DNA of 64,000 nt from Eubacteriales bacterium (lineage in GTDB: Bacteria > Bacillota > Clostridia > Oscillospirales > CAG-272), in the NCBI GenBank assembly GCA_045127455.1, contig JBGVQK010000026.1, positions 3,066-67,065 of the forward strand, read 5' to 3'. The position numbers were made by a program, and so were the translations under genes. A model generated the notes under the pieces. The model was not told the DNA's origin. It saw nothing but the letters and a program-made list of their open reading frames with translations, and did not search any database. Positions 1 to 64,000 of this stretch are shown one piece after another; within the stretch, counting starts at the first letter, position 1, and each line of letters begins with the position of its first letter.

Positions 1-29
1 CGATGCTATGGAGCAGGAACTTGAAAACA

Positions 30-380
30 ATGAAGAGTGACGAAAATCGCGCATTGCTGTTCTCGCTGGGGCTATGTGCCAAGGCGGGCAAGCTGATCTA
101 TGGCGTGCCAATGGTATGCGAGGCACTCAAAAAACAAAAATCGGTTGTGGCAGTATTTGCCGCCGCCGATAATGCTCCCAACTCCGCAAAGCGTTTATCC
201 GACCGGTGCACCTATTACGGTGTTCCGCTCTACACACTTGACCTTGACGGAGAAACGCTCGCTTCGGCAGTGGGCAAGGGGGCAAGACTTGCGGCTTTGG
301 CAGTCACCGACCAAAATCTTTTTCGGTTGGTGCAATCCAAGCTGACACAGGATACAGAAAAAGACAACATCGAAAATTGA
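30..380 (+). CDS. ylxQ: L7Ae/YlxQ-family RNA-binding protein located just upstream of infB
   Basis: The ORF 3..380 lies immediately 5' of infB, as in the Firmicute nusA-ylxR-ylxQ-infB operon. It contains LGLCAKAGKL...AADNAPN, which is typical of L7Ae-like proteins. The ATG at 30 is the chosen start, but the true start could lie upstream of the window. Confidence 0.65.
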   Translation: MKSDENRALLFSLGLCAKAGKLIYGVPMVCEALKKQKSVVAVFAAADNAPNSAKRLSDRCTYYGVPLYTLDLDGETLASAVGKGARLAALAVTDQNLFRLVQSKLTQDTEKDNIEN

Positions 381-454
381 CCTCTGCGGGGTCAACATCG
401 AAATTTTTATGATTTTGCACGGCGCTGCGGCCGCGCAAGGAATCAGGAGGAAAT

Positions 455-3355
455 ATGGCTTCTACTATCAATCAACAATTTAAGATTACCAAATTCGCAA
501 AAGATTTGGGAATGAAGAGCAAGGATCTTGTTGCGCTTCTCGCCCAAAACGGAATTGAGGCAAAGACTACCCAAAAGGCGCTCGAACCGTTGGAGTTTGA
601 CATTTTGTTTGAGTCCTTGACGCAGGCAAACCAAATTACCGACATTGGCAGCTACCTGGATGGGGTGACCTATATTCCCTCCAAGCCCAAAAAGGCTGAA
701 AAAGAAGAAAAGGGTGAACAGGTCAAAGCACCCGAAGCACCCAAAAAAGAAGAAAAGGCGGAAAAGACCGAAAAGGCTGAAAAGCCTGCAGAAAAGAAGG
801 TAGCCGCTCCCAAGTCGGCTCCCGCTCCCGCGCCCAAGGCAAAGGAAGAAGCCCCCGCTGCACGTCCGCAGAACGTAGCAGAGAAGAAGGTGGAAGAAAA
901 GAAAGAAGAAAAGAAGGAAGAAAAGCAGGCGCCCGTGGCTCCCGCTGCTTCTGCTACACCCACCAAGGAGGCCGCACCCGCAGCACGTCCCGCGGCCCGT
1001 CAACCCTACACCGGCAATCCCTACCGTCCGCAGCAAAACGGTGCAGCCGGCATCAACGTAAAGCAAGCACCCGCACAGCCTGCAGCACGTCCTGCTTCCC
1101 CCAGTCGCGCACCGCAAGGTCAGCAGTCTGCGTTTGGCGGCAACAAGCGCCCCGAGGGCTTTGGTGGCCGTCCTGCACAAGGTGGCAACGACTTTGCAGG
1201 CAAAAAGGATCGTCCCAGCTTTAACAAGGGCAACGATCGCGGACGCGGTGGCAACGGCTTTGACCGTGATAAGGGCGATTTCGTACAAAGCGCGCCCAAG
1301 GATACCTTTAAGGCACAACCCATCGTGCGCGGTGCATCCACCAATATCAATCCCGACGGCACGAGAAAGGGCCCTCGCGTAATCGACACCCACACCTCTA
1401 CCGTTGACCTTTCCAAGTACGATGAGCGTTTGGATAATTTCGTATCCGATCGTGACCAAAATCTTGCAGGCGGCAACCAAAAGCTTAAAAAGCAAAACAA
1501 CGCTGCACAGCAGGGTCAAAACGCATTTGGCAAGGGCAACAAGAACAACAAAAAGGATAAAGGACGCAAGGGCGCTGCTCCTGCCGTTCAACAACCTGTT
1601 AATTACAAGCCCACCTCTGTTGAGATCGGCGCGGAGATCGTAGTCGGTCAACTTGCTTCCAAGCTCCACGTAACGGCAGGTGAGGTCGTTAAAAAGCTGA
1701 TGCTTATGGGCATGATGGCGACCATCAACCAGGTCATCGACTTTGATACCGCCGCGCTCGTAGCAGATGAGTTCGGCATTGAAGCTACCCCCGAGGTAGT
1801 TGTCAGCATTGAGGAGCGTCTGTTTGACGAGGCAGTTGACACCGACGAGCAGCTCCAAGAGCGCGCACCCGTTGTTTGCGTTATGGGTCACGTTGACCAC
1901 GGTAAGACCTCTATTCTCGATGCTATCCGTAACACCAACGTCACCGCAGGTGAGGCAGGCGGCATTACCCAGCACATCGGTGCTTACCGCGTTAAGATCA
2001 ATGGACGCGACATCACTTTCCTCGATACCCCCGGTCACGCAGCATTTACCGCAATGCGTGCACGCGGTGCAATGGCAACCGATATCGCAATTCTCGTAGT
2101 AGCCGCAGATGACGGCATTATGCCCCAAACCATTGAGGCGATCAACCACGCAAAAGCAGCCGAGATCGACATTGTTGTCGCCATCAACAAGATGGATAAA
2201 CCCACGGCTAACCCCGACCAGATCAAGCAAGAGCTCACACAGTACGGTCTTGTTCCCGAGGAGTGGGGCGGAGATACCATTTGCGTTCCCGTATCGGCTC
2301 TTACAAGACAAGGTATTGACGACCTGCTTGAGAGCGTATTGCTCGTAGCCGACGTTAAGGAGCTCAAAGCAAATCCCAACCGTCGCGCAAAGGGTATCGT
2401 TATTGAAGCAAAGCTCGACCGCGGACGCGGACCCGTTGCAACCGTTCTGGTTCAAAACGGTACACTCCGCAGTGGAGATACCATTATTGCAGGCACGGCA
2501 GTCGGACACGTTCGTTCGATGACCGACCACTTGGGCAGAAGCCTTAAGGTTGCCGCGCCCTCTGTTCCCGTTGAGATCACGGGTCTTTCCGAGGTTCCCT
2601 CTGCAGGTGATGAATTCCAAGTAGTTGAGGATGAAAGAATGGCAAGAACGCTGGCGGATCAACGCCGCGACAAGGCTAAGGAAGACGTCTTTAAGGCTAA
2701 CGCAAGAGCAAACCTCAACGATCTGTTTGCACAGATCTCCGAGGGTGTTAAGGATTTGAACATCATCGTCAAGGCTGACGTTGACGGCTCTGTTGAGGCG
2801 GTTAAGGCATCACTTCTCAAGCTTTCCAACGAGGAAGTCAAGGTTCGCGTTATCCACGCGGCAGCGGGTGGTATCACCGAGGGTGACGTTACCTTTGCAG
2901 CGGCATCCAACGCGATCATTGTCGGCTTTAATGTTCGTCCCGATAAGACCGCGCTTGACTCTGCCGAGCGTCAAAACGTAGAGGTACGCACCTATCGCGT
3001 CATTTACGAGTGCATCGAAGAGATCGAAGCTGCTATGAAGGGTATGCTCGCGCCCAAGTACCGCGAGAACCTGCTCGGTCACGCAGAGGTACGCCAAACC
3101 ATTCACGTACCCAACGTTGGCACCATTGCAGGCTCCTATATTCAGGACGGTAAGGTTACCCGTCAGTCGCAGATCCGCGTAGTTCGTGACGGTGTGGTTA
3201 TTTTTGAGGATAAGATCTCCTCGCTTAAGAGATTTAAGGACGATGCCCGCGAGGTAGCTGCAGGCTACGAGTGCGGTATCGGTCTTGAAAAATTCAACGA
3301 TATCAAGGTTGGCGATATTCTCGAAGCATTTATCATGGAGCAGATCGAGCAATAA
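455..3355 (+). CDS. infB: translation initiation factor IF-2
   Basis: 966 aa with a charged low-complexity N-terminus. G-domain motifs are [13 protein letters not shown] and NKMD. The C-terminal IF2 domains read colinear. An AGGAGG RBS precedes the ATG. Confidence 0.97.
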
Positions 3356-3407
3356 TCGCGTGAAGCAGAAAATCCCCAAGGGGGCAAAAGGAAGGAAGTG
3401 ACCAAAC

Positions 3408-3845
3408 ATGCTTCGTGAAAAATCCTGCGGTGCGCTTGTGGTGCGTCGCGATGAAGAGGATGGAAAACAATATCTTTTGATGATACGGCACAAGCTTGGC
3501 GGTCACCGTTCTTTCCCCAAGGGACATATGGAGCCGGGTGAGACCGAGTATATGACGGCTGTGCGCGAGGTTTTTGAAGAGACCGCCGTACAGATCCGCA
3601 TCGACTGCAAATTCCGCGAGACCGTGCATTACAATCCCATGCCGGGTGTTTCCAAAGAGGTCGTGTACTTCTTAACGCACACGAACCAAAAGAACATCAA
3701 GGCTCGCGAGGGAGAGATCGCGCAGGTTGAGTGGGTTCCGCTCGAGCAGGTCGAAAATTCTCTCACGCACGAGAATGATAAAGTTGTATTCCGCTCCGCA
3801 ATGAAGGTTTTGCAAGCCGACGAGCAGCTCGAGGCAAAGGGATAA
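3408..3845 (+). CDS. NUDIX hydrolase
   Basis: 145 aa with a Nudix box GHMEPGETEYMTAVREVFEETAV (G-x5-E-x7-REUxEExGU). Confidence 0.85.
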   Translation: MLREKSCGALVVRRDEEDGKQYLLMIRHKLGGHRSFPKGHMEPGETEYMTAVREVFEETAVQIRIDCKFRETVHYNPMPGVSKEVVYFLTHTNQKNIKAREGEIAQVEWVPLEQVENSLTHENDKVVFRSAMKVLQADEQLEAKG

Positions 3846-4023
3846 GAATTCTTTGCCGTGTGCACATTTTTTCCACACATCGCATATATTGTAGTACCAC
3901 AATTGGTAGGGAAAGGATACATCGCGATGAAAATGATAGTATGGCGCGCCCCCGCGTTTTTAGCCCCACTGCTTCAAAAGCTGTTCGGCAAGCGCAAACC
4001 CAAAAAGAAAAACGAATAAAAAG

Positions 4024-4057
4024 AAAAGATGCAAGCGAATGCTTGCATCTTTTTTTG
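4024..4057. terminator. bidirectional intrinsic terminator
   Basis: Perfect hairpin agatgcaagc-gaat-gcttgcatct, flanked by an A-run and a T-run, between convergent genes. Confidence 0.8.
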
Positions 4058-4066
4058 TAATCGTTT

Positions 4067-5542
4067 TTATACTTCAAACCCCATATTCTCAATATACGCT
4101 TGTGAGAAAACGGAAGAGAAGGAAAGCTCAACGGTTTGGGTCTCTTTGCAAAGAGCGTCGAGTGCGGCTTGGTTCTCTTCATCTATGAGGCAAAGTCGTG
4201 CGCCCGCAAGAGCGGTATTGCCAACGATCTGTGTGCGCGAGAGGAGCGTGGGGGAGATAAGCCCCGTCCGCGCAGCACTCGCAGGGCTCATATAATAGCC
4301 CAAGCCGCCCGCCAAGAACACGCGCGCAATTTCGTCCATCTTTACGCCGCAATGCGCTGTGAGCGCCTCTACGCCTGCCGCAATGGCGGCCTTGGCGAGC
4401 TGGAATTGCCGCACGTCATCCTGCGAGAGATAAATGTCGGGTGTAAGATAAAAGCAGTCATCCTCTAAATAGTGGAAGAGGGGAGAGTCACATTCCTCGC
4501 TAAAGGCACCCGTTTCGTCAAGAATGCCCTCATCGAGCAAGAGTGCGATCAGATCGATCACTCCGCAGCCGCAAATACCGCGCGCGGGGGCGTTTTCCAC
4601 GGTGGTAAAGCGCAACTCTCCGCCCTCGCGCCAAACGCGGTCGATCGCGCCCGAAACGCCACCCATACCGCAGGAAAGATTTGCTCCTTCCAGCGCAGGA
4701 CCTGCCGCGGTCGAGGCGGCATAGAGCTTGCCCTTGTGCGAGAGGACGATCTCTCCGTTTGTGCCAAGATCCATCAAAAGCTGCGTTTTGTCACTCTTGT
4801 GCATTTCGCAAGCGAGAATTCCCGCGCTCACGTCGCTGCCGAGATAGGCGCTGATGGATGGGAGCAAGCGCACGCGGCGAGCATCAATGCCAATATGCGT
4901 GCCCTCGAAATATTTGGTTTCAACAAAGGCAGGGGTAAAGGGATACGAGCCGATGCCTGTGGGCTCAACGCCAATCAAAAGATGGAGCATTGTGGGGTTG
5001 CCCACAACCAAGACCTCGTCAATTTGCGCACCCGTGCTCCCGAATTTGGCAATGAGGCGGTTGGTGGCATCCACAACGGATGTGCGCATTGCCTCTCCCT
5101 TGCCGTCTCCAAACGCGCTGATGCGGCTGAGCACGTCCGCGCCAAACGCCCCTTGCGGATTGAGCGCCGACGCTTTTGCCAAAATATCGCCTGTTGCTTT
5201 GTCAACAAGACTTGCGGCAAGTGTGGTCGTGCCAACGTCAAGGAGCATTCCCATCGCGCTTTTGGCGCAAGAGGAAAGAGAAGAGAGCTTCCAAACCTCA
5301 TTTTTGTCGGCATTCAAAAGGACAGTCAAATCATGTGTCACCAACGTGTGGCAAGAGAGCACCGTTTGATATTCCTCGGCATCTGCCGCGCGGCACTTGA
5401 CGGCGCATTTGCCACAGCTTCCACGTCCGCCGCAGGCTGCGGGAATAAAAAAGCCGTTTTGTGTCAGGGCATCCAAAAGGTTTGCACCGTGAGGAACGGA
5501 AAATATGAAATTGTGGGGCAAAACAGTAACCGTATGCTTCAT
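4067..5542 (-). CDS. 2Fe-2S ferredoxin-domain / ASKHA-fold protein (RACo-like, DUF4445-type)
   Basis: The N-terminus carries a plant-type ferredoxin motif CGGRGSCGKCAV...C. The remainder has ASKHA phosphate motifs (LLDVGTTT, LMDLGTNGE, GGLG). A GGGAGG RBS precedes the ATG at 5542. Confidence 0.7.
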   Translation of the reverse strand: MKHTVTVLPHNFIFSVPHGANLLDALTQNGFFIPAACGGRGSCGKCAVKCRAADAEEYQTVLSCHTLVTHDLTVLLNADKNEVWKLSSLSSCAKSAMGMLLDVGTTTLAASLVDKATGDILAKASALNPQGAFGADVLSRISAFGDGKGEAMRTSVVDATNRLIAKFGSTGAQIDEVLVVGNPTMLHLLIGVEPTGIGSYPFTPAFVETKYFEGTHIGIDARRVRLLPSISAYLGSDVSAGILACEMHKSDKTQLLMDLGTNGEIVLSHKGKLYAASTAAGPALEGANLSCGMGGVSGAIDRVWREGGELRFTTVENAPARGICGCGVIDLIALLLDEGILDETGAFSEECDSPLFHYLEDDCFYLTPDIYLSQDDVRQFQLAKAAIAAGVEALTAHCGVKMDEIARVFLAGGLGYYMSPASAARTGLISPTLLSRTQIVGNTALAGARLCLIDEENQAALDALCKETQTVELSFSSVFSQAYIENMGFEV

Positions 5543-5733
5543 AAGCGCGCCTCCCACCGAGTTTTCTTATTCGATTATAGCACAAAAAGCGGGAAAGGTC
5601 AAGGAGAAAATGGGGAAAAGATAGATTTAGAACCCAAACGTGCGCAGAACGTAGAAAAAAATATAATAGACACGATGAACAAATCAATAAATTCCACTTT
5701 TGCAAAAAAATAAAACTTTTTTTCAAAAAGGGG

Positions 5734-5762
5734 TTGACAAAATAGATGAAATGAGGTATAAT
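5734..5762 (+). promoter_or_regulatory. sigma-A promoter of tRNA-Arg, with an upstream A/T UP-like block
   Basis: TTGACA (5734-5739), 17-nt spacer, TATAAT (5757-5762). It is preceded by aaaactttttttcaaaaagggg. Confidence 0.8.
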
Positions 5763-5787
5763 ATCAAAGTACGAAAAAAACGTATAC

Positions 5788-5864
5788 GTGCCTTTAGCTC
5801 AGCCGGATAGAGTGTTTGGCTACGAACCAAAAGGTCGGGGGTTCGAGTCCCTCAAGGCACGCCA
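5788..5864 (+). tRNA. tRNA-Arg (anticodon ACG)
   Basis: Cloverleaf folded by hand: acceptor GTGCCTT/AAGGCAC, D arm GCTC..GAGT, anticodon stem TTTGG/CCAAA with loop CTACGAA, T arm GGGGG-TTCGAGT-CCCTC. It has discriminator G and an encoded CCA. Confidence 0.9.
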
Positions 5865-5905
5865 AACAAAAAGTGGATACCCATTCGGGTATCCACTTTT
5901 TGTTT
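5865..5905 (+). terminator. intrinsic terminator after tRNA-Arg
   Basis: 19-bp perfect stem aaacaaaaagtggataccc / gggtatccactttttgttt with loop attc. Confidence 0.85.
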
Positions 5906-6007
5906 CCCGTAGCTTTATAACGCAGAACCCCGCAAATTTCCGTACAAGGAAATTTGTTATAACGTGCGCATTGTATCTGTGGTTTACTACTGCATTCGAC
6001 GCACGTT

Positions 6008-6026
6008 TGGGTTCTGAGTCCCTCAA
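6008..6026 (+). repeat. degenerate copy of the tRNA-Arg T-arm
   Basis: tgggttctgagtccctcaa compared with the tRNA segment gggggttcgagtccctcaa (one inserted base). It lies about 145 nt downstream of the intact gene. Confidence 0.6.
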
Positions 6027-6091
6027 TCTCCCAGCCTCACGTATTTCATTCGTAACGTGCGCGTTTTTATTTCCCCTCATATTGAAAAATA

Positions 6092-6120
6092 TTGACAACA
6101 CCCCTCAATTTTGTTATAAT
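6092..6120 (+). promoter_or_regulatory. sigma-A promoter of pcp
   Basis: TTGACA, 17-nt spacer, TATAAT, located 30 nt upstream of the pcp ATG. Confidence 0.75.
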
Positions 6121-6150
6121 AAAAGCAGAACAACGGGAAGGGGTTTTGCA

Positions 6151-6735
6151 ATGAAAAAACTTTTGATAACCGGATTTGAGCCCTTTGGAGGGGAAACGAT
6201 CAATCCCTCTTGGGAGGTGGTCTCGCATCTGCCCAATCAAATAAACGAATATGCGCTAACAAAGCTCCTCGTGCCTGTGGAATTTGGCAAGGCGGCAAGT
6301 GTCGTACTTTGCAAAGCAGAAGAAATTTCTCCCGACGTCATTCTTTGCATCGGCCAGGCGGGAGGCAGGGGCGCTATCACGCCCGAGCTTGTGGCAATCA
6401 ATCTGCGCTATGCCAAAATTCCCGATAACGCGGGCTTTCAGCCCAAGGATGAGCCCATCATCCCGAGCGGTGCGTGCGCTTATTTTTCCACGCTCCCCTT
6501 GCGGCAGATGGCAGAAGCGATAAACGAAACGGGAATTGCATCACAGGTGTCATATTCCGCAGGTGCGTACGTTTGCAACGACCTGCTTTACACATTGCTT
6601 GCTCACTTTGAAGGAACGCAAACGCGTGTTGGTTTTGTGCACATTCCGTATGCAAAAGAGCAGGGCAAAGAGCCCTCAATGGAGCTTTCCGAGATGGTAA
6701 AAGCCCTTGTTGTCGCCATCGAAAATTTGGATTGA
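6151..6735 (+). CDS. pcp: pyroglutamyl-peptidase I (pyrrolidone-carboxylate peptidase)
   Basis: MKKLLITGFEPFGGETINPSWE N-terminus, catalytic Cys context GAYVCN, and His context GFVHIP. The tracked ORF 5788..6735 runs through the tRNA, so the start was trimmed to the ATG at 6151. Confidence 0.9.
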   Translation: MKKLLITGFEPFGGETINPSWEVVSHLPNQINEYALTKLLVPVEFGKAASVVLCKAEEISPDVILCIGQAGGRGAITPELVAINLRYAKIPDNAGFQPKDEPIIPSGACAYFSTLPLRQMAEAINETGIASQVSYSAGAYVCNDLLYTLLAHFEGTQTRVGFVHIPYAKEQGKEPSMELSEMVKALVVAIENLD

Positions 6736-6759
6736 AAAAGAACACACAGGAGAACATCA

Positions 6760-7716
6760 ATGATTTTTGAAAAACAAGTTGTCAACGCCTTTAAGGGCAT
6801 GATGCACACACGCTGTGATGATACCGAAACAGTCTTTTATTTTTCATCCGACGATTTTGCAGGCTTGCAAAAGGAAGGGTATGCGTTCCAATCTTCTATG
6901 GGGCACACCCTGCAAGGATATTTGTATTTTTATGACGGTTACGTCAAAGATAGACTCATCGTTTTTGACCACGGCTTTGGCGGTGGTCACAGAGCGTATA
7001 TGAAAGAGATTGAAAAGCTCTGCGCGCACGGCTACCGCGTGTTTGCCTACGACCATACGGGGTGTATGGAATCGGGCGGCAAGAGCCCGAACGGTCTTGC
7101 TCAATCGCTTTGCGACCTGAATGATTGCATCACGGCTATCAAAGCCGACGAGCGGTTTGCAGGGCTTGATATCTCTGTTATGGGGCACAGCTGGGGCGGA
7201 TTTTCCACCTTGAATATCGCATCCTTACACCCCGAAATCTCCCACGTGGTTGCTATGTGCGGCTTTGTTTCTGTCGAGGAAATGATAAACACCTTTTTTG
7301 CGGGCCCCCTCAAGGGCTATCGCAAGGCAGTGCTCGCTTTGGAGAGGGAATCCAACCCCATGTTTTCAACCTTCCACGCGGTCGAGTCCTTAAAAAACGC
7401 AGACGTCAAGGCACTTCTTATCTATTCCGAGGACGATCAGCTTTGCCGCCGCGCGCACTATGATATTCTCAAAGAGGGACTTGGGGATAAAGAAAACGTG
7501 CGTTTTCTGTTTGTAAAAAACAAGGGGCACAATCCCAACTATACCGAGGCTGCCCTCGAGTTGCTTGGCAAATTTAGCAAAGCACGCGCAAAGCTTGCCA
7601 AGAAAAAGAACGCTACCAAAGAAGAAAAAGCCAAATTTGTCGCATCCTTTAATTGGAAAAAAATGACCGAGCAGGACGAGGCGATTTGGAATGAAATTTT
7701 TGAGCATCTTGCTTAA
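6760..7716 (+). CDS. alpha/beta-fold serine hydrolase
   Basis: 318 aa with nucleophile elbow GHSWGG and a late GHNP histidine context. Confidence 0.7.
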   Translation: MIFEKQVVNAFKGMMHTRCDDTETVFYFSSDDFAGLQKEGYAFQSSMGHTLQGYLYFYDGYVKDRLIVFDHGFGGGHRAYMKEIEKLCAHGYRVFAYDHTGCMESGGKSPNGLAQSLCDLNDCITAIKADERFAGLDISVMGHSWGGFSTLNIASLHPEISHVVAMCGFVSVEEMINTFFAGPLKGYRKAVLALERESNPMFSTFHAVESLKNADVKALLIYSEDDQLCRRAHYDILKEGLGDKENVRFLFVKNKGHNPNYTEAALELLGKFSKARAKLAKKKNATKEEKAKFVASFNWKKMTEQDEAIWNEIFEHLA

Positions 7717-7731
7717 AACGAGGAAAAGAAT

Positions 7732-8667
7732 ATGCCCAAATATAACATAAACAAAGAATTTCTGCCGTTCTCGCTTTTTGCACCGCCGATACAAAATGCA
7801 AAAATGGCGGGCTGGATGGGTTCTAAAATGCAGCCGCCAAGGTGGGTCAAAAAAAGTCTTGATCGCGAGGTCTCCATTACAAAAGAGACCGTCAAAAGTT
7901 ATGACGGTGCAAATATTTCGGTATTTGTCATTGACCCTTACGGTCTTGCGGAAACGTCTCCTTGCCTCGTTTACTATCACGGCGGCGGATTTTTCTTCGA
8001 GGGTGCAAGGTATCATTACAAATTTGCCAAGCAGTATGCACTCGAGGCGGAATGCCGTGTCATTTTTGTGCAGTATCGGCTTGCTCCCAAGCATCCGCAT
8101 CCCACGCCCGCCGAGGATTGCTATGCGGCTCTTGGTTGGACATTTGAAAATGCAAAACGGCTGAAGATAGACAAAACCAAAATTGCCGTTGGAGGCGACA
8201 GTGCAGGGGGCGCTCTTGCAGCTGCGGTTTGCCAAATGGCAAGAGATCGAGGCAGTGATATGCCTCTGTTCCAACTTTTGATCTACCCCGTTACCGATCG
8301 CAGAATGAACTATGATTCTTGCCGCAATTTTGTAGACACGCCTATGTGGAATGCAAAGCTATCAAAACTGATGTGGCAGGGCTACGTGCAGGATGAGAAC
8401 GCCCCCGATATAGCCTATGCCTCTCCCATGGAAGCAAAGCGATTTGATTCCTTGCCAACATCCTACGTAGAGACTGCCGAGTTTGATTGCCTGCGCGATG
8501 AGGGAATTGCCTATGCAAATGCTATGAAGCACGCGGGCGTTGCGGTCACGCTGCACGAAACGCGCGGCACGATGCACGGCTTTGATATTGTAGAAAAAGC
8601 CCCCACCACAAAGGCAATGGTCAAACAAAGAATTGCGTTTATGCAGGCGCAATTTTATGGGGAATAA
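7732..8667 (+). CDS. alpha/beta hydrolase fold-3 esterase/lipase (HSL family)
   Basis: Oxyanion motif HGGGF, nucleophile GDSAGG, and late D/H residues (DCLRDEG, MHGF). Confidence 0.85.
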   Translation: MPKYNINKEFLPFSLFAPPIQNAKMAGWMGSKMQPPRWVKKSLDREVSITKETVKSYDGANISVFVIDPYGLAETSPCLVYYHGGGFFFEGARYHYKFAKQYALEAECRVIFVQYRLAPKHPHPTPAEDCYAALGWTFENAKRLKIDKTKIAVGGDSAGGALAAAVCQMARDRGSDMPLFQLLIYPVTDRRMNYDSCRNFVDTPMWNAKLSKLMWQGYVQDENAPDIAYASPMEAKRFDSLPTSYVETAEFDCLRDEGIAYANAMKHAGVAVTLHETRGTMHGFDIVEKAPTTKAMVKQRIAFMQAQFYGE

Positions 8668-8688
8668 GTCCTTTTTTTAAAAAACGAT

Positions 8689-8730
8689 AAAACAAGCCGA
8701 TGCGGATTTTATCCGCATCGGCTTGTTTTA
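8689..8730. terminator. bidirectional intrinsic terminator
   Basis: aaaacaagccgatgcgga-tttt-atccgcatcggcttgtttta lies between convergent genes. Confidence 0.85.
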
Positions 8731-9252
8731 TATGCCGTAGCTTCCCGTCAAAGGGTCTTTAAAAATGTTGATTTCGGGTGTGGCAAAGGTGAAAATGACA
8801 AATAGCAATGCAATAAGAGCCAGAATTGCAATCGCCAATTTTGGCATTTTACAACGCACGGTTTCCTTTTTGAACAACCGCGTTTCATAAAGATAAGCGA
8901 TCCCTGCCGCAATAAAGAAAATCGCGATATTGATCCAGTCGGGCGAGCGACCGATAACACCGTTGTAGGTGTAGAAAATGACGGGAATAAGGCCAAGACC
9001 TAAAAGAATTCCGCGCAGCTTTACGCACCAAAAGTCCTCGCGCTCTTCAAAGAAAAAGCTTTGCACAATGGCAAACACAAGCATTGGCCAAAAGAGGAGC
9101 TTCATATGCTCCCAAGTCGATTCATTCACGCCCGAAAAGGGTGCTATCCACACCGCCTTGCCAAGCCAATCGTAAAGAAAATGCAGTACCGTTCCCATAA
9201 GCGAGGTAACGGCAAAGCCCCAGAGCTGCCAAAGTCCAATCGAGCGTTTCAT
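8728..9252 (-). CDS. polytopic membrane protein of unknown function
   Basis: About 174 aa starting at MKRSIGLWQLWGF, with about 5 hydrophobic helices. No catalytic motif was recognised. Confidence 0.6.
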   Translation of the reverse strand: MKRSIGLWQLWGFAVTSLMGTVLHFLYDWLGKAVWIAPFSGVNESTWEHMKLLFWPMLVFAIVQSFFFEEREDFWCVKLRGILLGLGLIPVIFYTYNGVIGRSPDWINIAIFFIAAGIAYLYETRLFKKETVRCKMPKLAIAILALIALLFVIFTFATPEINIFKDPLTGSYGI

Positions 9253-9317
9253 AATGCCTCCCACAAACAAAAGATAGCACAGTATATGCGCAAGGGCGGG
9301 GAAGTATGCCCAAAATC

Positions 9318-9346
9318 TTGACAAGCGCCCTCGGTTTTGTTATAAT
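9318..9346 (+). promoter_or_regulatory. sigma-A promoter of the GH5 gene
   Basis: TTGACA, 17-nt spacer, TATAAT. Confidence 0.75.
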
Positions 9347-9409
9347 AATATAAGACTTTATACACTCTCTTTTGGCTTGAGAGAAAAAATATCATATTGT
9401 GAGGTCGTT

Positions 9410-10912
9410 ATGAAAAAAGCATCAAAGAAAACAACAAAAAAGGTATGGCAAAAAATATTGATCGGTGTTGGCATTTTTGCAGCATCGCTTTTGCTGATCG
9501 TGGTCGGTCTGGCTTTGGCGGGCAACGCCTACGTGGCAAGCAAAAGTGCCGACGATATTCCCAATAAGGTTGAGATAGAGCCCAACGCATACGGCACGGT
9601 CGTTGCCGTTGATCGCGGCTTGTATGATGCAAACGGCAACCGTTTTGACATCAAGGGCATCAACTTTGGCAATCTCTTTATCTCCGAGGGGTGGATGACC
9701 GTCAATTCCATCGGCGCGCTTTACAATGAGGATGGCAGCTTTCAAAGAGTAAACGAGCAAGGCATTGTAGAGGATTACGAGGAAATCTTTCAGGAAGAAT
9801 TCGATGCCATTTTGGCAGAACGCGTGGCAAACGGCGACTTTACCGAGGAGCAGCTTGCGCAAATGCTGGATGCATTCTTCTACGCGTATTGCACCGAGGC
9901 TGATTTCAAGCTGATCAGCGATACGGGGCTCAATACCATTCGTTTGCCCATGTACTACCGTAACTTTATGCAAGGGCCCGACGATGCCCTCACAATGCGC
10001 CCTGATGCGTTCCTCAAGCTGGACTATTTCCTGGAGCTTGCAAAAAAGTACGATCTGAAGGTCATTATTGATATGCACGGTGTGGTTGGCGGTCAATCGG
10101 GCTTTGAGCACAGCGGTACGCGTGATATCGACTTTTGGAAGAATGAGACCTACATTCAATCTATGTGCGAATTGTGGAAGAACATTGCCACCTATTACGT
10201 AGAAGAGCGCCCTGACCTTGCCTCTACCATTTTGGCATACGACCTTGTCAACGAGCCCACCAGCCGCCACGAGGTTGGTACGGGAAAGCTGCAATGGCAG
10301 GTAATGGATAGACTTTACGACGCTATTCGCGAGGTAGATACGCACCACGTTGTTTCCATTGAGGGTGTATGGTATACCGCATCTCTCCCGAACCCCGAAA
10401 AGTACGGTTGGGAAAACGTACTTTATCAATACCATTTCTACAACTGGAACCACGACAAGGGCATTCCCAACGAGCTGTTTTACACCTTGATGAATGCGCT
10501 TTATATGTTCCACGATTACGACGTTCCCAAATTCGTGGGCGAGTTCAGCTTTTTTGGCAACAAGGAAGCTTGGAATAAGTATTTGCACCAATACGATGAG
10601 CTTGGCTGGGGATGGACCGTTTGGAGCTACAAGATCGTCTCGGTTGGTTGGTGGGATAGCTCTTGGGGACTTGTCGTTCACAAGATGAACCTCGAAAATT
10701 CTGCCGATACTCCCATTGAGGATTACAAGCTCAAGCTTGACATTCGTACCGCCTCTTTTGAAGAAATTATGAGCCTTTGGTCGAACGAACAGACCCAATA
10801 CAACGGGCAAGAGGGCACCTACAAGCTCTACGAGGACGGCACGCTCTATCATGTGTTCAAGGAATATTTTGGCGAGGATTGCAAGATCGACACTGCCGAA
10901 ATTGTAAAATAA
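9410..10912 (+). CDS. membrane-anchored glycoside hydrolase family 5 (cellulase/glucanase-like)
   Basis: It has an N-terminal signal-anchor KILIGVGIFAASLLLIVVGLALAG. The acid/base motif is LVNEP and the nucleophile context is VGEFSF, with an (alpha/beta)8-type pattern. Confidence 0.8.
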   Translation: MKKASKKTTKKVWQKILIGVGIFAASLLLIVVGLALAGNAYVASKSADDIPNKVEIEPNAYGTVVAVDRGLYDANGNRFDIKGINFGNLFISEGWMTVNSIGALYNEDGSFQRVNEQGIVEDYEEIFQEEFDAILAERVANGDFTEEQLAQMLDAFFYAYCTEADFKLISDTGLNTIRLPMYYRNFMQGPDDALTMRPDAFLKLDYFLELAKKYDLKVIIDMHGVVGGQSGFEHSGTRDIDFWKNETYIQSMCELWKNIATYYVEERPDLASTILAYDLVNEPTSRHEVGTGKLQWQVMDRLYDAIREVDTHHVVSIEGVWYTASLPNPEKYGWENVLYQYHFYNWNHDKGIPNELFYTLMNALYMFHDYDVPKFVGEFSFFGNKEAWNKYLHQYDELGWGWTVWSYKIVSVGWWDSSWGLVVHKMNLENSADTPIEDYKLKLDIRTASFEEIMSLWSNEQTQYNGQEGTYKLYEDGTLYHVFKEYFGEDCKIDTAEIVK

Positions 10913-10941
10913 TTTGGCATTTTAAAGGTCAGGAAGAAAAT

Positions 10942-11343
10942 ATGAAAAGTACCGAAGTAGTAGCCGCGCTTATTTGGCAGGACGACAAATTTATGATCTG
11001 TCAGCGCCCTGCGCATAAGGCAAGAGGCCTTTTGTGGGAGTTTGTTGGCGGAAAGGTTGAGGCAGGGGAAACAAAAAAGGAAGCTCTTGTGCGCGAATGT
11101 AGCGAGGAGCTTGACGTGCTTCTTTCTGTTGGGGATGTTTTTATGGACGTAACGCATCAATATCCCGATTTGAGAGTGCATCTCACACTTTTCAACGCTA
11201 CCATTGCAAAGGGGGAGCCACAAAAGCTCGAGCACAACGACATCCAATGGATCACCCCGCAAGAAATCCCCAACTACGCATTTTGCCCGGCAGATAAGGA
11301 GATCCTTGAAAGAATTATCGAAAGGTATGGTAAGACCGTATGA
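10942..11343 (+). CDS. NUDIX hydrolase, MutT / 8-oxo-dGTP diphosphatase-like
   Basis: WEFVGGKVEAGETKKEALVRECSEELDV Nudix box, about 133 aa. Confidence 0.8.
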   Translation: MKSTEVVAALIWQDDKFMICQRPAHKARGLLWEFVGGKVEAGETKKEALVRECSEELDVLLSVGDVFMDVTHQYPDLRVHLTLFNATIAKGEPQKLEHNDIQWITPQEIPNYAFCPADKEILERIIERYGKTV

Positions 11344-12194
11344 ACAAGCTCAAACAAAGCCGCGCGGCAAGCTTTATTGCCGTTGCGCTGGTTTACATAT
11401 TCGCCACCGTTGTGGGTGTAGCCGTTTATCGCACCCTGACGCTTGATTGGTGGCTCTCACTTCTAATTGCAGACGTGGCGGCAACTGTGGCAACCTTTAT
11501 TTTTAGCTTGCTATTTCAAAACGCATCGGTTTACGATCCTTATTGGAGCGTTCAACCGCCCGTTATTTTGGTGGCGTTCGCCATTGGCAAAGAACTGACC
11601 GCCTTTGGCATTCTGCTCCTTGTTGTTGTGTTCTTCTGGGCGATTCGCCTGACTGCAAACTGGGCGTATACCTTTTGGGATCTCAACCATCAGGATTGGC
11701 GCTACACAATGCTAAACGAAAAAACCGGCATCTTTTATCCCGTCATCAATTTTGTGGGCATTCACATGGTGCCAACTCTTGTAGTGTACGGCTGCATTTT
11801 GCCGGCGGTGTACGCTGTTCGACAAGGGCTTGAAGCCAACGTTGCAAGCGTGTTGTTCCTTTGCCTCTCGCTTGGTGCGGCAGTTATGCAAGGCGTTGCC
11901 GATATCGAAATGCACCAATACCGCAAGAACCGAGAGGGCGCGTTTATCCGCAAAGGACTTTGGAAATATTCTCGCCATCCCAACTATCTTGGCGAAATTT
12001 TGATGTGGTGGGGCGTTGCCTTGTCCGTCATTTGTGCAGCACCGAGCGCGTATTATCTTGCGGCGGGAGCCCTTGCCAACACGGTCTTGTTCTTTGCCGT
12101 CAGCATTCCAATGGCAGACGGTAGACAATCGCGCAAGGAAGGCTTTGCCGAATACAAAAAGCAGACGAGAATGTTGTTGCCTATCAAAAAATAA
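11340..12194 (+). CDS. DUF1295 / steroid-5-alpha-reductase-like membrane protein
   Basis: Polytopic, with a C-terminal YSRHPNYLGEILMWWG motif. Its start overlaps the preceding stop (ATGA). Confidence 0.7.
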   Translation: MNKLKQSRAASFIAVALVYIFATVVGVAVYRTLTLDWWLSLLIADVAATVATFIFSLLFQNASVYDPYWSVQPPVILVAFAIGKELTAFGILLLVVVFFWAIRLTANWAYTFWDLNHQDWRYTMLNEKTGIFYPVINFVGIHMVPTLVVYGCILPAVYAVRQGLEANVASVLFLCLSLGAAVMQGVADIEMHQYRKNREGAFIRKGLWKYSRHPNYLGEILMWWGVALSVICAAPSAYYLAAGALANTVLFFAVSIPMADGRQSRKEGFAEYKKQTRMLLPIKK

Positions 12195-12203
12195 GAGGTA
12201 CGT

Positions 12204-13232
12204 ATGAGCGAAAACGAAGCAACGCGCAAACGTTTGATTGAACATTATAACGCCTATCCAAGCCTGCAAGCAGAAGATATCTTCAAATATCTTTTTCAAA
12301 GCGCGTTTGGTTGCGAGCACTTGGTGTCGAATGAAGAAGCAGCACGCACATACATCAAGCGCGAATACGAAACGGTATCCAAAACCGCAGAACCCTATAT
12401 TGAGCCTCTTGATGGGGAATATAGCCGCGTGTACCTCTCCTATTTGAACGCGGGGCTCTCACCCGAAGCGCTTGCAAAACTGTTTTGCCTTTCCGCCAAA
12501 AAAGAAGAGGGCGGCAAAGCGGCTCTGGAACAAAAAATAGAGGTTGCCAAAAGTCTCGTTGCGAGCGGTGCATTGCCACTTGATGGTAACGAATTTGAGC
12601 AAAAGCTCGCTACGTGGAAGAGTTTGGGCTATCCCGCAGTGCATCACTCCGAGGCGTTCCGCACCGCCTACAAGCCAGCCTACCGCGTAATTGCCAACCG
12701 ATACGCAGAGCTTTTGCCATTCCTTGCAAAAATGCAGACAATGAAGAAAATCATCGTCATCGGCTGCCCGGGGAGCGGGAAAAGTACGTTTGCAAGGACG
12801 TTGCATCAAAAAACAAATATTCCGTTGTATCATTTGGATATGATGTATTGGAATGAAGATAAAACGACGGTTCCCAAGAGCGTTTTTCTCGAGCGTTTGG
12901 GCGCCGTTCTTAAAACAGACGCGTGGATCATTGATGGCAATTACGGCTCCACAATGGAGTTGCGGCTCGCGGCTTGTGATACGGTGATCTTCCTTGATTA
13001 TCCACTTGAGATTTGCCTTGATGGCATCAAGGAGCGACAAGGGAAGCCCCGTGCGGATATGCCGTGGATCGAAACCGAAGAGGATGCCGAATTTATCGAA
13101 TTTATCAAAAACTATAACGAGCAGCAAAAGCCGAAGGTGCTGGAGCTGTTCGAACAATATAAGGATAAAAACATCATCGTTTTTACAAACCGCGAGCAAG
13201 CAAATACCTTTTTAGAGGGAATTATATTATGA
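12204..13232 (+). CDS. fusion protein: unknown N-terminal domain plus P-loop NTPase (adenylate-kinase / topology-modulation-like)
   Basis: Residues about 185-342 carry Walker A GCPGSGKST and a small nucleoside-kinase-like fold pattern. Residues 1-180 (DIFKYLFQSAFGCEHLV...) were not recognised. Confidence 0.6.
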   Translation: MSENEATRKRLIEHYNAYPSLQAEDIFKYLFQSAFGCEHLVSNEEAARTYIKREYETVSKTAEPYIEPLDGEYSRVYLSYLNAGLSPEALAKLFCLSAKKEEGGKAALEQKIEVAKSLVASGALPLDGNEFEQKLATWKSLGYPAVHHSEAFRTAYKPAYRVIANRYAELLPFLAKMQTMKKIIVIGCPGSGKSTFARTLHQKTNIPLYHLDMMYWNEDKTTVPKSVFLERLGAVLKTDAWIIDGNYGSTMELRLAACDTVIFLDYPLEICLDGIKERQGKPRADMPWIETEEDAEFIEFIKNYNEQQKPKVLELFEQYKDKNIIVFTNREQANTFLEGIIL

Positions 13233-13837
13233 TTTTTGACACCAACCAACTGCAATGGACAAGAGAACCTGCAAACTATACCATTTCTGCCGATAAAATT
13301 GAGATCACAACAGCTCCGCACACCGATCTTTGGCAGCGGACGTACTATCATTTCAGGAATGACAACGCTCCTGTGTTACAGATGGAGACCGAGGAAAAAT
13401 TCTTCTCGTTCACCATTAAAACGGCATTCCAAAGCCGACACCGCTTTGACCAATGCGGCATTGTGATGTATCTCGATAGCGAAAATTGGCTCAAGGCATC
13501 TATCGAGTACGAGAACGATACATTCGGTCACCTTGGCAGCGTGGTCACAAACAACGGCTACTCCGATTGGGCAACCACCGAAATTGATGCGAGCATCAAG
13601 TCAATGTGGTATCGCCTCAGCCGCCGCGAGGATGATTATTTGATTGAGTGCTCCGAGGATGGCGTTACCTTCAAGCAAATGCGCGTTTGCCATTTGTGGC
13701 AGGGAAGTGGAAAGATCCGTTTTGGCATTTACGCGTGCAGCCCCGAGGAGTCATCCTTTAAGGCGACTTTTACCGATATGCAAATGACCGAATGCAAATG
13801 GCGCGCACACGAAGGGCAGCAGCCGGATGCGCAATAA
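13229..13837 (+). CDS. DUF1349-family protein (concanavalin-A-like fold, Ree1-like)
   Basis: The LQWTREP...TAPHTDLWQRTYY N-terminus and size are typical of DUF1349. Its start overlaps the upstream stop. Confidence 0.6.
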   Translation: MIFDTNQLQWTREPANYTISADKIEITTAPHTDLWQRTYYHFRNDNAPVLQMETEEKFFSFTIKTAFQSRHRFDQCGIVMYLDSENWLKASIEYENDTFGHLGSVVTNNGYSDWATTEIDASIKSMWYRLSRREDDYLIECSEDGVTFKQMRVCHLWQGSGKIRFGIYACSPEESSFKATFTDMQMTECKWRAHEGQQPDAQ

Positions 13838-13873
13838 TATTTCATCAAAAAGCTCTTTGGGAGGCTTTCCATT

Positions 13874-14614
13874 ATGAATGTTTTGAAAAAACTGTTTGAA
13901 AAAAGCCAAATTTGGTTTGCCGTTGCGTGGATCATAGTATACTGTGTGCTAATGTCGGTGGGCGATACGCTTTCGACATTGTTGGGGCTCCAAAAATCGG
14001 TCACTCTCGCGGTGGGCATTTTGATGTCCTGCGTTCTGTTTTTCTTTTTGAAAAAGAACGATCTTTTAAAAGCATACGGTTTTTGCCGTTCCGAGGCGTC
14101 TTTGGCATCTATGCTCTACTACGTTCCCATTCTTGTTATGCTGACCGCAAATTTATGGTATGGCGTAACGCTGAATTACGGCGTGATAGAAACCCTGTTG
14201 TATATTCTTTCTATGTTCTGCGTCGGATTTTTAGAGGAGGTCATCTTCCGCGGCCTGCTCTTTGAGGCAATGAAAAAGGATAGCTTTAAGGCTGCCGTCA
14301 TCGTTTCTGCTGTTACCTTTGGCATAGGGCATATCATCAATCTTTTCAACGGCTCGGGCGCCGATCTGCTGCCCAATTTGTTGCAGGTGATTTACGCTAC
14401 CGCGGCGGGTTTTATGTTTGTAATGATGTATTGCAAAGAAAAAAGTCTGTATTCCTGCATCATTACGCACGGCGTTTTCAATGCGCTCAGCGTTTTTGCA
14501 AACGAGGGGAATGCAACGCCCCAAATGCGTATTCTTTCCTGCATTCTGCTCACCGTTATTACGGGCTCCTACGCGATATACCTCGCGCTGAGATTAAGGA
14601 AGGAGCAAAAATAA
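13874..14614 (+). CDS. CPBP-family intramembrane glutamic endopeptidase
   Basis: Motifs EEVIFRGLL and FGIGH plus a late H...N motif (THGVFN), in a polytopic protein. Confidence 0.85.
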   Translation: MNVLKKLFEKSQIWFAVAWIIVYCVLMSVGDTLSTLLGLQKSVTLAVGILMSCVLFFFLKKNDLLKAYGFCRSEASLASMLYYVPILVMLTANLWYGVTLNYGVIETLLYILSMFCVGFLEEVIFRGLLFEAMKKDSFKAAVIVSAVTFGIGHIINLFNGSGADLLPNLLQVIYATAAGFMFVMMYCKEKSLYSCIITHGVFNALSVFANEGNATPQMRILSCILLTVITGSYAIYLALRLRKEQK

Positions 14615-14675
14615 GATCGAACCTCACGCCGTAGGGAAGGGGAGCATACGCGAAAAAGCCTCCGCGACCGAGCCC

Positions 14676-14705
14676 AAGCAAAAGGGCATTTTGCTTTTGT
14701 TTTTA
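14676..14705 (+). terminator. intrinsic terminator after the CPBP gene
   Basis: aagcaaaa-gggca-ttttgctt followed by a T-run. Confidence 0.65.
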
Positions 14706-14764
14706 GAACCGACGACGAAGCGATTGAAAGTGACGAAAAAACTTTTCTTTTTTTAAAAAAAGGC

Positions 14765-14793
14765 TTGACAAACAAAAAAGTGTGTGCTATAAT
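14765..14793 (+). promoter_or_regulatory. sigma-A promoter of tRNA-Pro, with an upstream A/T block
   Basis: TTGACA, 17-nt spacer (containing TGTG), TATAAT. It is preceded by cttttctttttttaaaaaaagg. Confidence 0.8.
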
Positions 14794-14822
14794 ATTAAGG
14801 TCGACCCGAAGGGGTTGGCGAT

Positions 14823-14898
14823 CTGGGTGTGGCGCAGCTGGTAGCGCGCTACCTTGGGGTGGTAGAGGCCGCAAGTTCAAGTCTTGTCACTCAGACCA
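14823..14898 (+). tRNA. tRNA-Pro (anticodon GGG)
   Basis: Hand-folded cloverleaf: acceptor CTGGGTG/CACTCAG, D stem GCGC/GCGC, anticodon stem CTACC/GGTAG with loop TTGGGGT, T arm GCAAG-TTCAAGT-CTTGT. It has discriminator A and an encoded CCA. Confidence 0.88.
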
Positions 14899-14899
14899 G

Positions 14900-14938
14900 A
14901 AAAGGCAGAATAGACCTTGTGTCTGTTCTGCCTTTTCT
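14900..14938 (+). terminator. intrinsic terminator after tRNA-Pro
   Basis: aaaaggcagaa..ttctgcctttt hairpin followed by a T-run. Confidence 0.75.
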
Positions 14939-15040
14939 TATTTGAATTTCACGACGCAAGACTTCGCAAATGCTATAGCATTTGCTCGTTTTGCGCTATG
15001 CCGTACTGTGAGAAACCGCCAAAACAATGGGCGCAAAACT

Positions 15041-15067
15041 AAGTTCGTAAGCTTGTCACTCAGACCA
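15041..15067 (+). repeat. partial duplicate of the tRNA-Pro 3' half (T-loop plus acceptor plus CCA)
   Basis: aagttcgtaagcttgtcactcagacca compared with the tRNA segment aagttcaagtcttgtcactcagacca. No matching 5' acceptor strand lies upstream, so it is not a complete tRNA. Confidence 0.75.
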
Positions 15068-15116
15068 AATAAAGCCATTGAGCGAAAGCCCAATGGCTTT
15101 ATTTATTTGGTCTGGT
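15062..15116 (+). terminator. long hairpin that incorporates the duplicated tRNA end
   Basis: agaccaaataaagccattg ... caatggctttatttatttggtct. Confidence 0.55.
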
Positions 15117-15192
15117 TCCAATCCTTGTGTATGCTTCGCATACGGCGTCTTGGACGCTCGCGTGGCTCGCTATTCCGTCGCTTCGCTCCTTA

Positions 15193-15203
15193 CACTCAGA
15201 CCA
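15193..15203 (+). repeat. third short copy of the tRNA-Pro 3' end
   Basis: cactcagacca is repeated and again followed by a hairpin (15208-15246) and a T-run. Confidence 0.5.
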
Positions 15204-15376
15204 CCTGGAAAAGCCCTAAAAACATTGGGTTTTCAGGGCTTTCTTTTTGCTTGCTATGCAGTTTTGGGAGGGGTATTACGCAATTTGTTATGCAGATTGG
15301 GTTACGATTATTAGCAAATCTATTTACTTTTTCTCGCATCTATGATATAATAATAAAAAAACTAACGGAGGCGCTT

Positions 15377-17134
15377 ATGAACAAGGAATGGAATTTGGAT
15401 ATTCTCTATTCGGGCTTTGACGACCCGAAATACAACGAGGATACCGAGCTTTTAACAAAGGAAATTGAAGCACTCAACGCTCTCTCGAGCGATATTTCAA
15501 GCATTGAAGGGGGAAAGCTTGTCAGCGAATATATTGCAATAAGCGAAAAATTAAATCTTCTTGCAAGCAAGCTTGGCATTTTTGCAAACCTCAAGTACTC
15601 GGCAAACACAAAAGACTCCGAAGCGGCATCGGCGCTCGGCAGACTTATGGGTCTCTTAAGTGCAACGGCAGCACCGTCGACGAAAATCTCACAGGCTATT
15701 GCAAAGATCGGCAACCTGGATGCTATCATTGCCCAAAACCCTGCACTCAACGAATACAGATATATGCTGAACAATATTCAGCGTGACAGCAAGCATCTGC
15801 TTTCCGACAAAGAGGAGGAGCTGTTTGCCAAAATGAACATCTCGGGAGCGGGAGCCTGGAGCGATCTGCAGAGCAGTCTGACAAGCTCGGTTACCGTAAC
15901 CATCGACGGCAAGGAAATTCCTCTTTCCTCGGCGCGTAATCTTGCTTACTCGCCCGACCCCGAAACGAGAAAAAAGGCGTACGAGGCAGAGCTTGCGTGC
16001 TACGACAAAATTAAGGACTCGGTTGCATTCGCTCTCAACAGCATAAAGTTGCAGGTGCTGAACGAGTGCGAAATGAGAGGGTACGAAAGTCCTCTTGCAA
16101 AAACGCTCTACACCTCAAGAATGAAGAAGGAGACGCTTGACGCACTCCTTTCGGCAATGGAAGAATATATGCCCGTGTTCAGAAAATATCTAAAGGCAAA
16201 GGCAAAGGCGCTCGGTCACAAGGGCGCACTTCCGTGGTATGACCTCTTTGCGCCTATGGGCAAGAATGACAAGAAATACTCGGTAGAGGACGCGAGAAAC
16301 TACCTTTTGAACGTCTTCCGGAAATTTGACGTCGAGCTATACGAAATGGTCAAGTCTGCATTTGATAATGCTTGGATCGATTTCTACCCGAGAGAAGGCA
16401 AGGTTGGGGGTGCCTTTGACTGTGGCGTCCCCTCTGCAAAACAAAGCCGCGTGCTTACAAACTTTGACGGTTCATTCAGTGACGTGGTAACCTTGGCACA
16501 TGAGCTCGGCCATTCCTTCCATGATAGTCAGGTGTTCAAAAACTCAATTTTGAATCAGGATTATTCTATGCCCGTTGCCGAAACGGCATCCACCTTTAAC
16601 GAGGTTCTCGTAATGTCAACGGCAATCAAGGAAGCCGTCGACAAGGATGAAAAGATCGCCCTGATTGAGAGCGAGCTTATGGATGCATGTCAAATCATCT
16701 GTGATATTTACTCAAGATTCACCTTTGAGGCGAGCGTGTTCGAAAACCGCGCAGATGAATTCATGGGCGCAGACCGACTCTCTTCTTTGATGCTCGCGGC
16801 ACAAAAAAAGGCATACGGTGACGGTCTTGATGAGGACTATATGCACCAATATATGTGGCTGTGCAAGGGGCACTACTACAGCGGCGGACTCAGCTTCTAC
16901 AATTTCCCCTATGCTTTTGGCGGTCTCTTTGCAAGAGGACTGTACGCCAAGTATGAGAAGGAGGGCAGGGCATTCGTTGACACCTATAAGGAGATGCTTA
17001 GAGCAACCGCAGTTATGGATATAGAAGACTGTGCTAAAATTGCGGGCATTGACCTCACAAATAAGGAGTTCTGGTGCGAGGGACTTGAGGTTATCAAAAA
17101 AGAGATAGACGAGTTCTGCGAATTGGTTCAGTAA
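15377..17134 (+). CDS. pepF: M3B oligoendopeptidase F family metallopeptidase
   Basis: 585 aa with zinc motif HELGH (TLAHELGHSFHD). The tracked ORF 14765..17134 runs through tRNA-Pro, so the start was trimmed to the ATG at 15377 behind a GGAGG RBS. Confidence 0.9.
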   Translation: MNKEWNLDILYSGFDDPKYNEDTELLTKEIEALNALSSDISSIEGGKLVSEYIAISEKLNLLASKLGIFANLKYSANTKDSEAASALGRLMGLLSATAAPSTKISQAIAKIGNLDAIIAQNPALNEYRYMLNNIQRDSKHLLSDKEEELFAKMNISGAGAWSDLQSSLTSSVTVTIDGKEIPLSSARNLAYSPDPETRKKAYEAELACYDKIKDSVAFALNSIKLQVLNECEMRGYESPLAKTLYTSRMKKETLDALLSAMEEYMPVFRKYLKAKAKALGHKGALPWYDLFAPMGKNDKKYSVEDARNYLLNVFRKFDVELYEMVKSAFDNAWIDFYPREGKVGGAFDCGVPSAKQSRVLTNFDGSFSDVVTLAHELGHSFHDSQVFKNSILNQDYSMPVAETASTFNEVLVMSTAIKEAVDKDEKIALIESELMDACQIICDIYSRFTFEASVFENRADEFMGADRLSSLMLAAQKKAYGDGLDEDYMHQYMWLCKGHYYSGGLSFYNFPYAFGGLFARGLYAKYEKEGRAFVDTYKEMLRATAVMDIEDCAKIAGIDLTNKEFWCEGLEVIKKEIDEFCELVQ

Positions 17135-17222
17135 TTTTCAATTTTGAGCGGTCGGGGGTTCATCTGTAACACAAGCGGTGACAAGATTGTAGAATGAATA
17201 AAAGGATTGGAGAATTGGTATT

Positions 17223-17801
17223 ATGATTATTGCTAAAAAATGTCTTAAGGTTTCATTGAAAACTTTGTTGATAGTTTCGGTCCTCTTTGCCTTGTTCTGC
17301 ACGTCGATGCTATCTTCTTGTTCCCAAACCGAAACATCATATAATGCATCGGATTTTGAGACAATGATTAATGAGGTTTCCGGCGCGAACAATCATTTAC
17401 CTAGTACAGAGCAATTAGGAACTTATGAATCTGTTTTTCTTAATAGCAAGAGAACCAACTATGCTTTATGGGTAATAAACGCACTTTCCTTACACGTAGA
17501 ATACAATGAGGAAAATTTCGAAAAAGAAGTTGCTCAGATCAAAGCGATTTATTCGTTTGTAAATGAAGAAAAAGAAGGATTACGTGATTATTCTGCTTTC
17601 ATTTATGGTTATGAAATTCTAATTGTTGATAAAGCTGAAAGGTTAGAGAGCGATTATTCATATTACTACCCAAAATGCTTTATGATGATTGGTATAAATA
17701 AAGAAAAACATTCTATTGTTTATATGTACCATTATGATATAGATTTGGATGAAATTAAAGATTTAGATGCTTTCGTAAAAAAGTATTACGAACTAAATTA
17801 A
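17223..17801 (+). CDS. orphan lipoprotein, AT-rich gene
   Basis: Signal peptide with lipobox MLSSC. Composition and codon choice are visibly more AT-rich than the flanks. No motif was recognised. Confidence 0.6.
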   Translation: MIIAKKCLKVSLKTLLIVSVLFALFCTSMLSSCSQTETSYNASDFETMINEVSGANNHLPSTEQLGTYESVFLNSKRTNYALWVINALSLHVEYNEENFEKEVAQIKAIYSFVNEEKEGLRDYSAFIYGYEILIVDKAERLESDYSYYYPKCFMMIGINKEKHSIVYMYHYDIDLDEIKDLDAFVKKYYELN

Positions 17802-17809
17802 GTTTTTTA

Positions 17810-17962
17810 TAAGAACAAAGCGTAACTTATGGGATAGAGCATAGACAAAGCATCAATATCCCGCAAAATTGTTCGTGGAGTCACTCGCAATCTGGTTGCA
17901 AGCTCCTTTGAGGTCACGGTTCCGCACATGGCAATAATCTGCACAATGCGCTCCCGAGCAGA
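17810..17962 (-). pseudogene. remnant of an HTH (HTH_11 / DeoR-YafY-like) regulator N-terminus
   Basis: The minus-strand frame reads SARERIVQIIAMCGTVTSKELATRLRVTPRTILRDIDALS and then stops after about 50 codons. There is no ATG at the start of the frame. Full-length relatives are several-fold longer. Confidence 0.5.
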
Positions 17963-17980
17963 AAAAAATCAAGATTTTTC

Positions 17981-18009
17981 TTGACTTGCTTTCAAATATG
18001 TGATATACT
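17981..18009 (+). promoter_or_regulatory. sigma-A promoter of the 7TM-LuxR gene
   Basis: TTGACT, 17-nt spacer, TATACT with an upstream TG. Confidence 0.65.
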
Positions 18010-18057
18010 GTAAAAAAAGTGTTTGTATTAAAAAGTATTTGAAAGGGAGGTGCGGCT

Positions 18058-19011
18058 ATGGTTATAACCTATGCTATTATGGCGGTTATCGCTACGATCT
18101 TGTTGCTTGGCTATTGCGGTCTTGTGCGCAAAAAAGAGCCATGGTTGCTCCTTTTGTACGTTTGCGTTACTGTTGTAAACGTAGGCTACTTTTTGCTTTC
18201 TATCTCCAAAACCGTCGAGTTTGCCATTTTTGCAAACGACCTTGTTTATCTTGGCAGCGTTTTTCTTTCCACCGCAATGCTTTTCACCATTGCCAAGCTG
18301 TGCGGCTTTGCGCTCAAAAAGAATGTGATAATCATATCGCTTCTTATTGACGTGGCGATGTTTGCCATTATTGCCACGTCGGGATTTTTGCCGTTGTACT
18401 ACAAAGAGGTCACTTTGGTCTTTGTTGACGGTGCGGCAAAGCTTGAAAAAGTGTACGGTATCCTTCACCCCACATATCTCTTTTATCTGCTTGCTTATTT
18501 TGCAGCAATGGTTGCGTGCATTGTGCAATCCGTACGCAAAAAAATGATAGCATCTCAAAAGTACGCCGTTTTGCTCACTGCCATTGTGTTTGGCAACATT
18601 GCAGTGTGGTTGGTTGAAAAATTCATCCCTTGGAATTTTGAATTTCTTTCAGTCTCCTATCTGTTCAGCGAAATTGTTTTGCTTGGACTTTATTGGATGA
18701 TGCAAGACTACATCCGCGCAGATCTTGTTCCCAAGCCTTCACCTGCAGAGGTTCGTGCCGCGGCAATCGACGTTGCCACAATGCCAATGGAAGAAAAGAT
18801 ATTAAAGGTGCTCTCCTTCCTCAAGCCCGGCGAAATGCTGACGGCAAGAGAGCGAGAAATACTCGAATTGGTCCTGCAAAACAAAAAGAGAAAAGAGATC
18901 GCCGAGGCACTTTGCCTCTCGGAAAACACCATTAAGACCTACACCCGAACGCTATACGGCAAGGTTGGTGTCGGCTCACGCGAGGAGCTTTACGCATTAC
19001 TCATTAAATAA
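18058..19011 (+). CDS. membrane-tethered LuxR/FixJ-family transcription regulator (7 TM helices plus a C-terminal HTH)
   Basis: There are seven hydrophobic helices in residues 1-225. The C-terminal LTAREREILELVLQNKKRKEIAEALCLSENTIKTYTRTLYGKVGVGSREEL is a GerE/LuxR-type HTH. No receiver or kinase motif is present. Confidence 0.8.
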   Translation: MVITYAIMAVIATILLLGYCGLVRKKEPWLLLLYVCVTVVNVGYFLLSISKTVEFAIFANDLVYLGSVFLSTAMLFTIAKLCGFALKKNVIIISLLIDVAMFAIIATSGFLPLYYKEVTLVFVDGAAKLEKVYGILHPTYLFYLLAYFAAMVACIVQSVRKKMIASQKYAVLLTAIVFGNIAVWLVEKFIPWNFEFLSVSYLFSEIVLLGLYWMMQDYIRADLVPKPSPAEVRAAAIDVATMPMEEKILKVLSFLKPGEMLTAREREILELVLQNKKRKEIAEALCLSENTIKTYTRTLYGKVGVGSREELYALLIK

Positions 19012-19017
19012 ACGTCC

Positions 19018-19060
19018 AAAAGGGCGGCAGAGCAATCTGCCGCCCTTTTTGCGTTTTTTG
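19018..19060 (+). terminator. intrinsic terminator after the regulator gene
   Basis: aaagggcggcag-agcaat-ctgccgcccttt followed by a T-run. Confidence 0.85.
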
Positions 19061-19065
19061 AGGCA

Positions 19066-19116
19066 TTTTCACCCTTTTTTCACCCCTTTTTCCATTATTT
19101 TCACCCCAAAGGGGTG
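19066..19116 (+). promoter_or_regulatory. operator-like array: three TTTTCACCC(C) direct repeats, the last forming the palindrome CACCCC-AAA-GGGGTG
   Basis: The repeats start at 19066, 19077 and 19098, a spacing of 11 and 21 nt. A perfect 15-bp palindrome occupies 19102-19116. Confidence 0.55.
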
Positions 19117-19137
19117 TACCAAAGGCGTTTTTATCTA

Positions 19138-19146
19138 TGATAAAAT
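19138..19146 (+). promoter_or_regulatory. extended -10 element (TGaTAAAAT) with no good -35
   Basis: The hexamer 17 nt upstream is ACCAAA, a 2/6 match to TTGACA. This suggests an activator-dependent promoter for the 19201-28909 operon. Confidence 0.45.
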
Positions 19147-19200
19147 GTACGTGTGATAGAATCGACAACTATCAAAAAAAAGAAAATGGAGGTGGTGAAT

Positions 19201-19641
19201 ATGACCCGCAAGCGAATTCTGTTTGACGAATTTGAGTTTCCACGGGTGAGCGGACTTGAATATCTGCTTGACGAAGGAAAGAGCGTTACAAATTACCTGT
19301 TTGTAAGCGACCGTCACGACGGCTTTTCGATGTACTTTGAAAACGGCTTCCCAATATTCAAGGTGCCCGAAAGCGGGGAACGCTCTTACTGCTTGTTCGA
19401 AATGAAGCGCCCTGATCGGATCATCAAATTCTTCTGCCCCGAAAAACACAAAAATTTAAGCCACGTTGTGTGGTACTTCTACGTAGAGCTCTTTGACGAG
19501 CGGGGAGTGGTACACAAGCTACCGGGGCAGGTAAGGGTGCGACGAAGGGAACCTCTTTTGCGTACTCTCGGAACTGAAAAACCGAAATTCCTCGAAATAC
19601 TTGAGCAGGTAACCCTAAACAAGCTACCCGTTGCAACTTGA
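19201..19641 (+). CDS. small soluble protein of unknown function, coupled to the giant surface-protein gene
   Basis: 146 aa from the ATG behind a GGAGGTGG RBS. It has no signal peptide and no recognised motif. Its stop lies 31 nt before the next start. Confidence 0.55.
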   Translation: MTRKRILFDEFEFPRVSGLEYLLDEGKSVTNYLFVSDRHDGFSMYFENGFPIFKVPESGERSYCLFEMKRPDRIIKFFCPEKHKNLSHVVWYFYVELFDERGVVHKLPGQVRVRRREPLLRTLGTEKPKFLEILEQVTLNKLPVAT

Positions 19642-19672
19642 CGTCTTTTTGAGAACGAAAGGAGAATTCAAA

Positions 19673-22600
19673 ATGAAAAAAACAAGAAGATTTTTGCAAA
19701 TCATCTCCGTCATGCTGCTTTGCATGGCAATGATCGCAGGTGTTATGACGATTTCCGCTTCGGCAGATAGCGTTGTCACCTCGGTTGTAGTCAACGGAGA
19801 GACCTTGAACGAAGAAAAGCCATACTTGATCAATAAGGATGGCGTGTACGTTGCCGATGATGGCGAGCTGCTTGCTTCCTATTCTTGGGTAGCGCAGTTT
19901 AATGCCGCCGAGGGCGTGCTCGTGCTCAACAATTATAACGGTGGCGCGATTTCCACCACCGCCACGGGCGATCTCACCATCAAGCTGATGGGCGAGAACA
20001 CCATTAAGCATGATGCCATTGGTATTCAAATGGCGCAAGGCGGAAATTTGACCATTACCGCCGATGCGGCGGCAACGCTGGATATTCAAAGCATCCCCTC
20101 TACGTCTCATGCCGATGAGGCGGACCACTATGTGGGAATTGACAACAACTTTGAAAACGGCTATGCGACAACTGAAAAATCAGGCGATAGTGTTACCATT
20201 CAGGGATATGCCGCCGTTTCGATCAGCTCTACCAAAACCTATAAAAGTGGTAGTGTCAACGGCATTGGCGCATACGGAAGCGTTATGGTTTTGGGAAATG
20301 CAAGCTTGAATATTACCGAAACCAACGCCTACACCAGTCTCGCAAGGGGCATTTATTCCCTTGGGGGCGCAATTGTTATCAACACCACGGGCGACGTAAA
20401 TATTGCGGTTTGCGGTGAGGCGAGCTATAACGTTGGCGAAAACGTGTTCCGTGCCGCAAGTGGAGCCGTTCTTGGTAGAGTGGGTAAGATGACTCTCGAT
20501 TGGACTTACCCCGAGTTTTATGAAGAATCCGAGGTTGAACTTGATGCCGAGCTGAGCAGTTATGTGATCGGCACGATCCCCGAGGATGACACCAGCGCGA
20601 CTTATGGGTACAAATTCCCGATCACCGTTACAGGCGGTGTTGCAAAAATGGGGGATGATGTTGTTGAAGTTGCCGCAAAGGGTGAAACTGTCACCGTAGT
20701 GGCAGATGAACCCGAAGCAGGTCAGGGCTTCTACCAATGGAGCATCCTCAATGAGGCAGCAATTACCTTTGTCGACGAAAAAGCGGCAACCACAACCTTT
20801 GAAATGATTGCCGGTAGCGTTGAGCTGGAAGCGCTCTTTACACCTGCTTATACGATTACCGCCAACAATGCTACCGCAAGTGCAGGCAGTGCGGTATCGG
20901 GCAGTGTTGTTACCGTTACTGCAGATGCTCCCCAAAAGGGCTATCAGTTTGCGGGCTGGACGGTTCAATCCGGTGGAGTCGTGCTCTCCGACCCTGCAAG
21001 CTCTACAACCTCTTTTGTGGTGGGAGATGCCGCTGTTGAGATTACCGCAACCTACATGGCAACTCCATATTTCATTACCGTCAATGGCGGTGAGGCAAGC
21101 ATAGATGATGCACCTGTTAGCGAAGCGAGCATTGCAGATACCGTTACGCTTGTAGCTGATACTCCCCCCGCAGGGAAGGCGTTTAAAGAGTGGGTGATCG
21201 TATCGGGTGAGGGAACTATTACCGATCCTACGGCAACTACCACAACGCTTACAGGCGTTTTTGGCGATATTGAGATCGAAGCAACCTACGAGGATGCTAT
21301 CTATACAATTACCGTTACCGATGGCACAGCAAACGTTGAGGGCGCAAAGATGGGCGCTGAGATCACCATTACCGCGGCTGAAGCGGCAAAGGGTTATCAG
21401 TTTGCAGGATGGACGGTCGTATCGGGCGGCGTTACGCTTGCAAACCCTGCAAACGCAACCACAACCTTTACGGTTGTCAGTGCAAACGTAGAGGTCAAAG
21501 CAAACTATGCCCCCATCGAATACACGATCGAGGTTACCAACGGTCAAGCAAAGATCGATGATACCCCCGTTACCAAAGCAACTATCATCGATACCGTTAC
21601 TCTTGTGGCAAACACTCCTGCCGCAGGCAAGGTATTTAAGGAGTGGGTCATTGTATCGGGTGAGGGAACTCTTGCCAATGCAACAGATGCTACAACAACC
21701 TTGACAGGTCTATTTGGCAATCTTATGGTTCAGGCAACCTACGAGGATGCCACCTACACCATTACCGTAACAGGCGGTACGGCAAGTGCCCAGACTGCAA
21801 AAATGGGTGACGAGATCACCATCACCGCAGAGGCGATCGCGGGCAAGACCTTTACGTCTTGGACACTTTCCAGCGGCGGTGTAACGCTCGATAGCGCAAC
21901 CTCTGCTACCACCACCTTTGTAGTTGGCACCGAGAACGTTGAACTTGTTGCAAACTACACCTTTACCGATTACAGCGTTTCCATTAAGGATGGAAAGGGA
22001 ACTGTCAACTATATTGATAACGGAATTACCGATGCAAATATCGGGGATTCGATCTATATCGTTGCAGACGATCCCGCATCCGGCTACGCGTTCATTCGTT
22101 GGGACGTGCTCTCCGGTGAGATCGAATTGGAGGATCCCACCTCATACTACACCATCTTCACGATGACCGCAGGCAACGTAGAGCTTGAGGCTGTATATGC
22201 CGAGATCGTGGTATTGGATAAATTGGAATTTACGGTCACGCCTCCTGCAGTAGGCGCACATCCCACGTTTGAGCTCGTTTCCAAGGATCCTGCAAAATAC
22301 GGAAGTGAGTACGTTAGCATTTCTTTGAACGATTCTCCTTATACAGAGCTTGGCGCTGAGGATACGTATATGCTTGGTCACTCGTATCGCCTGCAATTCC
22401 AACTCGTTCTTGCAAACGGTTATGAGATCGATGGAAACACAAAGGTATACGTCAACGGAGAAGAGACGAGCAGAAGTCTCCCGTTGTGGTTCTACTACTT
22501 TGAATTTCCCGTTTCGATCACCGTGATCAACGGTAAGGCGTATGAAGATAGCGCCCGTACCGTAGAGATCACCGAGGGCTTGAGCCAATACGTTTATCTC

Positions 22601-25600
22601 AAGGCAGACGAGGTTCCCGAAGGAAAGGTCTTTTTGGGATGGATCGTAAAATCCGGTGACGTAACGATCTATTCGCCGAACTACAAGGACTCCGCGTACT
22701 TCTATTTGAAAAATGAACCCGTAACTGTTGAAGCAGTGATTGTAGATGTACTCGAGGAAGTTGTTCTTACTGTAACAACTCCCAAGCCCGGCGATCTTGC
22801 AACCATTGAGATCACCTCTGCCGATCCCTCCAAATACACGGCGGAGCTGATTGATTTTTACATTAACAAGTCCCCCTACACACACTTGAATCCCACCGAT
22901 CCCTTTGAGTATGGCAGATCTTACACTATGCAGTTCGAGATCATTGCCGCCGAAGGCTATGCCGTTGCAGAAGGTACCGTTGTTACCGTAAACGGTGATG
23001 AGACCTACGGCTATGGCGGAGATATTACGGGATATGAAAAGCAAAGATGGAGCTTTGAGCTTCCCGTTTCCATTACCGTTATAAACGGCAAGGCGTATAC
23101 CTCAAGCGAATACACCGAAGAGATCGTTGAATTTTACAGTCCCGGAAGCCTCTTCATCAAAGCAGACGAAGCACCCGAGGGTAAAGAATTTTTGATGTGG
23201 AAGATCACCATGGACGGTGACATTACCTATAACCATTACAACCCAACAAACATTTGGGTAGGTAGTGCCTCGGTTGTCGTTTGTGAGGCGATCTACGCCA
23301 TTCCGATCAACACGATCGAGTTGACGATGCCCAAAATAACGGTTGGTAGCACGCCCATCACCACCGTTACCACCGAAAGCGATCTTTACACGGTAGAGGT
23401 TGAAGCGTGGTACAACGTCGGGGATACGCGCGTCCAAATGCTGCCCACCGATACTTACGTAGCAGATGCATTCTATGAGTGCAGATTCATCATTACTCCT
23501 AAGGATGGGTACTGTGTAGGCAATCACGCCAAGATCAGCGTAAACGGCAAGACGGGAAACACCGGCGGTTACCATGTTGGAACCGCAATAATCGGTGCTT
23601 ACGTGCAGCTGTATGATCTGATCCCTGTTGGTATTGAGGTCACAGGCGGCAAGCTCTATCTTGACGGCGTAGAGACCAACGAGACCGAGTTCCTCCCCGG
23701 TACCACCCTGACGTTGGTTGCAGATAAGAGCCTTTATCCCGAAGGTGAAACCTTTACAAGGTGGTATTTCCCGTCGTACTCTTCTACTTTGATCAAATAT
23801 ACCGACGAAAGAGCCGAAAGCTTTACCTTTACCATTTGCGAACCGCCTGCCAGAGACCGCATGGTTACTATGGAAGCACAGTATGCGGCACTCACCTCTG
23901 TTTATTACCTCGACACCTACGTACCGCACCCCGTTGTTGGCGGAACCCCATCCTATGATGCAGGTGTTAACAAATGGCAGAACTACTTTGCTGAGGTGCT
24001 TGCTTGGTATGAGGGCGAAACTCTTTTGGAGACAGATCACGTATTTGAGGCAGGCAAGACCTACACCGTAAAAATTCGTCTCGAGCCCGCCCCCGGCTAT
24101 TACTTCCCGCCGTTGGATTTCGAGTATCTGCGTGCCGATAACACCTTTAGCGGCAACAGTGCGGACGGAATTTTCCTTGAGCGTGGCGAAAATGGCGAAT
24201 ACATCATCTTTGAATCCTCCATTACGGCAAAACAATTCCAAGAGAATATATCCGTAACCGTTACAACACCCGTTGCAGGTATGCTTCCCAGCGACGTTGT
24301 AGAAAAGGACGGCGACGTCAATTGCGACGTAGAGTTTGGCGGTTGGCTATACTGGGACGAAGAAAAGGGAATGTACGTTGCATTGGCAGAGGGCGAACGC
24401 TTTGAGGTTGGCAAGACCTACCGCGTTGACGTCGAGTTCGCATCCAACGATACCTACTTTATTGATTACAACAATATCACAGCTCTTATCAACGGCAAAA
24501 AACCCGTCCGCTTTAGCAGCGGAAACAAGGATGGCGGACTTTGCACTGTTGGATACTATTTGGAGTTTGCCGTAGAGGCAGATGGTTCAACCTTTGACCT
24601 CGAAGTAGAAAACGGCAGCGCAACCGTTGACGAAGCCCCCGTTACCGAGGTCGGCGGCGGTATCGTAGTCACCATCACCGCAGACGCTCCCGAGGACGGC
24701 AAGGCGTTCAAGGGTTGGGTCGTTGTCAGCGGCGAAAGTGTTGTATTCGTCGATGCAACTGCATCCACTACCACCTTTGTAATGCCCGCAGGCAACGTTA
24801 GAATTCAAGCGGTTTACCGCAATATTCCTTATACCATTACCGTAGTGGACGGTGAAGCAGACCTGAGTGAGGCAGGCAGCGGTGAAACGGTTACCGTTAC
24901 GGCAGGCGAGGCTCCCGACGGCAAGTATTTTGCAGGCTGGGAATGCACCGCAGGCGGCGTAACCTTTACAGATGAAACTGCAAAGACTACCACGTTTGTT
25001 ATGACAGGTGAAGCTGTTACCGTCAAGGCGGTTTATGCCGACAAGATCGTTTTGGAAGAAATGGAATTCACCATTCCCGCTCCCGCATACGGAGAGAATC
25101 CTTCCTACGTGATCACCTCCAAGGATCCCGAAAAGTATACGGCAACGGTTGCATATTGGTATCGCAATTCTGACAGCGAAGATCTGACTCCCGAAAGCAC
25201 ATTTGCATACGGAGAGGGATATACCATTCGCTTTACCATTGCAGCATCCGAAAAATACACGTTTAACTATAACACCACCATCCTTCTCAATGGTGAGGAA
25301 TGTGGTTCCTATGGTTTAACAGGTCGTCAATACACGCTGTTCCAAATTCCCGTTCCCATTACAATTGAGGGTGGCACGGCATTTGATACAAGCAGCAATC
25401 CGATTGACGCACAAGTCAACGGCTTCTACGTAAAGCTCAAAGTGGGCGAGATCCCCGCAGGCAAGAGCTTCTCGCATTGGGAGGTTGTCAGCGGCAACGT
25501 TACTCTGTATTCGCCTACCTCTCTCGATGGTGCATACTTCTACATTGGCAAAGAGCCAGTTGAAATTCGTGCGATCTATCACACGCATACCTACGATGAT

Positions 25601-28600
25601 ACCTATAAATCCAATGCTACACACCATTGGCATGAATGCACCGATCCCGCTTGCACCGACAAAGAGGGCAGCATCAAGGATAAGGTAGAGCACACATGGG
25701 ATAACACCTGTGACACCGCATGTAACGATTGCGGACATACTCGCGATATCACACATACCTATAGCGATTATATTCCTCAAAAGGATGCAAACTGTATCGA
25801 AACGGGTATGAAGGCGCATTACGAGTGCTCGGTATGCCATGCACTCTTTGACACAAGCTTCAACGCTACCACCGAGCAAGCGTTGACCATTGCTATCAAC
25901 GATTCTCACAGCTTTGGCGATTGGGCATCCAATGGCGACGGCACGCACACAAGAGTTTGCTCGCGCAACAACGAGCACACCGAAACCGACGATTGCGAGG
26001 GCGGTACCGCAACTTGTGTTGCAAAAGCAATTTGTTCCACTTGCGAAGCTGCTTACGGCAACCTTGGCGCACACAGCTATGGCGTCAAGATCGAGGAGGT
26101 TCCCACCACCCACACCAAGGATACTCTTACACAGGGTGTTAAGGCACACTTCCAATGCGGCCTTTGCGCAAAGTATTTCGACGAGGGCAAAAACCCCGTT
26201 GATTACGAAGATCTTATTATCCCCGCGCCCACTCACGTCTACGGTGAATGGATCAAGGATAACGACAACCACTGGAAGACTTGCGAATGCGGCAAGAAGG
26301 ATCAGCTTGGCGAGCACGTTTACGACGATGAAGCCGATATGATCTGTAACACTTGTAGCTACGATCGCACCGCTCCGCACACCCATGGTGATGGCGAAAA
26401 GGTAAACGGTCAGGCAGCAACCTGCACCACCGACGGTTGGAAAGACTACTATCAATGCTCCTGCGGTCACATTTATACCGATAAGGATTGCACAAACGAA
26501 ATTACCAGCCTTGTTGACTGGAAGGCAGGCGAGGGCAAGATCGCGGCAGCACATACGCTGGGCGACCCCATCGCGGCAGTAGAGGCTAACTGTACCGAAA
26601 AGGGTATGCAGCAGCACCGCAAGTGCTCTGTTTGCGGCACTCTGTTCGATATGGACGGCAACGTAAGAAGCGCCGAGGAGCTTTCCATTGCAACCAACGG
26701 CAAACACGCTTACGGTGCTTGGGCATCCAACGGCGATGGCACGCACACAAGAATCTGCTCGCACAACAACGAGCACAAGGAGACCGTTGCTTGCGCAGGC
26801 GGCACCGCTACCTGCACCGAAGCGGCAGTTTGCTCCACTTGTAACACCGCTTATGGCGAGGCCAACGGACACGATTATAGCGAAGCAACCTGTACCAAGA
26901 AGGCGACCTGCTCGGTTTGTGGCGACGAAACGGGCGAGCTGAAGCCTCACGATTACAGCGAAGCGACCTGCACAAAGAAAGCTACCTGCTCGGTTTGCGG
27001 TGGCGAAACGGGCGACCTCAAGCCTCACGATTATAGCGAAGCAACCTGCACAAAGAAGGCTACCTGCTCCGTATGTGGCGCAGAAACAGGCGAATTGAAG
27101 CCTCACGATTACAGCGAAGCAACCTGTGCAAAGAAAGCAACCTGCTCGGTATGCGGTGCCGAAACCGGTGATTTTGCCGCACACAACTACGGCGATAAGA
27201 TCGAGGCAGTTCCCGCAACGCACACCAAGGATGAATTGCTGGCAGGTATGCAAGCGCACTACCATTGCGCAGTTTGCGACAAATACTTTGATGCAAATAA
27301 AAATCCCGTAGAGCAAGCAGCTCTAATCATTCCCGCACCCACGCACGTATGGGGCACTTGGGTCAAGAATGACAGCACCCACTGGAAGGCTTGCGAATGT
27401 GGCAAAAAGGATCAAGAGGGCGCACACGTTTACGATAACGTAACCGATATGCTCTGTAACACCTGTAACTACGACCGCACCGCTCCGCACACTCACGGAG
27501 ATGGAGAAAAGGTCAACGGTCAAGCAGCTACCTGCACAACCGACGGTTGGAAGGATTACTATCAATGCTCCTGCGGTCACATCTACACCGAAAAGGAATG
27601 CACAAATGAAATTACAAACCTCGTTGCTTGGAAGGCAGGCGAGGGCAGAATCGCAGCAGCACACACACTTGGCGATCTGATTGCCGCAACCGAGCCCAAC
27701 TGCACGGTCGAAGGTAAAAAGGCACACTACGAGTGCTCCGTTTGCTCCACTCTCTTTGACGAGGAAAAGAACGTTAAAACAGAGAGTGAGCTGACCATCC
27801 CCACCAACGGCACACACGCCTTTGGCGCTTGGGCATCCAACGGTGACGGTACGCACACAAGAGTTTGCTCGCATAACAATGCTCACAAGGAAAGTGAAGA
27901 TTGCGCAGGCGGCACCGCTACCTGCACCGAGGCAGCGGTTTGCTCCACCTGTAACACGGCTTACGGCAAGGCTAATGGACACGACTACAGTGAAGCGACC
28001 TGCACCAAGAAAGCTACTTGCTCCGTATGTGGTGACGAGACCGGCGAATTGAAAGCGCACGATTACAGCGAGGCGACTTGCACTAAGAAGGCAACCTGCT
28101 CCGTATGTGGAGATGAAACCGGTGAATTGAAGGCACACGATTACAGTGAAGCAACTTGCACAAAGAAAGCTACTTGCTCTGTATGCGGTGACGAGACCGG
28201 TGAATTGAAGGCACACGATTACAGTGAAGCAACCTGTATCGCAAAGGCAAAATGCTCTGTATGTCAGCAAGAAACCGGTGACTTCGCAGATCACAAGTAT
28301 AGCGAAGCAACCTGCACAGCAAAAGCAAAATGCTCTGTATGTCAACAAGAGACCGGCGATTTCGCAGATCACAAGTATAGCGACGCAACCTGCACGGCAA
28401 AGGCGAAATGCTCCGTATGTCAACAAGAGACCGGTGATCTTGCAGATCACAAGTATAGCGAAGCAACCTGTACGGCAAAGGCAAAATGCTCCGTATGTCA
28501 ACAAGAGACCGGCGATTTCGCAGATCACGTTGACGCAAATGAGGACGGAAAGTGCGACGTTTGCCAGCATCAAATGAGCACAATTCCCGAACAGACAACT

Positions 28601-28909
28601 CCCGAGCCCGAACAGACCACTCCCGAGCCTGAGGGAACGACCCCCGAGCCCGAGAACCCCGAAAACCCCGACGATCAACCCGATGATCCCGAAGAGCCCA
28701 AGACGGGACTTTCCGGCGGAGCCGTTGCAGGCATCGTTATTGCTTCTACCGCAGTTGCGGGAGCCGGTGGCTTTGCAGTTTGGTGGTTCGCAATTCAAAA
28801 GCATACCGTAGCAGAGCTTGGAAGCGCCTGCAAAACGGTTGGTGGAAAGATTGGCGGTTTCTTCAAGGGCGTCTTTGAAAAAATCAAAAATCTGTTCTCC
28901 AAAAAATAA
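19673..28909 (+). CDS. giant (3078-aa) cell-surface protein with repeat modules, a Cys/His-rich stalk and a C-terminal membrane anchor
   Basis: The signal peptide is MKKTRRFLQIISVMLLCMAMIAGVMTISASA. There are 13 modules with G-x-x-F-x-x-W-x-V-x-S-G (Listeria-Bacteroides / InlB-B-repeat-like) and 6 interleaved modules of about 95 aa. A Cys/His-rich region of about 1000 aa spans 25580-28560. The C-terminus has a P/E/T linker, EPKTG, a TM helix and a cationic tail. Confidence 0.9.
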   Translation: MKKTRRFLQIISVMLLCMAMIAGVMTISASADSVVTSVVVNGETLNEEKPYLINKDGVYVADDGELLASYSWVAQFNAAEGVLVLNNYNGGAISTTATGDLTIKLMGENTIKHDAIGIQMAQGGNLTITADAAATLDIQSIPSTSHADEADHYVGIDNNFENGYATTEKSGDSVTIQGYAAVSISSTKTYKSGSVNGIGAYGSVMVLGNASLNITETNAYTSLARGIYSLGGAIVINTTGDVNIAVCGEASYNVGENVFRAASGAVLGRVGKMTLDWTYPEFYEESEVELDAELSSYVIGTIPEDDTSATYGYKFPITVTGGVAKMGDDVVEVAAKGETVTVVADEPEAGQGFYQWSILNEAAITFVDEKAATTTFEMIAGSVELEALFTPAYTITANNATASAGSAVSGSVVTVTADAPQKGYQFAGWTVQSGGVVLSDPASSTTSFVVGDAAVEITATYMATPYFITVNGGEASIDDAPVSEASIADTVTLVADTPPAGKAFKEWVIVSGEGTITDPTATTTTLTGVFGDIEIEATYEDAIYTITVTDGTANVEGAKMGAEITITAAEAAKGYQFAGWTVVSGGVTLANPANATTTFTVVSANVEVKANYAPIEYTIEVTNGQAKIDDTPVTKATIIDTVTLVANTPAAGKVFKEWVIVSGEGTLANATDATTTLTGLFGNLMVQATYEDATYTITVTGGTASAQTAKMGDEITITAEAIAGKTFTSWTLSSGGVTLDSATSATTTFVVGTENVELVANYTFTDYSVSIKDGKGTVNYIDNGITDANIGDSIYIVADDPASGYAFIRWDVLSGEIELEDPTSYYTIFTMTAGNVELEAVYAEIVVLDKLEFTVTPPAVGAHPTFELVSKDPAKYGSEYVSISLNDSPYTELGAEDTYMLGHSYRLQFQLVLANGYEIDGNTKVYVNGEETSRSLPLWFYYFEFPVSITVINGKAYEDSARTVEITEGLSQYVYLKADEVPEGKVFLGWIVKSGDVTIYSPNYKDSAYFYLKNEPVTVEAVIVDVLEEVVLTVTTPKPGDLATIEITSADPSKYTAELIDFYINKSPYTHLNPTDPFEYGRSYTMQFEIIAAEGYAVAEGTVVTVNGDETYGYGGDITGYEKQRWSFELPVSITVINGKAYTSSEYTEEIVEFYSPGSLFIKADEAPEGKEFLMWKITMDGDITYNHYNPTNIWVGSASVVVCEAIYAIPINTIELTMPKITVGSTPITTVTTESDLYTVEVEAWYNVGDTRVQMLPTDTYVADAFYECRFIITPKDGYCVGNHAKISVNGKTGNTGGYHVGTAIIGAYVQLYDLIPVGIEVTGGKLYLDGVETNETEFLPGTTLTLVADKSLYPEGETFTRWYFPSYSSTLIKYTDERAESFTFTICEPPARDRMVTMEAQYAALTSVYYLDTYVPHPVVGGTPSYDAGVNKWQNYFAEVLAWYEGETLLETDHVFEAGKTYTVKIRLEPAPGYYFPPLDFEYLRADNTFSGNSADGIFLERGENGEYIIFESSITAKQFQENISVTVTTPVAGMLPSDVVEKDGDVNCDVEFGGWLYWDEEKGMYVALAEGERFEVGKTYRVDVEFASNDTYFIDYNNITALINGKKPVRFSSGNKDGGLCTVGYYLEFAVEADGSTFDLEVENGSATVDEAPVTEVGGGIVVTITADAPEDGKAFKGWVVVSGESVVFVDATASTTTFVMPAGNVRIQAVYRNIPYTITVVDGEADLSEAGSGETVTVTAGEAPDGKYFAGWECTAGGVTFTDETAKTTTFVMTGEAVTVKAVYADKIVLEEMEFTIPAPAYGENPSYVITSKDPEKYTATVAYWYRNSDSEDLTPESTFAYGEGYTIRFTIAASEKYTFNYNTTILLNGEECGSYGLTGRQYTLFQIPVPITIEGGTAFDTSSNPIDAQVNGFYVKLKVGEIPAGKSFSHWEVVSGNVTLYSPTSLDGAYFYIGKEPVEIRAIYHTHTYDDTYKSNATHHWHECTDPACTDKEGSIKDKVEHTWDNTCDTACNDCGHTRDITHTYSDYIPQKDANCIETGMKAHYECSVCHALFDTSFNATTEQALTIAINDSHSFGDWASNGDGTHTRVCSRNNEHTETDDCEGGTATCVAKAICSTCEAAYGNLGAHSYGVKIEEVPTTHTKDTLTQGVKAHFQCGLCAKYFDEGKNPVDYEDLIIPAPTHVYGEWIKDNDNHWKTCECGKKDQLGEHVYDDEADMICNTCSYDRTAPHTHGDGEKVNGQAATCTTDGWKDYYQCSCGHIYTDKDCTNEITSLVDWKAGEGKIAAAHTLGDPIAAVEANCTEKGMQQHRKCSVCGTLFDMDGNVRSAEELSIATNGKHAYGAWASNGDGTHTRICSHNNEHKETVACAGGTATCTEAAVCSTCNTAYGEANGHDYSEATCTKKATCSVCGDETGELKPHDYSEATCTKKATCSVCGGETGDLKPHDYSEATCTKKATCSVCGAETGELKPHDYSEATCAKKATCSVCGAETGDFAAHNYGDKIEAVPATHTKDELLAGMQAHYHCAVCDKYFDANKNPVEQAALIIPAPTHVWGTWVKNDSTHWKACECGKKDQEGAHVYDNVTDMLCNTCNYDRTAPHTHGDGEKVNGQAATCTTDGWKDYYQCSCGHIYTEKECTNEITNLVAWKAGEGRIAAAHTLGDLIAATEPNCTVEGKKAHYECSVCSTLFDEEKNVKTESELTIPTNGTHAFGAWASNGDGTHTRVCSHNNAHKESEDCAGGTATCTEAAVCSTCNTAYGKANGHDYSEATCTKKATCSVCGDETGELKAHDYSEATCTKKATCSVCGDETGELKAHDYSEATCTKKATCSVCGDETGELKAHDYSEATCIAKAKCSVCQQETGDFADHKYSEATCTAKAKCSVCQQETGDFADHKYSDATCTAKAKCSVCQQETGDLADHKYSEATCTAKAKCSVCQQETGDFADHVDANEDGKCDVCQHQMSTIPEQTTPEPEQTTPEPEGTTPEPENPENPDDQPDDPEEPKTGLSGGAVAGIVIASTAVAGAGGFAVWWFAIQKHTVAELGSACKTVGGKIGGFFKGVFEKIKNLFSKK
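26072..28291 (+). repeat. tandem in-frame segmental duplication of about 1110 nt inside the giant gene
   Basis: The block AHSYGVKIEEVPTTHTKD... (from 26072) recurs as AHNYGDKIEAVPATHTKD... (from 27182). The two copies stay colinear for 798 nt up to the start of each 78-nt array. Confidence 0.85.
26870..27181 (+). repeat. 4 tandem 78-nt (26-aa) coding repeats, HDYSEATCTKKATCSVCG-ETG-LKP
   Basis: Copies start at 26870, 26948, 27026 and 27104. Copies 1 and 2, compared codon by codon, differ mostly at synonymous sites. Confidence 0.95.
27980..28525 (+). repeat. 7 tandem 78-nt (26-aa) coding repeats (3 TKKATC-type plus 4 AKAKC-type)
   Basis: HDYSEATCTKKATCSVCGDETGELKA occurs 3 times, followed by H(D/K)YS(E/D)ATC(I/T)AKAKCSVCQQETGD(F/L)AD 4 times. 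Confidence 0.95.
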
Positions 28910-28966
28910 TTCCAATTAAAAAAAGCAACGGGCGCAAAAGCGCCCGTTGCCCAAATAATGTGGCAA

Positions 28967-29004
28967 GGCGGCTGCTTCAAGCTTTTGGGGCAGCCGCTTT
29001 TGTT
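28967..29004 (+). terminator. intrinsic terminator after the giant gene
   Basis: ggcggctg ... cagccgc followed by ttttgtt. An additional hairpin without a T-tract lies at 28925-28950. Confidence 0.6.
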
Positions 29005-29014
29005 ATAAATTCTA

Positions 29015-29043
29015 TTGACAAAACGGCCGAATGCCTGTATAAT
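29015..29043 (+). promoter_or_regulatory. sigma-A promoter of the hydrolase-membrane fusion gene
   Basis: TTGACA, 17-nt spacer, TATAAT. Confidence 0.75.
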
Positions 29044-29093
29044 AAAAATATGCAGGTATATTTTGCATATATTTTTAGAAAGGACGAAAAACA

Positions 29094-30890
29094 ATGAAAC
29101 GCAAAGCAAAACTTTTCTTGATCTTTTCGATTTTAGTTTGTCTTCTCAGTTCCATAGGCGCAAGTCTTTTCCAAACCAACTTTGGGCAGGTCACATATCA
29201 CGATATGACCTTTGTTACCGAAAGCGGACACGAATTGGACGCACTCTTGCTCGTTCCCAAAACCGCAACCAAAGAAAACAAAGCCCCCGCAATTGTTGTA
29301 AGCCACGGCTGGTACAACAACCGCGAAATGCAGGATCTTAACTACGTTGAATACGCTCGCAGAGGCTACGTAGTGCTTGCCATCAGTATGTACGGCCACG
29401 GCGACTCCGAGGTCATCGAATCCAACACCTGGTGGAATGACGAAAACAACGCCAACGGTCTTTACGATGGCGTAAAATACGTTGCCGAGCTGCCTTTTGT
29501 TGATGCAAGCAAAATCGGTGTTACAGGGCATTCCAACGGTGCTCTCGCTTGCAGAGAAGCCGTATTGCAGGACAAAGAAGGGCTGATCTCTGCTGCTTTG
29601 CTTGTTTCCAACGATGCGGTGTACTATGACGAGGACGGCAACTTCTACAACCAATTCGGCTCTCGCGATGCCGCAATCGTTGCTTGCCAATACGATGAAT
29701 TTTTCCACCGCGTTGACGGCAATCCCCCAAGAGAGTACATCAATCAGGTAACCGCGCAGTCCTTCTTGCACTTCGGCGTTGATCCCGCAGGGCTTGATAA
29801 GCGCGTTGCAGGTGAATTCTATACAGACGAAATTGACGGTGAGGTTGCCATTCGTGCAATCTACAACCCCGCAATCACACACCCGTGGGCGCATTTTTCA
29901 ACTGACGTAGTTGCATTTAGCGTCAACTTCTTTGACCACGTGTTTGGCGAGCCCGTTTCCCGTGATAGATACGATCAGATCTGGCAGATCAAGGCAGCCT
30001 TTAATGCACTTGGCGTTGTTGGCTTCTTTATGTTCCTGGCAGCCCTGACGTTTGCTCTGCTCGAAACGCCTTACTTTGGCGTTCTCAAGGCAAGCGAGCC
30101 CGTTCAGCCTTGGCCCGCTCTCGAGGGACGCGCCAAAAAGGTTGCCCGTCGCAGAGGCTTCTGGAGCGTGATATGCAGCATTCTTTTCTACTTTATCGGC
30201 TTCATCATCGGCTTTGTCGGCTCTATGTTCATCGGTATTTGGAATCAAGGCGGTTCCTTTGCCATTGGTGCGTGGTCGTTGCTCTGCGGTCTGTTCACCA
30301 TGGGCACGATGCGCAAGATCAAAAAGCGCACCTATATTGATCCTTGGGAAAGAGGTGTGAAGGTCGGCAAGCCCAAAATGCGTCGTTCTATCCTTCTTGC
30401 ACTCACGGTCGTATGCGCGGCATTCTTGCTCGTTTTCCTTTCGGATTACCTCTTCCTCACCGATTACAGACTTTGGTGCTTTGCAACCATCAGAGCGTTT
30501 GATGCAAAGCATCTTGTCAAGGTTCTTTGCTTCCTGCCTTTCTGGCTCGTTTACTACATTGCAACCAGTGTATCGGCAAACTGCTATGGCTATGCTATGA
30601 AGGGCAAGCGTCGCGGCACACCCGTTTTGCGCCAGATGTTCCTTGTTTTCATTGGCCCCGCTTTGATGATCGCAATCCAGTATGCCAAGTTCTTTATTAC
30701 CGGCAAGATGGTGCTTGACCCCATCACCGGCATTATGGGTATTTGGCTTTTCCCGATCGTTGTGATCCTTCCTATATCCGTTCTCATCAGCAATGCCATT
30801 TACAAGCGCACAAAGAACCCCTACATTGGCGGCATCATTATGGCGATCGTAGCGTGCATTCTGACTGTAACGAACACGCTCACCGGCTAA
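29094..30890 (+). CDS. fusion of an extracytoplasmic alpha/beta serine hydrolase with a C-terminal polytopic membrane domain
   Basis: An N-terminal signal-anchor is followed by a hydrolase domain of about 300 aa, with HGW oxyanion-like and GHSNG nucleophile motifs. About 7 hydrophobic helices follow (residues about 300-598). Confidence 0.7.
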   Translation: MKRKAKLFLIFSILVCLLSSIGASLFQTNFGQVTYHDMTFVTESGHELDALLLVPKTATKENKAPAIVVSHGWYNNREMQDLNYVEYARRGYVVLAISMYGHGDSEVIESNTWWNDENNANGLYDGVKYVAELPFVDASKIGVTGHSNGALACREAVLQDKEGLISAALLVSNDAVYYDEDGNFYNQFGSRDAAIVACQYDEFFHRVDGNPPREYINQVTAQSFLHFGVDPAGLDKRVAGEFYTDEIDGEVAIRAIYNPAITHPWAHFSTDVVAFSVNFFDHVFGEPVSRDRYDQIWQIKAAFNALGVVGFFMFLAALTFALLETPYFGVLKASEPVQPWPALEGRAKKVARRRGFWSVICSILFYFIGFIIGFVGSMFIGIWNQGGSFAIGAWSLLCGLFTMGTMRKIKKRTYIDPWERGVKVGKPKMRRSILLALTVVCAAFLLVFLSDYLFLTDYRLWCFATIRAFDAKHLVKVLCFLPFWLVYYIATSVSANCYGYAMKGKRRGTPVLRQMFLVFIGPALMIAIQYAKFFITGKMVLDPITGIMGIWLFPIVVILPISVLISNAIYKRTKNPYIGGIIMAIVACILTVTNTLTG

Positions 30891-30898
30891 AATATAAG

Positions 30899-30927
30899 CA
30901 AGCGGCAACCGTTTCGGTTGCCGCTTT
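30899..30927. terminator. bidirectional intrinsic terminator
   Basis: aagcggcaacc-gtttc-ggttgccgctt lies between convergent genes. Confidence 0.8.
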
Positions 30928-30931
30928 TCCT

Positions 30932-31903
30932 TTAAAACAAAGCTGCCACAAGAGCACAGCCAACCGTTTGCAATAGCTTTGATGCAAAATAGGGGCGCAA
31001 GGAAAGGTCCTTACCGTCGCAAAGCGAGAGCATTTGGCAATGAATAGAGATGCCAGACCATCCCACCGCGGCACCCGTCACAACGGCGGCAAGCCGACGG
31101 TCTGCAAGCTCTGCGGACGCATTCACACCGCCCGAAAGCTCCAAAAGGGAAGAGAGAATGGCGTGCATCTCTTGACTTGCCGCAAAGCGACCGAGCACAA
31201 GCTCGACAGCTCCCGTCAGGGTAGAAAAGAAGACCACGTATGCGCAGATCAGCAAGGTGTTGGCCGTTGCATTTCGAATCGCCGACGGAAAGGCGCCTGC
31301 CTCAAAGTGCATCTTCGTTGGTGGTGAAAGGGGTGCTTGCGCAGAGCCTTTCTCTTTGCGTTTTTGCAGGACGTATAGCAAAAAGCCGCACAAAAGCGCC
31401 ATCAAAACCGATGTGACGTATAAAAGCGTGCCAAATCTTGTGTCGTTCCAAAGCGTTGCACCAACGGTGCTTATGAGAAATGCCGAAGAGGGAATAGAGG
31501 AGCAAGCGATCACGCGCTCACATTCGGTCTTTTCCATCGCTCCCTTTTCGTATGCCAATATCGCGCACCGCGCCCCTACGGGAAATCCGCATAAGAGCCC
31601 CAGCACGACCGCGCAGCACCCTGCACGCGAAAGTCCCAGCAGCTTGCCCAAGGGGCGGCAAAGGGGAGAGAAAAACCATTCCCCCGCGCCGCTTGCCACA
31701 AGCAGCTCGGAGAGCACCATAAAGGGGAAAAGGGAAGGCACGACCGCGCGGGCGCAGGTAGAGAGCCCTTGGCGCATACAATCCCTCGCAACGTCTGCAC
31801 GCCGAAGCAGAAGAGCAAGACTGAAAACAAGTAAAAAGGCAAGGTAGAAGAGCCCGAGGCGAGGGCGCTCTGCCTTTTTTATGTGTGCTAACTGTCTTGT
31901 CAT
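30932..31903 (-). CDS. ylbJ: sporulation integral membrane protein YlbJ-like (nucleoside-recognition domain)
   Basis: The polytopic protein begins MTRQLAHIKK..GLSTCARAVVPSLFPFMVLSELLV. A GGGAGGGG RBS precedes the ATG at 31903. Confidence 0.6.
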   Translation of the reverse strand: MTRQLAHIKKAERPRLGLFYLAFLLVFSLALLLRRADVARDCMRQGLSTCARAVVPSLFPFMVLSELLVASGAGEWFFSPLCRPLGKLLGLSRAGCCAVVLGLLCGFPVGARCAILAYEKGAMEKTECERVIACSSIPSSAFLISTVGATLWNDTRFGTLLYVTSVLMALLCGFLLYVLQKRKEKGSAQAPLSPPTKMHFEAGAFPSAIRNATANTLLICAYVVFFSTLTGAVELVLGRFAASQEMHAILSSLLELSGGVNASAELADRRLAAVVTGAAVGWSGISIHCQMLSLCDGKDLSLRPYFASKLLQTVGCALVAALF

Positions 31904-31995
31904 TTTGCCCCTCCCGATTGCATAAAATGAGTTTTGATACAAGTTACGCGCGCGGGCTTTGATTTATTCCGTAGGCGAAAAGGGGGAACATAAAA

Positions 31996-32328
31996 ATGGC
32001 GAAAAATGAACCACGTAGCGCAAAAAACGGCAAAAAGGTGCAGTTTTCTTGGCGCGAGAATGATATTTTTTGTGCGGATAGCGTTCTTTTGCGAGGCGAG
32101 AGCAGCGCGGTGCTTTACGGATGCAAGCGCATTTTGTTTTACGACCGCGAGCGCATTTGCTTCTCTATGAGGGAGCGCGCGGTCTCAATTTTGGGCAAGG
32201 AACTTTGCTGCACCGTTTTCTCCCCCTCGGGCGTTACGGTCGAGGGGCAAATAAAAGGGGCACTTTATTGTAGTGCCAACTGCGAGCAATGCCGCGAGCG
32301 CATTTGCCGAGAGGGGGGAGAGATGTGA
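31996..32328 (+). CDS. yqfC: YabP/YqfC-family sporulation protein
   Basis: Small protein immediately 5' of yqfD-phoH-ybeY, matching Bacillus synteny, with a YabP-like beta-rich core. Confidence 0.6.
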   Translation: MAKNEPRSAKNGKKVQFSWRENDIFCADSVLLRGESSAVLYGCKRILFYDRERICFSMRERAVSILGKELCCTVFSPSGVTVEGQIKGALYCSANCEQCRERICREGGEM

Positions 32329-33518
32329 GCGTATCCTTGTTTTTGCGTGGGCATTGTACGGTTGTCATTCCTGCTCCTCACCGCACGGCGGCAATGAATT
32401 TGTGCATGCAAATGGGCTTGCAGTATGCAAATTTTGTTTGGCGAGAGGATGGAAGCGTCTGCTTTTCTTGCACCGCTTCCTCGGCACGTCGGTTTCTTGC
32501 CGCCTGTCAAAGGCGCGATATAGAAGCCGAGGTGCTCGCCACGCGCGGAATTCCTGCCTTGCTTGGTCGCTTGGGCAAGCGTGCAGGGCTTGTTGTGGGA
32601 GCGGTCTTGGCGGTGGCGCTTATCGTTTTGTCGGAGCTCTTCGTTTGGGACGTGCAGGTGAGCGGAAACGAGAGCTTGACCGAGGACGAGGTAATTGCGG
32701 AGCTTCAAAAATGCGGATTTGGTGTGGGGAGCTATTTGCCCACCCTGCAGGTGCGCGAGATCGAAAACCGCGTTCTGATGGCATCCGAGCGCATCGGCTG
32801 GCTCTCCATCAACACCGAGGGGACTGTGGCGCGTGTGCAGATCATCGAGCACGTTACGGGGGAAAACGAAGGGGAAGGAGATACCTCTCTTGCGCGCCCT
32901 GCCAATCTGGTCGCCGCGCGAGATGGGCAGATCGAATATCTCGAGCTTTACCGCGGCAATGCAGTGGTCACGTCGGGGCAGGCGGTGCGTGCGGGGGAGC
33001 TTCTCGTCAGCGGTCTGTATGACAGTCAAACGGGGAGCTTTCGCTACACGCGAGCCGCAGGGCGCGTAATGGCGCGCACCGAACGTACAATAGAGGTCGA
33101 AATTCCGCTCTGTTATGAGGAAAAAGTGTACGATGAGCCCTATTTGATAGAGGTCGAACTCCATTTTTTCGATTTTTCCTACAAAATTTTCAAAAACAGT
33201 GGAAATTCGGATATATTATGTGATATAATAAAATATAATTCTTATTTAGAGCCGCTCGGCAACAATCGCCTTCCCGTATCCCTCTCTCGCACCGAGGCGC
33301 ACCCCTATCATCTCGAGCAAAGAGAGAGAACGGCAGAAGAGGCGCTGGAGATTGGCTACGAGCAGCTCTCGCAAGAGCTTTCCGCCCTTTCGGGCGAGGT
33401 GCAGCTTTTGCAAAAAGAGATCGTTACCGAGATGAGAGAGGACTCCGTTGTCCTCATTTGCACCCTGACCTGCATTGAAAACATTGCTCTTGTGCAGGAG
33501 TTTGAAATTACGCAATAA
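32325..33518 (+). CDS. yqfD: sporulation protein YqfD
   Basis: A single TM helix (LVVGAVLAVALIVLSELFVW) is followed by DVQVSGNESLTEDEVIAELQKCGF, which is typical of YqfD. The GTG start overlaps the yqfC stop (GTGA). Confidence 0.7.
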   Translation: MSVSLFLRGHCTVVIPAPHRTAAMNLCMQMGLQYANFVWREDGSVCFSCTASSARRFLAACQRRDIEAEVLATRGIPALLGRLGKRAGLVVGAVLAVALIVLSELFVWDVQVSGNESLTEDEVIAELQKCGFGVGSYLPTLQVREIENRVLMASERIGWLSINTEGTVARVQIIEHVTGENEGEGDTSLARPANLVAARDGQIEYLELYRGNAVVTSGQAVRAGELLVSGLYDSQTGSFRYTRAAGRVMARTERTIEVEIPLCYEEKVYDEPYLIEVELHFFDFSYKIFKNSGNSDILCDIIKYNSYLEPLGNNRLPVSLSRTEAHPYHLEQRERTAEEALEIGYEQLSQELSALSGEVQLLQKEIVTEMREDSVVLICTLTCIENIALVQEFEITQ

Positions 33519-33534
33519 AACCGAAAGGATTTTT

Positions 33535-34581
33535 ATGAACCGAAAGATCATTCGTATGGAACACATCGGTGCCACTGCCAAAATTTTTGGCAATTGCGAT
33601 AGCAACGCGCACCGCATTGAAAAACAGTTTGGCGTCACGCTTCGCAATCGCGAGACCGAGTCGGGAGACTCGATCGTGATTGAGGGCGAGGATATGGAAA
33701 TGCTGAATGCCGCCGCTGATTGCGTGGCATATCTGCACGATCTTTGTGCCAAAACCGAGGTCATTACCGAGCAATCCCTGCAATACGCCATTGATATGAT
33801 CGCAGGTGGGCAAGCCAAAGAGCTTGCCGCCTTGGGAGATGCTTGCATCTGTATTACCACGCGCGGTAAGCCCATCAAGGCAAAAACGCTTGGGCAGCAG
33901 CAATATATTGATTCCATTCGCAAAAACACCATCGTGCTTGGTGTTGGCCCTGCGGGAACGGGCAAGACCTTTCTTGCCGTTGCTATGGCGGTCAAGGCCT
34001 TGCGCGAAAAGCAGGTGACGCGCATTATTCTCACGCGCCCCGCAATCGAGGCAGGCGAAAAGCTCGGATTTTTGCCCGGTGACCTGCAAAGCAAGATCGA
34101 CCCCTATCTGCGCCCCCTCTACGATGCACTTTATGAAATGCTCGGCGCCGAGACCTATCAGCGCTTGCAGGAAAAGGGAACCATCGAAATTGCGCCTCTT
34201 GCCTATATGAGAGGCCGCACGCTTGACGATTCCTTTATCATTCTCGACGAGGCGCAAAACGCCACCCCCGAGCAAATGAAAATGTTTCTCACGCGCTTAG
34301 GCTTCAACTCCAAAGCCGTTGTTACGGGTGATTTGACGCAAACCGACTTGCCGCGCGGGCAAAAGAGCGGTCTTGCCACCGTGGTCAAAATTCTTGAGGG
34401 CATTGACGACATCGGCATCCATTATTTCAGCGAGCGCGACGTTGTTCGCCATCGCTTGGTACAAAAAATCATTCAGGCTTACGAAAAATACGATAGAGAG
34501 CAGGCTCGCCGCGAGGCGGAACGCCGTGCGGTAGTGCAGCAAAAGCTGCGTGCCGAGCGCTCTGACAAAAACACAAAGTGA
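33535..34581 (+). CDS. phoH: PhoH-family ATPase
   Basis: Walker A GPAGTGKT, Walker B IILDEAQN, and a conserved PhoH core. Confidence 0.92.
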   Translation: MNRKIIRMEHIGATAKIFGNCDSNAHRIEKQFGVTLRNRETESGDSIVIEGEDMEMLNAAADCVAYLHDLCAKTEVITEQSLQYAIDMIAGGQAKELAALGDACICITTRGKPIKAKTLGQQQYIDSIRKNTIVLGVGPAGTGKTFLAVAMAVKALREKQVTRIILTRPAIEAGEKLGFLPGDLQSKIDPYLRPLYDALYEMLGAETYQRLQEKGTIEIAPLAYMRGRTLDDSFIILDEAQNATPEQMKMFLTRLGFNSKAVVTGDLTQTDLPRGQKSGLATVVKILEGIDDIGIHYFSERDVVRHRLVQKIIQAYEKYDREQARREAERRAVVQQKLRAERSDKNTK

Positions 34582-34589
34582 GGTCTACT

Positions 34590-35093
34590 ATGAACAGAAA
34601 AATGAATTTGCGCATTTATTTTGACAACCACCAGGACAAGCTCCCCCTGACCTATCGCCTCAAAATGCTTGTACGCGAGGCAATCGAAGCCACGCTCGAT
34701 TACGAGCAATACGGCAACCCCTGCGAGGTTTCGGTCACCTTTGTGGATAATGCCGAGATCCGCGATCTGAACAAAAAATTCCGCAGCATCGACAAAGCAA
34801 CCGACGTGCTTTCTTTCCCGCTCTTCGATTATGAGGGTGAAAGCGAAGAACCCCCCGTTGACGAAATGCTCGGTATGCTTGGCGATATCGTGCTCTCCTT
34901 GGAAAGAGCCGCCGAGCAGGCAAACGAATACGGTCACAGCTTTGAGCGCGAGGTCGCGTTCCTTACGGTGCACTCTATGCTGCATCTGCTCGGTTACGAC
35001 CATGAAACGGGCGAAGAGGATGAGGCAGATATGCGCCGCCGCCAAAGCGAGATCATGGATCGGATGGGACTTTCTGTTCACACGGAGGTATAA
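34590..35093 (+). CDS. ybeY: rRNA maturation endoribonuclease YbeY
   Basis: Zinc motif HSMLHLLGYDH and conserved position after phoH. Confidence 0.92.
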   Translation: MNRKMNLRIYFDNHQDKLPLTYRLKMLVREAIEATLDYEQYGNPCEVSVTFVDNAEIRDLNKKFRSIDKATDVLSFPLFDYEGESEEPPVDEMLGMLGDIVLSLERAAEQANEYGHSFEREVAFLTVHSMLHLLGYDHETGEEDEADMRRRQSEIMDRMGLSVHTEV

Positions 35094-35095
35094 AA

Positions 35096-35554
35096 ATGGC
35101 ACGTCAGCAGATCGACACTGCGGGAAAGACCGAAACCTTTTTTACGCGCAACGTCAAGCTCATTACGTTTCTTATCTGCGTCGTTGTTATCCTTTCTCCC
35201 TTTGTTCTCACCTACATACAAGATACCATTGAGGATAAGCGCCTTGAAAAGCGCCCCGAAATGACGGTTGACAATCTTGTTGCCATTGCCGAGCGGGGCG
35301 ATGATCTGCGCCAGCGCGATCTTTCAAACTTTGTAGGCTATCGCACCGAGGTTGAAATGCAGGGCATGAAATACGCGATGTATCGCATTCCCATTACACA
35401 CGAGGACGATCTTGTCCTTTCCATCAGCTTTGATGCTTCTCTTGACTACGTCTTTCACCTCAAGCTGATCAATCAGGATACAAAAGAGGAGCTTGATCTG
35501 CTTTCCGATGAGGTGAAGGATCTTGAGGAGTTCCTTACGGGCTCCCTAAACTAA
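35096..35554 (+). CDS. single-pass membrane protein of unknown function
   Basis: 152 aa with one TM helix (LITFLICVVVILSPFVL). It sits where dgkA/cdd lie in Bacillus. Confidence 0.55.
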   Translation: MARQQIDTAGKTETFFTRNVKLITFLICVVVILSPFVLTYIQDTIEDKRLEKRPEMTVDNLVAIAERGDDLRQRDLSNFVGYRTEVEMQGMKYAMYRIPITHEDDLVLSISFDASLDYVFHLKLINQDTKEELDLLSDEVKDLEEFLTGSLN

Positions 35555-35579
35555 CCGACAAAAAAGGATTTTTGATTTT

Positions 35580-36464
35580 ATGAAAAGAACCGGATTTATA
35601 TCAATCGTAGGTCGCCCCAACGTGGGCAAATCCACCTTGCTTAACAGCATTCTGGGGGAAAAGATTGCAATTGTTTCCAGCAAGCCGCAAACCACGCGCA
35701 ACCGCATTGCGGGCATTGAAACGCGAGGAGACGATCAATTCGTTTTCCTTGATACCCCCGGCATCTTTAAGCCGCAAAACAGTCTTGGCGACTTTATGGT
35801 CAAAACTGCAAACAGCACGATGCAAGAGGGCGATATGGTCATTCTTGTTGCCGATGCGGGCTATGCTCCCGGTGACGTGGAAGAAGGCATCATTGCATAT
35901 CTCAAAAAGTCGGGCACGCCTGCCATTTTGGCGCTCAATAAGGTAGACCTCTACCGCCGCGAAAAGATCGCAGAGACCATTGCCGCCTATGCCGCAACGC
36001 ACGATTTTGAGGCGGTGGTTCCGATCTCCGCAAAAAAAGGAAAATATGTAAGCGAGGTGCTTGACGAATGCTCCAAGCTGTTGCGCGAGGGCGAGTGGTT
36101 CTACGATGAGGATATGATCACCGACCAACCGCAGCGCCAAATGGTTGCCGAGATCATTCGCGAGAAGATCTTGCGCACACTCGATAAAGAAATTCCGCAC
36201 GGTGTTGCAATTGTGGTTGAAGAATACCGCGACGAGGGCAGCATTGTTCGTATTCGTGCCGAGATCTTTTGCGAAAAAGCCTCGCACAAGGGTATTCTCG
36301 TTGGCAAAAACGGCGAGACGCTCAAGCGTATCGGCTCCTACGCTCGCGAGGATATGGAAAAGCTCTTGGATGCACAGGTCTACCTCAACCTTTGGGTAAA
36401 GGTTAAAGAAAACTGGCGTGACAGTGCACGCGGCATCCTCAATTTCGGTTATACCGAGGAATAA
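35580..36464 (+). CDS. era: GTPase Era
   Basis: GRPNVGKST, DTPG and NKVD motifs plus a C-terminal KH domain. Confidence 0.95.
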   Translation: MKRTGFISIVGRPNVGKSTLLNSILGEKIAIVSSKPQTTRNRIAGIETRGDDQFVFLDTPGIFKPQNSLGDFMVKTANSTMQEGDMVILVADAGYAPGDVEEGIIAYLKKSGTPAILALNKVDLYRREKIAETIAAYAATHDFEAVVPISAKKGKYVSEVLDECSKLLREGEWFYDEDMITDQPQRQMVAEIIREKILRTLDKEIPHGVAIVVEEYRDEGSIVRIRAEIFCEKASHKGILVGKNGETLKRIGSYAREDMEKLLDAQVYLNLWVKVKENWRDSARGILNFGYTEE

Positions 36465-36484
36465 AAAACAGAAAGGGAACTCTC

Positions 36485-37315
36485 ATGCGACACGAAAGTA
36501 TCGACGGGGTTGTTGTGCGCGTGCGTGACTACGGTGACCACGACCGCTATCTGTCGGTGCTTACGGCAGAGGCGGGGAGAATTATGATCCTCTCCAAGGG
36601 TGGGCATTCTCTCAAGGGGCCGCAAACCGCCATTAGTCAGCTCTACACCTACGCAAACTTTGAATATTACCGCAAAGGGGATTTTAACATCCTCAAGGGC
36701 GGCTCGGCTTATCAGCACTTTTATGCGCTCAGTATGGATATTGACCGCCTCAATCTCGCGGCATATCTGTGCGACCTTGCCTGCGAATTGACCGACGAGG
36801 GAGAGCCCGCCCCCGAAATGCTGCGCCTTTTGCTCAATTCGCTCTATGCCATTTCCAAGGAGCTTTATCCGCAAGAGATCATCAAGGGCGCATTTGAGCT
36901 CCGCGCAATGGCAATGTCGGGCTATGCCCCCGATCTTGGCACTTGCTCGGTGTGCGGCAGAGACCAAGACGAGCACTTTTATCTGCACATTATGAACGGC
37001 TCGCTTCTTTGCTCCGAATGTTTTTCAGAGAAGGGAAAAGAGGTTAAAAAGTTCACCGCTACTTCCTATGACGACATTCGCCAAAGCGAGACGGTTGCAG
37101 GGCTTACCCCTGCCGTGGTTGCGGCAATGCGATATGTGATGTGTGCTCCGCTTGAGCGACTGTTCGCGTTCGGGCTTGAAGAGGCATCCGACGTAGATGA
37201 TTTTGCACGCGCCGTGCAAACCTACGTGCTCTCTCACTTGGAGAGGGGCTTTGATTCACTTAATTTTTATCATACAATGCGAGCACCTGTGCCGCACAAG
37301 GAAACCAAGGTATGA
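36485..37315 (+). CDS. recO: DNA repair protein RecO
   Basis: The OB-fold N-terminus, the CxxC...CxxC zinc motif (CSVCG...CSEC) and the position after era all fit RecO. Confidence 0.88.
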   Translation: MRHESIDGVVVRVRDYGDHDRYLSVLTAEAGRIMILSKGGHSLKGPQTAISQLYTYANFEYYRKGDFNILKGGSAYQHFYALSMDIDRLNLAAYLCDLACELTDEGEPAPEMLRLLLNSLYAISKELYPQEIIKGAFELRAMAMSGYAPDLGTCSVCGRDQDEHFYLHIMNGSLLCSECFSEKGKEVKKFTATSYDDIRQSETVAGLTPAVVAAMRYVMCAPLERLFAFGLEEASDVDDFARAVQTYVLSHLERGFDSLNFYHTMRAPVPHKETKV

Positions 37316-39696
37316 ATTTTACACAAAAAACACTCACAACTCTTGAATTTGATAAGATCTGCGAAATGCTTGCCGACTGTGCTCCCACTGCGGGCGCGCA
37401 AGCCTTGGCGCGTAGATTGACACCGTCGAGCGATGCCGTCGAGGTATTGCGCCGTCAGCGCAGAACCACCGATGCGCGCAAACTGCTTGAAACCAAGGGC
37501 ATGCCGCCCTTTGGCACGGTGATCGACGTTGCCGATGCTTGCGAGCGTGCCGTTAAGGGCGCGGTGCTTTCGATGCGCGAAATTCTTGACGTAGGCAGGC
37601 TTTTGCGCTCTGCCCGTCAGGTAGGAGAGTACGCAAAGGCAAATCGCACCTTTGAAACAACGCTTGACGAAATATTCGGGCGCCTGCTTTCCAACCGACA
37701 TCTTGAGGATAGCATCTCGCGCTCTATCATTTCCGAGGATATGATCGCGGATGAAGCCAGCCGCGAGCTTGCCGAGATCCGCCGCAAGATCCGCGAATCC
37801 AACAATCGCATCAAAGAGACGCTGCAGCACTACATCAGCGGCTCTTATTCCAAAATACTCCAAGATAATATTGTCACTATGCGCAACGGGCGCTACGTTA
37901 TTCCCGTAAAGGCAGAGTGCAAGAATGAGCTTAAGGGACTTATTCACGATACGTCCTCTTCGGGTGCCACCATTTTTGTGGAGCCTATGGCGGTAGTGGA
38001 TGCCAATAACGAATTGCGCATGCTCCACTCCAAAGAGGAGCACGAGATTGAGCGCATTCTGTATTCCTTTTCGTCCGACATCAGCGCAGCATCCGAATCC
38101 TTGCGCCTCAATTACCTCAATTTGACCGAGCTTGCATTCCTCTTCACCTGCGCCGAGCTTTCCTTGCGTATGGGCGCGGTAGAGCCTCGCATTTCGGGTG
38201 AGCAAACGGTAGAGCTGCGCCGCGCAAGACATCCCCTTATCGACCCTAAAAAGGTCGTTCCCACCAACATCAAAATCGGTGGGGAATACGATACGCTCAT
38301 CATCACGGGTCCCAATACGGGCGGTAAGACCGTGACGCTGAAAACCGTAGGACTGTTTGCCCTAATGACGCAAGCGGGACTGCACATTCCTGCCGAGCCC
38401 GATTCCTCGATTTGCGTGTTCAGTCGCGTGCTTGTTGATATTGGCGACGAGCAGAGCATCGAGCAATCTCTTTCCACCTTTTCCTCGCACATGGTCAACA
38501 TCGTGCGCGTAATGGAAGAGGTCGACGAAAAATCCCTTTGCCTTTTTGATGAGCTTGGCGCGGGCACCGACCCCGTTGAGGGCGCGGCACTTGCCATTGC
38601 CATTATCGAGTCGGTTCGTCGCGTGGGTGCTCTCTGCATGGCAACTACGCACTACACCGAGCTCAAAACCTTTGCGCTTGATACCGAGGGTGTGCAAAAC
38701 GCATCCTGCGAGTTTGACGTTGCCACGCTCAAGCCGACCTACCGTCTTATGATCGGCACGCCCGGCAAATCCAATGCGTTTGCCATTTCTTCCAAGCTGG
38801 GACTGCCCGAGGAGATCATCAATCTTGCAAAAGAGAACGTCAATCGCGATCACCAACGCTTTGAAGAGGTTATCGAGCAGCTCGAAGCCACCCGTCTTGA
38901 AGCCGACCGCGCGCGAGACGAGGCAATGCAGCTCAAGCGCGACTACGAAAAGATCAAGAGTGATGCCGAAAAAGAGATCAAGACCCGCTTTTTTGAAGTG
39001 GAACGCCAAATTGAGCGTAACCGCCGCGAGGCACAGCAAATGCTGGATAGTGCAAGAGCCTCGAGCGATTTTATCTTTGCCCAGCTTGAAAAAGCCAAAA
39101 AGGCAGAGACCGAAAAGCGCCTCTCCGAGGAGCTTGACGAGGCACGCCGTGCCGTTCGTCGCGCCATTCGCGAGGGAGGCGAGAAGATAGACCCGGTTGA
39201 AGAAAAGAAGGACGAAAAATACGTTCTTCCGCGCGACCTCAAGTGCGGTGATAAGGTCTATATCGTTAACATTGATAAAGAGGGCGTTCTGCTTGAAACG
39301 CCCGATAAGAGCGGCTCTGTTTTGGTGCAGGCGGGCATTCTCAAAACGAGAACAAAGCTTTCCAACCTGCAGCTCATTGAAGAAAAGCCGCAAATCATCA
39401 GCGGCAAGCAAAAAAAGAACGCATCCGAGTTTCACTCAAAGATCAATCGCGATTTTCGCGATGAGATCGACCTGCGCGGTATGCTTGGCGACGAGGCTTG
39501 GCAAGCCGTTGATAAGTACCTTGACGAGGCGGTTATCGCCAACTTTGGGCGTGTGCGCCTCATTCACGGCAAGGGAACGGGTGCGCTCAAAAACGCCCTT
39601 TGGCAGCACCTCAAGCACGACCGCCGCGTGGCAAGCTTCCGCATAGCCGCCTATGGTGAGGGTGATGGCGGTGTAACCGTCGTAGAGCTCAAATAA
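37312..39696 (+). CDS. mutS2: endonuclease MutS2
   Basis: Walker A GPNTGGKT, DELGAGTDP, and a C-terminal Smr domain (IDLRGM...LIHGKGTGALK). Confidence 0.95.
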   Translation: MNFTQKTLTTLEFDKICEMLADCAPTAGAQALARRLTPSSDAVEVLRRQRRTTDARKLLETKGMPPFGTVIDVADACERAVKGAVLSMREILDVGRLLRSARQVGEYAKANRTFETTLDEIFGRLLSNRHLEDSISRSIISEDMIADEASRELAEIRRKIRESNNRIKETLQHYISGSYSKILQDNIVTMRNGRYVIPVKAECKNELKGLIHDTSSSGATIFVEPMAVVDANNELRMLHSKEEHEIERILYSFSSDISAASESLRLNYLNLTELAFLFTCAELSLRMGAVEPRISGEQTVELRRARHPLIDPKKVVPTNIKIGGEYDTLIITGPNTGGKTVTLKTVGLFALMTQAGLHIPAEPDSSICVFSRVLVDIGDEQSIEQSLSTFSSHMVNIVRVMEEVDEKSLCLFDELGAGTDPVEGAALAIAIIESVRRVGALCMATTHYTELKTFALDTEGVQNASCEFDVATLKPTYRLMIGTPGKSNAFAISSKLGLPEEIINLAKENVNRDHQRFEEVIEQLEATRLEADRARDEAMQLKRDYEKIKSDAEKEIKTRFFEVERQIERNRREAQQMLDSARASSDFIFAQLEKAKKAETEKRLSEELDEARRAVRRAIREGGEKIDPVEEKKDEKYVLPRDLKCGDKVYIVNIDKEGVLLETPDKSGSVLVQAGILKTRTKLSNLQLIEEKPQIISGKQKKNASEFHSKINRDFRDEIDLRGMLGDEAWQAVDKYLDEAVIANFGRVRLIHGKGTGALKNALWQHLKHDRRVASFRIAAYGEGDGGVTVVELK

Positions 39697-39708
39697 GGAG
39701 AGAGAATT

Positions 39709-40452
39709 ATGAAAACAATTAACGTAACCGTTTGGAATGAATTTCGTCACGAAAAGACCGACCCTGCGTGCAAAGCCGTTTATCCCGATGGACTTCACGC
39801 AACCATCAAGGCTTTTCTTGACGTCAACGAAGATATGAACGTGCGTTTGGCGGCACTTGACGACCCCGATAACGGTCTGCCCGACGAGATTTTGGAAAGC
39901 ACCGACGTTCTCATTTGGTGGGGTCATATGGCACACCATCTGGTGCCCGACGAGCTTGCCGAAAAGATCCGCGAGCGCGTGTATCTTGGCAAAATGGGCT
40001 TTATCGCCCTGCACTCTGCGCACAAGTCCAAGCCCTTCCGTGCTATTCTCGGCACAAACGGCAACCTCTCTTGGGGCAGAGAGCAAAAGGAGATCGTATG
40101 GACTCTCCTTCCCGCGCACGAGATCGCGGCAGGCATTCCCGACCACTTCCTTTTGCCCAAAGAGGAGCTTTACAGCGAGCCCTTCTACATTCCCCAACCC
40201 GACGAGCTCATCTTTTGCGGTTGGTTTGAGGATGGACACGTGATGCGTGCCGGTGCAACCTTCTACCGCGGCGCGGGCAAGGTGTTCTACCTGCAACCGG
40301 GCCACGAGACTTGTCCTGCTTATCACGATCCCAATATGCAACGCATCATCACCAATGCCGTTCGCTGGGCAAAGCCTAACGATTTTGGTTATACTATTAA
40401 GGACGAATGTCCGCAAATCACTTGGAAAACTGTTGACGAGTTCAACAAATAA
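39709..40452 (+). CDS. ThuA-domain protein (trehalose-utilisation-like, class-I glutamine-amidotransferase-like fold)
   Basis: The pattern VTVWNEFRHE...VLIWWGH..H...V and the size are typical of ThuA-like proteins. Confidence 0.65.
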   Translation: MKTINVTVWNEFRHEKTDPACKAVYPDGLHATIKAFLDVNEDMNVRLAALDDPDNGLPDEILESTDVLIWWGHMAHHLVPDELAEKIRERVYLGKMGFIALHSAHKSKPFRAILGTNGNLSWGREQKEIVWTLLPAHEIAAGIPDHFLLPKEELYSEPFYIPQPDELIFCGWFEDGHVMRAGATFYRGAGKVFYLQPGHETCPAYHDPNMQRIITNAVRWAKPNDFGYTIKDECPQITWKTVDEFNK

Positions 40453-40465
40453 TCATTGAAAAAAA

Positions 40466-40576
40466 GAAGAGTAAGAATATCGGCGCAGAATGATCTGTAG
40501 TGCCTGTCGAACGGGGAGTTGTCGATGGGACGAATAGGGAAGAATCCCTTGCGGTCGGTATTTTGCATCCCGCTTC
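40466..40576 (+). promoter_or_regulatory. THF (folT-motif) riboswitch candidate
   Basis: GAAGAGUAA...GAAUAUC...GGUAUUU-UGCAUCCCGCUUC matches my recollection of the THF-I aptamer in conserved GAGUA and UGCAUCC(C)GCU blocks. P1 (GAAG/CUUC) and P2 (GAAUAUC/GGUAUUU) are pairable. It lies upstream of a folate ECF S-component gene. Confidence 0.6.
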
Positions 40577-40586
40577 ATCGGCTGCG

Positions 40587-40611
40587 GTGGCATAAGAATG
40601 CCTCCTTTTTG
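40587..40611 (+). terminator. expression-platform terminator of the THF riboswitch
   Basis: ggtggcat-aaga-atgcctcc followed by ttttt, 35 nt before the folT ATG. Confidence 0.6.
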
Positions 40612-40645
40612 CCAACGAAACGAGGTGGAAGGAGGTTTATTGATT

Positions 40646-41185
40646 ATGAAAAACGAAGCTTCTAAAAAACGTCTTGGCAACAATTTGCGCCTTTTGGCGG
40701 TTTCTGCCTTTCTTGCTGCGCTTAGTATCGTCTGCGGCAAATATTTAGCACTTCCCGTGGGCAACGTGTTGCGCTTCAGCTTTGAAAATTTGCCCATTCT
40801 TTTGGCAGGTATGATGTTTGGCCCCATAACGGGAGTCCTTGTTGGCATTGTTGCCGACGTTTTGGGCTGTGTGATGGTGGCGTATACCATCAATCCGCTT
40901 GTCACCCTTGGTGCGGCTTGCATCGGGCTTTTGGGAGGAGTATTGTTCCGCCTAACCAAAAAGCTGCCCCTTTTGTGGCAGACCTGCATCACCGTCATCC
41001 TGACACACCTTGTGGCATCTGTCATAGTTAAGACCTTTGGCCTTGCGGCATACTACGATATGCCGTTCCACATTTTGCTTTTGTGGAGACTTTTGAACTA
41101 TGCCGTTGTAGGCGTTGTTGAGTGGCTACTTTTGTATACGATACTCAAAAACCAAGCCCTGCGCCGCAGTTTTGAGTCGCTGTGA
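40646..41185 (+). CDS. folT: folate-family ECF transporter S component
   Basis: About 179 aa with 6 TM helices. The N-terminus KKRLGNNLRLLAVSAFLAALSIVCGKYLALPVGNVLRFSFENLP is typical of FolT. The gene sits next to folC. Confidence 0.75.
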   Translation: MKNEASKKRLGNNLRLLAVSAFLAALSIVCGKYLALPVGNVLRFSFENLPILLAGMMFGPITGVLVGIVADVLGCVMVAYTINPLVTLGAACIGLLGGVLFRLTKKLPLLWQTCITVILTHLVASVIVKTFGLAAYYDMPFHILLLWRLLNYAVVGVVEWLLLYTILKNQALRRSFESL

Positions 41186-41195
41186 GGATATTGAT

Positions 41196-42476
41196 ATGAA
41201 TTACGAACAAGCACTCGAATATATCCACTCGGTAAACTGGGCGTTTTGCAAGCCCGGCCTTGAGCGCATCACCGCGCTTTGCAAAGCGCTTGGAGACCCG
41301 CAAAAAAAGCTGCGCTTCATTCACGTGGCGGGCACAAACGGCAAGGGCTCAACCTCTGCTATGCTTGCATCTGTTTTGCAAAAGGCAGGGTACCGTACGG
41401 GACTTTACACCTCCCCCTACATTCGCACCTTTTGTGAGCGTATTCGCATGGATGGCGAGAATATTCCCGAAGATAAGCTTGCGGCATTGACCGATCGCAT
41501 TCGTCCCATTGCCGAAAAAATGGCGGACAAGCCCACCGAATTTGAGCTCATCACCGCGCTTGCATTTGCTTATTTTGCAGAATGTGCGTGCGACGTTGTG
41601 GTTTTGGAGGTTGGACTTGGCGGTCGCTTGGATTCGACAAACGTCATCGAGAATACCGCGCTCTCCATCATTACGGGCATTGATTTTGACCACACCGCGC
41701 TTCTGGGTAACACCATAGAGGAGATCGCACGCGAAAAAGCGGGCATCATCAAGCCCGGCCGTCCTATTCTTTTTGGCGGCGGCAAGGGCGTGGCGTTTGA
41801 TACCGTTTGCGCAGTCGCGCAAGAAAAAAACGCCCCCTTTTATTGCGTTGACCGCTCTTCCTACAAAGAAAGAGCCGCCACGCTTGAGGGAACAGTATTT
41901 GATTACTTGCACTATACAAATTTGCATCTGCCCCTGCTTGGCGCATATCAGCCATACAACGCAACGCTGGTGCTGAGTGCCATTTGTTTGTTGCGCGAGC
42001 AAGGCTTTTCGATTGCGGAAGGTGCCGTTCGCGAAGGTCTTTTGGCGGTGCGTTGGCCTGCGCGCTTTGAGCTTCTTTCGCGCGACCCCATCATCATTTA
42101 CGACGGTGGGCACAACCCAGAGGGCGTGCGCGCTGCCGTGGCAAGCGTAAAAGCATATTTCCCCAATCAAAAGGTCAATCTGCTTGGCGGTGTTATGGCG
42201 GATAAGGATAGGGGCGAAATGATTGAGACTATGAAGCCCATTGCCGCTTGCGCATTTGCGGTCACGCCCAACAATCCACGTGCTCTTACGGCCGACGAGT
42301 ATGCCGCACAGCTTGCGTCCTTCGGCATTCCTGCCACGTCCTATGCAAGCGTTGCCGAGGGTGTCAAAGCCGCCATAGGATCGAGCAAAAAAGAGGGCAT
42401 TCCTCTTATCTGCCTCGGTTCGCTTTATCTCTATGAGGAAGTCGAAAAAGCCGTTCGCGGCTTGCTTCGTTCCTAA
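41196..42476 (+). CDS. folC: folylpolyglutamate synthase / dihydrofolate synthase
   Basis: HVAGTNGKGS P-loop and Mur-ligase-family layout. Confidence 0.92.
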   Translation: MNYEQALEYIHSVNWAFCKPGLERITALCKALGDPQKKLRFIHVAGTNGKGSTSAMLASVLQKAGYRTGLYTSPYIRTFCERIRMDGENIPEDKLAALTDRIRPIAEKMADKPTEFELITALAFAYFAECACDVVVLEVGLGGRLDSTNVIENTALSIITGIDFDHTALLGNTIEEIAREKAGIIKPGRPILFGGGKGVAFDTVCAVAQEKNAPFYCVDRSSYKERAATLEGTVFDYLHYTNLHLPLLGAYQPYNATLVLSAICLLREQGFSIAEGAVREGLLAVRWPARFELLSRDPIIIYDGGHNPEGVRAAVASVKAYFPNQKVNLLGGVMADKDRGEMIETMKPIAACAFAVTPNNPRALTADEYAAQLASFGIPATSYASVAEGVKAAIGSSKKEGIPLICLGSLYLYEEVEKAVRGLLRS

Positions 42477-42481
42477 ATAAA

Positions 42482-42523
42482 CGTGAGTTCGAAACCATCC
42501 TCACGAAAAACAAAACTAAGGAG
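42482..42523 (+). promoter_or_regulatory. preQ1-I riboswitch candidate
   Basis: CGUGAG-UUCGAAACCAUC-CUCACG-AAAAACAAAACUAAGGAG is a short stem followed by an A-rich tail ending in ACUAAGGA that overlaps the SD. This resembles the known Bacillus and Thermoanaerobacter preQ1-I aptamers. It lies upstream of queT. Confidence 0.7.
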
Positions 42524-42533
42524 AACTCCAAAA

Positions 42534-43046
42534 ATGAAAAACACAACAACCAAAAACAGCCTTGCTTACATCAGCGAGGCGAGTGCCATTGCCGCACTCT
42601 ACGTAGCCATTACCGTTGCTATCGGTCCGCTGGGGAACGCCGCTATTCAATGCCGCATTTCCGAAGCAATGTGCATTTTGCCCATCTTCACCCCCGCGGC
42701 AATTCCGGGGCTGACCATTGGGTGCTTGATTTCCAACGTTGCAACGGGATGCCTTTGGCAGGACGTTCTGTTTGGAACGCTCGCAACCCTGATCGGAGCT
42801 ATCGGTGCGCGCCTTTTGCGCCGCGTTTGGTTCTTGGCACCGCTTCCCACGGTCGTGGCGAACACACTCATCGTGCCCTTTGTTCTGTCGTATGCCTACG
42901 GCGTACCGGACGGAATTCCGTTTTTGATGCTTACGGTTGGCATCGGTGAGGTCATTTCGGCATACGTGCTTGGCATTGCGCTTTATTTTGCACTTCGCAA
43001 AAATGCTCGATATATCTTTAAAAACGCACCAAAAGAAAAGATTTGA
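42534..43046 (+). CDS. queT: queuosine-precursor transporter QueT
   Basis: Small polytopic protein with SEASAIAALYVAITVAIGPLG..IQCRISEA, typical of QueT, and preQ1 riboswitch context. Confidence 0.75.
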   Translation: MKNTTTKNSLAYISEASAIAALYVAITVAIGPLGNAAIQCRISEAMCILPIFTPAAIPGLTIGCLISNVATGCLWQDVLFGTLATLIGAIGARLLRRVWFLAPLPTVVANTLIVPFVLSYAYGVPDGIPFLMLTVGIGEVISAYVLGIALYFALRKNARYIFKNAPKEKI

Positions 43047-43069
43047 ATTTGTGAAAGGAGGTCGCGTAT

Positions 43070-44413
43070 ATGGAGCTTGATATCACCTTACCCACGCCTG
43101 TGGCGCGTGCGCTGTCCGTTTTGGAAGCGTGCGGCTACGAAGGCTATACCGTTGGCGGTTGCGTGCGCGACAGTCTCCTTGGCCGCACCCCAAACGATTG
43201 GGATATTACCACCAACGCCACACCCGAAGAGATGAAGGTCTGCTTCAAGGGTTTTCGCGTGATTGAGACCGGCATTCGCCACGGAACTCTGACCGTTATC
43301 GTTGACGGTATGCAGCTTGAGATCACCACCTATCGCAACGATGGGGAATACCTTGACAACCGTCACCCCGTGCAAGTGACTTTTTCTAAAAACATCGAGG
43401 ACGACCTCTCGCGCCGCGATTTTACCGTGAACGCAATGGCATATCATCCCCAAAAAGGATTTGTCGATCTGTTCGGCGGCAGAGAGGATCTGCAAAACAG
43501 AATCATTCGCGCCGTAGGCGACGCCAAAACGCGATTTGAGGAGGACGGCTTGCGCATTCTGCGTGCCATTCGTTTTGCATCTGTTCTTGACTTTGATATT
43601 GCAGAGGACACTGCAAAAGCCGTTCATGCGTGTAAAAATCTGCTCTCGGGCATTGCTGCCGAGCGCATTCGTGAGGAGCTTTGCAAGCTGATCTGCGGGC
43701 GTGGAGCGGTACGCATTCTGCGCGAGTATATCGATGTGATCGCCGTCTTTTTGCCCGAACTTGCCCGTTGTGTCGGCTTTGAGCAAAACACCAAGTACCA
43801 TTGCTACGACGTTTTTGAGCACACCTTGCAAGCGCTCTCTCTTTGCAAGGATGCGGACCTTGTTACACGCCTTGGCATTCTTTTGCACGATATCGGCAAG
43901 CCTTTGTGCTACACCGAGGACGAGCAGGGCGGACACTTTAAGGGACACGCGCCTGTTGGTGTAGAGATTACCAAAGAAGTGCTTTCACGCCTGCGCTTTG
44001 ATAATGAAACAATACGACGTATGGAGCTTTTGGTCGAGTGGCACGACATTCCGCTTTCAGCCGAGAAAAAGCGTGTCAAGCGTCTTTTGCAAAAGCTTTC
44101 GGATGAGGATATCCTGCGCCTTTTGGAGATCAAGCGTTGTGACCGCCTCGCGCACGCGCCAGATTTTCGGGAGATGCCCCCCGACCTTGCGCTCATTCCA
44201 TCGGTTATGGAAGAGATCCGCGCCGAGGATGCTTGCCTTTCTCTGCGTACACTTGCCATTGGCGGTGATGATCTAATGGCGCTTGGCGTTCCCAAGGGAA
44301 AGCAAATCGGTGAGCTTCTCCACGCGCTCCTCGATGACGTTATCGAAGAACGCTTGCCCAACGAAAAAGAAGCCCTTTTGCAAGCCGCAAAAGAGCGTAT
44401 GAAAAAAGCATAA
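43070..44413 (+). CDS. cca: CCA-adding tRNA nucleotidyltransferase with an HD domain
   Basis: GGCVRD and RRDFTxNA motifs, plus an HD motif LLHDIGKP. Confidence 0.92.
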   Translation: MELDITLPTPVARALSVLEACGYEGYTVGGCVRDSLLGRTPNDWDITTNATPEEMKVCFKGFRVIETGIRHGTLTVIVDGMQLEITTYRNDGEYLDNRHPVQVTFSKNIEDDLSRRDFTVNAMAYHPQKGFVDLFGGREDLQNRIIRAVGDAKTRFEEDGLRILRAIRFASVLDFDIAEDTAKAVHACKNLLSGIAAERIREELCKLICGRGAVRILREYIDVIAVFLPELARCVGFEQNTKYHCYDVFEHTLQALSLCKDADLVTRLGILLHDIGKPLCYTEDEQGGHFKGHAPVGVEITKEVLSRLRFDNETIRRMELLVEWHDIPLSAEKKRVKRLLQKLSDEDILRLLEIKRCDRLAHAPDFREMPPDLALIPSVMEEIRAEDACLSLRTLAIGGDDLMALGVPKGKQIGELLHALLDDVIEERLPNEKEALLQAAKERMKKA

Positions 44414-44447
44414 GCAATTTTTCATTGCTTATGCTTTTCTTTTTTAT
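44404..44447. terminator. bidirectional intrinsic terminator
   Basis: aaaagcataagcaat-ttttc-attgcttatgctttt lies between convergent genes. Confidence 0.85.
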
Positions 44448-44947
44448 TCTATAATATCGCTCACCGAAAAGGAGAAACGAAGCGTACCGGTGTAGGTGTC
44501 GGCTTGCGTAATGTTCTTTTGGTCAATGCGAATAAAACCGTTGGCTTCTCCAACCTCGGTAAAGGTGGCAAACACGTCGCCGCTTTGCAAAGCCTTTTGC
44601 GCATCTGCCTTGGAGAACACCTCGTAGGGGAGCCAGGAGCTGCCGTCGGCATTCTTAAGGGCAAACACACCGTCGTCACCGTAAACGCGAACGTCTATCT
44701 GCTTTCCCTCCAAAAACAAAACCTCGGGAACGCTGATGGTAAAATCCTTTTGATAATAAGAGGTTTCGGGTGTACGTAAAAGATCGGCTGCCGAAATTTC
44801 GGTAGGCACGACCACCGAGTAGGTAGGGCCGTTTGTTGCAATTACGGTTGCCGTAACGTTTGCTTCTTCGGCACAGATCGTTACCGTCATAGCGCCAAGG
44901 AGCAAGAGGATGAGAAGGAGCGAAAAAATCTTAATGGTAGCTTTCAT
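44444..44947 (-). CDS. small secreted protein, paralogous to the C-terminal domain of the adjacent RCC1 protein
   Basis: It has the signal peptide MKATIKIFSLLLILLLLGAMTVTICA. The mature part aligns by eye with the last 135 aa or so of the upstream gene product (PTYSVV-P..., SGD-FA-FT, IRIDQ, Y-G-L-FS-SV). Confidence 0.7.
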   Translation of the reverse strand: MKATIKIFSLLLILLLLGAMTVTICAEEANVTATVIATNGPTYSVVVPTEISAADLLRTPETSYYQKDFTISVPEVLFLEGKQIDVRVYGDDGVFALKNADGSSWLPYEVFSKADAQKALQSGDVFATFTEVGEANGFIRIDQKNITQADTYTGTLRFSFSVSDIIE

Positions 44948-44960
44948 TTTTGACCCCTCC

Positions 44961-46643
44961 TTACTGTTCAACATCCGCAACGGAATAGGAAAAGATCAAC
45001 ACACCGTTGTAAATGCCGGATTGTGAAATTTTGCTTTGGTCGATGCGGATCCATGCGTCCACGCTGCCGTTTTGGGTAAAGATCGCAAAGGTATCGCCGC
45101 TTGCGATAGGGGCTTGCGCGCCCTCGTCGGCAAAGAGCTCAAAGGGAAGAATGATGCCGTTGTTATCCTTGAGGCAAAAGATGCCGCTCTGGTCACCTGA
45201 CTTTACAGAAACCTGAATTTCCTTTTCGCCAAACAAATTGGAAACGTTGTTGACCTCTACCGTAAACTTGGTCAAGCTATGGCGGTTGGGGTCGGTCTCG
45301 TTGGTTTGACGCAGCTCTCCTACGTCAATGGTGGAAGGAATAACAACGGAATAAGTAGGAGCGGGAACAGAGGTGGTAAACTTCATAGGTACGCCCATTA
45401 CGGTAGGTGCTTGTCCCATATCAAGGTCGGAGTCCGTGTCAACCAAAACCTTAACGGGTGTTGATTGCCCTTCGCTGACCTTTCCGTTGCCAAGCTGACC
45501 GCAGGAGTTGTCACCCCAGGTCCAAATAGAGCCATCCTGCGCAATGATCGCACCGTTTTGGTAGCTTGCGGCAATGGCGGTTGCAACGGGGGCTTTTTCT
45601 TCTTCAAAGAGAGGAACAAACGTGGCGGTAGCAGAACCGTCGCCATTGTTGGGCATTCCCGCACCTGCGGTGTAGACCTTTCCATCGACTGTGAGCAAAA
45701 CGGTTTGCGCATCCGAGGTGGCAATGGCGGATACGCCAAGAGCGGCGGTATCGGTCACCTTAAATTTTACGGCAGCTTTGTCGCTCGTCTCGCCGTTTCC
45801 GTACTGACCAAATTTGTTCAGCCCCATAAAACCAACAGTGCCGTCGTTTTGCAAATATGCCGAATGATTTGCACTCAAATCGGCACAAACAATGGGGAGT
45901 GCTCCTTTGGCTTCGGGCAGAGCGGTGGGCAAATGGTTTTCGGGTGGATCTTCAAGTCCCAATACGCTGTTGCTTCCGCTGCCCCACAAATAAACCTTTC
46001 CGTCAACATCAATTGCCGTTACCGAATCGTAGCCTGCGTGAATTTGCTTTACAAAAACACCGCTCAGGGCTTCGATGAGTGTAGGAGTGGCAGAGGCTTT
46101 GGCGGTTGGCTCATATCCAAGCTGGAGCTTATCGTTGAGCCCAAAGGAGTACACCTTTCCGCCCTCGCTCAAAGCAAGCGAGAAGCGGTGACCTGCCGCA
46201 ACGGCAACAATGCTTTTGCCTTGCAAGCCCGCAACAAGAGTTGGGGTGGAAAGCGTGTCACCTGCAGCGGTTCCAAGCTGACCTGCCTCGTTGTTTCCCC
46301 AAGCGTAAACGTTGCCGTCGGAGCCAAGCATCAAAACGTGGTCGAAGCCTGCGCTAACAGATACGGCAGTAACGTTTTGGGAAAGCGGGATCTGGGTAGG
46401 GGCGGTGATATTGGTTCCTGTCTCCTTTGAGGATGCCGTTCCCAAAACGCCGCTTGCGTTATCGCCCCAGCCCCAAATTTCGCCGGATGCGGTTTGCACG
46501 ATGATAAATTTGTTTCCTATGGTAATCATAGGAGCGATAGAGGAAGGGGATGCTGTGGTAGAAAGAGTAAAAGCGGTTGTGAGCGCCAAAAGAATGCACA
46601 AGAGAGTCAAAAGGCACAACACACGTTTTACGCGATGTCGCAT
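44961..46643 (-). CDS. secreted RCC1-repeat beta-propeller protein with an unknown C-terminal beta-rich domain
   Basis: It has a signal peptide and about 7 blades with W/Y-x-W-G-x-N-x-x-GQLG signatures (WGWGDNASGVLG, YAWGNNEAGQLG, WTWGDNSCGQLGNG and others). A C-terminal domain of about 135 aa follows. Confidence 0.85.
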   Translation of the reverse strand: MRHRVKRVLCLLTLLCILLALTTAFTLSTTASPSSIAPMITIGNKFIIVQTASGEIWGWGDNASGVLGTASSKETGTNITAPTQIPLSQNVTAVSVSAGFDHVLMLGSDGNVYAWGNNEAGQLGTAAGDTLSTPTLVAGLQGKSIVAVAAGHRFSLALSEGGKVYSFGLNDKLQLGYEPTAKASATPTLIEALSGVFVKQIHAGYDSVTAIDVDGKVYLWGSGSNSVLGLEDPPENHLPTALPEAKGALPIVCADLSANHSAYLQNDGTVGFMGLNKFGQYGNGETSDKAAVKFKVTDTAALGVSAIATSDAQTVLLTVDGKVYTAGAGMPNNGDGSATATFVPLFEEEKAPVATAIAASYQNGAIIAQDGSIWTWGDNSCGQLGNGKVSEGQSTPVKVLVDTDSDLDMGQAPTVMGVPMKFTTSVPAPTYSVVIPSTIDVGELRQTNETDPNRHSLTKFTVEVNNVSNLFGEKEIQVSVKSGDQSGIFCLKDNNGIILPFELFADEGAQAPIASGDTFAIFTQNGSVDAWIRIDQSKISQSGIYNGVLIFSYSVADVEQ

Positions 46644-46672
46644 AGCAAATTCTCCTTGGATGTGAATTTCTA

Positions 46673-49303
46673 TTATTTGAGCATACCTGCAAGGGTAGCG
46701 TTTGCAGATGCAAGTGCCTCTGCGATCTTTTCGGTGTCGCGTCCGCCAGCCATAGCGTTGTCGGGGCGTCCACCACCCTTACCGCCGGTAACGGCAGCAA
46801 CGGCACCAACCAATTTACCTGCGTGCGAGCCTGCGGCAACGGCATTCTTGCCTGCAATTGCGAGGAAGTTGAGCTTGCCCTCGGGAGCGATTGCAAGAAC
46901 GGCAACTACGTCGTCGTAACGAGCCTTAATTTCATCAGCAAGCGAGCGTGCAGCGTCAACCTGCATATTGCCCATATCGGCAGCAACGAGGCGAACAGAG
47001 CCAACGCTAACAGCCTCAGCCATAATGCTATCGAGCTTAGAAGCGGCAATTTTGGAGTTGAGAGATTCGATCTCCTTCTTCATTGCCGAAATTTCGCTTT
47101 GCATTTGTGCGGCGCGCTTTGCAAGGTCTGCGGGCTTTTGCACCTTCATTTCCTTTGCGGTGTCGGCAATCAGAGCGTTCTTTTCTGCCAAGAGGCGGAG
47201 GACGCCCTCGCCCGTGGTAGCTTCAATACGACGTACGCCTGCGGCAACAGAGGACTCGGAAAGGATCTTGAAGAGTCCGATCTTTGCGGTATTGTCTACG
47301 TGCGTACCGCCGCAGAATTCAACAGAGCTTTCGCCCATGCGAACAACGCGAACGATCTTGCCGTACTTTTCGCCAAACAGAGCCATAGCACCAAGCTTTT
47401 TAGCTTCGTCAATGGGCATTTCGGTCATAGAACCGACCTGACCTGCAAGGATCTCAAAGTTTACAATATTTTCTACTTCTGCAATTTCCTCAGCGGTCAT
47501 AGCAGAGAAGTGGGTGAAGTCAAAGCGGCAAACGGTATCAGATACGTAAGAACCCGATTGCTCAACGTGATTGCCGAGAACACGACGGAGTGCGCTCTGG
47601 AGCAGATGGCAAGCCGAGTGATTTCTCATAATTGCCTCGCGACGGTGAGCGTCAACTCTTGCATCAACCACGTCGCCTACCTTCAATACACCGTTTGCAA
47701 CGGTGCCAAGGTGAATATAAATGCCGTCGGTCTTTTTGGTGTCGGTAACGGTGATAACTGCCTCACCGCAAACGAGCGTGCCGGTGTCACCGATCTGACC
47801 ACCGCCCTCACCGTAGAAGGGGGTGGTGTCAAGAATAACGGTGCAGTCACCCTCGGATACTTCGTTTACAGACATATCGTCAGCAAGAATGGCAAGAACC
47901 TTAGCGCTTGCATTCATAGAATCGTAGCCAACAAAGTTGGTTGCGGGGATGTCAGCCAAGAGGTTCTTGGAAGCATCGGACCAACCGCTGATGTTAGCGC
48001 GTGCCTCACGTGCGCGAACCTTTTGCTCTTGCATCAGAGCGGTGAAGCGAGCCTCGTCAATGGCAAGACCTGCTTCCTCTGCGATCTCGCGCGTGAGGTC
48101 GATGGGGAAGCCGTAGGTATCGTAAAGCTTGAATACGTCCTCGCCCGAAAGGGTGGTGAGGTTGTTACTCTTTGCATCTTCAACAAGCTTGTTCAGGATG
48201 GAGAGACCTGCATCAATGGTTGCATCAAAGCGTTCTTCTTCAATTGCGATAACCTTGAGGATATAGTCCTTCTTTTCAGCCAGCTCGGGGTAAGCACCCT
48301 CGGATTCGCCAATGGCGATCACGCCAAGCTCGGGCAGGAAGGAGCGGTTGATGCCAAGGAGCTTACCGTGGCGGCAAGCGCGGCGCAAAATGCGGCGCAA
48401 TACGTATCCACGACCCTCGTTGGAGGGGATAACGCCGTCGGAGATCATAAAGGTTGCGGAGCGGATGTGGTCGGTGATAACACGAATGGAAATATCGGTG
48501 TTCTTGTCAACGCCGTATTCCTTACCTGCAATTGCGCAAACGTTGTCAAGCACCTTGCGAATGGTGTCAACCTCGAACATATTGTTTACGCCCTGCATAA
48601 CGCAAGCGAGACGCTCAAGACCCATACCGGTGTCGATGTTCTTTTGTGCGAGCTCAGTATAAGTGCCGTCGCCCATGTTGTTGAACTGTGAGAACACATT
48701 GTTCCAAATTTCCATAAAGCGGTCGCAGTCGCAACCGGGCTTGCAGTCGGGAGACCCACAGCCATATTTGATGCCGCGGTCGAAATAAATCTCGGAGCAG
48801 GGGCCGCAAGGACCTGTGCCGTGCTCCCAGAAGTTATCAGCCTTACCAAGGCGCACGATATGCTCGGGATTTACGCCAACCTTGTTGACCCAAATTTCGT
48901 AAGCCTGCTCGTCCTCTTCGTAAATAGAGGGCCAGAGAAGGTCGGTGGGAATTTCAAGCGTTTCGGTCAAAAATTCCCAAGCCCACGGAATTGCTTCTTC
49001 CTTAAAGTAATCTCCAAAGGAGAAGTTGCCAAGCATTTCAAAGAACGTGCCGTGGCGAGCGGTATGTCCAACTCTCTCAAGGTCGGGGGTGCGGATGCAC
49101 TTTTGGCAAGTGGTTACGCGATGGCGCGGAGGTTCTTCCTCACCCGTAAAGAATTTCTTCATGGGTGCCATGCCCGAGTTGATGAGCAACAGAGATTTGT
49201 CATTGATAGGAACGAGCGGGAAAGAGGGAAGGCGCAGATGTCCTTTGGACTCAAAGAATGCCAAGTACTTTTCACGCAGTTCGTTAAGGGATGTCCATTT
49301 CAT
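46673..49303 (-). CDS. alaS: alanine--tRNA ligase
   Basis: 876 aa starting MKWTSLNELREKYLAFFESKGH, with class II and editing motifs (HxxxH...CGGTH). The tracked ORF extends 110 codons further 5' through the promoter, so the start was trimmed to the ATG at 49303. Confidence 0.95.
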   Translation of the reverse strand: MKWTSLNELREKYLAFFESKGHLRLPSFPLVPINDKSLLLINSGMAPMKKFFTGEEEPPRHRVTTCQKCIRTPDLERVGHTARHGTFFEMLGNFSFGDYFKEEAIPWAWEFLTETLEIPTDLLWPSIYEEDEQAYEIWVNKVGVNPEHIVRLGKADNFWEHGTGPCGPCSEIYFDRGIKYGCGSPDCKPGCDCDRFMEIWNNVFSQFNNMGDGTYTELAQKNIDTGMGLERLACVMQGVNNMFEVDTIRKVLDNVCAIAGKEYGVDKNTDISIRVITDHIRSATFMISDGVIPSNEGRGYVLRRILRRACRHGKLLGINRSFLPELGVIAIGESEGAYPELAEKKDYILKVIAIEEERFDATIDAGLSILNKLVEDAKSNNLTTLSGEDVFKLYDTYGFPIDLTREIAEEAGLAIDEARFTALMQEQKVRAREARANISGWSDASKNLLADIPATNFVGYDSMNASAKVLAILADDMSVNEVSEGDCTVILDTTPFYGEGGGQIGDTGTLVCGEAVITVTDTKKTDGIYIHLGTVANGVLKVGDVVDARVDAHRREAIMRNHSACHLLQSALRRVLGNHVEQSGSYVSDTVCRFDFTHFSAMTAEEIAEVENIVNFEILAGQVGSMTEMPIDEAKKLGAMALFGEKYGKIVRVVRMGESSVEFCGGTHVDNTAKIGLFKILSESSVAAGVRRIEATTGEGVLRLLAEKNALIADTAKEMKVQKPADLAKRAAQMQSEISAMKKEIESLNSKIAASKLDSIMAEAVSVGSVRLVAADMGNMQVDAARSLADEIKARYDDVVAVLAIAPEGKLNFLAIAGKNAVAAGSHAGKLVGAVAAVTGGKGGGRPDNAMAGGRDTEKIAEALASANATLAGMLK

Positions 49304-49349
49304 AGGGGTATATCCTTTCGATTGATTCGATAAATTTGCATACGTAGCA

Positions 49350-49378
49350 AGTATAACACAAAAAGCGTGGAATGTCAA
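49350..49378 (-). promoter_or_regulatory. sigma-A promoter of alaS
   Basis: The minus strand reads TTGACA, 17-nt spacer, TATACT. The leader is short, about 45 nt. Confidence 0.7.
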
Positions 49379-49481
49379 TTCTTTTATACAAAAAAGTAGG
49401 GAATTGACGAAAAAACGACCCGTAAAATTTTCTCTGTTGCTTTGAAAAAGAAGGAAAGGACACAAAAAATCGACAGAGTTA

Positions 49482-49510
49482 TTGTTTTCTCTGCCGATTT
49501 GTGCTATAAT
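49482..49510 (+). promoter_or_regulatory. promoter of the AT-rich membrane-protein gene
   Basis: TTGTTT, 17-nt spacer, TGcTATAAT (extended -10). Confidence 0.6.
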
Positions 49511-49626
49511 GAAACTATATCGTAAGGCGGATACGGAGTTTGCCCGAAGCCTTTGTAATACAAATATAAAACTTGCGGTAAAATAGAACGGTAAATAAGA
49601 ATTTGACGAGGAGGGTGTTAACAAAG

Positions 49627-50493
49627 ATGGCAATAAATACGACGAAAAAAGAAAATATATATTTTATAATCAACTGTTTGGTTATTTTTATTATTGGATT
49701 TGGAACATTTATTTACTCAATACATCCCGATTTTAGTGACTTTCGAAATTCTATATATGGATTAATAGTTAATTTTTTGGTTTTAGCAGGAATAATACTG
49801 TATGTAACTTTATCCCGTAAAATCAGTATGCCGTTGTTAGGAAAAATCACAGTTTGGGTATATGGCTTGTTATTTTTATTATCAGGCGTTTTCGATTTTG
49901 GAAGAATAGAACTGCTTTTCTTTTTTATCTACGCCATCGTTAATGTTTGTGTTGCTATATATTTATATAAAAGACAAGGTATTGCTTATAAAAGCATTTT
50001 GTTATTCGGTGTCTTTTCATATTTAACAACTTCGTTTGTCGTGTTAAGGGTAAAATACTTGCACAATGAATTTACTTCACCTTTTATGTGGGTGGCAATT
50101 ATCGTATCAATTATAGTATTTATTCCGTGCTTAATTTATGTTATCAGATATTATAAAAGATATGGAGTTTGGGAGACACATATTGCCTTACCTTTTTCGG
50201 CGTTGCTGATCAGCTTTGTATTAGTATGGATGACACTCTCATCTATGAATATTTATTTGGACACGTCTACTCCTACATATGAGGAATATATCATTATAGA
50301 CAAAGATATTAGAGCAGGTTCAAGGCAAGCAACAACTTATGAGCTTGAAGTCAAAAAAGACGACACTACTTTTACGATTGGAGTTTCTGAAAAAACATAT
50401 TATGACTATGAGATAAATGATACAATTCAGTTATCCATATATAGCGGAGCATTTAACGAGCCGTATTATATACATGAAAACAATAGCGACTAA
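49627..50493 (+). CDS. orphan polytopic membrane protein, strongly AT-rich gene
   Basis: 288 aa with about 6 TM helices and a C-terminal soluble beta-rich segment of about 90 aa. Composition and codon use are unlike the neighbours. Confidence 0.6.
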   Translation: MAINTTKKENIYFIINCLVIFIIGFGTFIYSIHPDFSDFRNSIYGLIVNFLVLAGIILYVTLSRKISMPLLGKITVWVYGLLFLLSGVFDFGRIELLFFFIYAIVNVCVAIYLYKRQGIAYKSILLFGVFSYLTTSFVVLRVKYLHNEFTSPFMWVAIIVSIIVFIPCLIYVIRYYKRYGVWETHIALPFSALLISFVLVWMTLSSMNIYLDTSTPTYEEYIIIDKDIRAGSRQATTYELEVKKDDTTFTIGVSEKTYYDYEINDTIQLSIYSGAFNEPYYIHENNSD

Positions 50494-50532
50494 TGTGTCA
50501 AATTCCAATTTGTCGGGATGATGATAAAAAGT

Positions 50533-50563
50533 GAGGGCTGACGATTCATTTTCGTCGGCCCTC
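50533..50563. terminator. hairpin between convergent genes
   Basis: gagggctgacga-ttcatt-ttcgtcggccctc. A T-run follows it on the minus strand. Confidence 0.6.
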
Positions 50564-50598
50564 AAAAAAATGGATAAGAGAAAACGAAGGCAAAACAA

Positions 50599-50636
50599 CC
50601 GCTGAGGAATCTTACGAAACCTCAGCGGCGTTTTTA
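50599..50636. terminator. hairpin terminator between convergent genes
   Basis: ccgctgagg-aatcttacgaaa-cctcagcgg followed by cgttttt. Confidence 0.65.
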
Positions 50637-50639
50637 CGT

Positions 50640-51293
50640 TTATCTGATTACCGAAGAATGACTATAGATATAGAATTCCTCTTGGCTCGGCATCCACTTC
50701 TTTTCTTTTGGTGGAAAAGCGGCGTCAAAGGCTTCAACTGCGGCGATGTCCTCACAGCAATCGGCGGCGGTTGAGGGGATGTACATCCACTTTCTGCCGT
50801 CAAGTGCGTTCGGTACAAGCTCGCAAACGAGAAGCGCCGTCGGGAAGTTTCCGTCCACGATGAAGCTGACGTTCTTCTTTTTGCAATTTACGAAACCACG
50901 GCTGACGTAGTTGCCCGGATTGCCGAAGTTGATGTTTACATCATAGCCCATCTTTCGTGCAACATCAAAGGAATGCTCGATCAAGATCTTGCCGAGCTTC
51001 TGCCTCTGATATTCGGGAGCGACGCAAAGCGGCCCGAAGGAAAGAATTTCCTTGCGTTCACCGTTCTCGTCTTCAAGCCAAGCCTTGGTGTACATGATAT
51101 TGCCGACGATCTTGCCGTCAAGTTCAAGCACGAATGCAAGCTCGGGGATGAAGTCGGGATGCGAGCGCATCGTATGGACGAAATAATGCTCGTCTGCGCC
51201 CGGCTTATAGACGTTCCAAAATGCCTCGCGTGTAAGTTCTTCTACTGCTCTGTAATCTTTTTCTGTTTCTAAACGCATCGTCAAATTTTTCAT
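50640..51293 (-). CDS. GNAT-family N-acetyltransferase
   Basis: The acetyl-CoA-binding pattern V.PEYQRQKLGKILIEH and the size (217 aa) fit a GNAT. An AAAGGA RBS precedes the ATG at 51293. Confidence 0.8.
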   Translation of the reverse strand: MKNLTMRLETEKDYRAVEELTREAFWNVYKPGADEHYFVHTMRSHPDFIPELAFVLELDGKIVGNIMYTKAWLEDENGERKEILSFGPLCVAPEYQRQKLGKILIEHSFDVARKMGYDVNINFGNPGNYVSRGFVNCKKKNVSFIVDGNFPTALLVCELVPNALDGRKWMYIPSTAADCCEDIAAVEAFDAAFPPKEKKWMPSQEEFYIYSHSSVIR

Positions 51294-51446
51294 TTTTAAT
51301 CCTTTCATATCTGTTGACGCTCAGGCACGAGAGGAATGCTGAGAGTGTATTTGCAAACCTCTCGTTTACAGTACAATCTCCAAAAGGTTGGTGTTTTTCA
51401 AACAGCACACTCCAATAAAAATATTCAAGCCGAGGCTTGTAGATAC

Positions 51447-51475
51447 ATTATACCACAAAAATGTGAATAGTTCAA
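51447..51475 (-). promoter_or_regulatory. sigma-A promoter about 150 nt upstream of the GNAT gene
   Basis: The minus strand reads TTGAAC, 17-nt spacer (with TG), TATAAT. Confidence 0.6.
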
Positions 51476-51582
51476 CCCCATAGGCATATAAATGACAATT
51501 TGTCCATCAGAATAAACGAACCCCGACAGATTTTCAAAATCTATCGGGGTCATTATTTTGTGAGCGCTTTTTTGAAGGGGGT

Positions 51583-51621
51583 GCGGGGGGAACGTTTTTC
51601 TCGCGAAAAAAGTTCCCCCCG
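51583..51621 (-). terminator. strong GC hairpin after the Mrp gene (no clear U-tract)
   Basis: gcggggggaac ... gttccccccgc lies 20 nt past the stop codon. Confidence 0.5.
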
Positions 51622-51640
51622 CAATCTCTTAAAACAAAAC

Positions 51641-52486
51641 TCACGCTTGCGTCAAATTGAGCTTTTCAATCACAGCCTGCGCTGCCTTATCCATATAATC
51701 GTTTTCCATCAGCTCGATCATTCCGCGGTCAACGAGGGCGGAGAGCTTGGGATCCATGGGAATGCGAGCGAGCAGATCGTAACCGAATTTTTCGGCAACC
51801 TCTTCGATGTGGCTGTCGCCAAACACCTTGATCTCCTTGCCGCAGTCGGGGCACTTGACGTAGCTCATATTCTCAACAAGTCCGAGAACGGGTACGTTCA
51901 TCATTTTTGCCATGTTGGCAGCCTTGCTGACGATCATCGAAACGAGATCCTGAGGGCTGGAAACGATCACAACACCGTCAAGCGGCAGAGATTGGAACAC
52001 CGTCAGCGGTACGTCGCCCGTACCGGGAGGGCAGTCGACGAGGAGAACGTCAACGTCCCAAATGGTCTCGGTCCAAAATTGTTGAACCGTTCCCGCGATC
52101 ATCGCGCCACGCCAAATAACGGGCTTGGTCTCGTCGTTGCCGAGCAGCAGGTTGACAGAGATCATATCAATTCCCGTTTTGGTGCGAGGGGGGATCATTC
52201 CGTTTTCGTCGCCAAAGACCTCAACGTTGTGAAGGCCGAACGCCTTGGGGATAGAGGGGCCGGTAATGTCGGCATCGAGAATGCCAACCTTGTATCCCTC
52301 TCTTTGCAAAAGAACGGCAAGCATAGAGGTGACGAGCGATTTACCAACGCCGCCCTTGCCGCTAACAACTCCTATAACGTGCTTTACGTCGCTCAGCGCA
52401 TTTGCAGGGATCTGCAGGCTCTGCGGCTTTTCTCTTGAAGCGCAATTGCTGGAGCAAGTAGAGCAATCATGTGTACATTCAGACAT
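51641..52486 (-). CDS. Mrp/NBP35 (ApbC) family Fe-S cluster carrier ATPase
   Basis: Deviant Walker A GKGGVGKS, the C-x-x-C motif CPDC, and an N-terminal Cys-rich stretch CTHDCSTCSSNC. Confidence 0.88.
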   Translation of the reverse strand: MSECTHDCSTCSSNCASREKPQSLQIPANALSDVKHVIGVVSGKGGVGKSLVTSMLAVLLQREGYKVGILDADITGPSIPKAFGLHNVEVFGDENGMIPPRTKTGIDMISVNLLLGNDETKPVIWRGAMIAGTVQQFWTETIWDVDVLLVDCPPGTGDVPLTVFQSLPLDGVVIVSSPQDLVSMIVSKAANMAKMMNVPVLGLVENMSYVKCPDCGKEIKVFGDSHIEEVAEKFGYDLLARIPMDPKLSALVDRGMIELMENDYMDKAAQAVIEKLNLTQA

Positions 52487-52530
52487 TTTTGATATCCTTC
52501 TTTCTCTGTTTGAATTTTTACTCAATAGAT

Positions 52531-52558
52531 ATTATACACCCTTTTTTCAAAAAGGCAA
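52531..52558 (-). promoter_or_regulatory. promoter of the Mrp gene with an upstream A/T block
   Basis: The minus strand reads TTGCCT, 16-nt spacer, TATAAT. It is preceded by ctttttttcaaaaag. Confidence 0.55.
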
Positions 52559-52585
52559 GACTTTTTGAAAAAAAGTAGAAAAAAC

Positions 52586-52954
52586 TTATGGAAGCGTTTC
52601 GACGTAAGAATTGTAATATTGTTCTTGAAAATGCACCATTGCCGCGATTTCCTCCGCCGTAAAGGTCATTCCTTCGGGCGCGCCGACGAGCTTGTCCTCC
52701 ACATCGTCCTCGCGGTGCACAATGGCAATGATGTGTGCGTCAAATTCTTTTACGGGAGCATCCACGCCCAAAAGATAAACGTCCATCTCTTCACCGTCTC
52801 CACCGAGCACGCCCGGAATATAGCCGTAATTGATGGGATAGACGAGGTCGTATTCTCCCTTGTGATGCACGTAGCCGATGGGGCGGTCAATTTCGATATG
52901 CACCGTTTTGCCAAGATATGAGCGCGCGAGCGCTTTTCTTTCTTCAAAGGTCAT
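52586..52954 (-). CDS. small inorganic-diphosphatase-like protein
   Basis: 122 aa with the pattern YPINYGYIPG..GGDGEEMDVYLLG, resembling family-I PPase acidic motifs. Confidence 0.5.
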   Translation of the reverse strand: MTFEERKALARSYLGKTVHIEIDRPIGYVHHKGEYDLVYPINYGYIPGVLGGDGEEMDVYLLGVDAPVKEFDAHIIAIVHREDDVEDKLVGAPEGMTFTAEEIAAMVHFQEQYYNSYVETLP

Positions 52955-52955
52955 T

Positions 52956-54977
52956 TTATATTCTCCTTACGGGATAGGGCAACGCTTCTCCCTTTTTCCA
53001 AAGACGAATGACCTCATCCACCTCGTCGGGCGTTTCGGTGCTGAAGAGGAAATGGTGAGAAGTAATATTCGCTTTTGTAAGCTGGTCTTGTCTATCCGAC
53101 ATCGACGTGGGGAGACTGTTATAGATGACGTTGCGGTGCTCCCACTCGCGCAAAACGGGGAAGCGCACACCGCGACGGTCGGTCAGAATTGCGACGTTTT
53201 TGTTACACGTATCGCAATCGGCAATCTCGCGAATGACGCACTTTTCAACTGTCATTAAGGGAATTCGTCCGTAAACGATGAGCGAGGTATTACCCTTGAT
53301 GTCACGCGCCTGCGGCAACGTGAGCTCGGGCGAGAGGATGAGGGAGTTAATTCCCATCTCTTCCAGAGCACAAACCGATTCGCAGTTGGTGACGTTGAAG
53401 CGAAAATCGCCCACGGGAATAAGCCCTGCTTGCTTAACAAGCTCAATATGACCGAGGTTGCCAACGAGTGCATAACGCACACCTTTGGCGGCTGCGGCGG
53501 AAAGCATTTCGCCAACTCTTGCAAGATCACCTTCAAAAATGACAGGCGGCAAAACAACACCGTCACACGTGGGTGTCTCTTTGCCAAGCGGCAGATAGAT
53601 GCGGTCGAAGAATTCTCTTGCCAAGGGTGTGATCTGCTCGGGGGTGTAGAAGCGCGCGGTTTTCTCTTTTTTGCATACGTTGTGCGATTTTTGCGGAACG
53701 TATGGCATTTTTTCAATCTTTTTTGGGGCTAAATTGCTCTCCCATTCGGCAATTGCGCGGCGGCGCAAATCGTTGAGTCGCGATACGGGGAGCATCAGTC
53801 TGTCGTCCATTTCGACGGTAAAAGAGCCAATCGAATAAGGCGTTCCACCGAGCTTTGAGAGATTGCGCTCCAAATGCTCGGCACAAAGGGGTGCGGTGAG
53901 TGCCGCTTGCACAACGTCGCCCTCTACCGTGATTTGGCGGTTTTTATCGCTCACGGTAAGTCTAATCGGCTCGTTTTCTTTCATACGTACCGCAAAGTCG
54001 AGCGGAATTTTGCGTGTAATGCCAACAAAAGGCGTCAGCGTGCGAGAGGCGGATTTGTCGTCCTCGGAGCGCACACCAAGCATTTTGCTATCAATTTTTT
54101 CTTTGTAATAACCATCCGTAAATCCGCCACGCGAGAAGATGGAGGCAAGCTCACGCATTTCGTCGGGGGTAGCGGCACGGCGCTCATCAAGCAGCCTGCG
54201 CCAAATGCGCGCGGTGTCGCGCACGTACTCGGGGGCTTTCATTCTGCCCTCAATTTTCAAGGATGCAACGCCGCTCTCGATCAGTGCAGGCACGTGCTCG
54301 GCAAGCGAGAGGTCCTTGAGAGAGAGGGGATAGGGGCATCCGCCTTTTTTGCAAGCGAAGGGAAGACGGCAAGGCTGTGCACATTCACCGCGGTTTCCGC
54401 TTCTTCCACCCACGAGAGAGGAGAAGAGGCATTGCCCCGAATGGCTGACACAAAGTGCGCCGTGAATGAACATTTCCACCTCAAGCGGGGAATTTTTCAC
54501 TGCTTCAAAAAGATCACTCGCGGGCGTTTCGCGCGCAATGACGATGCGGCTAAAGCCAATCTCTTTCAGTTTTTTTGCCGACTCTGCATTGTGCGAGGAT
54601 GCCTGCGTGCTTGCGTGAAGCTCCAATGTGGGAAAGCTGCGTTTGAGTGCCGCTGCTACGCCAAGGTCGGCAACAATGAGGGCATCTACGCCTGCGTTTG
54701 CCGCTTCCTCGGCGGCGGCAAGAGCCGCAGGGATCTCGCGATCTCCCACAAGGGTGTTGAGCGTGAGATAAACCTTTACACCATAGGCGTGCGCGCGCAA
54801 AACGGCGGAGCGCAATGCGTCTCCGCCGAAATTGTGGGCATTCATTCTTGCATTAAACGTGGTACCACCGAGGTAAACGGCATCGGCACCGCCTTCAATC
54901 GCTGCGTCAAGAGCTGCGGGAGAACCCGCAGGGCATAGCAGCTCGGGCAAGGGTTGGATGCGCTTATCAGACATCAC
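52956..54977 (-). CDS. U32-family peptidase-like protein
   Basis: Contains the U32 signature EMFIHGALCVSHSGQCLFS. 673 aa. Confidence 0.88.
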   Translation of the reverse strand: MMSDKRIQPLPELLCPAGSPAALDAAIEGGADAVYLGGTTFNARMNAHNFGGDALRSAVLRAHAYGVKVYLTLNTLVGDREIPAALAAAEEAANAGVDALIVADLGVAAALKRSFPTLELHASTQASSHNAESAKKLKEIGFSRIVIARETPASDLFEAVKNSPLEVEMFIHGALCVSHSGQCLFSSLVGGRSGNRGECAQPCRLPFACKKGGCPYPLSLKDLSLAEHVPALIESGVASLKIEGRMKAPEYVRDTARIWRRLLDERRAATPDEMRELASIFSRGGFTDGYYKEKIDSKMLGVRSEDDKSASRTLTPFVGITRKIPLDFAVRMKENEPIRLTVSDKNRQITVEGDVVQAALTAPLCAEHLERNLSKLGGTPYSIGSFTVEMDDRLMLPVSRLNDLRRRAIAEWESNLAPKKIEKMPYVPQKSHNVCKKEKTARFYTPEQITPLAREFFDRIYLPLGKETPTCDGVVLPPVIFEGDLARVGEMLSAAAAKGVRYALVGNLGHIELVKQAGLIPVGDFRFNVTNCESVCALEEMGINSLILSPELTLPQARDIKGNTSLIVYGRIPLMTVEKCVIREIADCDTCNKNVAILTDRRGVRFPVLREWEHRNVIYNSLPTSMSDRQDQLTKANITSHHFLFSTETPDEVDEVIRLWKKGEALPYPVRRI

Positions 54978-55572
54978 TAAAGGTCAAAAAATCAAACATC
55001 GCGCCAACGCGATTCTTGGGAGTGCTCTTTTGAGAGGTGGTCTCTTCAACAACAACGGGAGCCTCCTCAACGGGAGCAACCTCTGCAATTGCTTCCTCTG
55101 CGGTTGCGGTCTCTTCAAATACAGAGATCTGCGCTTGCTCTTCCTCTGCCTTTTTGTTAAACGGCTTGGGAACGTACTTGGGCTTTTCTTCCTTTACGGG
55201 AGCGTTAGCAGCTGCGGCGTGGTCAAGGATAGAACGCATTACGCTGGCATCCTTGCGCAGATTGTCTACTTCCTCCTGCAAGCTTTCAATGGTCTTTTTG
55301 AGCTTTTCGTTCTCTGCGGAGAAGCGGAAAGCATCCTTTTCTACCTTTTTGAAGGCCTCTTGCATTGCCATTCTTTCAGAGCAATATGCGAGAGCGCAAA
55401 GGATAGCTGCCTCGTTTTTGGTGCAACGAGGGCTCTTGAGGTTGATATCACGCATGCGGCGATCAAGCATGCCAACGATATTTTCTACCTCATCGGGGGA
55501 AGCGTCACTGATGATGTTGAGCTCCATGTCTGCAACTGTAATGCTGTACTTTTGTTTCATAGATGGTACCAT
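54967..55572 (-). CDS. zapA: cell-division protein ZapA with an extended coiled-coil/acidic C-terminus
   Basis: The N-terminal ITVADMELNIISDASPDEVENIVGMLDRRMRDI...NEAAILCAL is ZapA-like. An AAAGGA RBS precedes the ATG at 55572. Confidence 0.75.
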   Translation of the reverse strand: MVPSMKQKYSITVADMELNIISDASPDEVENIVGMLDRRMRDINLKSPRCTKNEAAILCALAYCSERMAMQEAFKKVEKDAFRFSAENEKLKKTIESLQEEVDNLRKDASVMRSILDHAAAANAPVKEEKPKYVPKPFNKKAEEEQAQISVFEETATAEEAIAEVAPVEEAPVVVEETTSQKSTPKNRVGAMFDFLTFSDV

Positions 55573-55842
55573 GAATCCTTTCTTCCGCCGCCCCAAATCG
55601 CGTGCAGGGCGGGAATTATTTGTGAAATGCCGCATTTTGCAACACGACATAATTATCTAACTATATTATACAATAAAAAAATTGAAAAGAAAAGGGGTTT
55701 TTTGAAAAAAGTTTGAAATTTTTTCATTTTTCTGACATTTTTTTGTTTTCCCTTCAAAAACGGGTGCAAATACTTGCAAAAGTGGCGGAAATATGCTAAA
55801 ATAGAGGCAACAAAAAAGAGAAGAAGGGAAGGGAGAAAAAGA

Positions 55843-56016
55843 ATGGAACCCAAGGACTACACAGTTATTAAAATTGAGGGCGAATATGCCTATCTGCGCG
55901 ATGATGCCGCCCCTGCGACTCCGCCGCTTTTTATTGCATTGGCACTCCTGCCCTCGGGCGTGGACGAGGGCACAAGACTGCATTGTGAGCTGTTTCAGTA
56001 TGAAATTATAGAATAA
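55843..56016 (+). CDS. small DUF3006-like protein
   Basis: 57 aa, MEPKDYTVIKIEGEYAYLRDD..LP.GVDEGTRL, with a GGGAG RBS. Confidence 0.45.
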   Translation: MEPKDYTVIKIEGEYAYLRDDAAPATPPLFIALALLPSGVDEGTRLHCELFQYEIIE

Positions 56017-56074
56017 GAATTATTCTTTTTATTAAATATTGCCGCTTTTGACCCTAAAAATGCTTTTTAGAAGC

Positions 56075-56117
56075 GAAAAAAGGCTACTGTGCAAAAATCA
56101 CAGTAGCCTTTTTTTCG
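56075..56117. terminator. bidirectional intrinsic terminator after rplL
   Basis: aaaaaaggctactgtg-caaaaat-cacagtagccttttttt. Confidence 0.85.
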
Positions 56118-56157
56118 GTTATCTTTAGACAAATGTGAAATTGAAGTAGAGTTTAAA

Positions 56158-56535
56158 TTACTTAATTTCAACGGTTGCGCCTGCCTCGGTGAGAGCAGCC
56201 TTAACTTGCTCAGCCTCATCCTTGGAAACGCCTTCCTTGATAGCCTTAGGAGCAGCCTCAACGAGGTCCTTAGCGTCCTTCAGGCCGAGACCGGTGAGCT
56301 CACGAACAACCTTGATAACGTCGAGCTTCTTAGCGCCGAAGCTTGCAAGGATAACGTCGAACTCGGTCTTTTCTTCTGCTGCGGGAGCTGCTGCGCCTGC
56401 TGCTGCAACTACGCCTACGGGAGCTGCTGCGGATACGCCGAACTCTTCTTCAACTGCCTTAACGAGGTCGTTGAGTTCAAGAATGGTAAGGGACTTAATT
56501 TCTTCAAGAATGTTAGTAATCTTTTCGGATGCCAT
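56158..56535 (-). CDS. rplL: 50S ribosomal protein L7/L12
   Basis: [34 protein letters not shown], an Ala-rich hinge, and a conserved C-terminal domain. Confidence 0.97.
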
Positions 56536-56634
56536 TGTTATTTACCTCCAAAATTTGAGTATTTTTTATTTTGTGTATTTTCCGATCACATCAAGCCGGG
56601 GATCGGAGTCCGGAATGGGGAAGAGACGCAAAAA

Positions 56635-57159
56635 TTATGCTTCTGCGGGAGCCTCTTCGGTGGTCTCGCCGTCCTTGTCGCAAATAGCCTTGATAGCATA
56701 AGCGAACTTGTACAGAGGAGACTGGATAGAGCCGAGGAACTTTGCAATAAGAGTTTCCTTGTTGGGGATGTTTGCCAACTCGTTTACGGTAGCTGCATCA
56801 ACAACTGCGCCGTCAACGTAACCTGCAAGAATGTTAAAGGACTCGATCTTATCAGCATATTCCTTCAGGATCTTAGCTGCGATAACGGGATCTTTTTCGC
56901 TGATAGCGATAGCGGTCATACCGGTAAGGTATTGCTTCATATCGCCGTAGCCTACCATATCGCATGCTCTGCCGGTCATGGTGTTCTTCATAACAACGTA
57001 CTTAACACCGGCCTCACGCAGAGCCTTACGCATTGCGGTGTCCTTATCTACCGTAATACCTTGGTAGTTAACAACAACGCCTGCCTCGGAATTTTTAATT
57101 TGTTCTGCCAGATCAGCAACAAGTTGTTGCTTCTGAACGAGAATGGAATTGCTGGGCAT
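56635..57159 (-). CDS. rplJ: 50S ribosomal protein L10
   Basis: Conserved L10 sequence from MPSNSILVQKQQLVADLAEQIK, adjacent to rplL. The tracked ORF was trimmed to the ATG at 57159 behind a GGAGG RBS. Confidence 0.95.
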   Translation of the reverse strand: MPSNSILVQKQQLVADLAEQIKNSEAGVVVNYQGITVDKDTAMRKALREAGVKYVVMKNTMTGRACDMVGYGDMKQYLTGMTAIAISEKDPVIAAKILKEYADKIESFNILAGYVDGAVVDAATVNELANIPNKETLIAKFLGSIQSPLYKFAYAIKAICDKDGETTEEAPAEA

Positions 57160-57320
57160 TCTGATTGACCTCCTGTTAGATTTTCGAAATAAAAAAATCT
57201 TCCTTCCGGCAAGCACACTTACAGCCGTGAAGAAAGATTGAACGCACAATTTGGGATTCAATTCATCTCCTCGGCAGGAAAGCGTCAGCTTTTACCGGAA
57301 CCTGCTGTCTTTGGATAACG
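57160..57320 (-). promoter_or_regulatory. structured rplJ leader (L10-leader-type autoregulatory RNA candidate)
   Basis: The 5' UTR of about 160 nt lies between a consensus promoter and rplJ, in the position where Firmicutes carry the L10 leader. The structure was not folded rigorously. Confidence 0.4.
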
Positions 57321-57325
57321 CAGGT

Positions 57326-57354
57326 ATTATACCACAAAGAGAATGCTTTGTCAA
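57326..57354 (-). promoter_or_regulatory. sigma-A promoter of rplJ-rplL with an UP-like block
   Basis: The minus strand reads TTGACA, 17-nt spacer, TATAAT. It is preceded by cttttttcaaaaaagggg, nearly identical to the block before the tRNA-Arg promoter. Confidence 0.8.
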
Positions 57355-57423
57355 CCCCTTTTTTGAAAAAAGTTGAAATATTTTTTACTTCTTGAAAATG
57401 AGAGGAAAAGAACGGAAAAACAG

Positions 57424-57572
57424 ATGTTTTTTGGTAGGGGCGACCATTGGTCGTCCGTTAAGTGCTCAAATGTTTTTTTGCGGTGGGGAGACCCCTCCCC
57501 TACGGCGCCGGAATATGTTTTGTAGGGGAGGCGTTTCGCCTCCCGAGATCGGGCGGCGGAGAACCGCCGCCC
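57424..57572 (+). repeat. cluster of REP-like units: ATGTTTT(T)G plus a G-rich lead-in plus a short GC hairpin (3 units), then one extra GC hairpin
   Basis: The hairpins are ggcgacc/ggtcgtc (57439-57456), ggggag/ctcccc (57485-57500), gggaggcg/cgcctccc (57526-57544) and gggcggcgg/ccgccgccc (57551-57572). The first three are each preceded by atgtttt. Confidence 0.7.
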
Positions 57573-57579
57573 CTTTGTG

Positions 57580-60252
57580 TTAGTTTACTTGTTTGAGATA
57601 ATTCCACTCAACACCGTCGGAAGAGGTGAACAAATAACAAGGCTTGCCCGTTCCTTCGTGAACGGCTTGCACATACAAATAATACGTGCCGTCAATATAT
57701 TGCAGGTCGTATGCTTGAATACCCCAATCTTTATCGGGAGAAATTGCAAAGAAGTTACTTAAATCAACAGGAATCCAAGAGATGCCGCCGTCTTTTGTAA
57801 TGTAGGTGCGCTTGTGAAAGCTATAATCACTTGCCCAATGGCGTCCTGCAATGATGCCGATATCCTCAGTGGCGAATTTAGCCAATATCATACACTCCCT
57901 TAAATTGGTGTAGGGGGCGTTGCTACAGTCAATCGAAGTCCAAGTTTTTCCGCCATCTTGTGTTTTGTAGAGCTTGGAAACTTTTTGGTATCCGTATGCA
58001 AAATCGGAATGTCCGCCTTCCTCGATGACAAAAATATAGCCGTTTTTATCATCTACAAAGTTACAAAAGATCTGGTTTTCATATATCGGTTCATCCCAAG
58101 TGATAGTTTGCTCGGTGATCTCATCGCTTCCTTCGGCGAAAGAAAGAATTTTTATGGACGTGCCGAGACCGTCAGGGTGATATACGAAAATTCCCTTATC
58201 GCCAAATATTGCGGTGGCATTTGAAAACTCTAAATCTTTAATTTCGGTGTAGGTAAAGGGGAATTCGAGCGTTTGATTCCAAGCACCAATTTGCAAATAC
58301 ACTTTTCCGTCGTTTTCGTACAAGACTGAAGAAATGCTTTGATTGGGGCCGAGATCGTTTTCGCTATTCGGTACCAACATCCAATTTGTCAAATTCTTTG
58401 ACCAAAACTGCATTTCTTTTCGATTATTACCGGAGCTTTTAACCGTTAGATAATAGCAGTCATCGATAAGCACCATATCAACGACCTCTGAATAGTCCCA
58501 CTCCCCATTGAGAGGATACGGTAATAAAATTGGGTTCCAAGTGAGCCCACCGTCCTGTGTAATGTAGGTGCGCTCGTGGAGGTTGCAATCAGTTGCCCAA
58601 ATGCGTCCCGCGATGATTGCGATATCCTCGGTGACGAATTTTGCCAATACTAAGCTCTCCCGTAAGCTGATGTAAGGAATACTGTCGCAGTTGACAGATG
58701 CCCAGGTCTTTCCGCCGTCTTGTGTTTTGTAGAGGTGGGCAACTTTTTCAGCGCCTCTCGAAAAGCCGGGAGCGTCAATTTCCTCGGTTACAAAAATGTA
58801 GCCGTTTTCATCATCTATGAAGTTGCAAAAGATCTGGTTTTGGCATATTGCTGTATCCCAGGTGATGGTTTGCTCGGTGATCTCATCGCTCCCCTTGGTG
58901 AAAGAGAGGATTTTGATAGACGTTTCGCTGTGGTCGGGGTGATAGACGAAAAATCCCTTGTCGCCCACAATTGTGGCAGCGAGTGGTGCAAACTTGATTT
59001 CTACAATATGTTTGAAAGTAAAGGGGAGTACAAGCGTTTGATTCCAAGCGTCGATTTGCAAATAGACCATTGAGCCGCTTTTGGAGTATTCGTATTTACA
59101 CACTACTTTGTCAGAGCCATCACTGTTAGATGAAGAATAAATGGTGCGAACAATGGTATCTTTTATTGTGAACGACCAACTGTCTCCGCTTTGCAAATCA
59201 TCTGTATTGGATTGTTCAACAACTACCAATATGCTATCTTCCTTGAATTGCATGGTTCCCGAAATCAGCTCGTTTTTGTCAGTGAAAATGTATTTTCCGT
59301 CCTGCAGTGTTACTGTTAAATCAAAATCATCAAATGCGTCAAGTTGGAGTACGCGCAAGTGACATTCGATTTTTCCCTCACTAACAGAAGTAATGGTGAG
59401 ATCGTCCGGAGGGATGGCGGAAGTATACCAAGTCCCTTTGTAGCTCTCCAAATCAGAGAATGAGGTAGGATTTTCGAGGTTCATTGATGTGAATTCGATT
59501 CCGGATTGTTTGGTGATTTCGGTGGGGTGATGAAGCGCGAAAGTATATTCGAGATATAAAGCATTGAAGCTTTCCTTGTCAAGAGAGGTGCGTACTCCGT
59601 CGATTTCTTTGAAATATTGTAATTCATAAGGTGTGAGATTGTCTACATCGGGTATATAGACAGATTCATCTTTGCACCAGAAACTAAGACCTGCCAGTTC
59701 ACCGTTTTCGGAAATTTTTTGGGCGTAGGCATAATGATTTTCACCTTTGCTATAACCGCTTTTATAAATGGTACCGTCCGGGCCGATGGCACCGATGTGA
59801 TTCGTGTCTCCTTGGAATGTGTCGACTATTTTTATATGACCGTCCACAATGGTGAAGAGTACGTAAATATAGTAATTTTCGTCAAGAAGTATCAACTCAT
59901 CGGTGCCGTCACCGTTGATATCTTTTATACAATATCCGGCTTTGGTGGGAACTACATCGTAGGTTGCTTGAATCAGTATGTTGAGTATCTCATCTTCGCG
60001 GTTGTATTGTTTGACAAAAATAGTATCATAATTTTTATAATTCTTTTTGATGAGGAGCAATTCTTGGAATTGTTTGAGGATGTCTTCGTAAGCATTGCTG
60101 GATGTAGGGGTGGTTTCCGGCACTTCGGTTGTTGTACTCTCTGTCGTCGTATTATCTATCTTATCCTCGCCGGCGGGCGTCTGTTGGCAGGCGGTAAGCG
60201 GTGCGGCTAAAAGGGTAGAGGCGAGCAGTAGAGTTGCAATTTCTTTTTTCAT
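57580..60252 (-). CDS. lipoprotein with BNR/Asp-box beta-propeller-like repeats
   Basis: Lipobox LTAC after MKKEIATLLLASTLLAAP. There are four S/T-x-D-G-G-x-(T/S)-W Asp-boxes (TQDGGKTW twice, TQDGGLTW, TKDGGISW) and an internal duplication of about 254 aa. Confidence 0.8.
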   Translation of the reverse strand: MKKEIATLLLASTLLAAPLTACQQTPAGEDKIDNTTTESTTTEVPETTPTSSNAYEDILKQFQELLLIKKNYKNYDTIFVKQYNREDEILNILIQATYDVVPTKAGYCIKDINGDGTDELILLDENYYIYVLFTIVDGHIKIVDTFQGDTNHIGAIGPDGTIYKSGYSKGENHYAYAQKISENGELAGLSFWCKDESVYIPDVDNLTPYELQYFKEIDGVRTSLDKESFNALYLEYTFALHHPTEITKQSGIEFTSMNLENPTSFSDLESYKGTWYTSAIPPDDLTITSVSEGKIECHLRVLQLDAFDDFDLTVTLQDGKYIFTDKNELISGTMQFKEDSILVVVEQSNTDDLQSGDSWSFTIKDTIVRTIYSSSNSDGSDKVVCKYEYSKSGSMVYLQIDAWNQTLVLPFTFKHIVEIKFAPLAATIVGDKGFFVYHPDHSETSIKILSFTKGSDEITEQTITWDTAICQNQIFCNFIDDENGYIFVTEEIDAPGFSRGAEKVAHLYKTQDGGKTWASVNCDSIPYISLRESLVLAKFVTEDIAIIAGRIWATDCNLHERTYITQDGGLTWNPILLPYPLNGEWDYSEVVDMVLIDDCYYLTVKSSGNNRKEMQFWSKNLTNWMLVPNSENDLGPNQSISSVLYENDGKVYLQIGAWNQTLEFPFTYTEIKDLEFSNATAIFGDKGIFVYHPDGLGTSIKILSFAEGSDEITEQTITWDEPIYENQIFCNFVDDKNGYIFVIEEGGHSDFAYGYQKVSKLYKTQDGGKTWTSIDCSNAPYTNLRECMILAKFATEDIGIIAGRHWASDYSFHKRTYITKDGGISWIPVDLSNFFAISPDKDWGIQAYDLQYIDGTYYLYVQAVHEGTGKPCYLFTSSDGVEWNYLKQVN
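57583..59100 (-). repeat. in-frame tandem duplication (period 762-765 nt) inside the lipoprotein gene
   Basis: ccgccatcttgtgttttgtagag at 57951 recurs as ccgccgtcttgtgttttgtagag at 58713. The protein halves align (IKILSF.EGSDEITEQTITWD...YKTQDGGKTW...). Confidence 0.85.
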
Positions 60253-60272
60253 CGTTTTCTCCTTTCGCGGTA

Positions 60273-62567
60273 TTATTCTTCTACAAACGTCCAATTTATC
60301 AAATCAGTAGAAACAAGCTGCTTTGAATATTTTTGAGCACCAAGCCCCCGCGCTGTTCGCAAAAAGATGATGTATTCTCCGTTTTCGTAGGCAAAATCGT
60401 ATGCTTCGATGGAACCGAGCTCTATGGACGAACCAACTTTGTGCCAGGTTTTTCCACCGTCGGCAGTGACGTAGGTTTTGGATGACAGATCATCGTTGGC
60501 ATGGTGGCCGCCAAATATGCAGCCGACTTGATCGTCCAGCATTTTTGCACAGATGATATCTTCTTTCCAATAAATCGAGGGCGAGGTTTCAACGGGCTGT
60601 TCAACCCATGTTTCTCCACCGTCTGTCGTTTTGAAAAAGTGAGATAATTCAATAGGAGAGCCGCCCAAAAGGAACAAATATCCTGTTTTTTCGTCAATGA
60701 AATTGCAATATTTCTGCCCGTAGCTGTAATCCCCATCGGGGAGATTGAGGGGACGAATGGTGACCTCGGGATTCCATCTGGTAAATTGAATCAAGCTGAT
60801 GGGCTTATCATCGGGGCTGAAATCTCTGAAGAAGAGCGTGCCCTCTGTCTCACTCAAAACAGCGGAGCAAGAATCCAACACATCTTCTATGATATACATA
60901 TCATCACGTTTGGGAACGATGAAGAACTGATGCCACTCGGGAATATAGAGGATGAGGTTGCCATCCTCGTGAATGATATAATGAATACCCTCGCTATGGG
61001 TGCCATTGCAGGGAATGGTGTTGCGAGGTTGCACAAGCTTCCAAGACTTGAGGTCGGTGGATTCATGCTGTGTTATATATGAAAACGATGCTCCGCGATG
61101 TCTCACGCTCAACACATATTTTCCGTCTACATATTCAATGGATAGCTCTTCGTCATACCCGTATTCCTCGTCTGTTTCCGGTGCACCGTAGTCGGGATGC
61201 GCCCAGGTTCTTCCGCCATCGGTTGTGACGTATATTACACCGTCACCGTGCCAAAGTTTTTTGATAAAGCCAGTGTCCTCGGTAAACATTTTTGCATCGT
61301 CAATGCCCAAATGCATACTGGGTTCGGGGGCATCAATAATAGGTTGGCGCTCCCACGTTTTGCCGCCGTCTGTGGTTTTGAGGAAGGTTAAAAATTCGGT
61401 ATCCCAGTAAAAAACAAAGGTATAACCGATTTGGTCATCTATGAAATTCCAGCGCACGTAATAATCGTTGCCGAGATATTCCTCATAAGGAGATGGAGAG
61501 TTGTCGGTGCGTGTTGCGGTCAATGTCCATTCTGTAAAGTCGGTGGATTTGCAGATAAAGGTGACTTTTTCTTCCTCGTCTCCTTTTCCTTCCAGTTTTT
61601 TCTCGGCCTTAAAGCTTGCTACGTATTCATCGTTGTAAACGAGGATGCCATTAAATTTGACGTAATATTCCTCGTTTGGATCCACGCAAGAGAATGGTTG
61701 CAGCTGCCACGTACCACCGCCGTCGATGGTGGTATAGACGTCATATTGGTGAGTGATGTCCTCACTGGTATAAACAAAGTAGCCAAAATCGCGCGTCAGG
61801 AGAAAATCCCACGTTTTCAAATACCCGTTTGTTCCGCCAAAGGGTTCTCCCTTGGGACTCCAGGTTTTGCCCATATCGGTGCTTTCGTAAACTTGAATTT
61901 GCCAATTGTCATTTGCAGTAGCAGTATTTGCTTCACCCTCTTCGGTGTATAAGATGTAAAATTGGTCGGGGCTGTAAAGATTGTAATCGATATGAGGAGA
62001 AGAAAAGGGGCGGGTCTCCCATTCAAATTCGTTGATGTGGCTTTCCAGAATGGTACCGCTTTTGTCGATTTTCATCGTTATGACCTTTATCCATGGATAA
62101 CTCTTATTCATAAAGTAAGGGTCAAACTCTGCCAAAACGTAGAGATAATCATCAGTGACCAAAACGTCATGCACATAGGTTGCGTTGGTTCCGTCGGTGA
62201 TTTTGAAGGCTTGATCCCAGTCCTTAACGTAAAAATAGTGGTTGTCAAAGTCGTCGTTATAAACAAACGTATAGACACCCGTGCCGGAGCGTTCTTCCCA
62301 TTTGTAGATGTCCTCGGGAAGAGTGAAGAGCGAGCAGGTGATGTTTTCGCCAACAATGGGGTGCTCAAAGTTTATTTCATCGTCGCTTGGCGGCTCGGGT
62401 GTTGTGTTTTCGGGTGGTGTTTGTGGCGTGGTTTCGATTGTGGTTATCTCCGGCGTCGTATTATCTATATCATCCCCACCGTCGGGCACCTTTTGGCAGG
62501 CGGTGAGTGATGCGGTCAAAAGGGTGGATGCGAGTAGCAGAGTTGCAATTTCTTTTTTTAGCTTCAT
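60273..62567 (-). CDS. paralogous lipoprotein with six BNR/Asp-box repeats
   Basis: Lipobox LTAC after MKLKKEIATLLLASTLLTAS. The Asp-boxes are STDMGKTW, TIDGGGTW, TTDGGKTW, TTDGGRTW, TTDGGETW and TADGGKTW. An alternative TTG start lies at 62573. Confidence 0.8.
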   Translation of the reverse strand: MKLKKEIATLLLASTLLTASLTACQKVPDGGDDIDNTTPEITTIETTPQTPPENTTPEPPSDDEINFEHPIVGENITCSLFTLPEDIYKWEERSGTGVYTFVYNDDFDNHYFYVKDWDQAFKITDGTNATYVHDVLVTDDYLYVLAEFDPYFMNKSYPWIKVITMKIDKSGTILESHINEFEWETRPFSSPHIDYNLYSPDQFYILYTEEGEANTATANDNWQIQVYESTDMGKTWSPKGEPFGGTNGYLKTWDFLLTRDFGYFVYTSEDITHQYDVYTTIDGGGTWQLQPFSCVDPNEEYYVKFNGILVYNDEYVASFKAEKKLEGKGDEEEKVTFICKSTDFTEWTLTATRTDNSPSPYEEYLGNDYYVRWNFIDDQIGYTFVFYWDTEFLTFLKTTDGGKTWERQPIIDAPEPSMHLGIDDAKMFTEDTGFIKKLWHGDGVIYVTTDGGRTWAHPDYGAPETDEEYGYDEELSIEYVDGKYVLSVRHRGASFSYITQHESTDLKSWKLVQPRNTIPCNGTHSEGIHYIIHEDGNLILYIPEWHQFFIVPKRDDMYIIEDVLDSCSAVLSETEGTLFFRDFSPDDKPISLIQFTRWNPEVTIRPLNLPDGDYSYGQKYCNFIDEKTGYLFLLGGSPIELSHFFKTTDGGETWVEQPVETSPSIYWKEDIICAKMLDDQVGCIFGGHHANDDLSSKTYVTADGGKTWHKVGSSIELGSIEAYDFAYENGEYIIFLRTARGLGAQKYSKQLVSTDLINWTFVEE

Positions 62568-62768
62568 AGGCAATTTTTCTCCTTTTCTTTGGCGTTTTTA
62601 TTTCAAAAAATGTAAAATTTCAGGTTATAAATTTATTATACCAAATCCGGTTTTTCTTTGCAACATCTGTGCTTCAATTTTTTTCGTCTCTGCTTAAATT
62701 TTTGAGTGTTTTTGTCACTTTTCATAGTTCTTATATCTATCCAATCTTTATTTTCTATCTTTTTACTA

Positions 62769-62797
62769 TTGACATTTCTTTTTATATATGATATAAT
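62769..62797 (+). promoter_or_regulatory. sigma-A promoter of pyrC
   Basis: TTGACA, 17-nt spacer (TGa), TATAAT, followed by a leader of about 105 nt. Confidence 0.7.
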
Positions 62798-62909
62798 CTA
62801 TTAAAGGCAAAAACGAATGACTCGGCACCGCGCGGGCAGATTGGCGTGCGGATTGACTGCTCGGGGAAGTTTGTTTTGTCAAATTTTATATGATGTGAAG
62901 GAGATGCAG

Positions 62910-64000
62910 ATGATCTTTCGGAACGCAACGGTTTGGACGCAAAATGGATTTGCAAAGCAGGATGCCATTTTTGATGGCAGAGTGCTTTCTTTTTCCAATT
63001 CCCAAATTGCCGCTGTTTCTATTCCCGAAATGCCTGTTTTTTCCAATTGTCTCATTTTACCCGGTTTTTGCGACGTGCACGTGCACTTACGCGAGCCGGG
63101 TTTTTGTTATAAAGAGACGGTTGCAAGCGGAACGGCAGCGGCGGCGCGCGGCGGCTATACGGCAATTTGCTCCATGCCAAATTTGAATCCCGTACCAGAT
63201 TCAAAGGAACACTTAAACGTACAGCTCGATGCCATCAAAAAGGATGCCAAAATTGCCGTTTATCCTTACGGCTCTCTCACCGTAAACGAGGCTGGGGAAG
63301 CGATGGCAGACCTTGACGGCATGGCAGCCGACGTCATTGCTTTTTCGGATGACGGCAAGGGCGTACAAGATGAAAATATGATGCGCGACTTGATGCTTCG
63401 CGCAAAAACTTTAGGCAAAATGGTAGTGGCGCACTGTGAGGACAATTCGCTCCTCTATGGCGGCTACATTCACGACGGTATTTATGCAAAGGAGCATGGT
63501 CACCGCGGCATCTGCTCCGAGAGCGAATGGGGCCCTATCGCACGCGACTTAAAACTCGCCAAAGAAACGGGATGCGCTTACCACGTTTGCCATATATCCA
63601 CAAAAGAGAGCGTTGAACTCATCCGCGCCGCAAAGGCGGATGGCGTGAACGTTACCTGCGAGACCGCGCCGCACTATCTTGTACTCTGTGATGAGGATCT
63701 GCAAGAGGACGGCAAGTTCAAAATGAATCCGCCCCTGCGTTGTGCAAGTGACCGCGAGGCACTCATTGAGGGTATTCTTGACGGAACGATCGATATGATT
63801 GCCACCGACCACGCGCCGCACTCTGCCGAAGAGAAGGCAAGGGGCTTGGAAAAGAGCGCGTTTGGTATTGTCGGGCTTGAGACCGCTTTCCCGATTTTGT
63901 ATACCGAGTTTGTAAAGAGCGGAAGAATGACACTTGAACGCCTTGTGGACTTGATGAGTAACAATCCGCGCCGTCGTTTCGGTATTACGTCCGACGTAGG
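62910..64000 (+). CDS. pyrC: dihydroorotase (3' end lies beyond the window)
   Basis: I translated this frame by hand; it is absent from the ORF track because it has no stop inside the window. Motifs are DVHVHLREPG, HVCHISTKESV, ETAPHYL, KMNPPLR and ATDHAPH. A GAAGGAG RBS lies 7 nt before the ATG. Confidence 0.9.
   Translation, partial: MIFRNATVWTQNGFAKQDAIFDGRVLSFSNSQIAAVSIPEMPVFSNCLILPGFCDVHVHLREPGFCYKETVASGTAAAARGGYTAICSMPNLNPVPDSKEHLNVQLDAIKKDAKIAVYPYGSLTVNEAGEAMADLDGMAADVIAFSDDGKGVQDENMMRDLMLRAKTLGKMVVAHCEDNSLLYGGYIHDGIYAKEHGHRGICSESEWGPIARDLKLAKETGCAYHVCHISTKESVELIRAAKADGVNVTCETAPHYLVLCDEDLQEDGKFKMNPPLRCASDREALIEGILDGTIDMIATDHAPHSAEEKARGLEKSAFGIVGLETAFPILYTEFVKSGRMTLERLVDLMSNNPRRRFGITSDV

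Follow-up and report, generated by a model that had tools for sequence, protein, structure and literature searches.

Gene content of the locus

The window analyzed here, a stretch of 64,000 nucleotides, contains four consecutive open reading frames on the plus strand that encode a membrane-bound regulator, a small cytoplasmic protein, a giant secreted protein, and a hydrolase fused to membrane segments (Table 1). All four were confirmed where an earlier sequence-only reading had placed them. The left edge of the region is AT-rich, at 35 to 37% GC, and holds the orphan gene and the truncated HTH gene that had been described there, and ylbJ lies downstream on the minus strand. A search of Rfam found no RNA family in the locus.

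Table 1. Positions of genes and sequence elements within the window
Feature	Position	Strand	Description
Lipoprotein-like orphan gene	17223-17801		AT-rich left edge
Start-less HTH remnant	~17812-17970	-	
Regulator promoter-like site	17981-18009	+	TTGACT-17-TATACT, TG-extended
7TM-LuxR one-component regulator	18058-19011	+	317 aa; HisKA_7TM sensor, ~45-aa linker, GerE HTH
Intrinsic terminator ending the regulator transcript	19018-19049	+	Fold -29.1 kcal/mol, z -7.0
Two direct-repeat boxes, TTTCACCCT and TTTCACCCC	19067-19086	+	11 bp apart; putative upstream operator sites; sequence and spacing conserved
Palindromic putative operator, TTTCACCCC-AAA-GGGGTG	19099-19116	+	Center near -44, counted from the inferred start of transcription
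Extended -10, TGaTAAAAT, no good -35	19138-19146	+	Sequence reading; candidate activator-dependent promoter
Small cytoplasmic protein, undescribed family	19201-19641	+	146 aa; nine beta strands and a C-terminal helix (model); first gene of putative regulated operon
Giant secreted mosaic protein	19673-28909	+	3,078 aa; C-terminal membrane anchor; variable cargo
Two strong hairpins after the giant gene	28923-29004	+	-52.8 kcal/mol, z -6.6
Hydrolase	29094-30890	+	598 aa; alpha/beta-hydrolase domain and ~7 to 8 TM segments

The regulator combines a HisKA_7TM domain (52.6 bits against a Pfam cut-off of 28.6) with a GerE/LuxR HTH at residues 260 to 313 (PF00196; 53.3 bits against a cut-off of 23.5). 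This C-terminal, four-helix GerE-type HTH places the protein in the LuxR/GerE family, and its recognition helix is LSENTIKTYTRTLY. A hydropathy scan gave 6 to 7 transmembrane segments, and the Pfam 7TM model likewise indicated about seven. Pfam gave no Response_reg match, and the NCBIfam matches were to HTH models only and fell far below the cut-offs. Two more familiar assignments were rejected: the protein is not a NarL/FixJ-class response regulator, since there is no N-terminal receiver with a phospho-acceptor aspartate, and it is not a HisKA_7TM histidine kinase, since there is no HisKA/HATPase_c core and no further domain follows the HTH before the chain ends at residue 317. It had been described as lacking both a kinase and a receiver, and that description stands. 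The N terminus would lie outside the cell and the HTH inside, in a cytoplasmic portion of residues ~210 to 317, with the protein seated in the membrane, and the 7TM domain would sense a membrane-borne or extracellular cue. The most conserved motif of the regulator is a predicted outer loop, YYK..DGxAKLEKVYGxLHP. At position 17981 there is no start codon but the -35 of the promoter-like site that precedes the gene. Because of that predicted promoter and the terminator behind the gene, we treat the regulator gene as its own transcription unit, and a hairpin and T-run equivalent to the terminator can be read at the same position in related loci. No TCACCC boxes were found near the regulator promoter, so there is no sign of autoregulation.

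The small protein has no TM segment, and its stop codon lies exactly 31 nucleotides before the giant gene. The giant protein begins with a signal peptide, carries seven Flg_new_2 repeats and 26-aa tandem repeats, and ends with a C-terminal TM helix. It contains 95 cysteines and 70 histidines, concentrated in residues ~1900 to 3000. Flg_new_2 was the only Pfam match, with no SLH, CWB2, LysM, or dockerin domain in the window's protein, and a search against PDB sequences gave no match. The motif EEPKTG precedes the TM helix, and the close homolog from a second locus, L012, has EEPKKG instead. The tail after the helix is longer than 35 aa, and an LPXTG-like motif is also absent from other cargo proteins that are anchored in this way. 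On these three grounds, sortase anchoring was rejected. The earlier description of a secreted, anchored wall protein thus holds for secretion and anchoring and fails for the wall, there being no wall-sorting signal. The Sec pathway would export the protein, and its C-terminal helix would keep it at the cell surface, where it might act as an adhesin-like, fast-changing display protein. The second of the two hairpins behind the gene (about 28968 to 28997) is followed by TTTTGTT and likely marks the predicted end of the operon.

The fourth protein consists of an N-terminal hydrophobic segment, an alpha/beta-hydrolase domain, and a membrane region, as had been reported. Several Pfam models (Peptidase_S15/AXE1/DLH) matched residues 29 to 181 above their cut-offs, and the domain carries a GHSNG elbow that conforms to the GxSxG nucleophile motif of alpha/beta-hydrolases. 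Homologs are named acetylxylan esterase or dienelactone hydrolase in their sources.

Recurrence of the arrangement in related loci

The sequence-only reading had proposed that the four genes form one system and that co-occurrence in other genomes would be the test. When that test was run, the regulator, the small protein, and the giant protein proved to be conserved neighbors, and the hydrolase did not. The three-gene arrangement recurs in ~48 distinct loci with different flanking genes, and the three are neighbors in dozens of species-level genomes and metagenome contigs. Of the 40 loci with enough upstream DNA, 39 have a regulator homolog ~200 nucleotides ahead of the small gene. Wherever the downstream DNA is long enough, a large ORF of 800 to 3,000 aa with a signal peptide begins 6 to 75 nucleotides past the small-gene stop. 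The hosts are many uncultured animal-gut Clostridia, and the source organisms of the loci are uncultured MAGs. No match to the small protein was found in the viral contigs scanned.

No hydrolase homolog was detected in any related locus, including 23 with at least 2 kb of sequence beyond a complete cargo gene. The four genes are adjacent and on one strand in the window and in two same-species contigs (L067 and L068), which is what a single surface-display system including the hydrolase-membrane fusion would look like. However, that reading is refuted by the absence of the hydrolase from the 23 informative loci. It is further opposed by the predicted perfect-consensus sigma-70 promoter and flanking terminators of the hydrolase gene itself, and by the size and surroundings of its family, which has more than 1,300 members at 70 to 88% identity and elsewhere lies beside rhamnose or sugar-uptake genes. 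We consider a four-gene system hardly credible; judged from sequence, the hydrolase is an unrelated neighbor. The hydrolase, the lipoprotein-like orphan, and the HTH remnant would be bystanders of a three-gene cassette.

Cargo proteins differ between loci in length, module content, and anchor. When they were clustered by single linkage, repeat modules that they have in common drew most of them together, and for that reason we call the cargo mosaic and variable rather than nonhomologous. The small protein remains 55 to 84% identical while the cargo varies. In relatives of the small protein at ~25% identity, the gene again comes after a HisKA_7TM-GerE gene, but the next gene encodes a cytoplasmic DUF4428 protein of only ~300 aa that has no signal peptide. 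Because this distant clade places the pair before a cytoplasmic protein, the conserved functional core, as read from gene order, is the pair of regulator and small protein, and surface display, on which the original interpretation had centered, is not.

One locus departs from the pattern. In L012 the regulator gene is cut to its last 40 codons, while the operator, the small gene, and the giant gene are intact. The operon may not always need a cis-encoded regulator, or the MAG contig may be faulty.

Control region of the small-gene operon

The control region has a set order: the terminator of the regulator gene, two TCACCC direct repeats, a TCACCCC-N3-GGGGTG palindrome, and an extended -10 element (TGnTAAAAT). 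The spacer of the palindrome is 3 nucleotides in the window and 2 to 5 nucleotides across loci. Of 56 such palindromes in the 774 kb that the related loci and the window make up, 55 immediately precede a small-protein gene. The center of the palindrome is 32 nucleotides upstream of the -10 hexamer in most loci. An automatic -10 picker mis-assigned some loci, giving 27 rather than 32 nucleotides, and reading of the sequence was used instead; in most of those loci, TATGATAAAAT at the -10 is by that reading the same TGnTAAAAT element. A candidate hairpin in the 5' leader (GATAG...CTATC) was dropped, as it folded no better than shuffled sequence (z -0.12).

NarL/GerE-family HTH dimers recognize inverted TACYYMT-like heptamers, and the lux box of LuxR is centered at -42.5. 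The half-site T(C/T)ACCCC resembles the NarL heptamers, and the short-spacer inverted repeat with additional direct repeats is likewise of that kind. The spacer differs, at 3 nucleotides (2 to 5 across loci) rather than 2, and the regulator, unlike NarL, is membrane bound and has no receiver domain. The distance from palindrome to -10 is, as predicted from these positions, that of class II activators, and the regulator would bind the boxes as dimers and activate the operon in class II fashion. Its membrane tether would confine it to the adjacent promoter.

The same palindrome could equally serve as a repressor site, since its right arm overlaps the -35 position. The regulator would then be a repressor released by a signal, acting on an intrinsically active promoter; indeed, a good TGnTAAAAT element can work without a -35, and the L012 locus, with its regulator mostly deleted and its operon intact, would simply be constitutive. 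However, the -35 region is kept in a nonconsensus form. Two further boxes lie upstream of the palindrome, at roughly -65 and -76 as counted from the coordinates, and the -10 and the start site are left free, an arrangement typical of activators. The transmembrane LuxR proteins characterized so far are also activators (PMC9734109). Repression is therefore unlikely in our view, and we continue with activation as the preferred reading.

The box differs between clades together with the recognition helix of the regulator. Box TCACCCC pairs with helix LSENT[IV]KTYTR, TTACCCC with VSESSVKLYTR, ACACCC with LSENTVKMHTT, and GTAGCCC with VTEHTVKKHT. Two cassettes in one MAG (L025 and L026) have different box and helix pairs. 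Box and helix thus appear to covary, in a comparison that comprises only four clades, is confounded with phylogeny, and includes differences in the small protein too.

The small protein

The window's small protein matched nothing in Pfam, NCBIfam, PADLOC, or PHROGs, and the empty PADLOC and PHROGs results led us to drop the idea of a defense system. A Pfam scan of 37 family members gave nine families, each weakly matching a single member (best E value, 0.00044). All matches in a profile search against the PDB had E values above 1. A first structure model, built from a shallow alignment of close homologs, was discarded at a pLDDT of 50, and a diverse alignment gave a model with a pLDDT of 87.8. 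A profile search with this diverse alignment brought up close relatives only. Foldseek searches of this model against the PDB and BFVD returned nothing with an E value below 0.001. The best fold resemblance, which is nonsignificant, is to the Mog1/PsbP-like class, at TM scores of 0.43 to 0.52.

Under activation, the small protein would be made only when the regulator is active. Judged by the linkage pattern only, the protein is most likely a feedback partner that binds the regulator or the transcription complex, as either anti-activator or co-activator. It is probably not a cargo-specific factor.

Two other roles would tie the protein to its cargo. Eag-type chaperones, which bind hydrophobic helices, belong to the Mog1/PsbP-like class, so the fold likeness, together with a small gene that in the main clade always immediately precedes a large signal-peptide protein across a short conserved gap, would suit a dedicated cytoplasmic chaperone or targeting factor that maintains the giant protein during synthesis, or the signal peptide of that protein, in an export-competent state. 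Such a client would have to be highly variable, however: the N-terminal signal may be a signal peptide, a lipoprotein signal, or a signal anchor, and modules and anchors change as well, all beside a small protein that stays conserved. The distant members, which still follow the regulator, precede a protein with no signal peptide, and the fold matches lack significance. We judge a chaperone quite improbable. Still less do we favor an RNA polymerase-associated elongation or antitermination factor that would carry transcription through a cargo gene of great length and many repeats. High conservation beside variable cargo would follow from a conserved cellular partner, and the operon that the small gene opens can reach 9 kb. 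However, neither NusG/LoaP nor any Pfam family resembles the small protein, the distant clade has a cargo of only ~300 aa, and such a role would not explain why the gene is so strictly linked to a single regulator family.

Proposed function and relation to known systems

Taken together, gene order and promoter layout suggest a portable three-gene cassette in which a membrane one-component activator, with a putative small partner, switches on a variable surface protein, a reading to which we assign a probability of about 0.6. Uncultured gut Clostridia commonly encode giant surface proteins rich in repeats, and the cassette offers a testable model of how such proteins might be switched on, with a defined putative operator, a regulator whose specificity determinants can be read, and a small protein of a new family as putative obligatory partner. 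Its box and helix pairs could become orthogonal, membrane-gated expression switches, and the small-protein gene is a handy marker for giant adhesin genes that break metagenome assemblies.

More tentatively, and with less than even confidence, we propose that the HisKA_7TM-LuxR protein and the 145-aa beta-rich protein form an unrecognized two-protein signaling module. The small protein, a new fold family, would be an obligate feedback partner or signal relay, and the pair would act as a movable "plug-in promoter" for interchangeable cargo in Clostridia, including giant hypervariable surface proteins, that can ride in elements excised during sporulation. An element that splits cotJC is represented by loci L005 and L062. 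No recombinase genes were found in the window, so this copy shows no sign of placement in an excisable element.

The closest known counterparts are DadR, HcdR, and CadR of Eggerthella lenta, LuxR-type transmembrane proteins with 10 to 12 TM helices that are genetically proven activators of adjacent genes (PMC9734109). Like the DadR type, the cassette regulator has a polytopic membrane domain at its N terminus, fused directly to a LuxR/GerE HTH at its C terminus, and lacks a kinase and a receiver. In both, the regulator gene adjoins its target, control is dedicated and local, and there are many paralogs of divergent specificity (PMC9734109), with activation in the cassette predicted from sequence. 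The cassette regulator differs in having 7 TM helices (HisKA_7TM), outside the 10 to 12 of the DadR family, in its occurrence in Clostridia rather than Coriobacteriia, in putative targets that are giant surface proteins rather than catabolic reductases, and in always being accompanied by a conserved small protein as the first putatively regulated gene. The transmembrane LuxR class, recently recognized in Coriobacteriia, is thereby extended to a 7TM sensor type in Clostridia.

Small partners of DNA-binding regulators have precedents. ToxR/TcpP-type regulators have the partner proteins ToxS/TcpH, and TraR-TraM is a LuxR-activator and anti-activator pair in which TraM is a small helical protein. 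By analogy with TraR-TraM, a LuxR-type activator could be subject to feedback from a small protein that belongs to its regulon; the cassette protein, however, is beta-rich and has no sequence or fold similarity to TraM. The ToxR/TcpP/CadC-type transmembrane regulators, for which a census is available (PMC10269533), are also membrane-tethered one-component DNA binders, often with a small co-encoded partner. Theirs is an N-terminal winged helix with a single TM helix, a periplasmic sensor, and membrane-protein partners, whereas the cassette has a C-terminal LuxR-type HTH, a 7TM sensor, and a cytoplasmic putative partner in the target operon.

A further system with comparable targets is SigI/RsgI of Clostridium thermocellum, a sigma/anti-sigma pair with extracellular carbohydrate-binding sensors that controls cellulosomal genes. 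It is unrelated to the cassette in sequence and mechanism, but there too membrane sensors switch on large extracellular proteins, some with dockerins, and dockerins are likewise present in some of the other cargo proteins, such as those of loci L009 and L053.

Conservation of the cassette

Four consecutive genes between pepF and ylbJ had been proposed, from the sequence-only reading, to form one surface-display locus, and comparison with related loci partly supports that proposal: the regulator, small, and giant genes belong together, and the hydrolase gene does not. A scan for the small protein with one genome per species yielded 42 loci, all in MAGs from the guts of ruminants and other animals, labeled Eubacteriales, Clostridia, Oscillospiraceae, Candidatus Avispirillum and, twice, "Bacilli"; with metagenome contigs included, there were 48 distinct cassette loci. 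Upstream DNA of at least 1.3 kb was available at 40 loci, and in 39 of these a regulator homolog of at least 250 amino acids (aa) ends less than 450 nucleotides (nt) before the small gene. In the exception, L012, the regulator gene is missing except for its final 40 codons, and the operator and both downstream genes are intact; this is either a natural regulator knockout or a MAG assembly artifact. In this locus, the closest from another species, an SPFH-family gene stands upstream in place of the regulator (L012 9688-10441), and the cargo gene encodes 3,031 aa.

On the other side of the small gene, wherever enough downstream DNA was available, a large open reading frame (ORF) begins 6 to 75 nt past the stop codon; the exceptions are L051, with an 8-nt overlap, and L044, a truncated locus with a 249-nt gap. 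These cargo ORFs encode about 840 to 3,031 aa where complete, with an N-terminal signal peptide, lipoprotein signal, or signal anchor. The flanks vary by locus (amylase/ABC transporter, MatE/pyruvate kinase, capsule, or tRNA modification genes), and the gene layout of the window is repeated only in contigs of the same species (L067 and L068).

The hydrolase is indeed a multi-transmembrane (TM) fusion: its N-terminal hydrophobic segment is followed by an alpha/beta-hydrolase domain carrying GHSNG and then by a further 7 to 8 TM segments. Its partnership with the other three genes did not hold: homologs were absent from all related loci, including the 23 informative ones with at least 2 kb past a complete cargo gene, and the gene has its own predicted promoter. 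Its family comprises more than 1,300 clusters at 70 to 88% identity, named acetylxylan esterase or dienelactone hydrolase at the source, and in other species it adjoins rhamnose catabolism or sugar uptake genes with no cassette nearby.

Gene layout and transcription units

The four genes share the interval with a lipoprotein-like orphan and a helix-turn-helix (HTH) gene remnant, and they were as originally described apart from two corrections, one to a coordinate and one to the anchoring of the giant protein. Position 17981, the left coordinate given earlier for the locus, is the -35 element of a promoter and not a gene start. The HTH remnant is a DeoR/HTH_11-like N-terminal fragment that overlaps the promoter region of the regulator. 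The orphan has 35 to 37% GC and no homolog in any of the related loci, and this left junction looks remodeled. The 31-nt gap between the small and giant genes was confirmed, and two strong hairpins lie 3' of the giant gene, the second ending in TTTTGTT at about 29004. The promoters and terminators together therefore predict three units: one for the regulator, one shared by the small and giant genes, and one for the hydrolase.

Features of the window, with positions and strand where reported
Feature	Position	Strand	Remark
tRNA gene	5788-5861	+
tRNA gene	14823-14895	+
pepF	ends 17134
Lipoprotein-like orphan	17223-17801	+	AT-rich
HTH gene remnant	~17812-17970	-	start-less; reads ...ERIVQIIAMCGTVTSKELATRLRVTPRTILRDIDAL...
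Promoter-like site ahead of regulator	17981-18009	+
Regulator gene	18058-19011	+
Conserved sensor stretch	18379-18471		regulator residues ~108-138
Strong terminator after regulator	19018-19049		-29.1 kcal/mol, z -7.0
Direct repeats	19067-19086
Palindrome	19099-19116
Extended -10	19138-19146
Small gene	19201-19641	+	146 aa
Giant gene	19673-28909	+	3,078 aa
78-nt tandem arrays	26870-27165, 27979-28528		26-aa units
Hydrolase promoter	29015-29043	+	perfect TTGACA-17-TATAAT
Hydrolase gene	29094-30890	+
Bidirectional terminator after hydrolase	30900-30926
ylbJ	30932-31942	-
THF riboswitch	40465-40577	+
L10 leader	57183-57332	-

The small protein

The small protein (pI 8.9, with no TM segment by hydropathy) had no match in Pfam, NCBIfam, PADLOC, or PHROGs, and its profile matched nothing in the PDB. 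Its homologs fall into 389 clusters, nearly all of 143 to 146 aa and, where named at the source, only "hypothetical protein." When 1.84 billion representative proteins were searched exhaustively with a profile, just 78 relatives came up, among them full-length proteins with 21 to 30% identity. When members were scanned singly against Pfam, nine different families each weakly matched one member (best E value, 0.00044), and no family was common to more than one. An AlphaFold2 model built from a diverse alignment (pLDDT 87.8, pTM 0.81) predicts nine beta strands and a C-terminal helix; Foldseek against the PDB and BFVD gave no significant neighbor, and the strongest of the weak matches were Mog1 (TM score 0.43), PsbP (0.38), and a phage lipoprotein (0.52). 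As far as these libraries show, the protein represents a new family.

Ahead of the distant relatives, too, there is a HisKA_7TM-GerE gene, with a terminator, box repeats, and an extended -10. In an intermediate clade, a signal-peptide protein is again encoded next after the small gene; in one distant clade, that place is taken by a gene for a cytoplasmic DUF4428 zinc-ribbon protein (about 300 aa) instead of a secreted giant. Since the pair is kept while the cargo switches to DUF4428, the regulator and small protein form the invariant unit and the cargo is exchangeable. This pattern argues against a chaperone specific to the cargo. It favors a role connected with the regulator or the transcription complex, which may take the form of positive or negative feedback. 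The pair precedes the DUF4428 protein at, for example, L054 683-1249 and L065 1392-2288, and a further cluster of Cys residues lies at the C terminus of the DUF4428 protein.

The regulator and its putative operator

The description of the regulator as kinase-less and receiver-less was borne out: HisKA_7TM (52.6 bits) and GerE (53.3 bits) were matched, and domain profile searches found neither a kinase nor a receiver domain. Seven helices are predicted, with an external N terminus and an internal HTH, a topology that fits both hydropathy and the positive-inside pattern. Conservation within the sensor is highest in the stretch YYK..L.F.DG.AKLEKVYG.LHP, which is kept in distant clades too; it is a predicted extracytoplasmic loop and a candidate signal contact site.

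The spacer between the regulator and small genes has one layout in nearly all loci. After the terminator comes a pair of direct repeats, TTTCACCC-N-TTTCACCCC, spaced 11 bp apart, and about 12 bp farther on a palindrome, TCACCCC-N3-GGGGTG, whose spacer is 2 to 5 nt long, depending on the locus. An extended -10, TGnTA(A/T)AAT, has its first base 32 nt from the palindrome center, and a strong ribosome-binding site, GGAGGTGGTGA, follows about 55 nt beyond. In the window, the palindrome center is near -44 and its right arm takes the place of the -35, which is TACCGA-like with about 2 of 6 consensus matches. Class-II activators have this geometry, as LuxR does at the lux box, and the half-sites resemble NarL-type heptamers. 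Across 774 kb of related loci plus the window, 55 of 56 palindromes lay directly upstream of a small-protein gene, and the window contained no second box cluster.

Box sequence shifts together with the recognition helix of the regulator across clades. The helix LSENT[IV]KTYTRTLY accompanies TCACCCC boxes; VSESSVKLYTRTLY, in three loci, accompanies TTACCCC...GGGGTAA; LSENTVKMHTTSLF, in a more distant clade, accompanies ACACCC repeats; and VTEHTVKKHTGNIF, in the most distant clade, accompanies GTAGCCC repeats and a GTAGCCC...GGGCTAC palindrome. One MAG, SIG644, holds two cassettes, L025 and L026, one with TTACCCC and the other with TCACCCC boxes, and their recognition helices differ to match, which suggests paralogous systems insulated from each other. 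The covariation events are few and tied to phylogeny, so recognition of the boxes by the regulator is supported but unproven; as a whole, the predicted link from regulator to boxes to operon is well supported by comparative evidence.

The nearest characterized functional relatives are DadR, HcdR, and CadR of Eggerthella lenta, LuxR-type activators of adjacent genes with 10 to 12 TM helices that respond to small molecules (PMC9734109). Transmembrane one-component regulators are widespread (PMC10269533). In contrast to the Eggerthella family, the sensor here is a seven-helix HisKA_7TM, the taxon and cargo differ, and a small first gene is obligatory; a full-text literature search found no description of a 7TM-LuxR regulator with such a small partner or cargo.

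The giant protein and variable cargo

Besides a signal peptide, the giant protein of the window has seven Flg_new_2 repeats, and no relative was found among solved structures. Its last third is Cys/His-rich, with 26-aa tandem units of the form H-[DK]-Y-S-[ED]-A-T-C-x2-K-A-x-C-S-V-C-x2-E-T-G, followed by a Pro/Glu/Thr linker, one TM helix, and finally a tail longer than 35 aa. It had been called a wall protein; the TM helix instead indicates membrane anchoring. Pfam found no wall-binding module, and the EEPKTG ahead of the anchor is unconserved (EEPKKG in L012). Between same-species samples, the giant gene is about 95% identical, versus 97% for the neighboring hydrolase region; as called, it encodes 3,051 aa in L068, and its stop-to-stop frames span 3,085 codons in L067 and 3,069 in L068.

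Cargo proteins vary across loci in length, recognizable domains, and attachment, and they cluster loosely because repeat modules (Cys-rich units and Flg_new_2) are common to them. Some end in a TM helix bearing the motif ...GGFA.FWFVIKKK..., others carry a type I dockerin, and others have neither. In another locus (L056 10463-20435), the small gene is followed on the same strand by three consecutive genes for large secreted proteins of 1,032, 1,328, and 1,250 aa, the last running off the locus end, so several cargo genes can share the regulated operon.

Recombinase-linked copies and other features

No recombinase homolog was found in the window. In two other loci (L005 1560-15383 and L062 4756-15693), the cassette adjoins a large serine recombinase (Resolvase, Recombinase, and Zn_ribbon_recom). 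In L005, the recombinase and cassette lie between the two pieces of a split Mn_catalase (cotJC-like) gene that neighbors cotJB; L062 and a further locus, L006, each have one Mn_catalase fragment before the contig end, and the L006 recombinase is off the contig. The arrangement looks like a skin-like intervening element of about 13 kb in a sporulation gene, with the cassette (plus MatE in L062) as its cargo. Within the window, the second tRNA gene falls inside the mechanical ORF 14765-17134, so the pepF start must lie farther downstream, near MNKEWNL.

Follow-up and report, generated by a model that had tools for sequence, protein, structure and literature searches.

A strongly conserved operator-promoter lies between the gene for a 7TM-GerE one-component regulator and an operon encoding a giant surface protein in the window analysed here, a stretch of 64,000 nucleotides from a Eubacteriales bacterium. 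Judged by its retention in relatives the element is real, and the interpretation we prefer, with a probability of about 0.68, is that the adjacent regulator binds its palindrome and repeats and activates the sigma-A extended -10 promoter of the surface-protein operon. We infer protein binding, activation rather than repression, and the start of transcription. The regulator would be membrane-embedded, its HTH facing the cytoplasm, and would occupy the CACCC-N5-GGGTG palindrome as a dimer, the centre of the site being some 44 bp before the start. The two same-orientation TTTTCACCC half-sites would be taken up by additional protomers, with all sites on one face of the helix, and the bound regulator would recruit sigma-A RNA polymerase to a promoter whose -10 is TGn-extended and which lacks a -35 box. 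The operon of the 146-aa protein and the giant surface protein would then be switched on by a signal sensed via the 7TM bundle.

Table 1. Features of the operator region and the neighbouring genes, by position in the window
Feature	Position	Strand	Remarks
Regulator's own promoter, TTGACT-17-TATACT with upstream TG	17981..18009	+	near-consensus; no CACCC motif
7TM-GerE one-component regulator, 317 aa	18058..19011	+	Pfam HisKA_7TM + GerE; proposed operator binder
Intrinsic terminator of regulator gene	19018..19059	+	14-bp stem, 4-nt loop, T-run
Direct half-site R1, TTTTCACCC	19066-19074	+	core 19070-19074; 32 nt 5' of palindrome left half
Direct half-site R2, TTTTCACCCC	19077..19086	+	core 19081-19085; 21 nt 5' of palindrome left half
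TTTT + palindrome CACCCCAAAGGGGTG	19098..19116	.	palindrome 19102-19116, centre 19109; proposed dimer site
-35 position, ACCAAA	19118-19123	+	non-consensus
Extended -10, TGaTAAAAT	19138-19146	+	hexamer begins 24 nt past palindrome
TGaTAGAAT	19154-19162	+	second TGn -10-like element or conserved start-of-transcript box
RBS GGAGGTG and first operon gene (ATG 19201), 146 aa	19188..19641	+	all-beta cytoplasmic protein
Giant secreted surface protein, 3078 aa (ATG 19673)	19673..28909	+	operon cargo; seven Flg_new_2 repeats

The individual elements were all found where the original prediction had placed them. Three copies of TTTTCACCC, at 19066-19074, 19077-19085 and 19098-19106 with starts 11 and 21 nt apart, lie 3' of the regulator gene terminator (19018-19049 plus a T-run), and the third runs into the perfect 15-bp palindrome at 19102-19116. 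The extended -10 TGaTAAAAT is present at 19138-19146, and the hexamer at the -35 position, ACCAAA (19118-19123), matches TTGACA at two of six positions. A chance origin of the CACCC cluster is excluded because TTTTCACCC occurs three times in the 64-kb window, every copy being in the operator block, because the exact CACCC-N5-GGGTG palindrome and the direct CACCC-N5/6-CACCC pair are each found once in the window, also in this block, and because four CACCC/GGGTG fall within 47 nt here, whereas 326 kb of related DNA gave a background, counting both strands, of 1.56 per kb. A promoter-like match on the minus strand (19122-19094) was disregarded as it points into the terminator.

Comparison between relatives proved informative about which parts of the element are fixed. 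When one genome per species was scanned with the regulator, 41 loci were recovered from metagenome-assembled genomes (MAGs) of ruminant and other gut Clostridia, with regulator identities of 44-82%; the family is an abundant one, with more than 2,000 regulator homologues among the candidates scored. Within about 4 kb of the regulator gene, 30 of these 41 species-level relatives have a single CACCC-N5-GGGTG (one of the 30 has a second copy at a contig edge), always 60-260 nt past the regulator stop and shortly after the terminator, which is at the same place in relatives. Most of the other loci have a contig edge or a one-mismatch palindrome. The palindrome is absent from L016, L032 and L036, and L034 has direct repeats only, and these exceptions weaken the preferred reading. 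At ~4990-5090 in L016, two copies of an unrelated 18-bp palindrome, TGTTCGCGATTGCGAACA, replace the CACCC operator 3' of the regulator. AACCC-like repeats at 11-nt spacing are found after position 4062 in L032, and L142 contains an AACCC-N5-GGGTT palindrome (3815-3860) followed by TATATA 24 nt on; the regulator helix is diverged in both cases and these elements may be diverged operators, the L142 palindrome being one that could alternatively be a terminator.

Across 50 non-redundant sites the CACCC cores are invariant, at 2.0 bits per column, and the 5-nt loop is free to vary (0.51 bits). The centres of the two halves of the inverted repeat are 10 bp apart in every one of the 50, about the one helical turn expected of a GerE operator. 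Spacers between the cores drift in the palindrome-anchored alignment. The upstream CACCC copies all share one orientation and are located -11, -21/22, -32/33, -42, -53 and -63/64 nt from the left half-site, and since these offsets are multiples of ~10.6 the upstream half-sites would lie on one face of the helix. Twenty of the 30 relatives have a CACCC at -32/-33, the position of R1, and 24 have one at -21/-22, the position of R2. The cargo changes between relatives and the operator module is kept; comparison of the loci thus indicates that the module goes with the regulator gene rather than with the cargo.

The association also holds when the search starts from the motif. Metagenome scanning with the pattern CACCC-N5/6-CACCC-N15-17-CACCC-N5-GGGTG alone gave 98 matches, 36 of them with a -10 at the fixed distance, and in 26 of the 36 a regulator homologue 47-79% identical is encoded on the same strand and ends 41-161 nt upstream. 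One further match has the regulator and a degenerate -10, which brings the total with a regulator to 27. None of the 61 that lack both -10 and regulator is operator-like; they are mostly high-GC or tandem repeats, and the high-GC matches were rejected as tandem repeats or chance. Motif and regulator gene therefore recover each other in both search directions, and this supports the original suggestion that the adjacent 7TM-LuxR protein is a candidate activator.

The same reciprocity argues against a reader encoded elsewhere. It could be supposed that the site works through DNA shape, its phased T/A tracts forming a curved, UP-element-like region, or that an unlinked DNA-binding protein and not the adjacent regulator recognises it, and in every clade the cores are indeed set apart, at helical spacing, by T- or A-runs. 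It is CACCC, however, that forms the invariant part, and the tracts between the cores are T-runs in some clades and A-runs in others. The bases flanking the half-site also change with the recognition helix of the adjacent regulator, and we give this explanation only a slim chance.

The helix itself can be placed against known structures, the nearest solved ones to the regulator HTH being GerE, DesR, LiaR, VraR and NarL. NarL makes base contacts through K188, V189 and K192. In an ungapped alignment of 35 residues the family-invariant K293 falls on NarL K188, and extension of the alignment by eye sets R297 at NarL K192 and T294, which is Met in one clade, at NarL V189. Residue 294 changes together with base -1 of the half-site. 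With a helix of the K-T-Y/H type, the base before CACCC is T without exception in the distal half-site and with few exceptions in the direct repeats; in the K-M-H clade the base is A. Both helix types are found in a single MAG (L033, L037), each beside its own operator variant, and the same lipoprotein-type cargo lies behind regulators with different recognition helices. Because the half-site flank changes with the recognition helix, this covariation, which rests on about three clades, supports the view that the adjacent protein reads the operator.

The arrangement of the promoter is as constant as the operator. TANNNT begins 23 or 24 nt past the palindrome in 48 of the 50 non-redundant sites and is preceded by TG in 34; no -35 box is conserved across the 50, and the best -35 match reaches 2-3 of 6 positions in 40 of them. 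A poor -35 combined with a fixed distance from palindrome to -10 is the pattern expected of an activator-dependent promoter. Numbering the -10 as -12 to -7 puts the half-site centres at -39, -49, -70 and -81 and the middle of the direct-repeat pair at about -75.5, some 31.5 bp upstream of the palindrome centre. The latter is at -44, within the interval of about -40 to -45 first proposed, and is held there by the 23-24 nt spacing. The box AAGATAGAAT of relatives, represented by TGaTAGAAT in the window, lies approximately 8-16 nt past the -10 and is kept among regulators of at least ~55% identity with both cargo types. At the position of TGaTAGAAT (offset 40), TANNNT occurs in 16 of 50 sites and is poorly kept as a -10; the box may be the transcript start or a second protein-binding site.

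The closest precedent for this geometry is NarL, which activates E. coli ogt from sites at -44.5 and -77.5, and which on yeaR occupies -43.5 in a cryo-EM activation complex. The two systems share a GerE-type HTH, a C-rich inverted repeat (of the TACCCCT type in a 7-2-7 arrangement for NarL and CACCC-N5-GGGTG here), a proximal site near -44 (reckoned here from the -10) with a second site about three helical turns upstream, and, as judged by alignment, the Lys that contacts bases in NarL. They differ in that NarL is a soluble response regulator activated by phosphorylation, whereas the regulator here is without a receiver domain and is fused to seven TM helices; in addition, the half-site spacing here is 1 bp shorter and two direct repeats make up the upstream site. 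ComA of Bacillus subtilis (PMC4797271) is similarly a tetrahelical GerE-type activator from Firmicutes and binds cooperatively to inverted and direct repeats of one half-site, although it is a cytoplasmic response regulator with another half-site sequence and no helical-spacing array has been described for it. The NarL sites at -43.5 and -44.5, from which it activates, together with the second one at -77.5, and the use of inverted plus direct repeats by ComA, argue for the preferred reading. What argues against it is that NarL reaches the alpha C-terminal domain through R178 and R179 and the regulator has Glu and Ala in their place, neither Arg being conserved. The original prediction had also placed the palindrome where class II activators bind, and of this the position is supported, given the GerE-type precedents at -43.5 and -44.5; the class II mechanism is not established, as NarL in the yeaR complex makes its contact with the alpha C-terminal domain and none with sigma region 4.

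The same protein on the same site could instead exert negative control, blocking or trapping polymerase at a constitutive extended -10 promoter until the signal relieves it. Extended -10 promoters do not always need a -35 box, and the TGn -10 here is a strong one; the half-site nearest the promoter directly adjoins the -35 position, and proteins of the GerE family are able to repress as well as to activate. A spacing as rigid as 23-24 nt, in 48 of 50 sites and again in a second regulator family, would nevertheless be expected of contact with polymerase and not of simple occlusion. In none of the relatives has the -35 position moved closer to consensus, and the location is one from which NarL activates; negative control is for us an unlikely explanation.

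Transcripts were also considered. The small gene is transcribed in gut samples, being represented in assembled Logan contigs from four metatranscriptomes. One metatranscriptome contig (run X27) matches 19097-19208 with zero mismatches and takes in the -10 and the 5' UTR as well as the palindrome; read-through, contaminating DNA or an upstream start could account for it. RNA contigs that end at 19179/19180 do so at an A8 run, and these ends probably reflect breaks in the assembly. This contig over the operator raises the possibility of an RNA element, in which a CACCCC/GGGGUG hairpin, or R2 paired with GGGGUG, would serve as attenuator or processing site in a read-through transcript, and the fold of 19055-19135 (-17.3 kcal/mol, z = -2.6) is in keeping with it. 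Against this, the hairpin has no T-run behind it and a strong terminator upstream, its stem never varies and its loop is free, so that there is no covariation, and neither the same-orientation repeats nor the fixed distance to the -10 has an RNA rationale. No Rfam family was matched, the only sub-threshold matches being at the true terminator (19018-19049). The chance that the element acts as RNA seems to us very slight. The palindrome was likewise rejected as an intrinsic terminator or known cis-regulatory RNA, since GGGGTG is followed by TACCAAAGG with no U-run and Rfam gave no match.

The regulator has two Pfam domains, HisKA_7TM at residues 9-209 and GerE (PF00196) at 260-313 (E = 2e-14), and no kinase or receiver domain was found by Pfam. 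Its AF2 model (pLDDT 83) has seven TM helices, a disordered linker at 218-236 and a four-helix GerE HTH at 263-316. The basic loops RKKE, KKN and RKK are on the same side of the membrane as the C-terminus, and for this reason we infer that the HTH is cytoplasmic. With TM region and DNA-binding domain in a single polypeptide, the protein belongs to the transmembrane one-component regulators (TTR). A beta-hairpin predicted by AF2 in the TM4-TM5 loop is its only sizeable extracytoplasmic feature, and in the model this hairpin is a candidate surface for contact with the signal. The hairpin segment (residues 115-133; window 18400-18460) is accompanied by invariant Y114, Y115, K131, Y133 and G134. 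Foldseek with the regulator model returned only weak, generic 7TM matches (class C GPCR; E ~2e-3, TM-score ~0.45), and NCBIfam only sub-threshold HTH matches. The autoinducer-binding domain PF03472 was not found in the regulator, which was therefore rejected as a quorum-sensing LuxR receptor. Two relatives have an in-frame TAG in the regulator gene, at codon 184 in L026 and codon 113 in L027, where the window's regulator has Trp and Leu respectively; these could be pseudogenes or assembly errors. Autoregulation was rejected because the operator motif is absent 5' of the regulator gene both in the window, with no CACCC/GGGTG in the 256 nt 5' of the gene, and in relatives, 29 of which have no consistent motif there.

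Membrane-spanning one-component regulators with a GerE HTH have been described in Bacteroidota, namely BguR and SusR (bioRxiv 10.64898/2026.01.10.698779). As in the present case the HTH is joined directly to the membrane part without a phosphorelay domain, the target promoter (here a proposed one) is that of the next gene and a conserved motif is found in the intergenic region between them. BguR, however, combines one TM helix with a large beta-propeller sensor in the periplasm and serves glycan-utilisation loci, whereas the regulator here is a compact 7TM bundle that exposes no more than a beta-hairpin, belongs to Clostridia and has surface proteins as its proposed targets. ToxR and CadC also combine membrane sensing and transcription activation in one polypeptide, and ToxR has several binding sites and anchors DNA at the membrane (PMC10629549, PMC7888679). 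They are no homologues of the regulator here, having an N-terminal OmpR-type winged helix ahead of a single TM helix; membership of the ToxR/CadC family was rejected on the grounds that its HTH is C-terminal, GerE-type and behind seven TM helices. We found nothing in the literature on a 7TM-GerE regulator and, for HisKA_7TM/PF16927 fused to LuxR, only archaeal histidine-kinase surveys; the text of a transmembrane-regulator survey makes no mention of GerE/LuxR types.

Among the loci from the motif-first metagenome scan, L082 (506-552 in the reoriented locus) and L139 (2514-2560) have complete operators and cargo genes with no adjacent regulator; the first operator comes after another surface-protein gene and the second after an integrase-like gene. 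Both are likely to be served in trans. As these operators lack an adjacent regulator, they suggest regulons larger than one operon and possibly mobile cargo. The grammar also extends to a second family of polytopic GerE regulators, of 449-452 aa with the helix SINTLKTHTRNIY and no match to a 7TM Pfam domain, that are divergent from a lipoprotein or small gene. In L042 the divergently transcribed protein has 449 aa and the operator, at 851-950, is followed by TATCAT exactly 24 nt past the palindrome; L140 (2330-2520) has the same layout and a 46% homologue of the L042 protein. The CACCC array, the palindrome and the 24-nt spacing are all shared, and the recurrence of this grammar in a second GerE family lends further support to activation by the adjacent regulator.

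The genes behind the operator in the window are separated by a terminator-free gap of 31 nt. The 146-aa protein has no Pfam or NCBIfam match, and its family is characterised by invariant FFCP and LPGQ motifs; its AF2 model is all-beta (pLDDT 79) with a weak Mog1/PsbP-like match (E = 3e-3). In about two-thirds of loci the small-protein gene is first behind the operator and is followed by a large protein with a signal peptide, and in the remaining third or so the operator leads straight to a large secreted protein without the small gene. The large cargo proteins have at least four unrelated N-terminal types among relatives.

It is conceivable, if doubtful, that the one-face array, with its two to six same-orientation half-sites and terminal inverted one, assembles membrane regulators side by side. 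The promoter of the giant secreted-protein operon would thereby be anchored at the membrane, and its transcription coupled to export during translation. The whole would then be a portable regulator-operator cassette with exchanged surface-protein cargo, in which paralogues within one cell might be insulated by one flank base read by one helix residue. The regulatory site is solid but unsurprising and the regulator family is unstudied. The analysis supplies this family of 7TM-GerE one-component regulators with a candidate DNA target and promoter geometry, and what these regulators seem to govern are surface proteins of very large size in uncultured Clostridia of the ruminant gut. The grammar of the site, CACCC-N5-GGGTG, 24 nt and TANNNT with phased direct repeats upstream, is usable for regulon prediction in metagenome-assembled genomes, and the arrangement as a whole would provide a compact model for the activation of transcription by a polytopic membrane protein.

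Follow-up and report, generated by a model that had tools for sequence, protein, structure and literature searches.

Within the 64,000-nucleotide stretch of DNA analysed here (the window), a gene for a large surface protein encodes a His/Cys-rich stalk region that includes eleven tandem 26-residue units under strong purifying selection; array-end sequence statistics and structural modelling suggest that the metal site is probably shared by neighbouring units, not contained within one. We think it rather likely, if far from certain, that these minimal His/Cys units are metal-stapled to their neighbours and form a spacer rod. The analysis itself establishes the repeat anatomy, the purifying selection, homology to the ZBD domains of an IgA protease, a confident all-β prediction, how prevalent the module is, and the statistics of array ends; metal occupancy and identity, the exact set of ligands, rigidity, rod length and the spacer role are what the model predicts from these.

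Layout of the surface protein and its 26-residue units

The likely start of the gene is the ATG at 19673, with an AGGAG motif 8 nt 5′ of it; the mechanically called ORF (19631-28909, + strand) begins with a TTG at 19631. The features of the gene are as follows.

19673..28909, + strand: surface-protein gene, ~3,078 aa, likely start ATG 19673
19673..19765, + strand: Sec-type signal peptide (MKKTRRFLQIISVMLLCMAMIAGVMTISASA), from reading of the sequence
19763..20620, + strand: unique N-terminal head domain, aa 45-330, without a family match
20621..25585, + strand: 13 InlB B-repeat (Flg_new_2) domains interspersed with six copies of an unassigned ~100-aa domain
25577..28576, + strand: His/Cys-rich stalk region, aa 1983-2982, with 27 CxxC/CxC knuckles and ~30-35 predicted tetrahedral sites
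25580..25588, + strand: N-cap H-T-H, aa 1984-1986, the proposed upstream ligand of the first site
26072..26869, + strand: super-repeat copy 1, aa 2148-2413, longer His/Cys modules with GGTATC-x5-CSTC at the end
26870..27181, + strand: array 1, four 26-aa units (HDYSEATCTKKATCSVCGxETGxLKP)
27182..27979, + strand: super-repeat copy 2, aa 2518-2783
27980..28525, + strand: array 2, seven 26-aa units, three K-type followed by four of the window-specific CSVCQQETGDFAD type
28526..28573, + strand: C-cap H2966-x8-C2975-x2-C2978, a His and a knuckle with the donor Cys absent
28574..28717, + strand: Pro/Glu/Thr-rich flexible linker, containing a 21-nt repeat (28586-28629)
28718..28909, + strand: C-terminal transmembrane helix and basic tail, with EEPKTG just before

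The InlB B-repeats were identified as Pfam PF18998 (E 6e-64), and their internal copies were mapped by jackhmmer. The signal peptide and the C-terminal transmembrane helix agree with the extracellular stalk proposed in the initial annotation, and a signal or anchor is likewise found at the N-terminus of 170 of the 195 complete array-bearing homologues. A sortase anchor, suggested by EEPKTG, was rejected because this motif reads EEPKKG in orthologues. The window also contains the sporulation gene yqfD, and relatives are MAGs of gut Clostridia, as expected if the host is, as had been supposed, an anaerobe.

Tandem Repeats Finder detected a period of 78 nt at 26870-27165 (3.8 copies, score 410) and 27979-28512 (6.9 copies). 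In the translated ORF (+ strand) the in-register units begin at nt 26870, 26948, 27026 and 27104 in array 1, and at nt 27980, 28058, 28136, 28214, 28292, 28370 and 28448 in array 2, matching the 4 + 7 His-Cys-Cys-Cys units of the initial annotation. Their consensus is H-[DK]-Y-S-[ED]-A-T-C-x-[KA]-K-A-[TK]-C-S-V-C-x-x-E-T-G-x-x-x-x, where H1, C8, C14 and C17 (ligand pattern H-x6-C-x5-C-x2-C) are fixed in all eleven. The region around them, described earlier (as nt 25580-28560) as very rich in Cys and His, indeed has 84 Cys and 57 His in aa 1983-2982, versus 11 Cys in the first 1,900 residues of the protein. The further claim that the core of the unit recurs throughout this region in degenerate form stands only in part: exact ATC-x5-C-x2-C has just three extra copies outside the arrays (GGTATC...CSTC), and the remainder consists of related but longer His/Cys modules, including the two super-repeat copies, which are 75% identical to each other. 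The 26-aa unit aligns with a ~41-aa module with an hhalign probability of 95.9%, and among the various His/Cys mini-modules that fill aa 1983-2982 it is the shortest.

The codon comparison previously reported for the copies at 26870 and 26948 proved exact (9.0 synonymous and 2.0 non-synonymous differences), and over all unit pairs pS is 0.67 and pN 0.15, indicating strong purifying selection. The units at 27980, 28058 and 28136 encode one identical peptide, yet carry 9-14 synonymous differences; divergence among units is 9-32 of 78 nt, with W09 and W11 alone close (4 nt apart). In 69 four-unit windows, H1, C8, C14 and C17 are the only invariant residues; A6, T7 and G22 come close to invariance, and there is free variation at surface positions.

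Predicted fold and relation to the IgA protease stalk

The initial annotation had called for an AlphaFold model of several units. Our AlphaFold2 model of the four units of array 1, metal-free as all AlphaFold2 models are, is a confident all-β prediction (pLDDT 93.9, pTM 0.66), with a bridge at Y3, a strand A12-C14, the CxxC turn and a strand E20-T21 in each unit, and no helices. Each unit is thus predicted to be a tiny three-stranded up-and-down β-sheet, in which H1 and the knuckle would lie at one end of the meander, and C8 and the chain exit at the opposite end. The model of super-repeat copy 2 (pLDDT 83.8) has only short strands and CxxC turns. Foldseek searches of the PDB returned nothing significant with either the array model (best E 0.46, TM ≤0.22) or the super-repeat model (best E 0.007, TM ≤0.11), these low TM-scores applying to all PDB targets, globular ones included. 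A sequence search of the PDB with the 26-aa units alone gave rabphilin noise only and no match to the IgA protease discussed below; a 2m7b match (E 0.075) was dropped, as it has no conserved Cys.

A related stalk fold, missed by the initial annotation, was published in 2025 as ZBD1/ZBD2 (= CTD2/CTD4) of the Thomasclavelia ramosa IgA protease, an M64 igalysin (PMC12237041, PMC12415215). Its description comes from AlphaFold models and SAXS only, and its zinc sites are predicted (PMC12237041, PMC12415215): the model has three-stranded up-and-down sheets with Zn at subdomain interfaces and extends ~110 Å per 129 residues (PMC12237041), and SAXS supports an extended rod (PMC12237041, PMC12415215). 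The profile of aa 2518-2783 matched residues 851-1110 of 9qa6_A in four stretches (E 2.2e-13); the single-sequence search gave E 1.9e-5. Since the 26-aa unit has no direct match, the link runs through the neighbouring long modules, with which it aligns as given above in a profile-profile comparison whose inputs had been picked by a His/Cys regular expression. By profile comparison, then, the stalk region, aa 1983-2982, is homologous to ZBD1/ZBD2.

Small three-stranded sheets are predicted in both proteins, and in both the His/Cys sites would lie between sheets (2His+2Cys or 3Cys+1His in the protease). Each protein belongs to the surface of a Gram-positive gut anaerobe and has these sheets next to its anchor, each has been proposed to form a rigid 'periscope' stalk, and for neither does the PDB contain a structural homologue. 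They differ in scale and regularity: in the IgA protease, 5 modules of ~34-55 aa, not identical to one another, make up two short domains, whereas the window protein has ~30 modules, 11 of them strictly periodic 26-aa units with the C8-C14 loop cut to 5 residues.

Array ends and the proposed shared metal site

The simplest reading of four invariant residues per unit, and the one assumed in the initial annotation, is that H1, C8, C14 and C17 of a single 26-aa unit make up a self-contained metal site, the units following one another as beads on a string; that a His opens every module type agrees with this. The ends of arrays, however, point elsewhere. Terminal units retain H1, C14 and C17, and have C8 replaced by Y, L, T and other residues. 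Scoring C8 together with the His of the following unit in 120 homologues, we found both in 633 cases, C8 only in 27, His only in 1 and neither in 13 (p 2e-16); among 133 independent 50%-identity representatives the corresponding counts were 1109, 2, 2 and 17 (p 1.5e-33). C8 is kept only where another His-module comes next. At the other end, a Cys or His at position -2 precedes 57 of 107 true first units, versus 3 of 916 internal ones (p 1.6e-59), and this N-cap position is filled about equally by Cys (56) and His (42); the ~45% of 'first' units without C/H at -2 include some, but not all, that are probably misclassified. The window fits both end rules, with the region opening with H-T-H and its C-terminal end being H-x8-CxxC without a donor; a Cys at -19 precedes array 1.

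The retention rule for C8 and the C/H at -2 lead to a proposed site C8(i-1)+H1(i)+C14(i)+C17(i). From the array-end statistics and the predicted strand topology we infer that a tetrahedral metal ion, most likely Zn2+, would join each unit to the next, its ligands being C8 from the bottom loop of unit i-1, and H1 and the C14-x2-C17 knuckle atop unit i. The self-contained site leaves unexplained why C8 alone is lost in terminal units that lack a following His-module, why C/H appears at -2 before first units, and why the terminal cap H-x8-CxxC has three ligands; furthermore, in the predicted three-stranded meander C8 would sit opposite H1 and the knuckle. We therefore regard it as unlikely and favour the site shared between neighbours. 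The rule of donor, H1 and knuckle also reproduces the 2H2C and 3C1H compositions reported for the IgA protease, and it accounts for the last ZBD1 module, which likewise has no donor Cys.

The same statistics bear on whether metal is bound at all. Extracellular Cys-rich repeats are usually disulfide-bonded, and the CxxC pair would be able to form a disulfide, as metal-free spacers of an EGF-type-like kind would require. The number of Cys per unit, however, is odd (three), the His is invariant, Cys and His interchange both at the N-cap and at donor positions (ATC/ATH/HW), the hosts live strictly anaerobically in reducing habitats, and no disulfides were seen in the IgA protease, which has 24 Cys (PMC12237041), making a disulfide spacer very improbable. 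The preference of the initial annotation for metal knuckles over ordinary disulfides is favoured by H, C, C, C being the sole invariants and by the Cys/His interchange at the N-cap, as well as by the flanking modules being homologous to the parts of the IgA protease where Zn sites are predicted.

A redox-active or cross-linked stalk was also considered, with Fe centres that transfer electrons or with thioether bridges made by a maturase. The C-x5-C-x2-C spacing resembles that of radical-SAM peptide substrates, and electrons might in principle pass along a chain of metal sites. We consider this extremely improbable. There is no radical-SAM, dehydratase or cyclase gene within ~8 kb on either side, which speaks against the thioether-forming stalk entertained in the initial annotation; the proteins that contain the module number more than 10,000, are unrelated and combine it with varied partners; and one site per ~22 Å, as estimated from the length of ZBD1, would be too sparse for efficient tunnelling.

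Distribution, proposed function and resemblance to known systems

Among 1.84 billion representative proteins, 10,322 cluster representatives match the 26-aa unit; arrays reach 20 units, and the module is very common in gut and rumen Clostridia. It corresponds to no named family, and the initial annotation had recognised none: comparison of the whole protein, of parts of it and of several homologues with Pfam, NCBIfam and PHROGs gave no match in the His/Cys region other than sub-threshold zinc-ribbon fragments. Labels of C1_1 and GDH_HM2 precomputed on homologues were rejected as sums of partial repeat matches. For the C1 domain (PF00130) only profile positions 1-20 of 53 were matched, with no stretch passing alone; its total score was a sum of repeated partial matches, so the region cannot be assigned to this domain, the profile of which has two Zn sites. 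In the literature searched, for the motif itself and for clostridial repeats rich in Cys or binding zinc, the 2025 papers on the IgA protease were the only relevant ones.

In the 195 complete homologues, 67 arrays begin ≤70 aa from the N-terminus, 47 of them following a lipobox-like motif, and 31 end ≤250 aa from a C-terminal transmembrane helix. Another 82 are internal rather than anchor-adjacent, so that 'wall-spanning' is not a universal description. The module connects lipid or membrane anchors with deacetylases, proteases, solute-binding proteins, adhesins and cohesin/dockerin scaffolds.

In the window protein the longer related modules would, together with the 26-aa units, make aa 1984-2978 one continuous chain with ~30-35 stapled sites. 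Such a chain would be a stiff rod without a hydrophobic core, ~80 nm long and adjoining the C-terminal membrane anchor, which may hold the B-repeats and the N-terminal head off the cell surface. Gain and loss of units would tune its length, the likely function being that of a length-variable spacer. Unit numbers do differ among orthologues (4+7 in the window, 4+6 in L001 and 3+4 in L002); one-to-one orthology of units was sought between the window and L001, and not found.

Other roles for the arrays, namely binding of cell-wall polymers or of some ligand from the host or elsewhere, and the buffering or sensing of zinc, appear quite unlikely to us. Arrays are often anchor-adjacent, and ~30 sites per protein would store substantial Zn; Cys3His sites, however, are typically tight structural sites. 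The high variability of non-ligand surface positions argues against a conserved binding face, and some homologues already have SLH, cohesin or dockerin domains for attachment. Regulation of the stalk by zinc has been the subject of speculation by the PNAS authors.

Beyond the spacer reading itself, we put forward more tentatively, at somewhat less than an even chance, that anaerobic Firmicutes have a large, so far unannotated class of extracellular rods stapled by zinc, with this unit as the minimal block; metal would be shared between consecutive units, and the integrity and length of the stalk would be zinc- and anoxia-dependent. If this is true, the stalk would depend directly on zinc supply and an anoxic milieu, and in gut commensals thousands of surface enzymes and adhesins would see their stalks collapse when the host sequesters zinc or when they are exposed to oxygen. 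By the shared-ligand rule, a shortage of zinc, or oxidation, could put many surface functions of commensals out of action together. Structural zinc-thiolate sites are regarded as mainly intracellular; those of this module seem to lie outside the cell and to be what chiefly stabilises a protein rod. Defining the family would give an annotation to thousands of regions now called 'hypothetical', and the strictly periodic 26-aa unit would be convenient as a model system and might lend itself to the design of rigid spacers.

The proposed rod resembles the stalks of periscope proteins and fibrillar adhesins (SasG/Aap G5-E, Rib), which are elongated, anchor-adjacent tandem arrays of single-layer β-sheets without a hydrophobic core, thought to project a functional head, and vary in repeat number between strains or species, as the window protein and its orthologues do. 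The two are related neither in sequence nor in fold. Periscope repeats are typically near-identical in DNA, as expected of recombinational length change, whereas synonymous divergence among the window units is saturated (pS ~0.67). In Aap, moreover, zinc mediates dimerisation via His/Asp/Glu, and does not staple units inside one chain.

Tandem C2H2 zinc-finger arrays such as CTCF share periodic units of ~26-28 aa, a CxxC knuckle with a His, and the logic of one Zn per unit, and the only matches of the A1 profile were weak ones to C2H2 finger arrays (E 8e-4). C2H2 fingers, however, are intracellular, ββα in fold and have a Cys2His2 site inside one unit, whereas the window unit is helix-free in the model, Cys3His and extracellular, with ligands probably shared between units. 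Assignment to the C2H2 finger (C-x2-4-C-x12-H-x3-5-H) was rejected, as Pfam zf-H2C2_2 scored below the cut-off (E 0.99) and helices are absent; the resemblance is one of analogy only. Zinc ribbons and rubredoxin-like knuckles (TFIIS, Rpb9, RBR/IBR) likewise place a CxxC knuckle at a β-hairpin turn, and they differ from the window unit, which has one knuckle per unit and would take its other ligands from the His and from the loop Cys of the neighbouring unit. The weak Foldseek list for the array model consists entirely of such knuckle domains, none of them significant (scores as above), and the PLoS Pathogens authors note that subdomain I of ZBD1 distantly resembles the Zn domain of TFIIS.

The repeat arrays and the protein that carries them

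Both arrays of the 26-residue (78-nt) unit lie in the gene for a giant protein of about 3,078 residues. Translation likely starts at ATG 19673 rather than at the mechanical TTG 19631, because this ATG opens a typical signal peptide and is preceded by AGGAG at a distance of 8 nt. The features are:

19631-28909, + strand: single very long ORF with both arrays
N-terminus of the giant protein, + strand: Sec signal peptide
aa 45-330 (window 19763-20620), + strand: unique head domain
aa 331-1985, + strand: 13 InlB B-repeat/Flg_new_2 domains (Pfam E 6e-64 for the B-repeats) interleaved with six copies of a ~100-aa domain
aa 1983-2982, + strand: His/Cys-rich region, 1,000 residues
26870, 26948, 27026, 27104, + strand: unit starts of array 1, in register by translation
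27980, 28058, 28136, 28214, 28292, 28370, 28448, + strand: unit starts of array 2, in register by translation
C-terminal of the His/Cys region, + strand: Pro/Glu/Thr-rich linker
end of the giant protein, + strand: one C-terminal transmembrane helix and a basic tail

Tandem Repeats Finder detected period-78 arrays at 26870-27165 and 27979-28512 and, together with translation, confirmed the 4 + 7 tandem in-register units of the initial annotation; H1, C8, C14 and C17 are kept in 11 of 11. The annotation's count of 9 synonymous and 2 non-synonymous differences between the units at 26870 and 26948 proved exact, and its proposal that the peptide is under selection with no recent DNA homogenisation holds over all 55 unit pairs (pS 0.67 versus pN 0.15). 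The adjacent units 27980, 28058 and 28136 (window 27980-28213) encode the identical 26-mer HDYSEATCTKKATCSVCGDETGELKA, with 9-14 synonymous and 0 non-synonymous differences. From this codon comparison, the repeats are real, in frame and held at the peptide level rather than through DNA homogenisation. The threefold occurrence of one peptide with scrambled codons exceeds what simple constraint predicts, since homologues vary at most non-ligand positions.

In the His/Cys region there are 84 Cys and 57 His; the first 1,900 residues of the protein have 11 Cys. Within it a ~266-aa super-repeat (aa 2148-2413 and 2518-2783; copies 75% identical) occurs twice, each time followed by a 26-aa array. Neither the head nor the six-copy ~100-aa domain (window 22232-25366) has a Pfam or NCBIfam match, and a PDB sequence search with the first 1,969 residues found nothing at E 0.01 or better. 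In the linker, a 21-nt repeat (window 28586-28629) encodes the heptad PEQTTPE; the linker of the orthologue L003 is much longer, with over 15 copies of EEDTTEP, and linker length is therefore also variable. EEPKTG directly before the transmembrane helix (window 28691-28720) resembles a clostridial sortase motif; it is EEPKKG in the orthologues L001 and L002, and is probably not a sorting signal.

The window comes from the chromosome of a spore-forming Firmicute, and the gene neighbours are ordinary (M3 peptidase, 7TM-LuxR regulator, alpha/beta-hydrolase membrane protein and yqfD; more distantly IF-2, MutS2 and AlaS). Redox or thioether chemistry of the stalk, which the initial annotation had raised, has no supporting genes nearby (no radical-SAM or other peptide-modifying enzyme is among the genes within about 8 kb on either side), and the predicted sites would be too sparse for it. 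Some 650 nt upstream of the giant gene, the same strand (18058-19011) codes for a protein that joins a HisKA_7TM domain to a LuxR/GerE DNA-binding domain, a possible regulator. The downstream gene (29094-30890) encodes an alpha/beta-hydrolase domain, with weak AXE1, S15 and DLH matches and a C-terminal half that looks hydrophobic.

Probable ligand sharing between neighbouring units

The four conserved residues of a unit could form a self-contained site, or C8, C14 and C17 could be completed by the His of the next unit. Array ends bear on both arrangements. Units were anchored by H1, C14 and C17 only, and C8 was then scored. In 120 homologues, units with C8 and a following His, C8 only, His only and neither numbered 633/27/1/13 (Fisher p 2e-16), the 27 C8-only cases being mostly 1-2-residue indels. 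In a second set of 133 independent representatives, taken from a search with A1 (a profile of 69 four-unit stretches from homologues) and with the following His allowed at positions 24-29, the counts were 1109/2/2/17 (p 1.5e-33). Array-final units thus retain H1, C14 and C17, and replace C8 by Y, L, T, E and others. Exactly three ligands are also present in the short H-x6-8-CxxC caps that close arrays. At the other end, C or H occupies position -2 in 57 of 107 first units that lack an upstream Cys module, versus 3 of 916 units inside arrays (p 1.6e-59); C and H at this cap position are about equally frequent (56 versus 42). These patterns speak against both arrangements. The loss of C8 at array ends and the C or H at -2 instead fit a predicted site i composed of a donor from the previous module (C8 or the -2 cap residue) and H1, C14 and C17 of unit i. 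In the lipoprotein homologues P0032, P0038, P0067 and others the first unit directly follows the lipobox, as C-x-C-x-H or CC-x2-H, and residue -2 may there be a second Cys right behind the lipidated one.

As read from the sequence, this sharing rule is obeyed at every boundary in the window. The region starts with H1984-T-H1986; upstream of array 1, C2395 lies at -19 relative to H2414; a long module with a His donor takes over from array 1; and array 2 ends in H2966-x8-C2975-x2-C2978, which has no donor. Donor positions accept either Cys or His, and each unit has three Cys; both features argue for metal ligation over disulfides. Disulfide-bonded modules are also contradicted by the invariant His, by the odd number of Cys and by host ecology, in line with the annotation's view of metal sites, here predicted ones, rather than ordinary disulfide domains.

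A related proposed stalk and the extent of the family

The one entry matched in a PDB sequence search was the Thomasclavelia ramosa IgA protease, 9qa6 (E 1.9e-5 with a single sequence; E 2.2e-13 with a super-repeat profile, four matching stretches spanning chain residues 851-1110). The matched part is named ZBD1/ZBD2 in PMC12237041 and CTD2/CTD4 in PMC12415215 (both 2025). There, predicted models and SAXS describe small three-stranded up-and-down sheets in an end-to-end row, 129 residues spanning about 110 A, with putative Zn sites at the sheet interfaces (four 2His+2Cys, one 3Cys+1His); SAXS of isolated CTD2 fits an extended rod, and a new 'metal-associated periscope' fold is proposed (PMC12237041, PMC12415215). 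The rule of donor, H1 and CxxC knuckle, with a His donor ('ATH' or 'HW'), reproduces the reported (predicted) 2His+2Cys sites. The last ZBD1 module (9qa6_A 936-960) reads PAT-A-T...C-T-V-C, in contrast to PAT-C-T elsewhere; it has no donor and no His-module follows, the same donor loss as at the ends of 26-aa arrays.

An extracellular Zn-linked small-sheet stalk on a gut Firmicute surface protein was proposed in 2025, from predicted models of one enzyme (PMC12237041, PMC12415215). New here are the strictly periodic 26-aa unit as the minimal form; the size of the family, for which no family model exists; and a sequence-derived ligand-sharing rule, checkable with simple mutants, in which metal binding and geometry are putative. 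The unit indeed falls outside named families, as first suspected: no model in Pfam, NCBIfam or PHROGs passed its threshold in the His/Cys region. Homologues bear precomputed C1_1 and GDH_HM2 labels; each adds up partial repeat matches, and no stretch passes by itself. A literature search did not find the motif in print.

The query aa 2518-2990 gave, among the matches listed, more than 2,099 at E below 1e-5, many with strictly periodic 26-aa arrays of consensus H-x-W/Y-x-x-A-T-C-T-x-P-K-T-C-S-x-C-G-x-T-x-G-x-x-L-G. These arrays typically directly follow a signal peptide or lipobox and are fused to polysaccharide deacetylase, Trypsin_2, cohesin/dockerin, SBP_bac_3, CotH, SLH or LRR domains. With A1 searched against 1.84 billion representative proteins, matches numbered 10,322 for an E cut-off of 1e-3, 6,408 for 1e-10 and 1,730 for 1e-30; the longest strict run in the 133 best newly returned proteins was 20 units. 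Only H1, C8, C14 and C17 are invariant in the 69 stretches of A1, with A6, T7 and G22 nearly so. Genomic matches come from Lachnospiraceae, Ruminococcus, Faecalibacterium, Acutalibacteraceae, Christensenellaceae and unclassified gut and rumen Clostridia. Profile-profile alignment relates the unit to a common ~41-aa module (H-x-Y...P-T-C-T-x-x-G-Y...C-x-x-C-G...G-H) with 95.9% probability and a 4-residue deletion in the C8-C14 loop, an agreement partly built in by the choice of inputs with a His/Cys regular expression.

Predicted structure and a probable spacer

AlphaFold2 modelled array 1 from A1 with pLDDT 93.9 and pTM 0.66. Each unit has a bridge at Y3, a strand A12-C14, a turn C14-S-V-C17-G, a strand E20-T21 and 0 helices. 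A three-stranded meander would place H1 and the beta2-beta3 knuckle together at one end, and C8 (beta1-beta2 loop) and the chain exit at the other, beside the next unit, a topology that agrees with the predicted donor plus H1/C14/C17 site. The super-repeat model (pLDDT 83.8, pTM 0.40) again has short strands. Foldseek against the PDB found nothing significant for the array (best E 0.46, TM at most 0.22; the weak list comprises zinc ribbons, RBR and C1 domains) or for the super-repeat (TM at most 0.11).

The His/Cys region has 27 knuckles, and its 141 Cys and His would suffice for about 35 four-ligand sites. Most likely, aa 1984-2978 would be an unbroken series of about 30-35 mini-sheets stapled by metal. 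Scaled from ZBD1 (about 0.85 A per residue), the length would be roughly 2.2 nm per 26-aa unit, which makes about 24 nm for all 11 and about 85 nm over the entire region. Zinc would be the likeliest metal for the predicted Cys3His sites, and restriction to obligate anaerobes would suit exposed thiolates.

The predicted rod adjoins the C-terminal anchor, and about half of the homologues have their arrays next to a lipid anchor or transmembrane segment. Unit number differs across orthologues (4+7, 4+6 and 3+4), the last four units of array 2 being a window-specific expansion. Given this position and variation, the arrays probably serve as a length-tunable rigid spacer that keeps the B-repeats and head off the cell. 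Binding of the wall or a ligand by the arrays, or zinc buffering, is disfavoured by the variable surface positions. For the array-1 segment (aa 2406-2525), the nearest matches in the genome collection are Eubacteriales MAGs, with 88% and 80% identity to the query.
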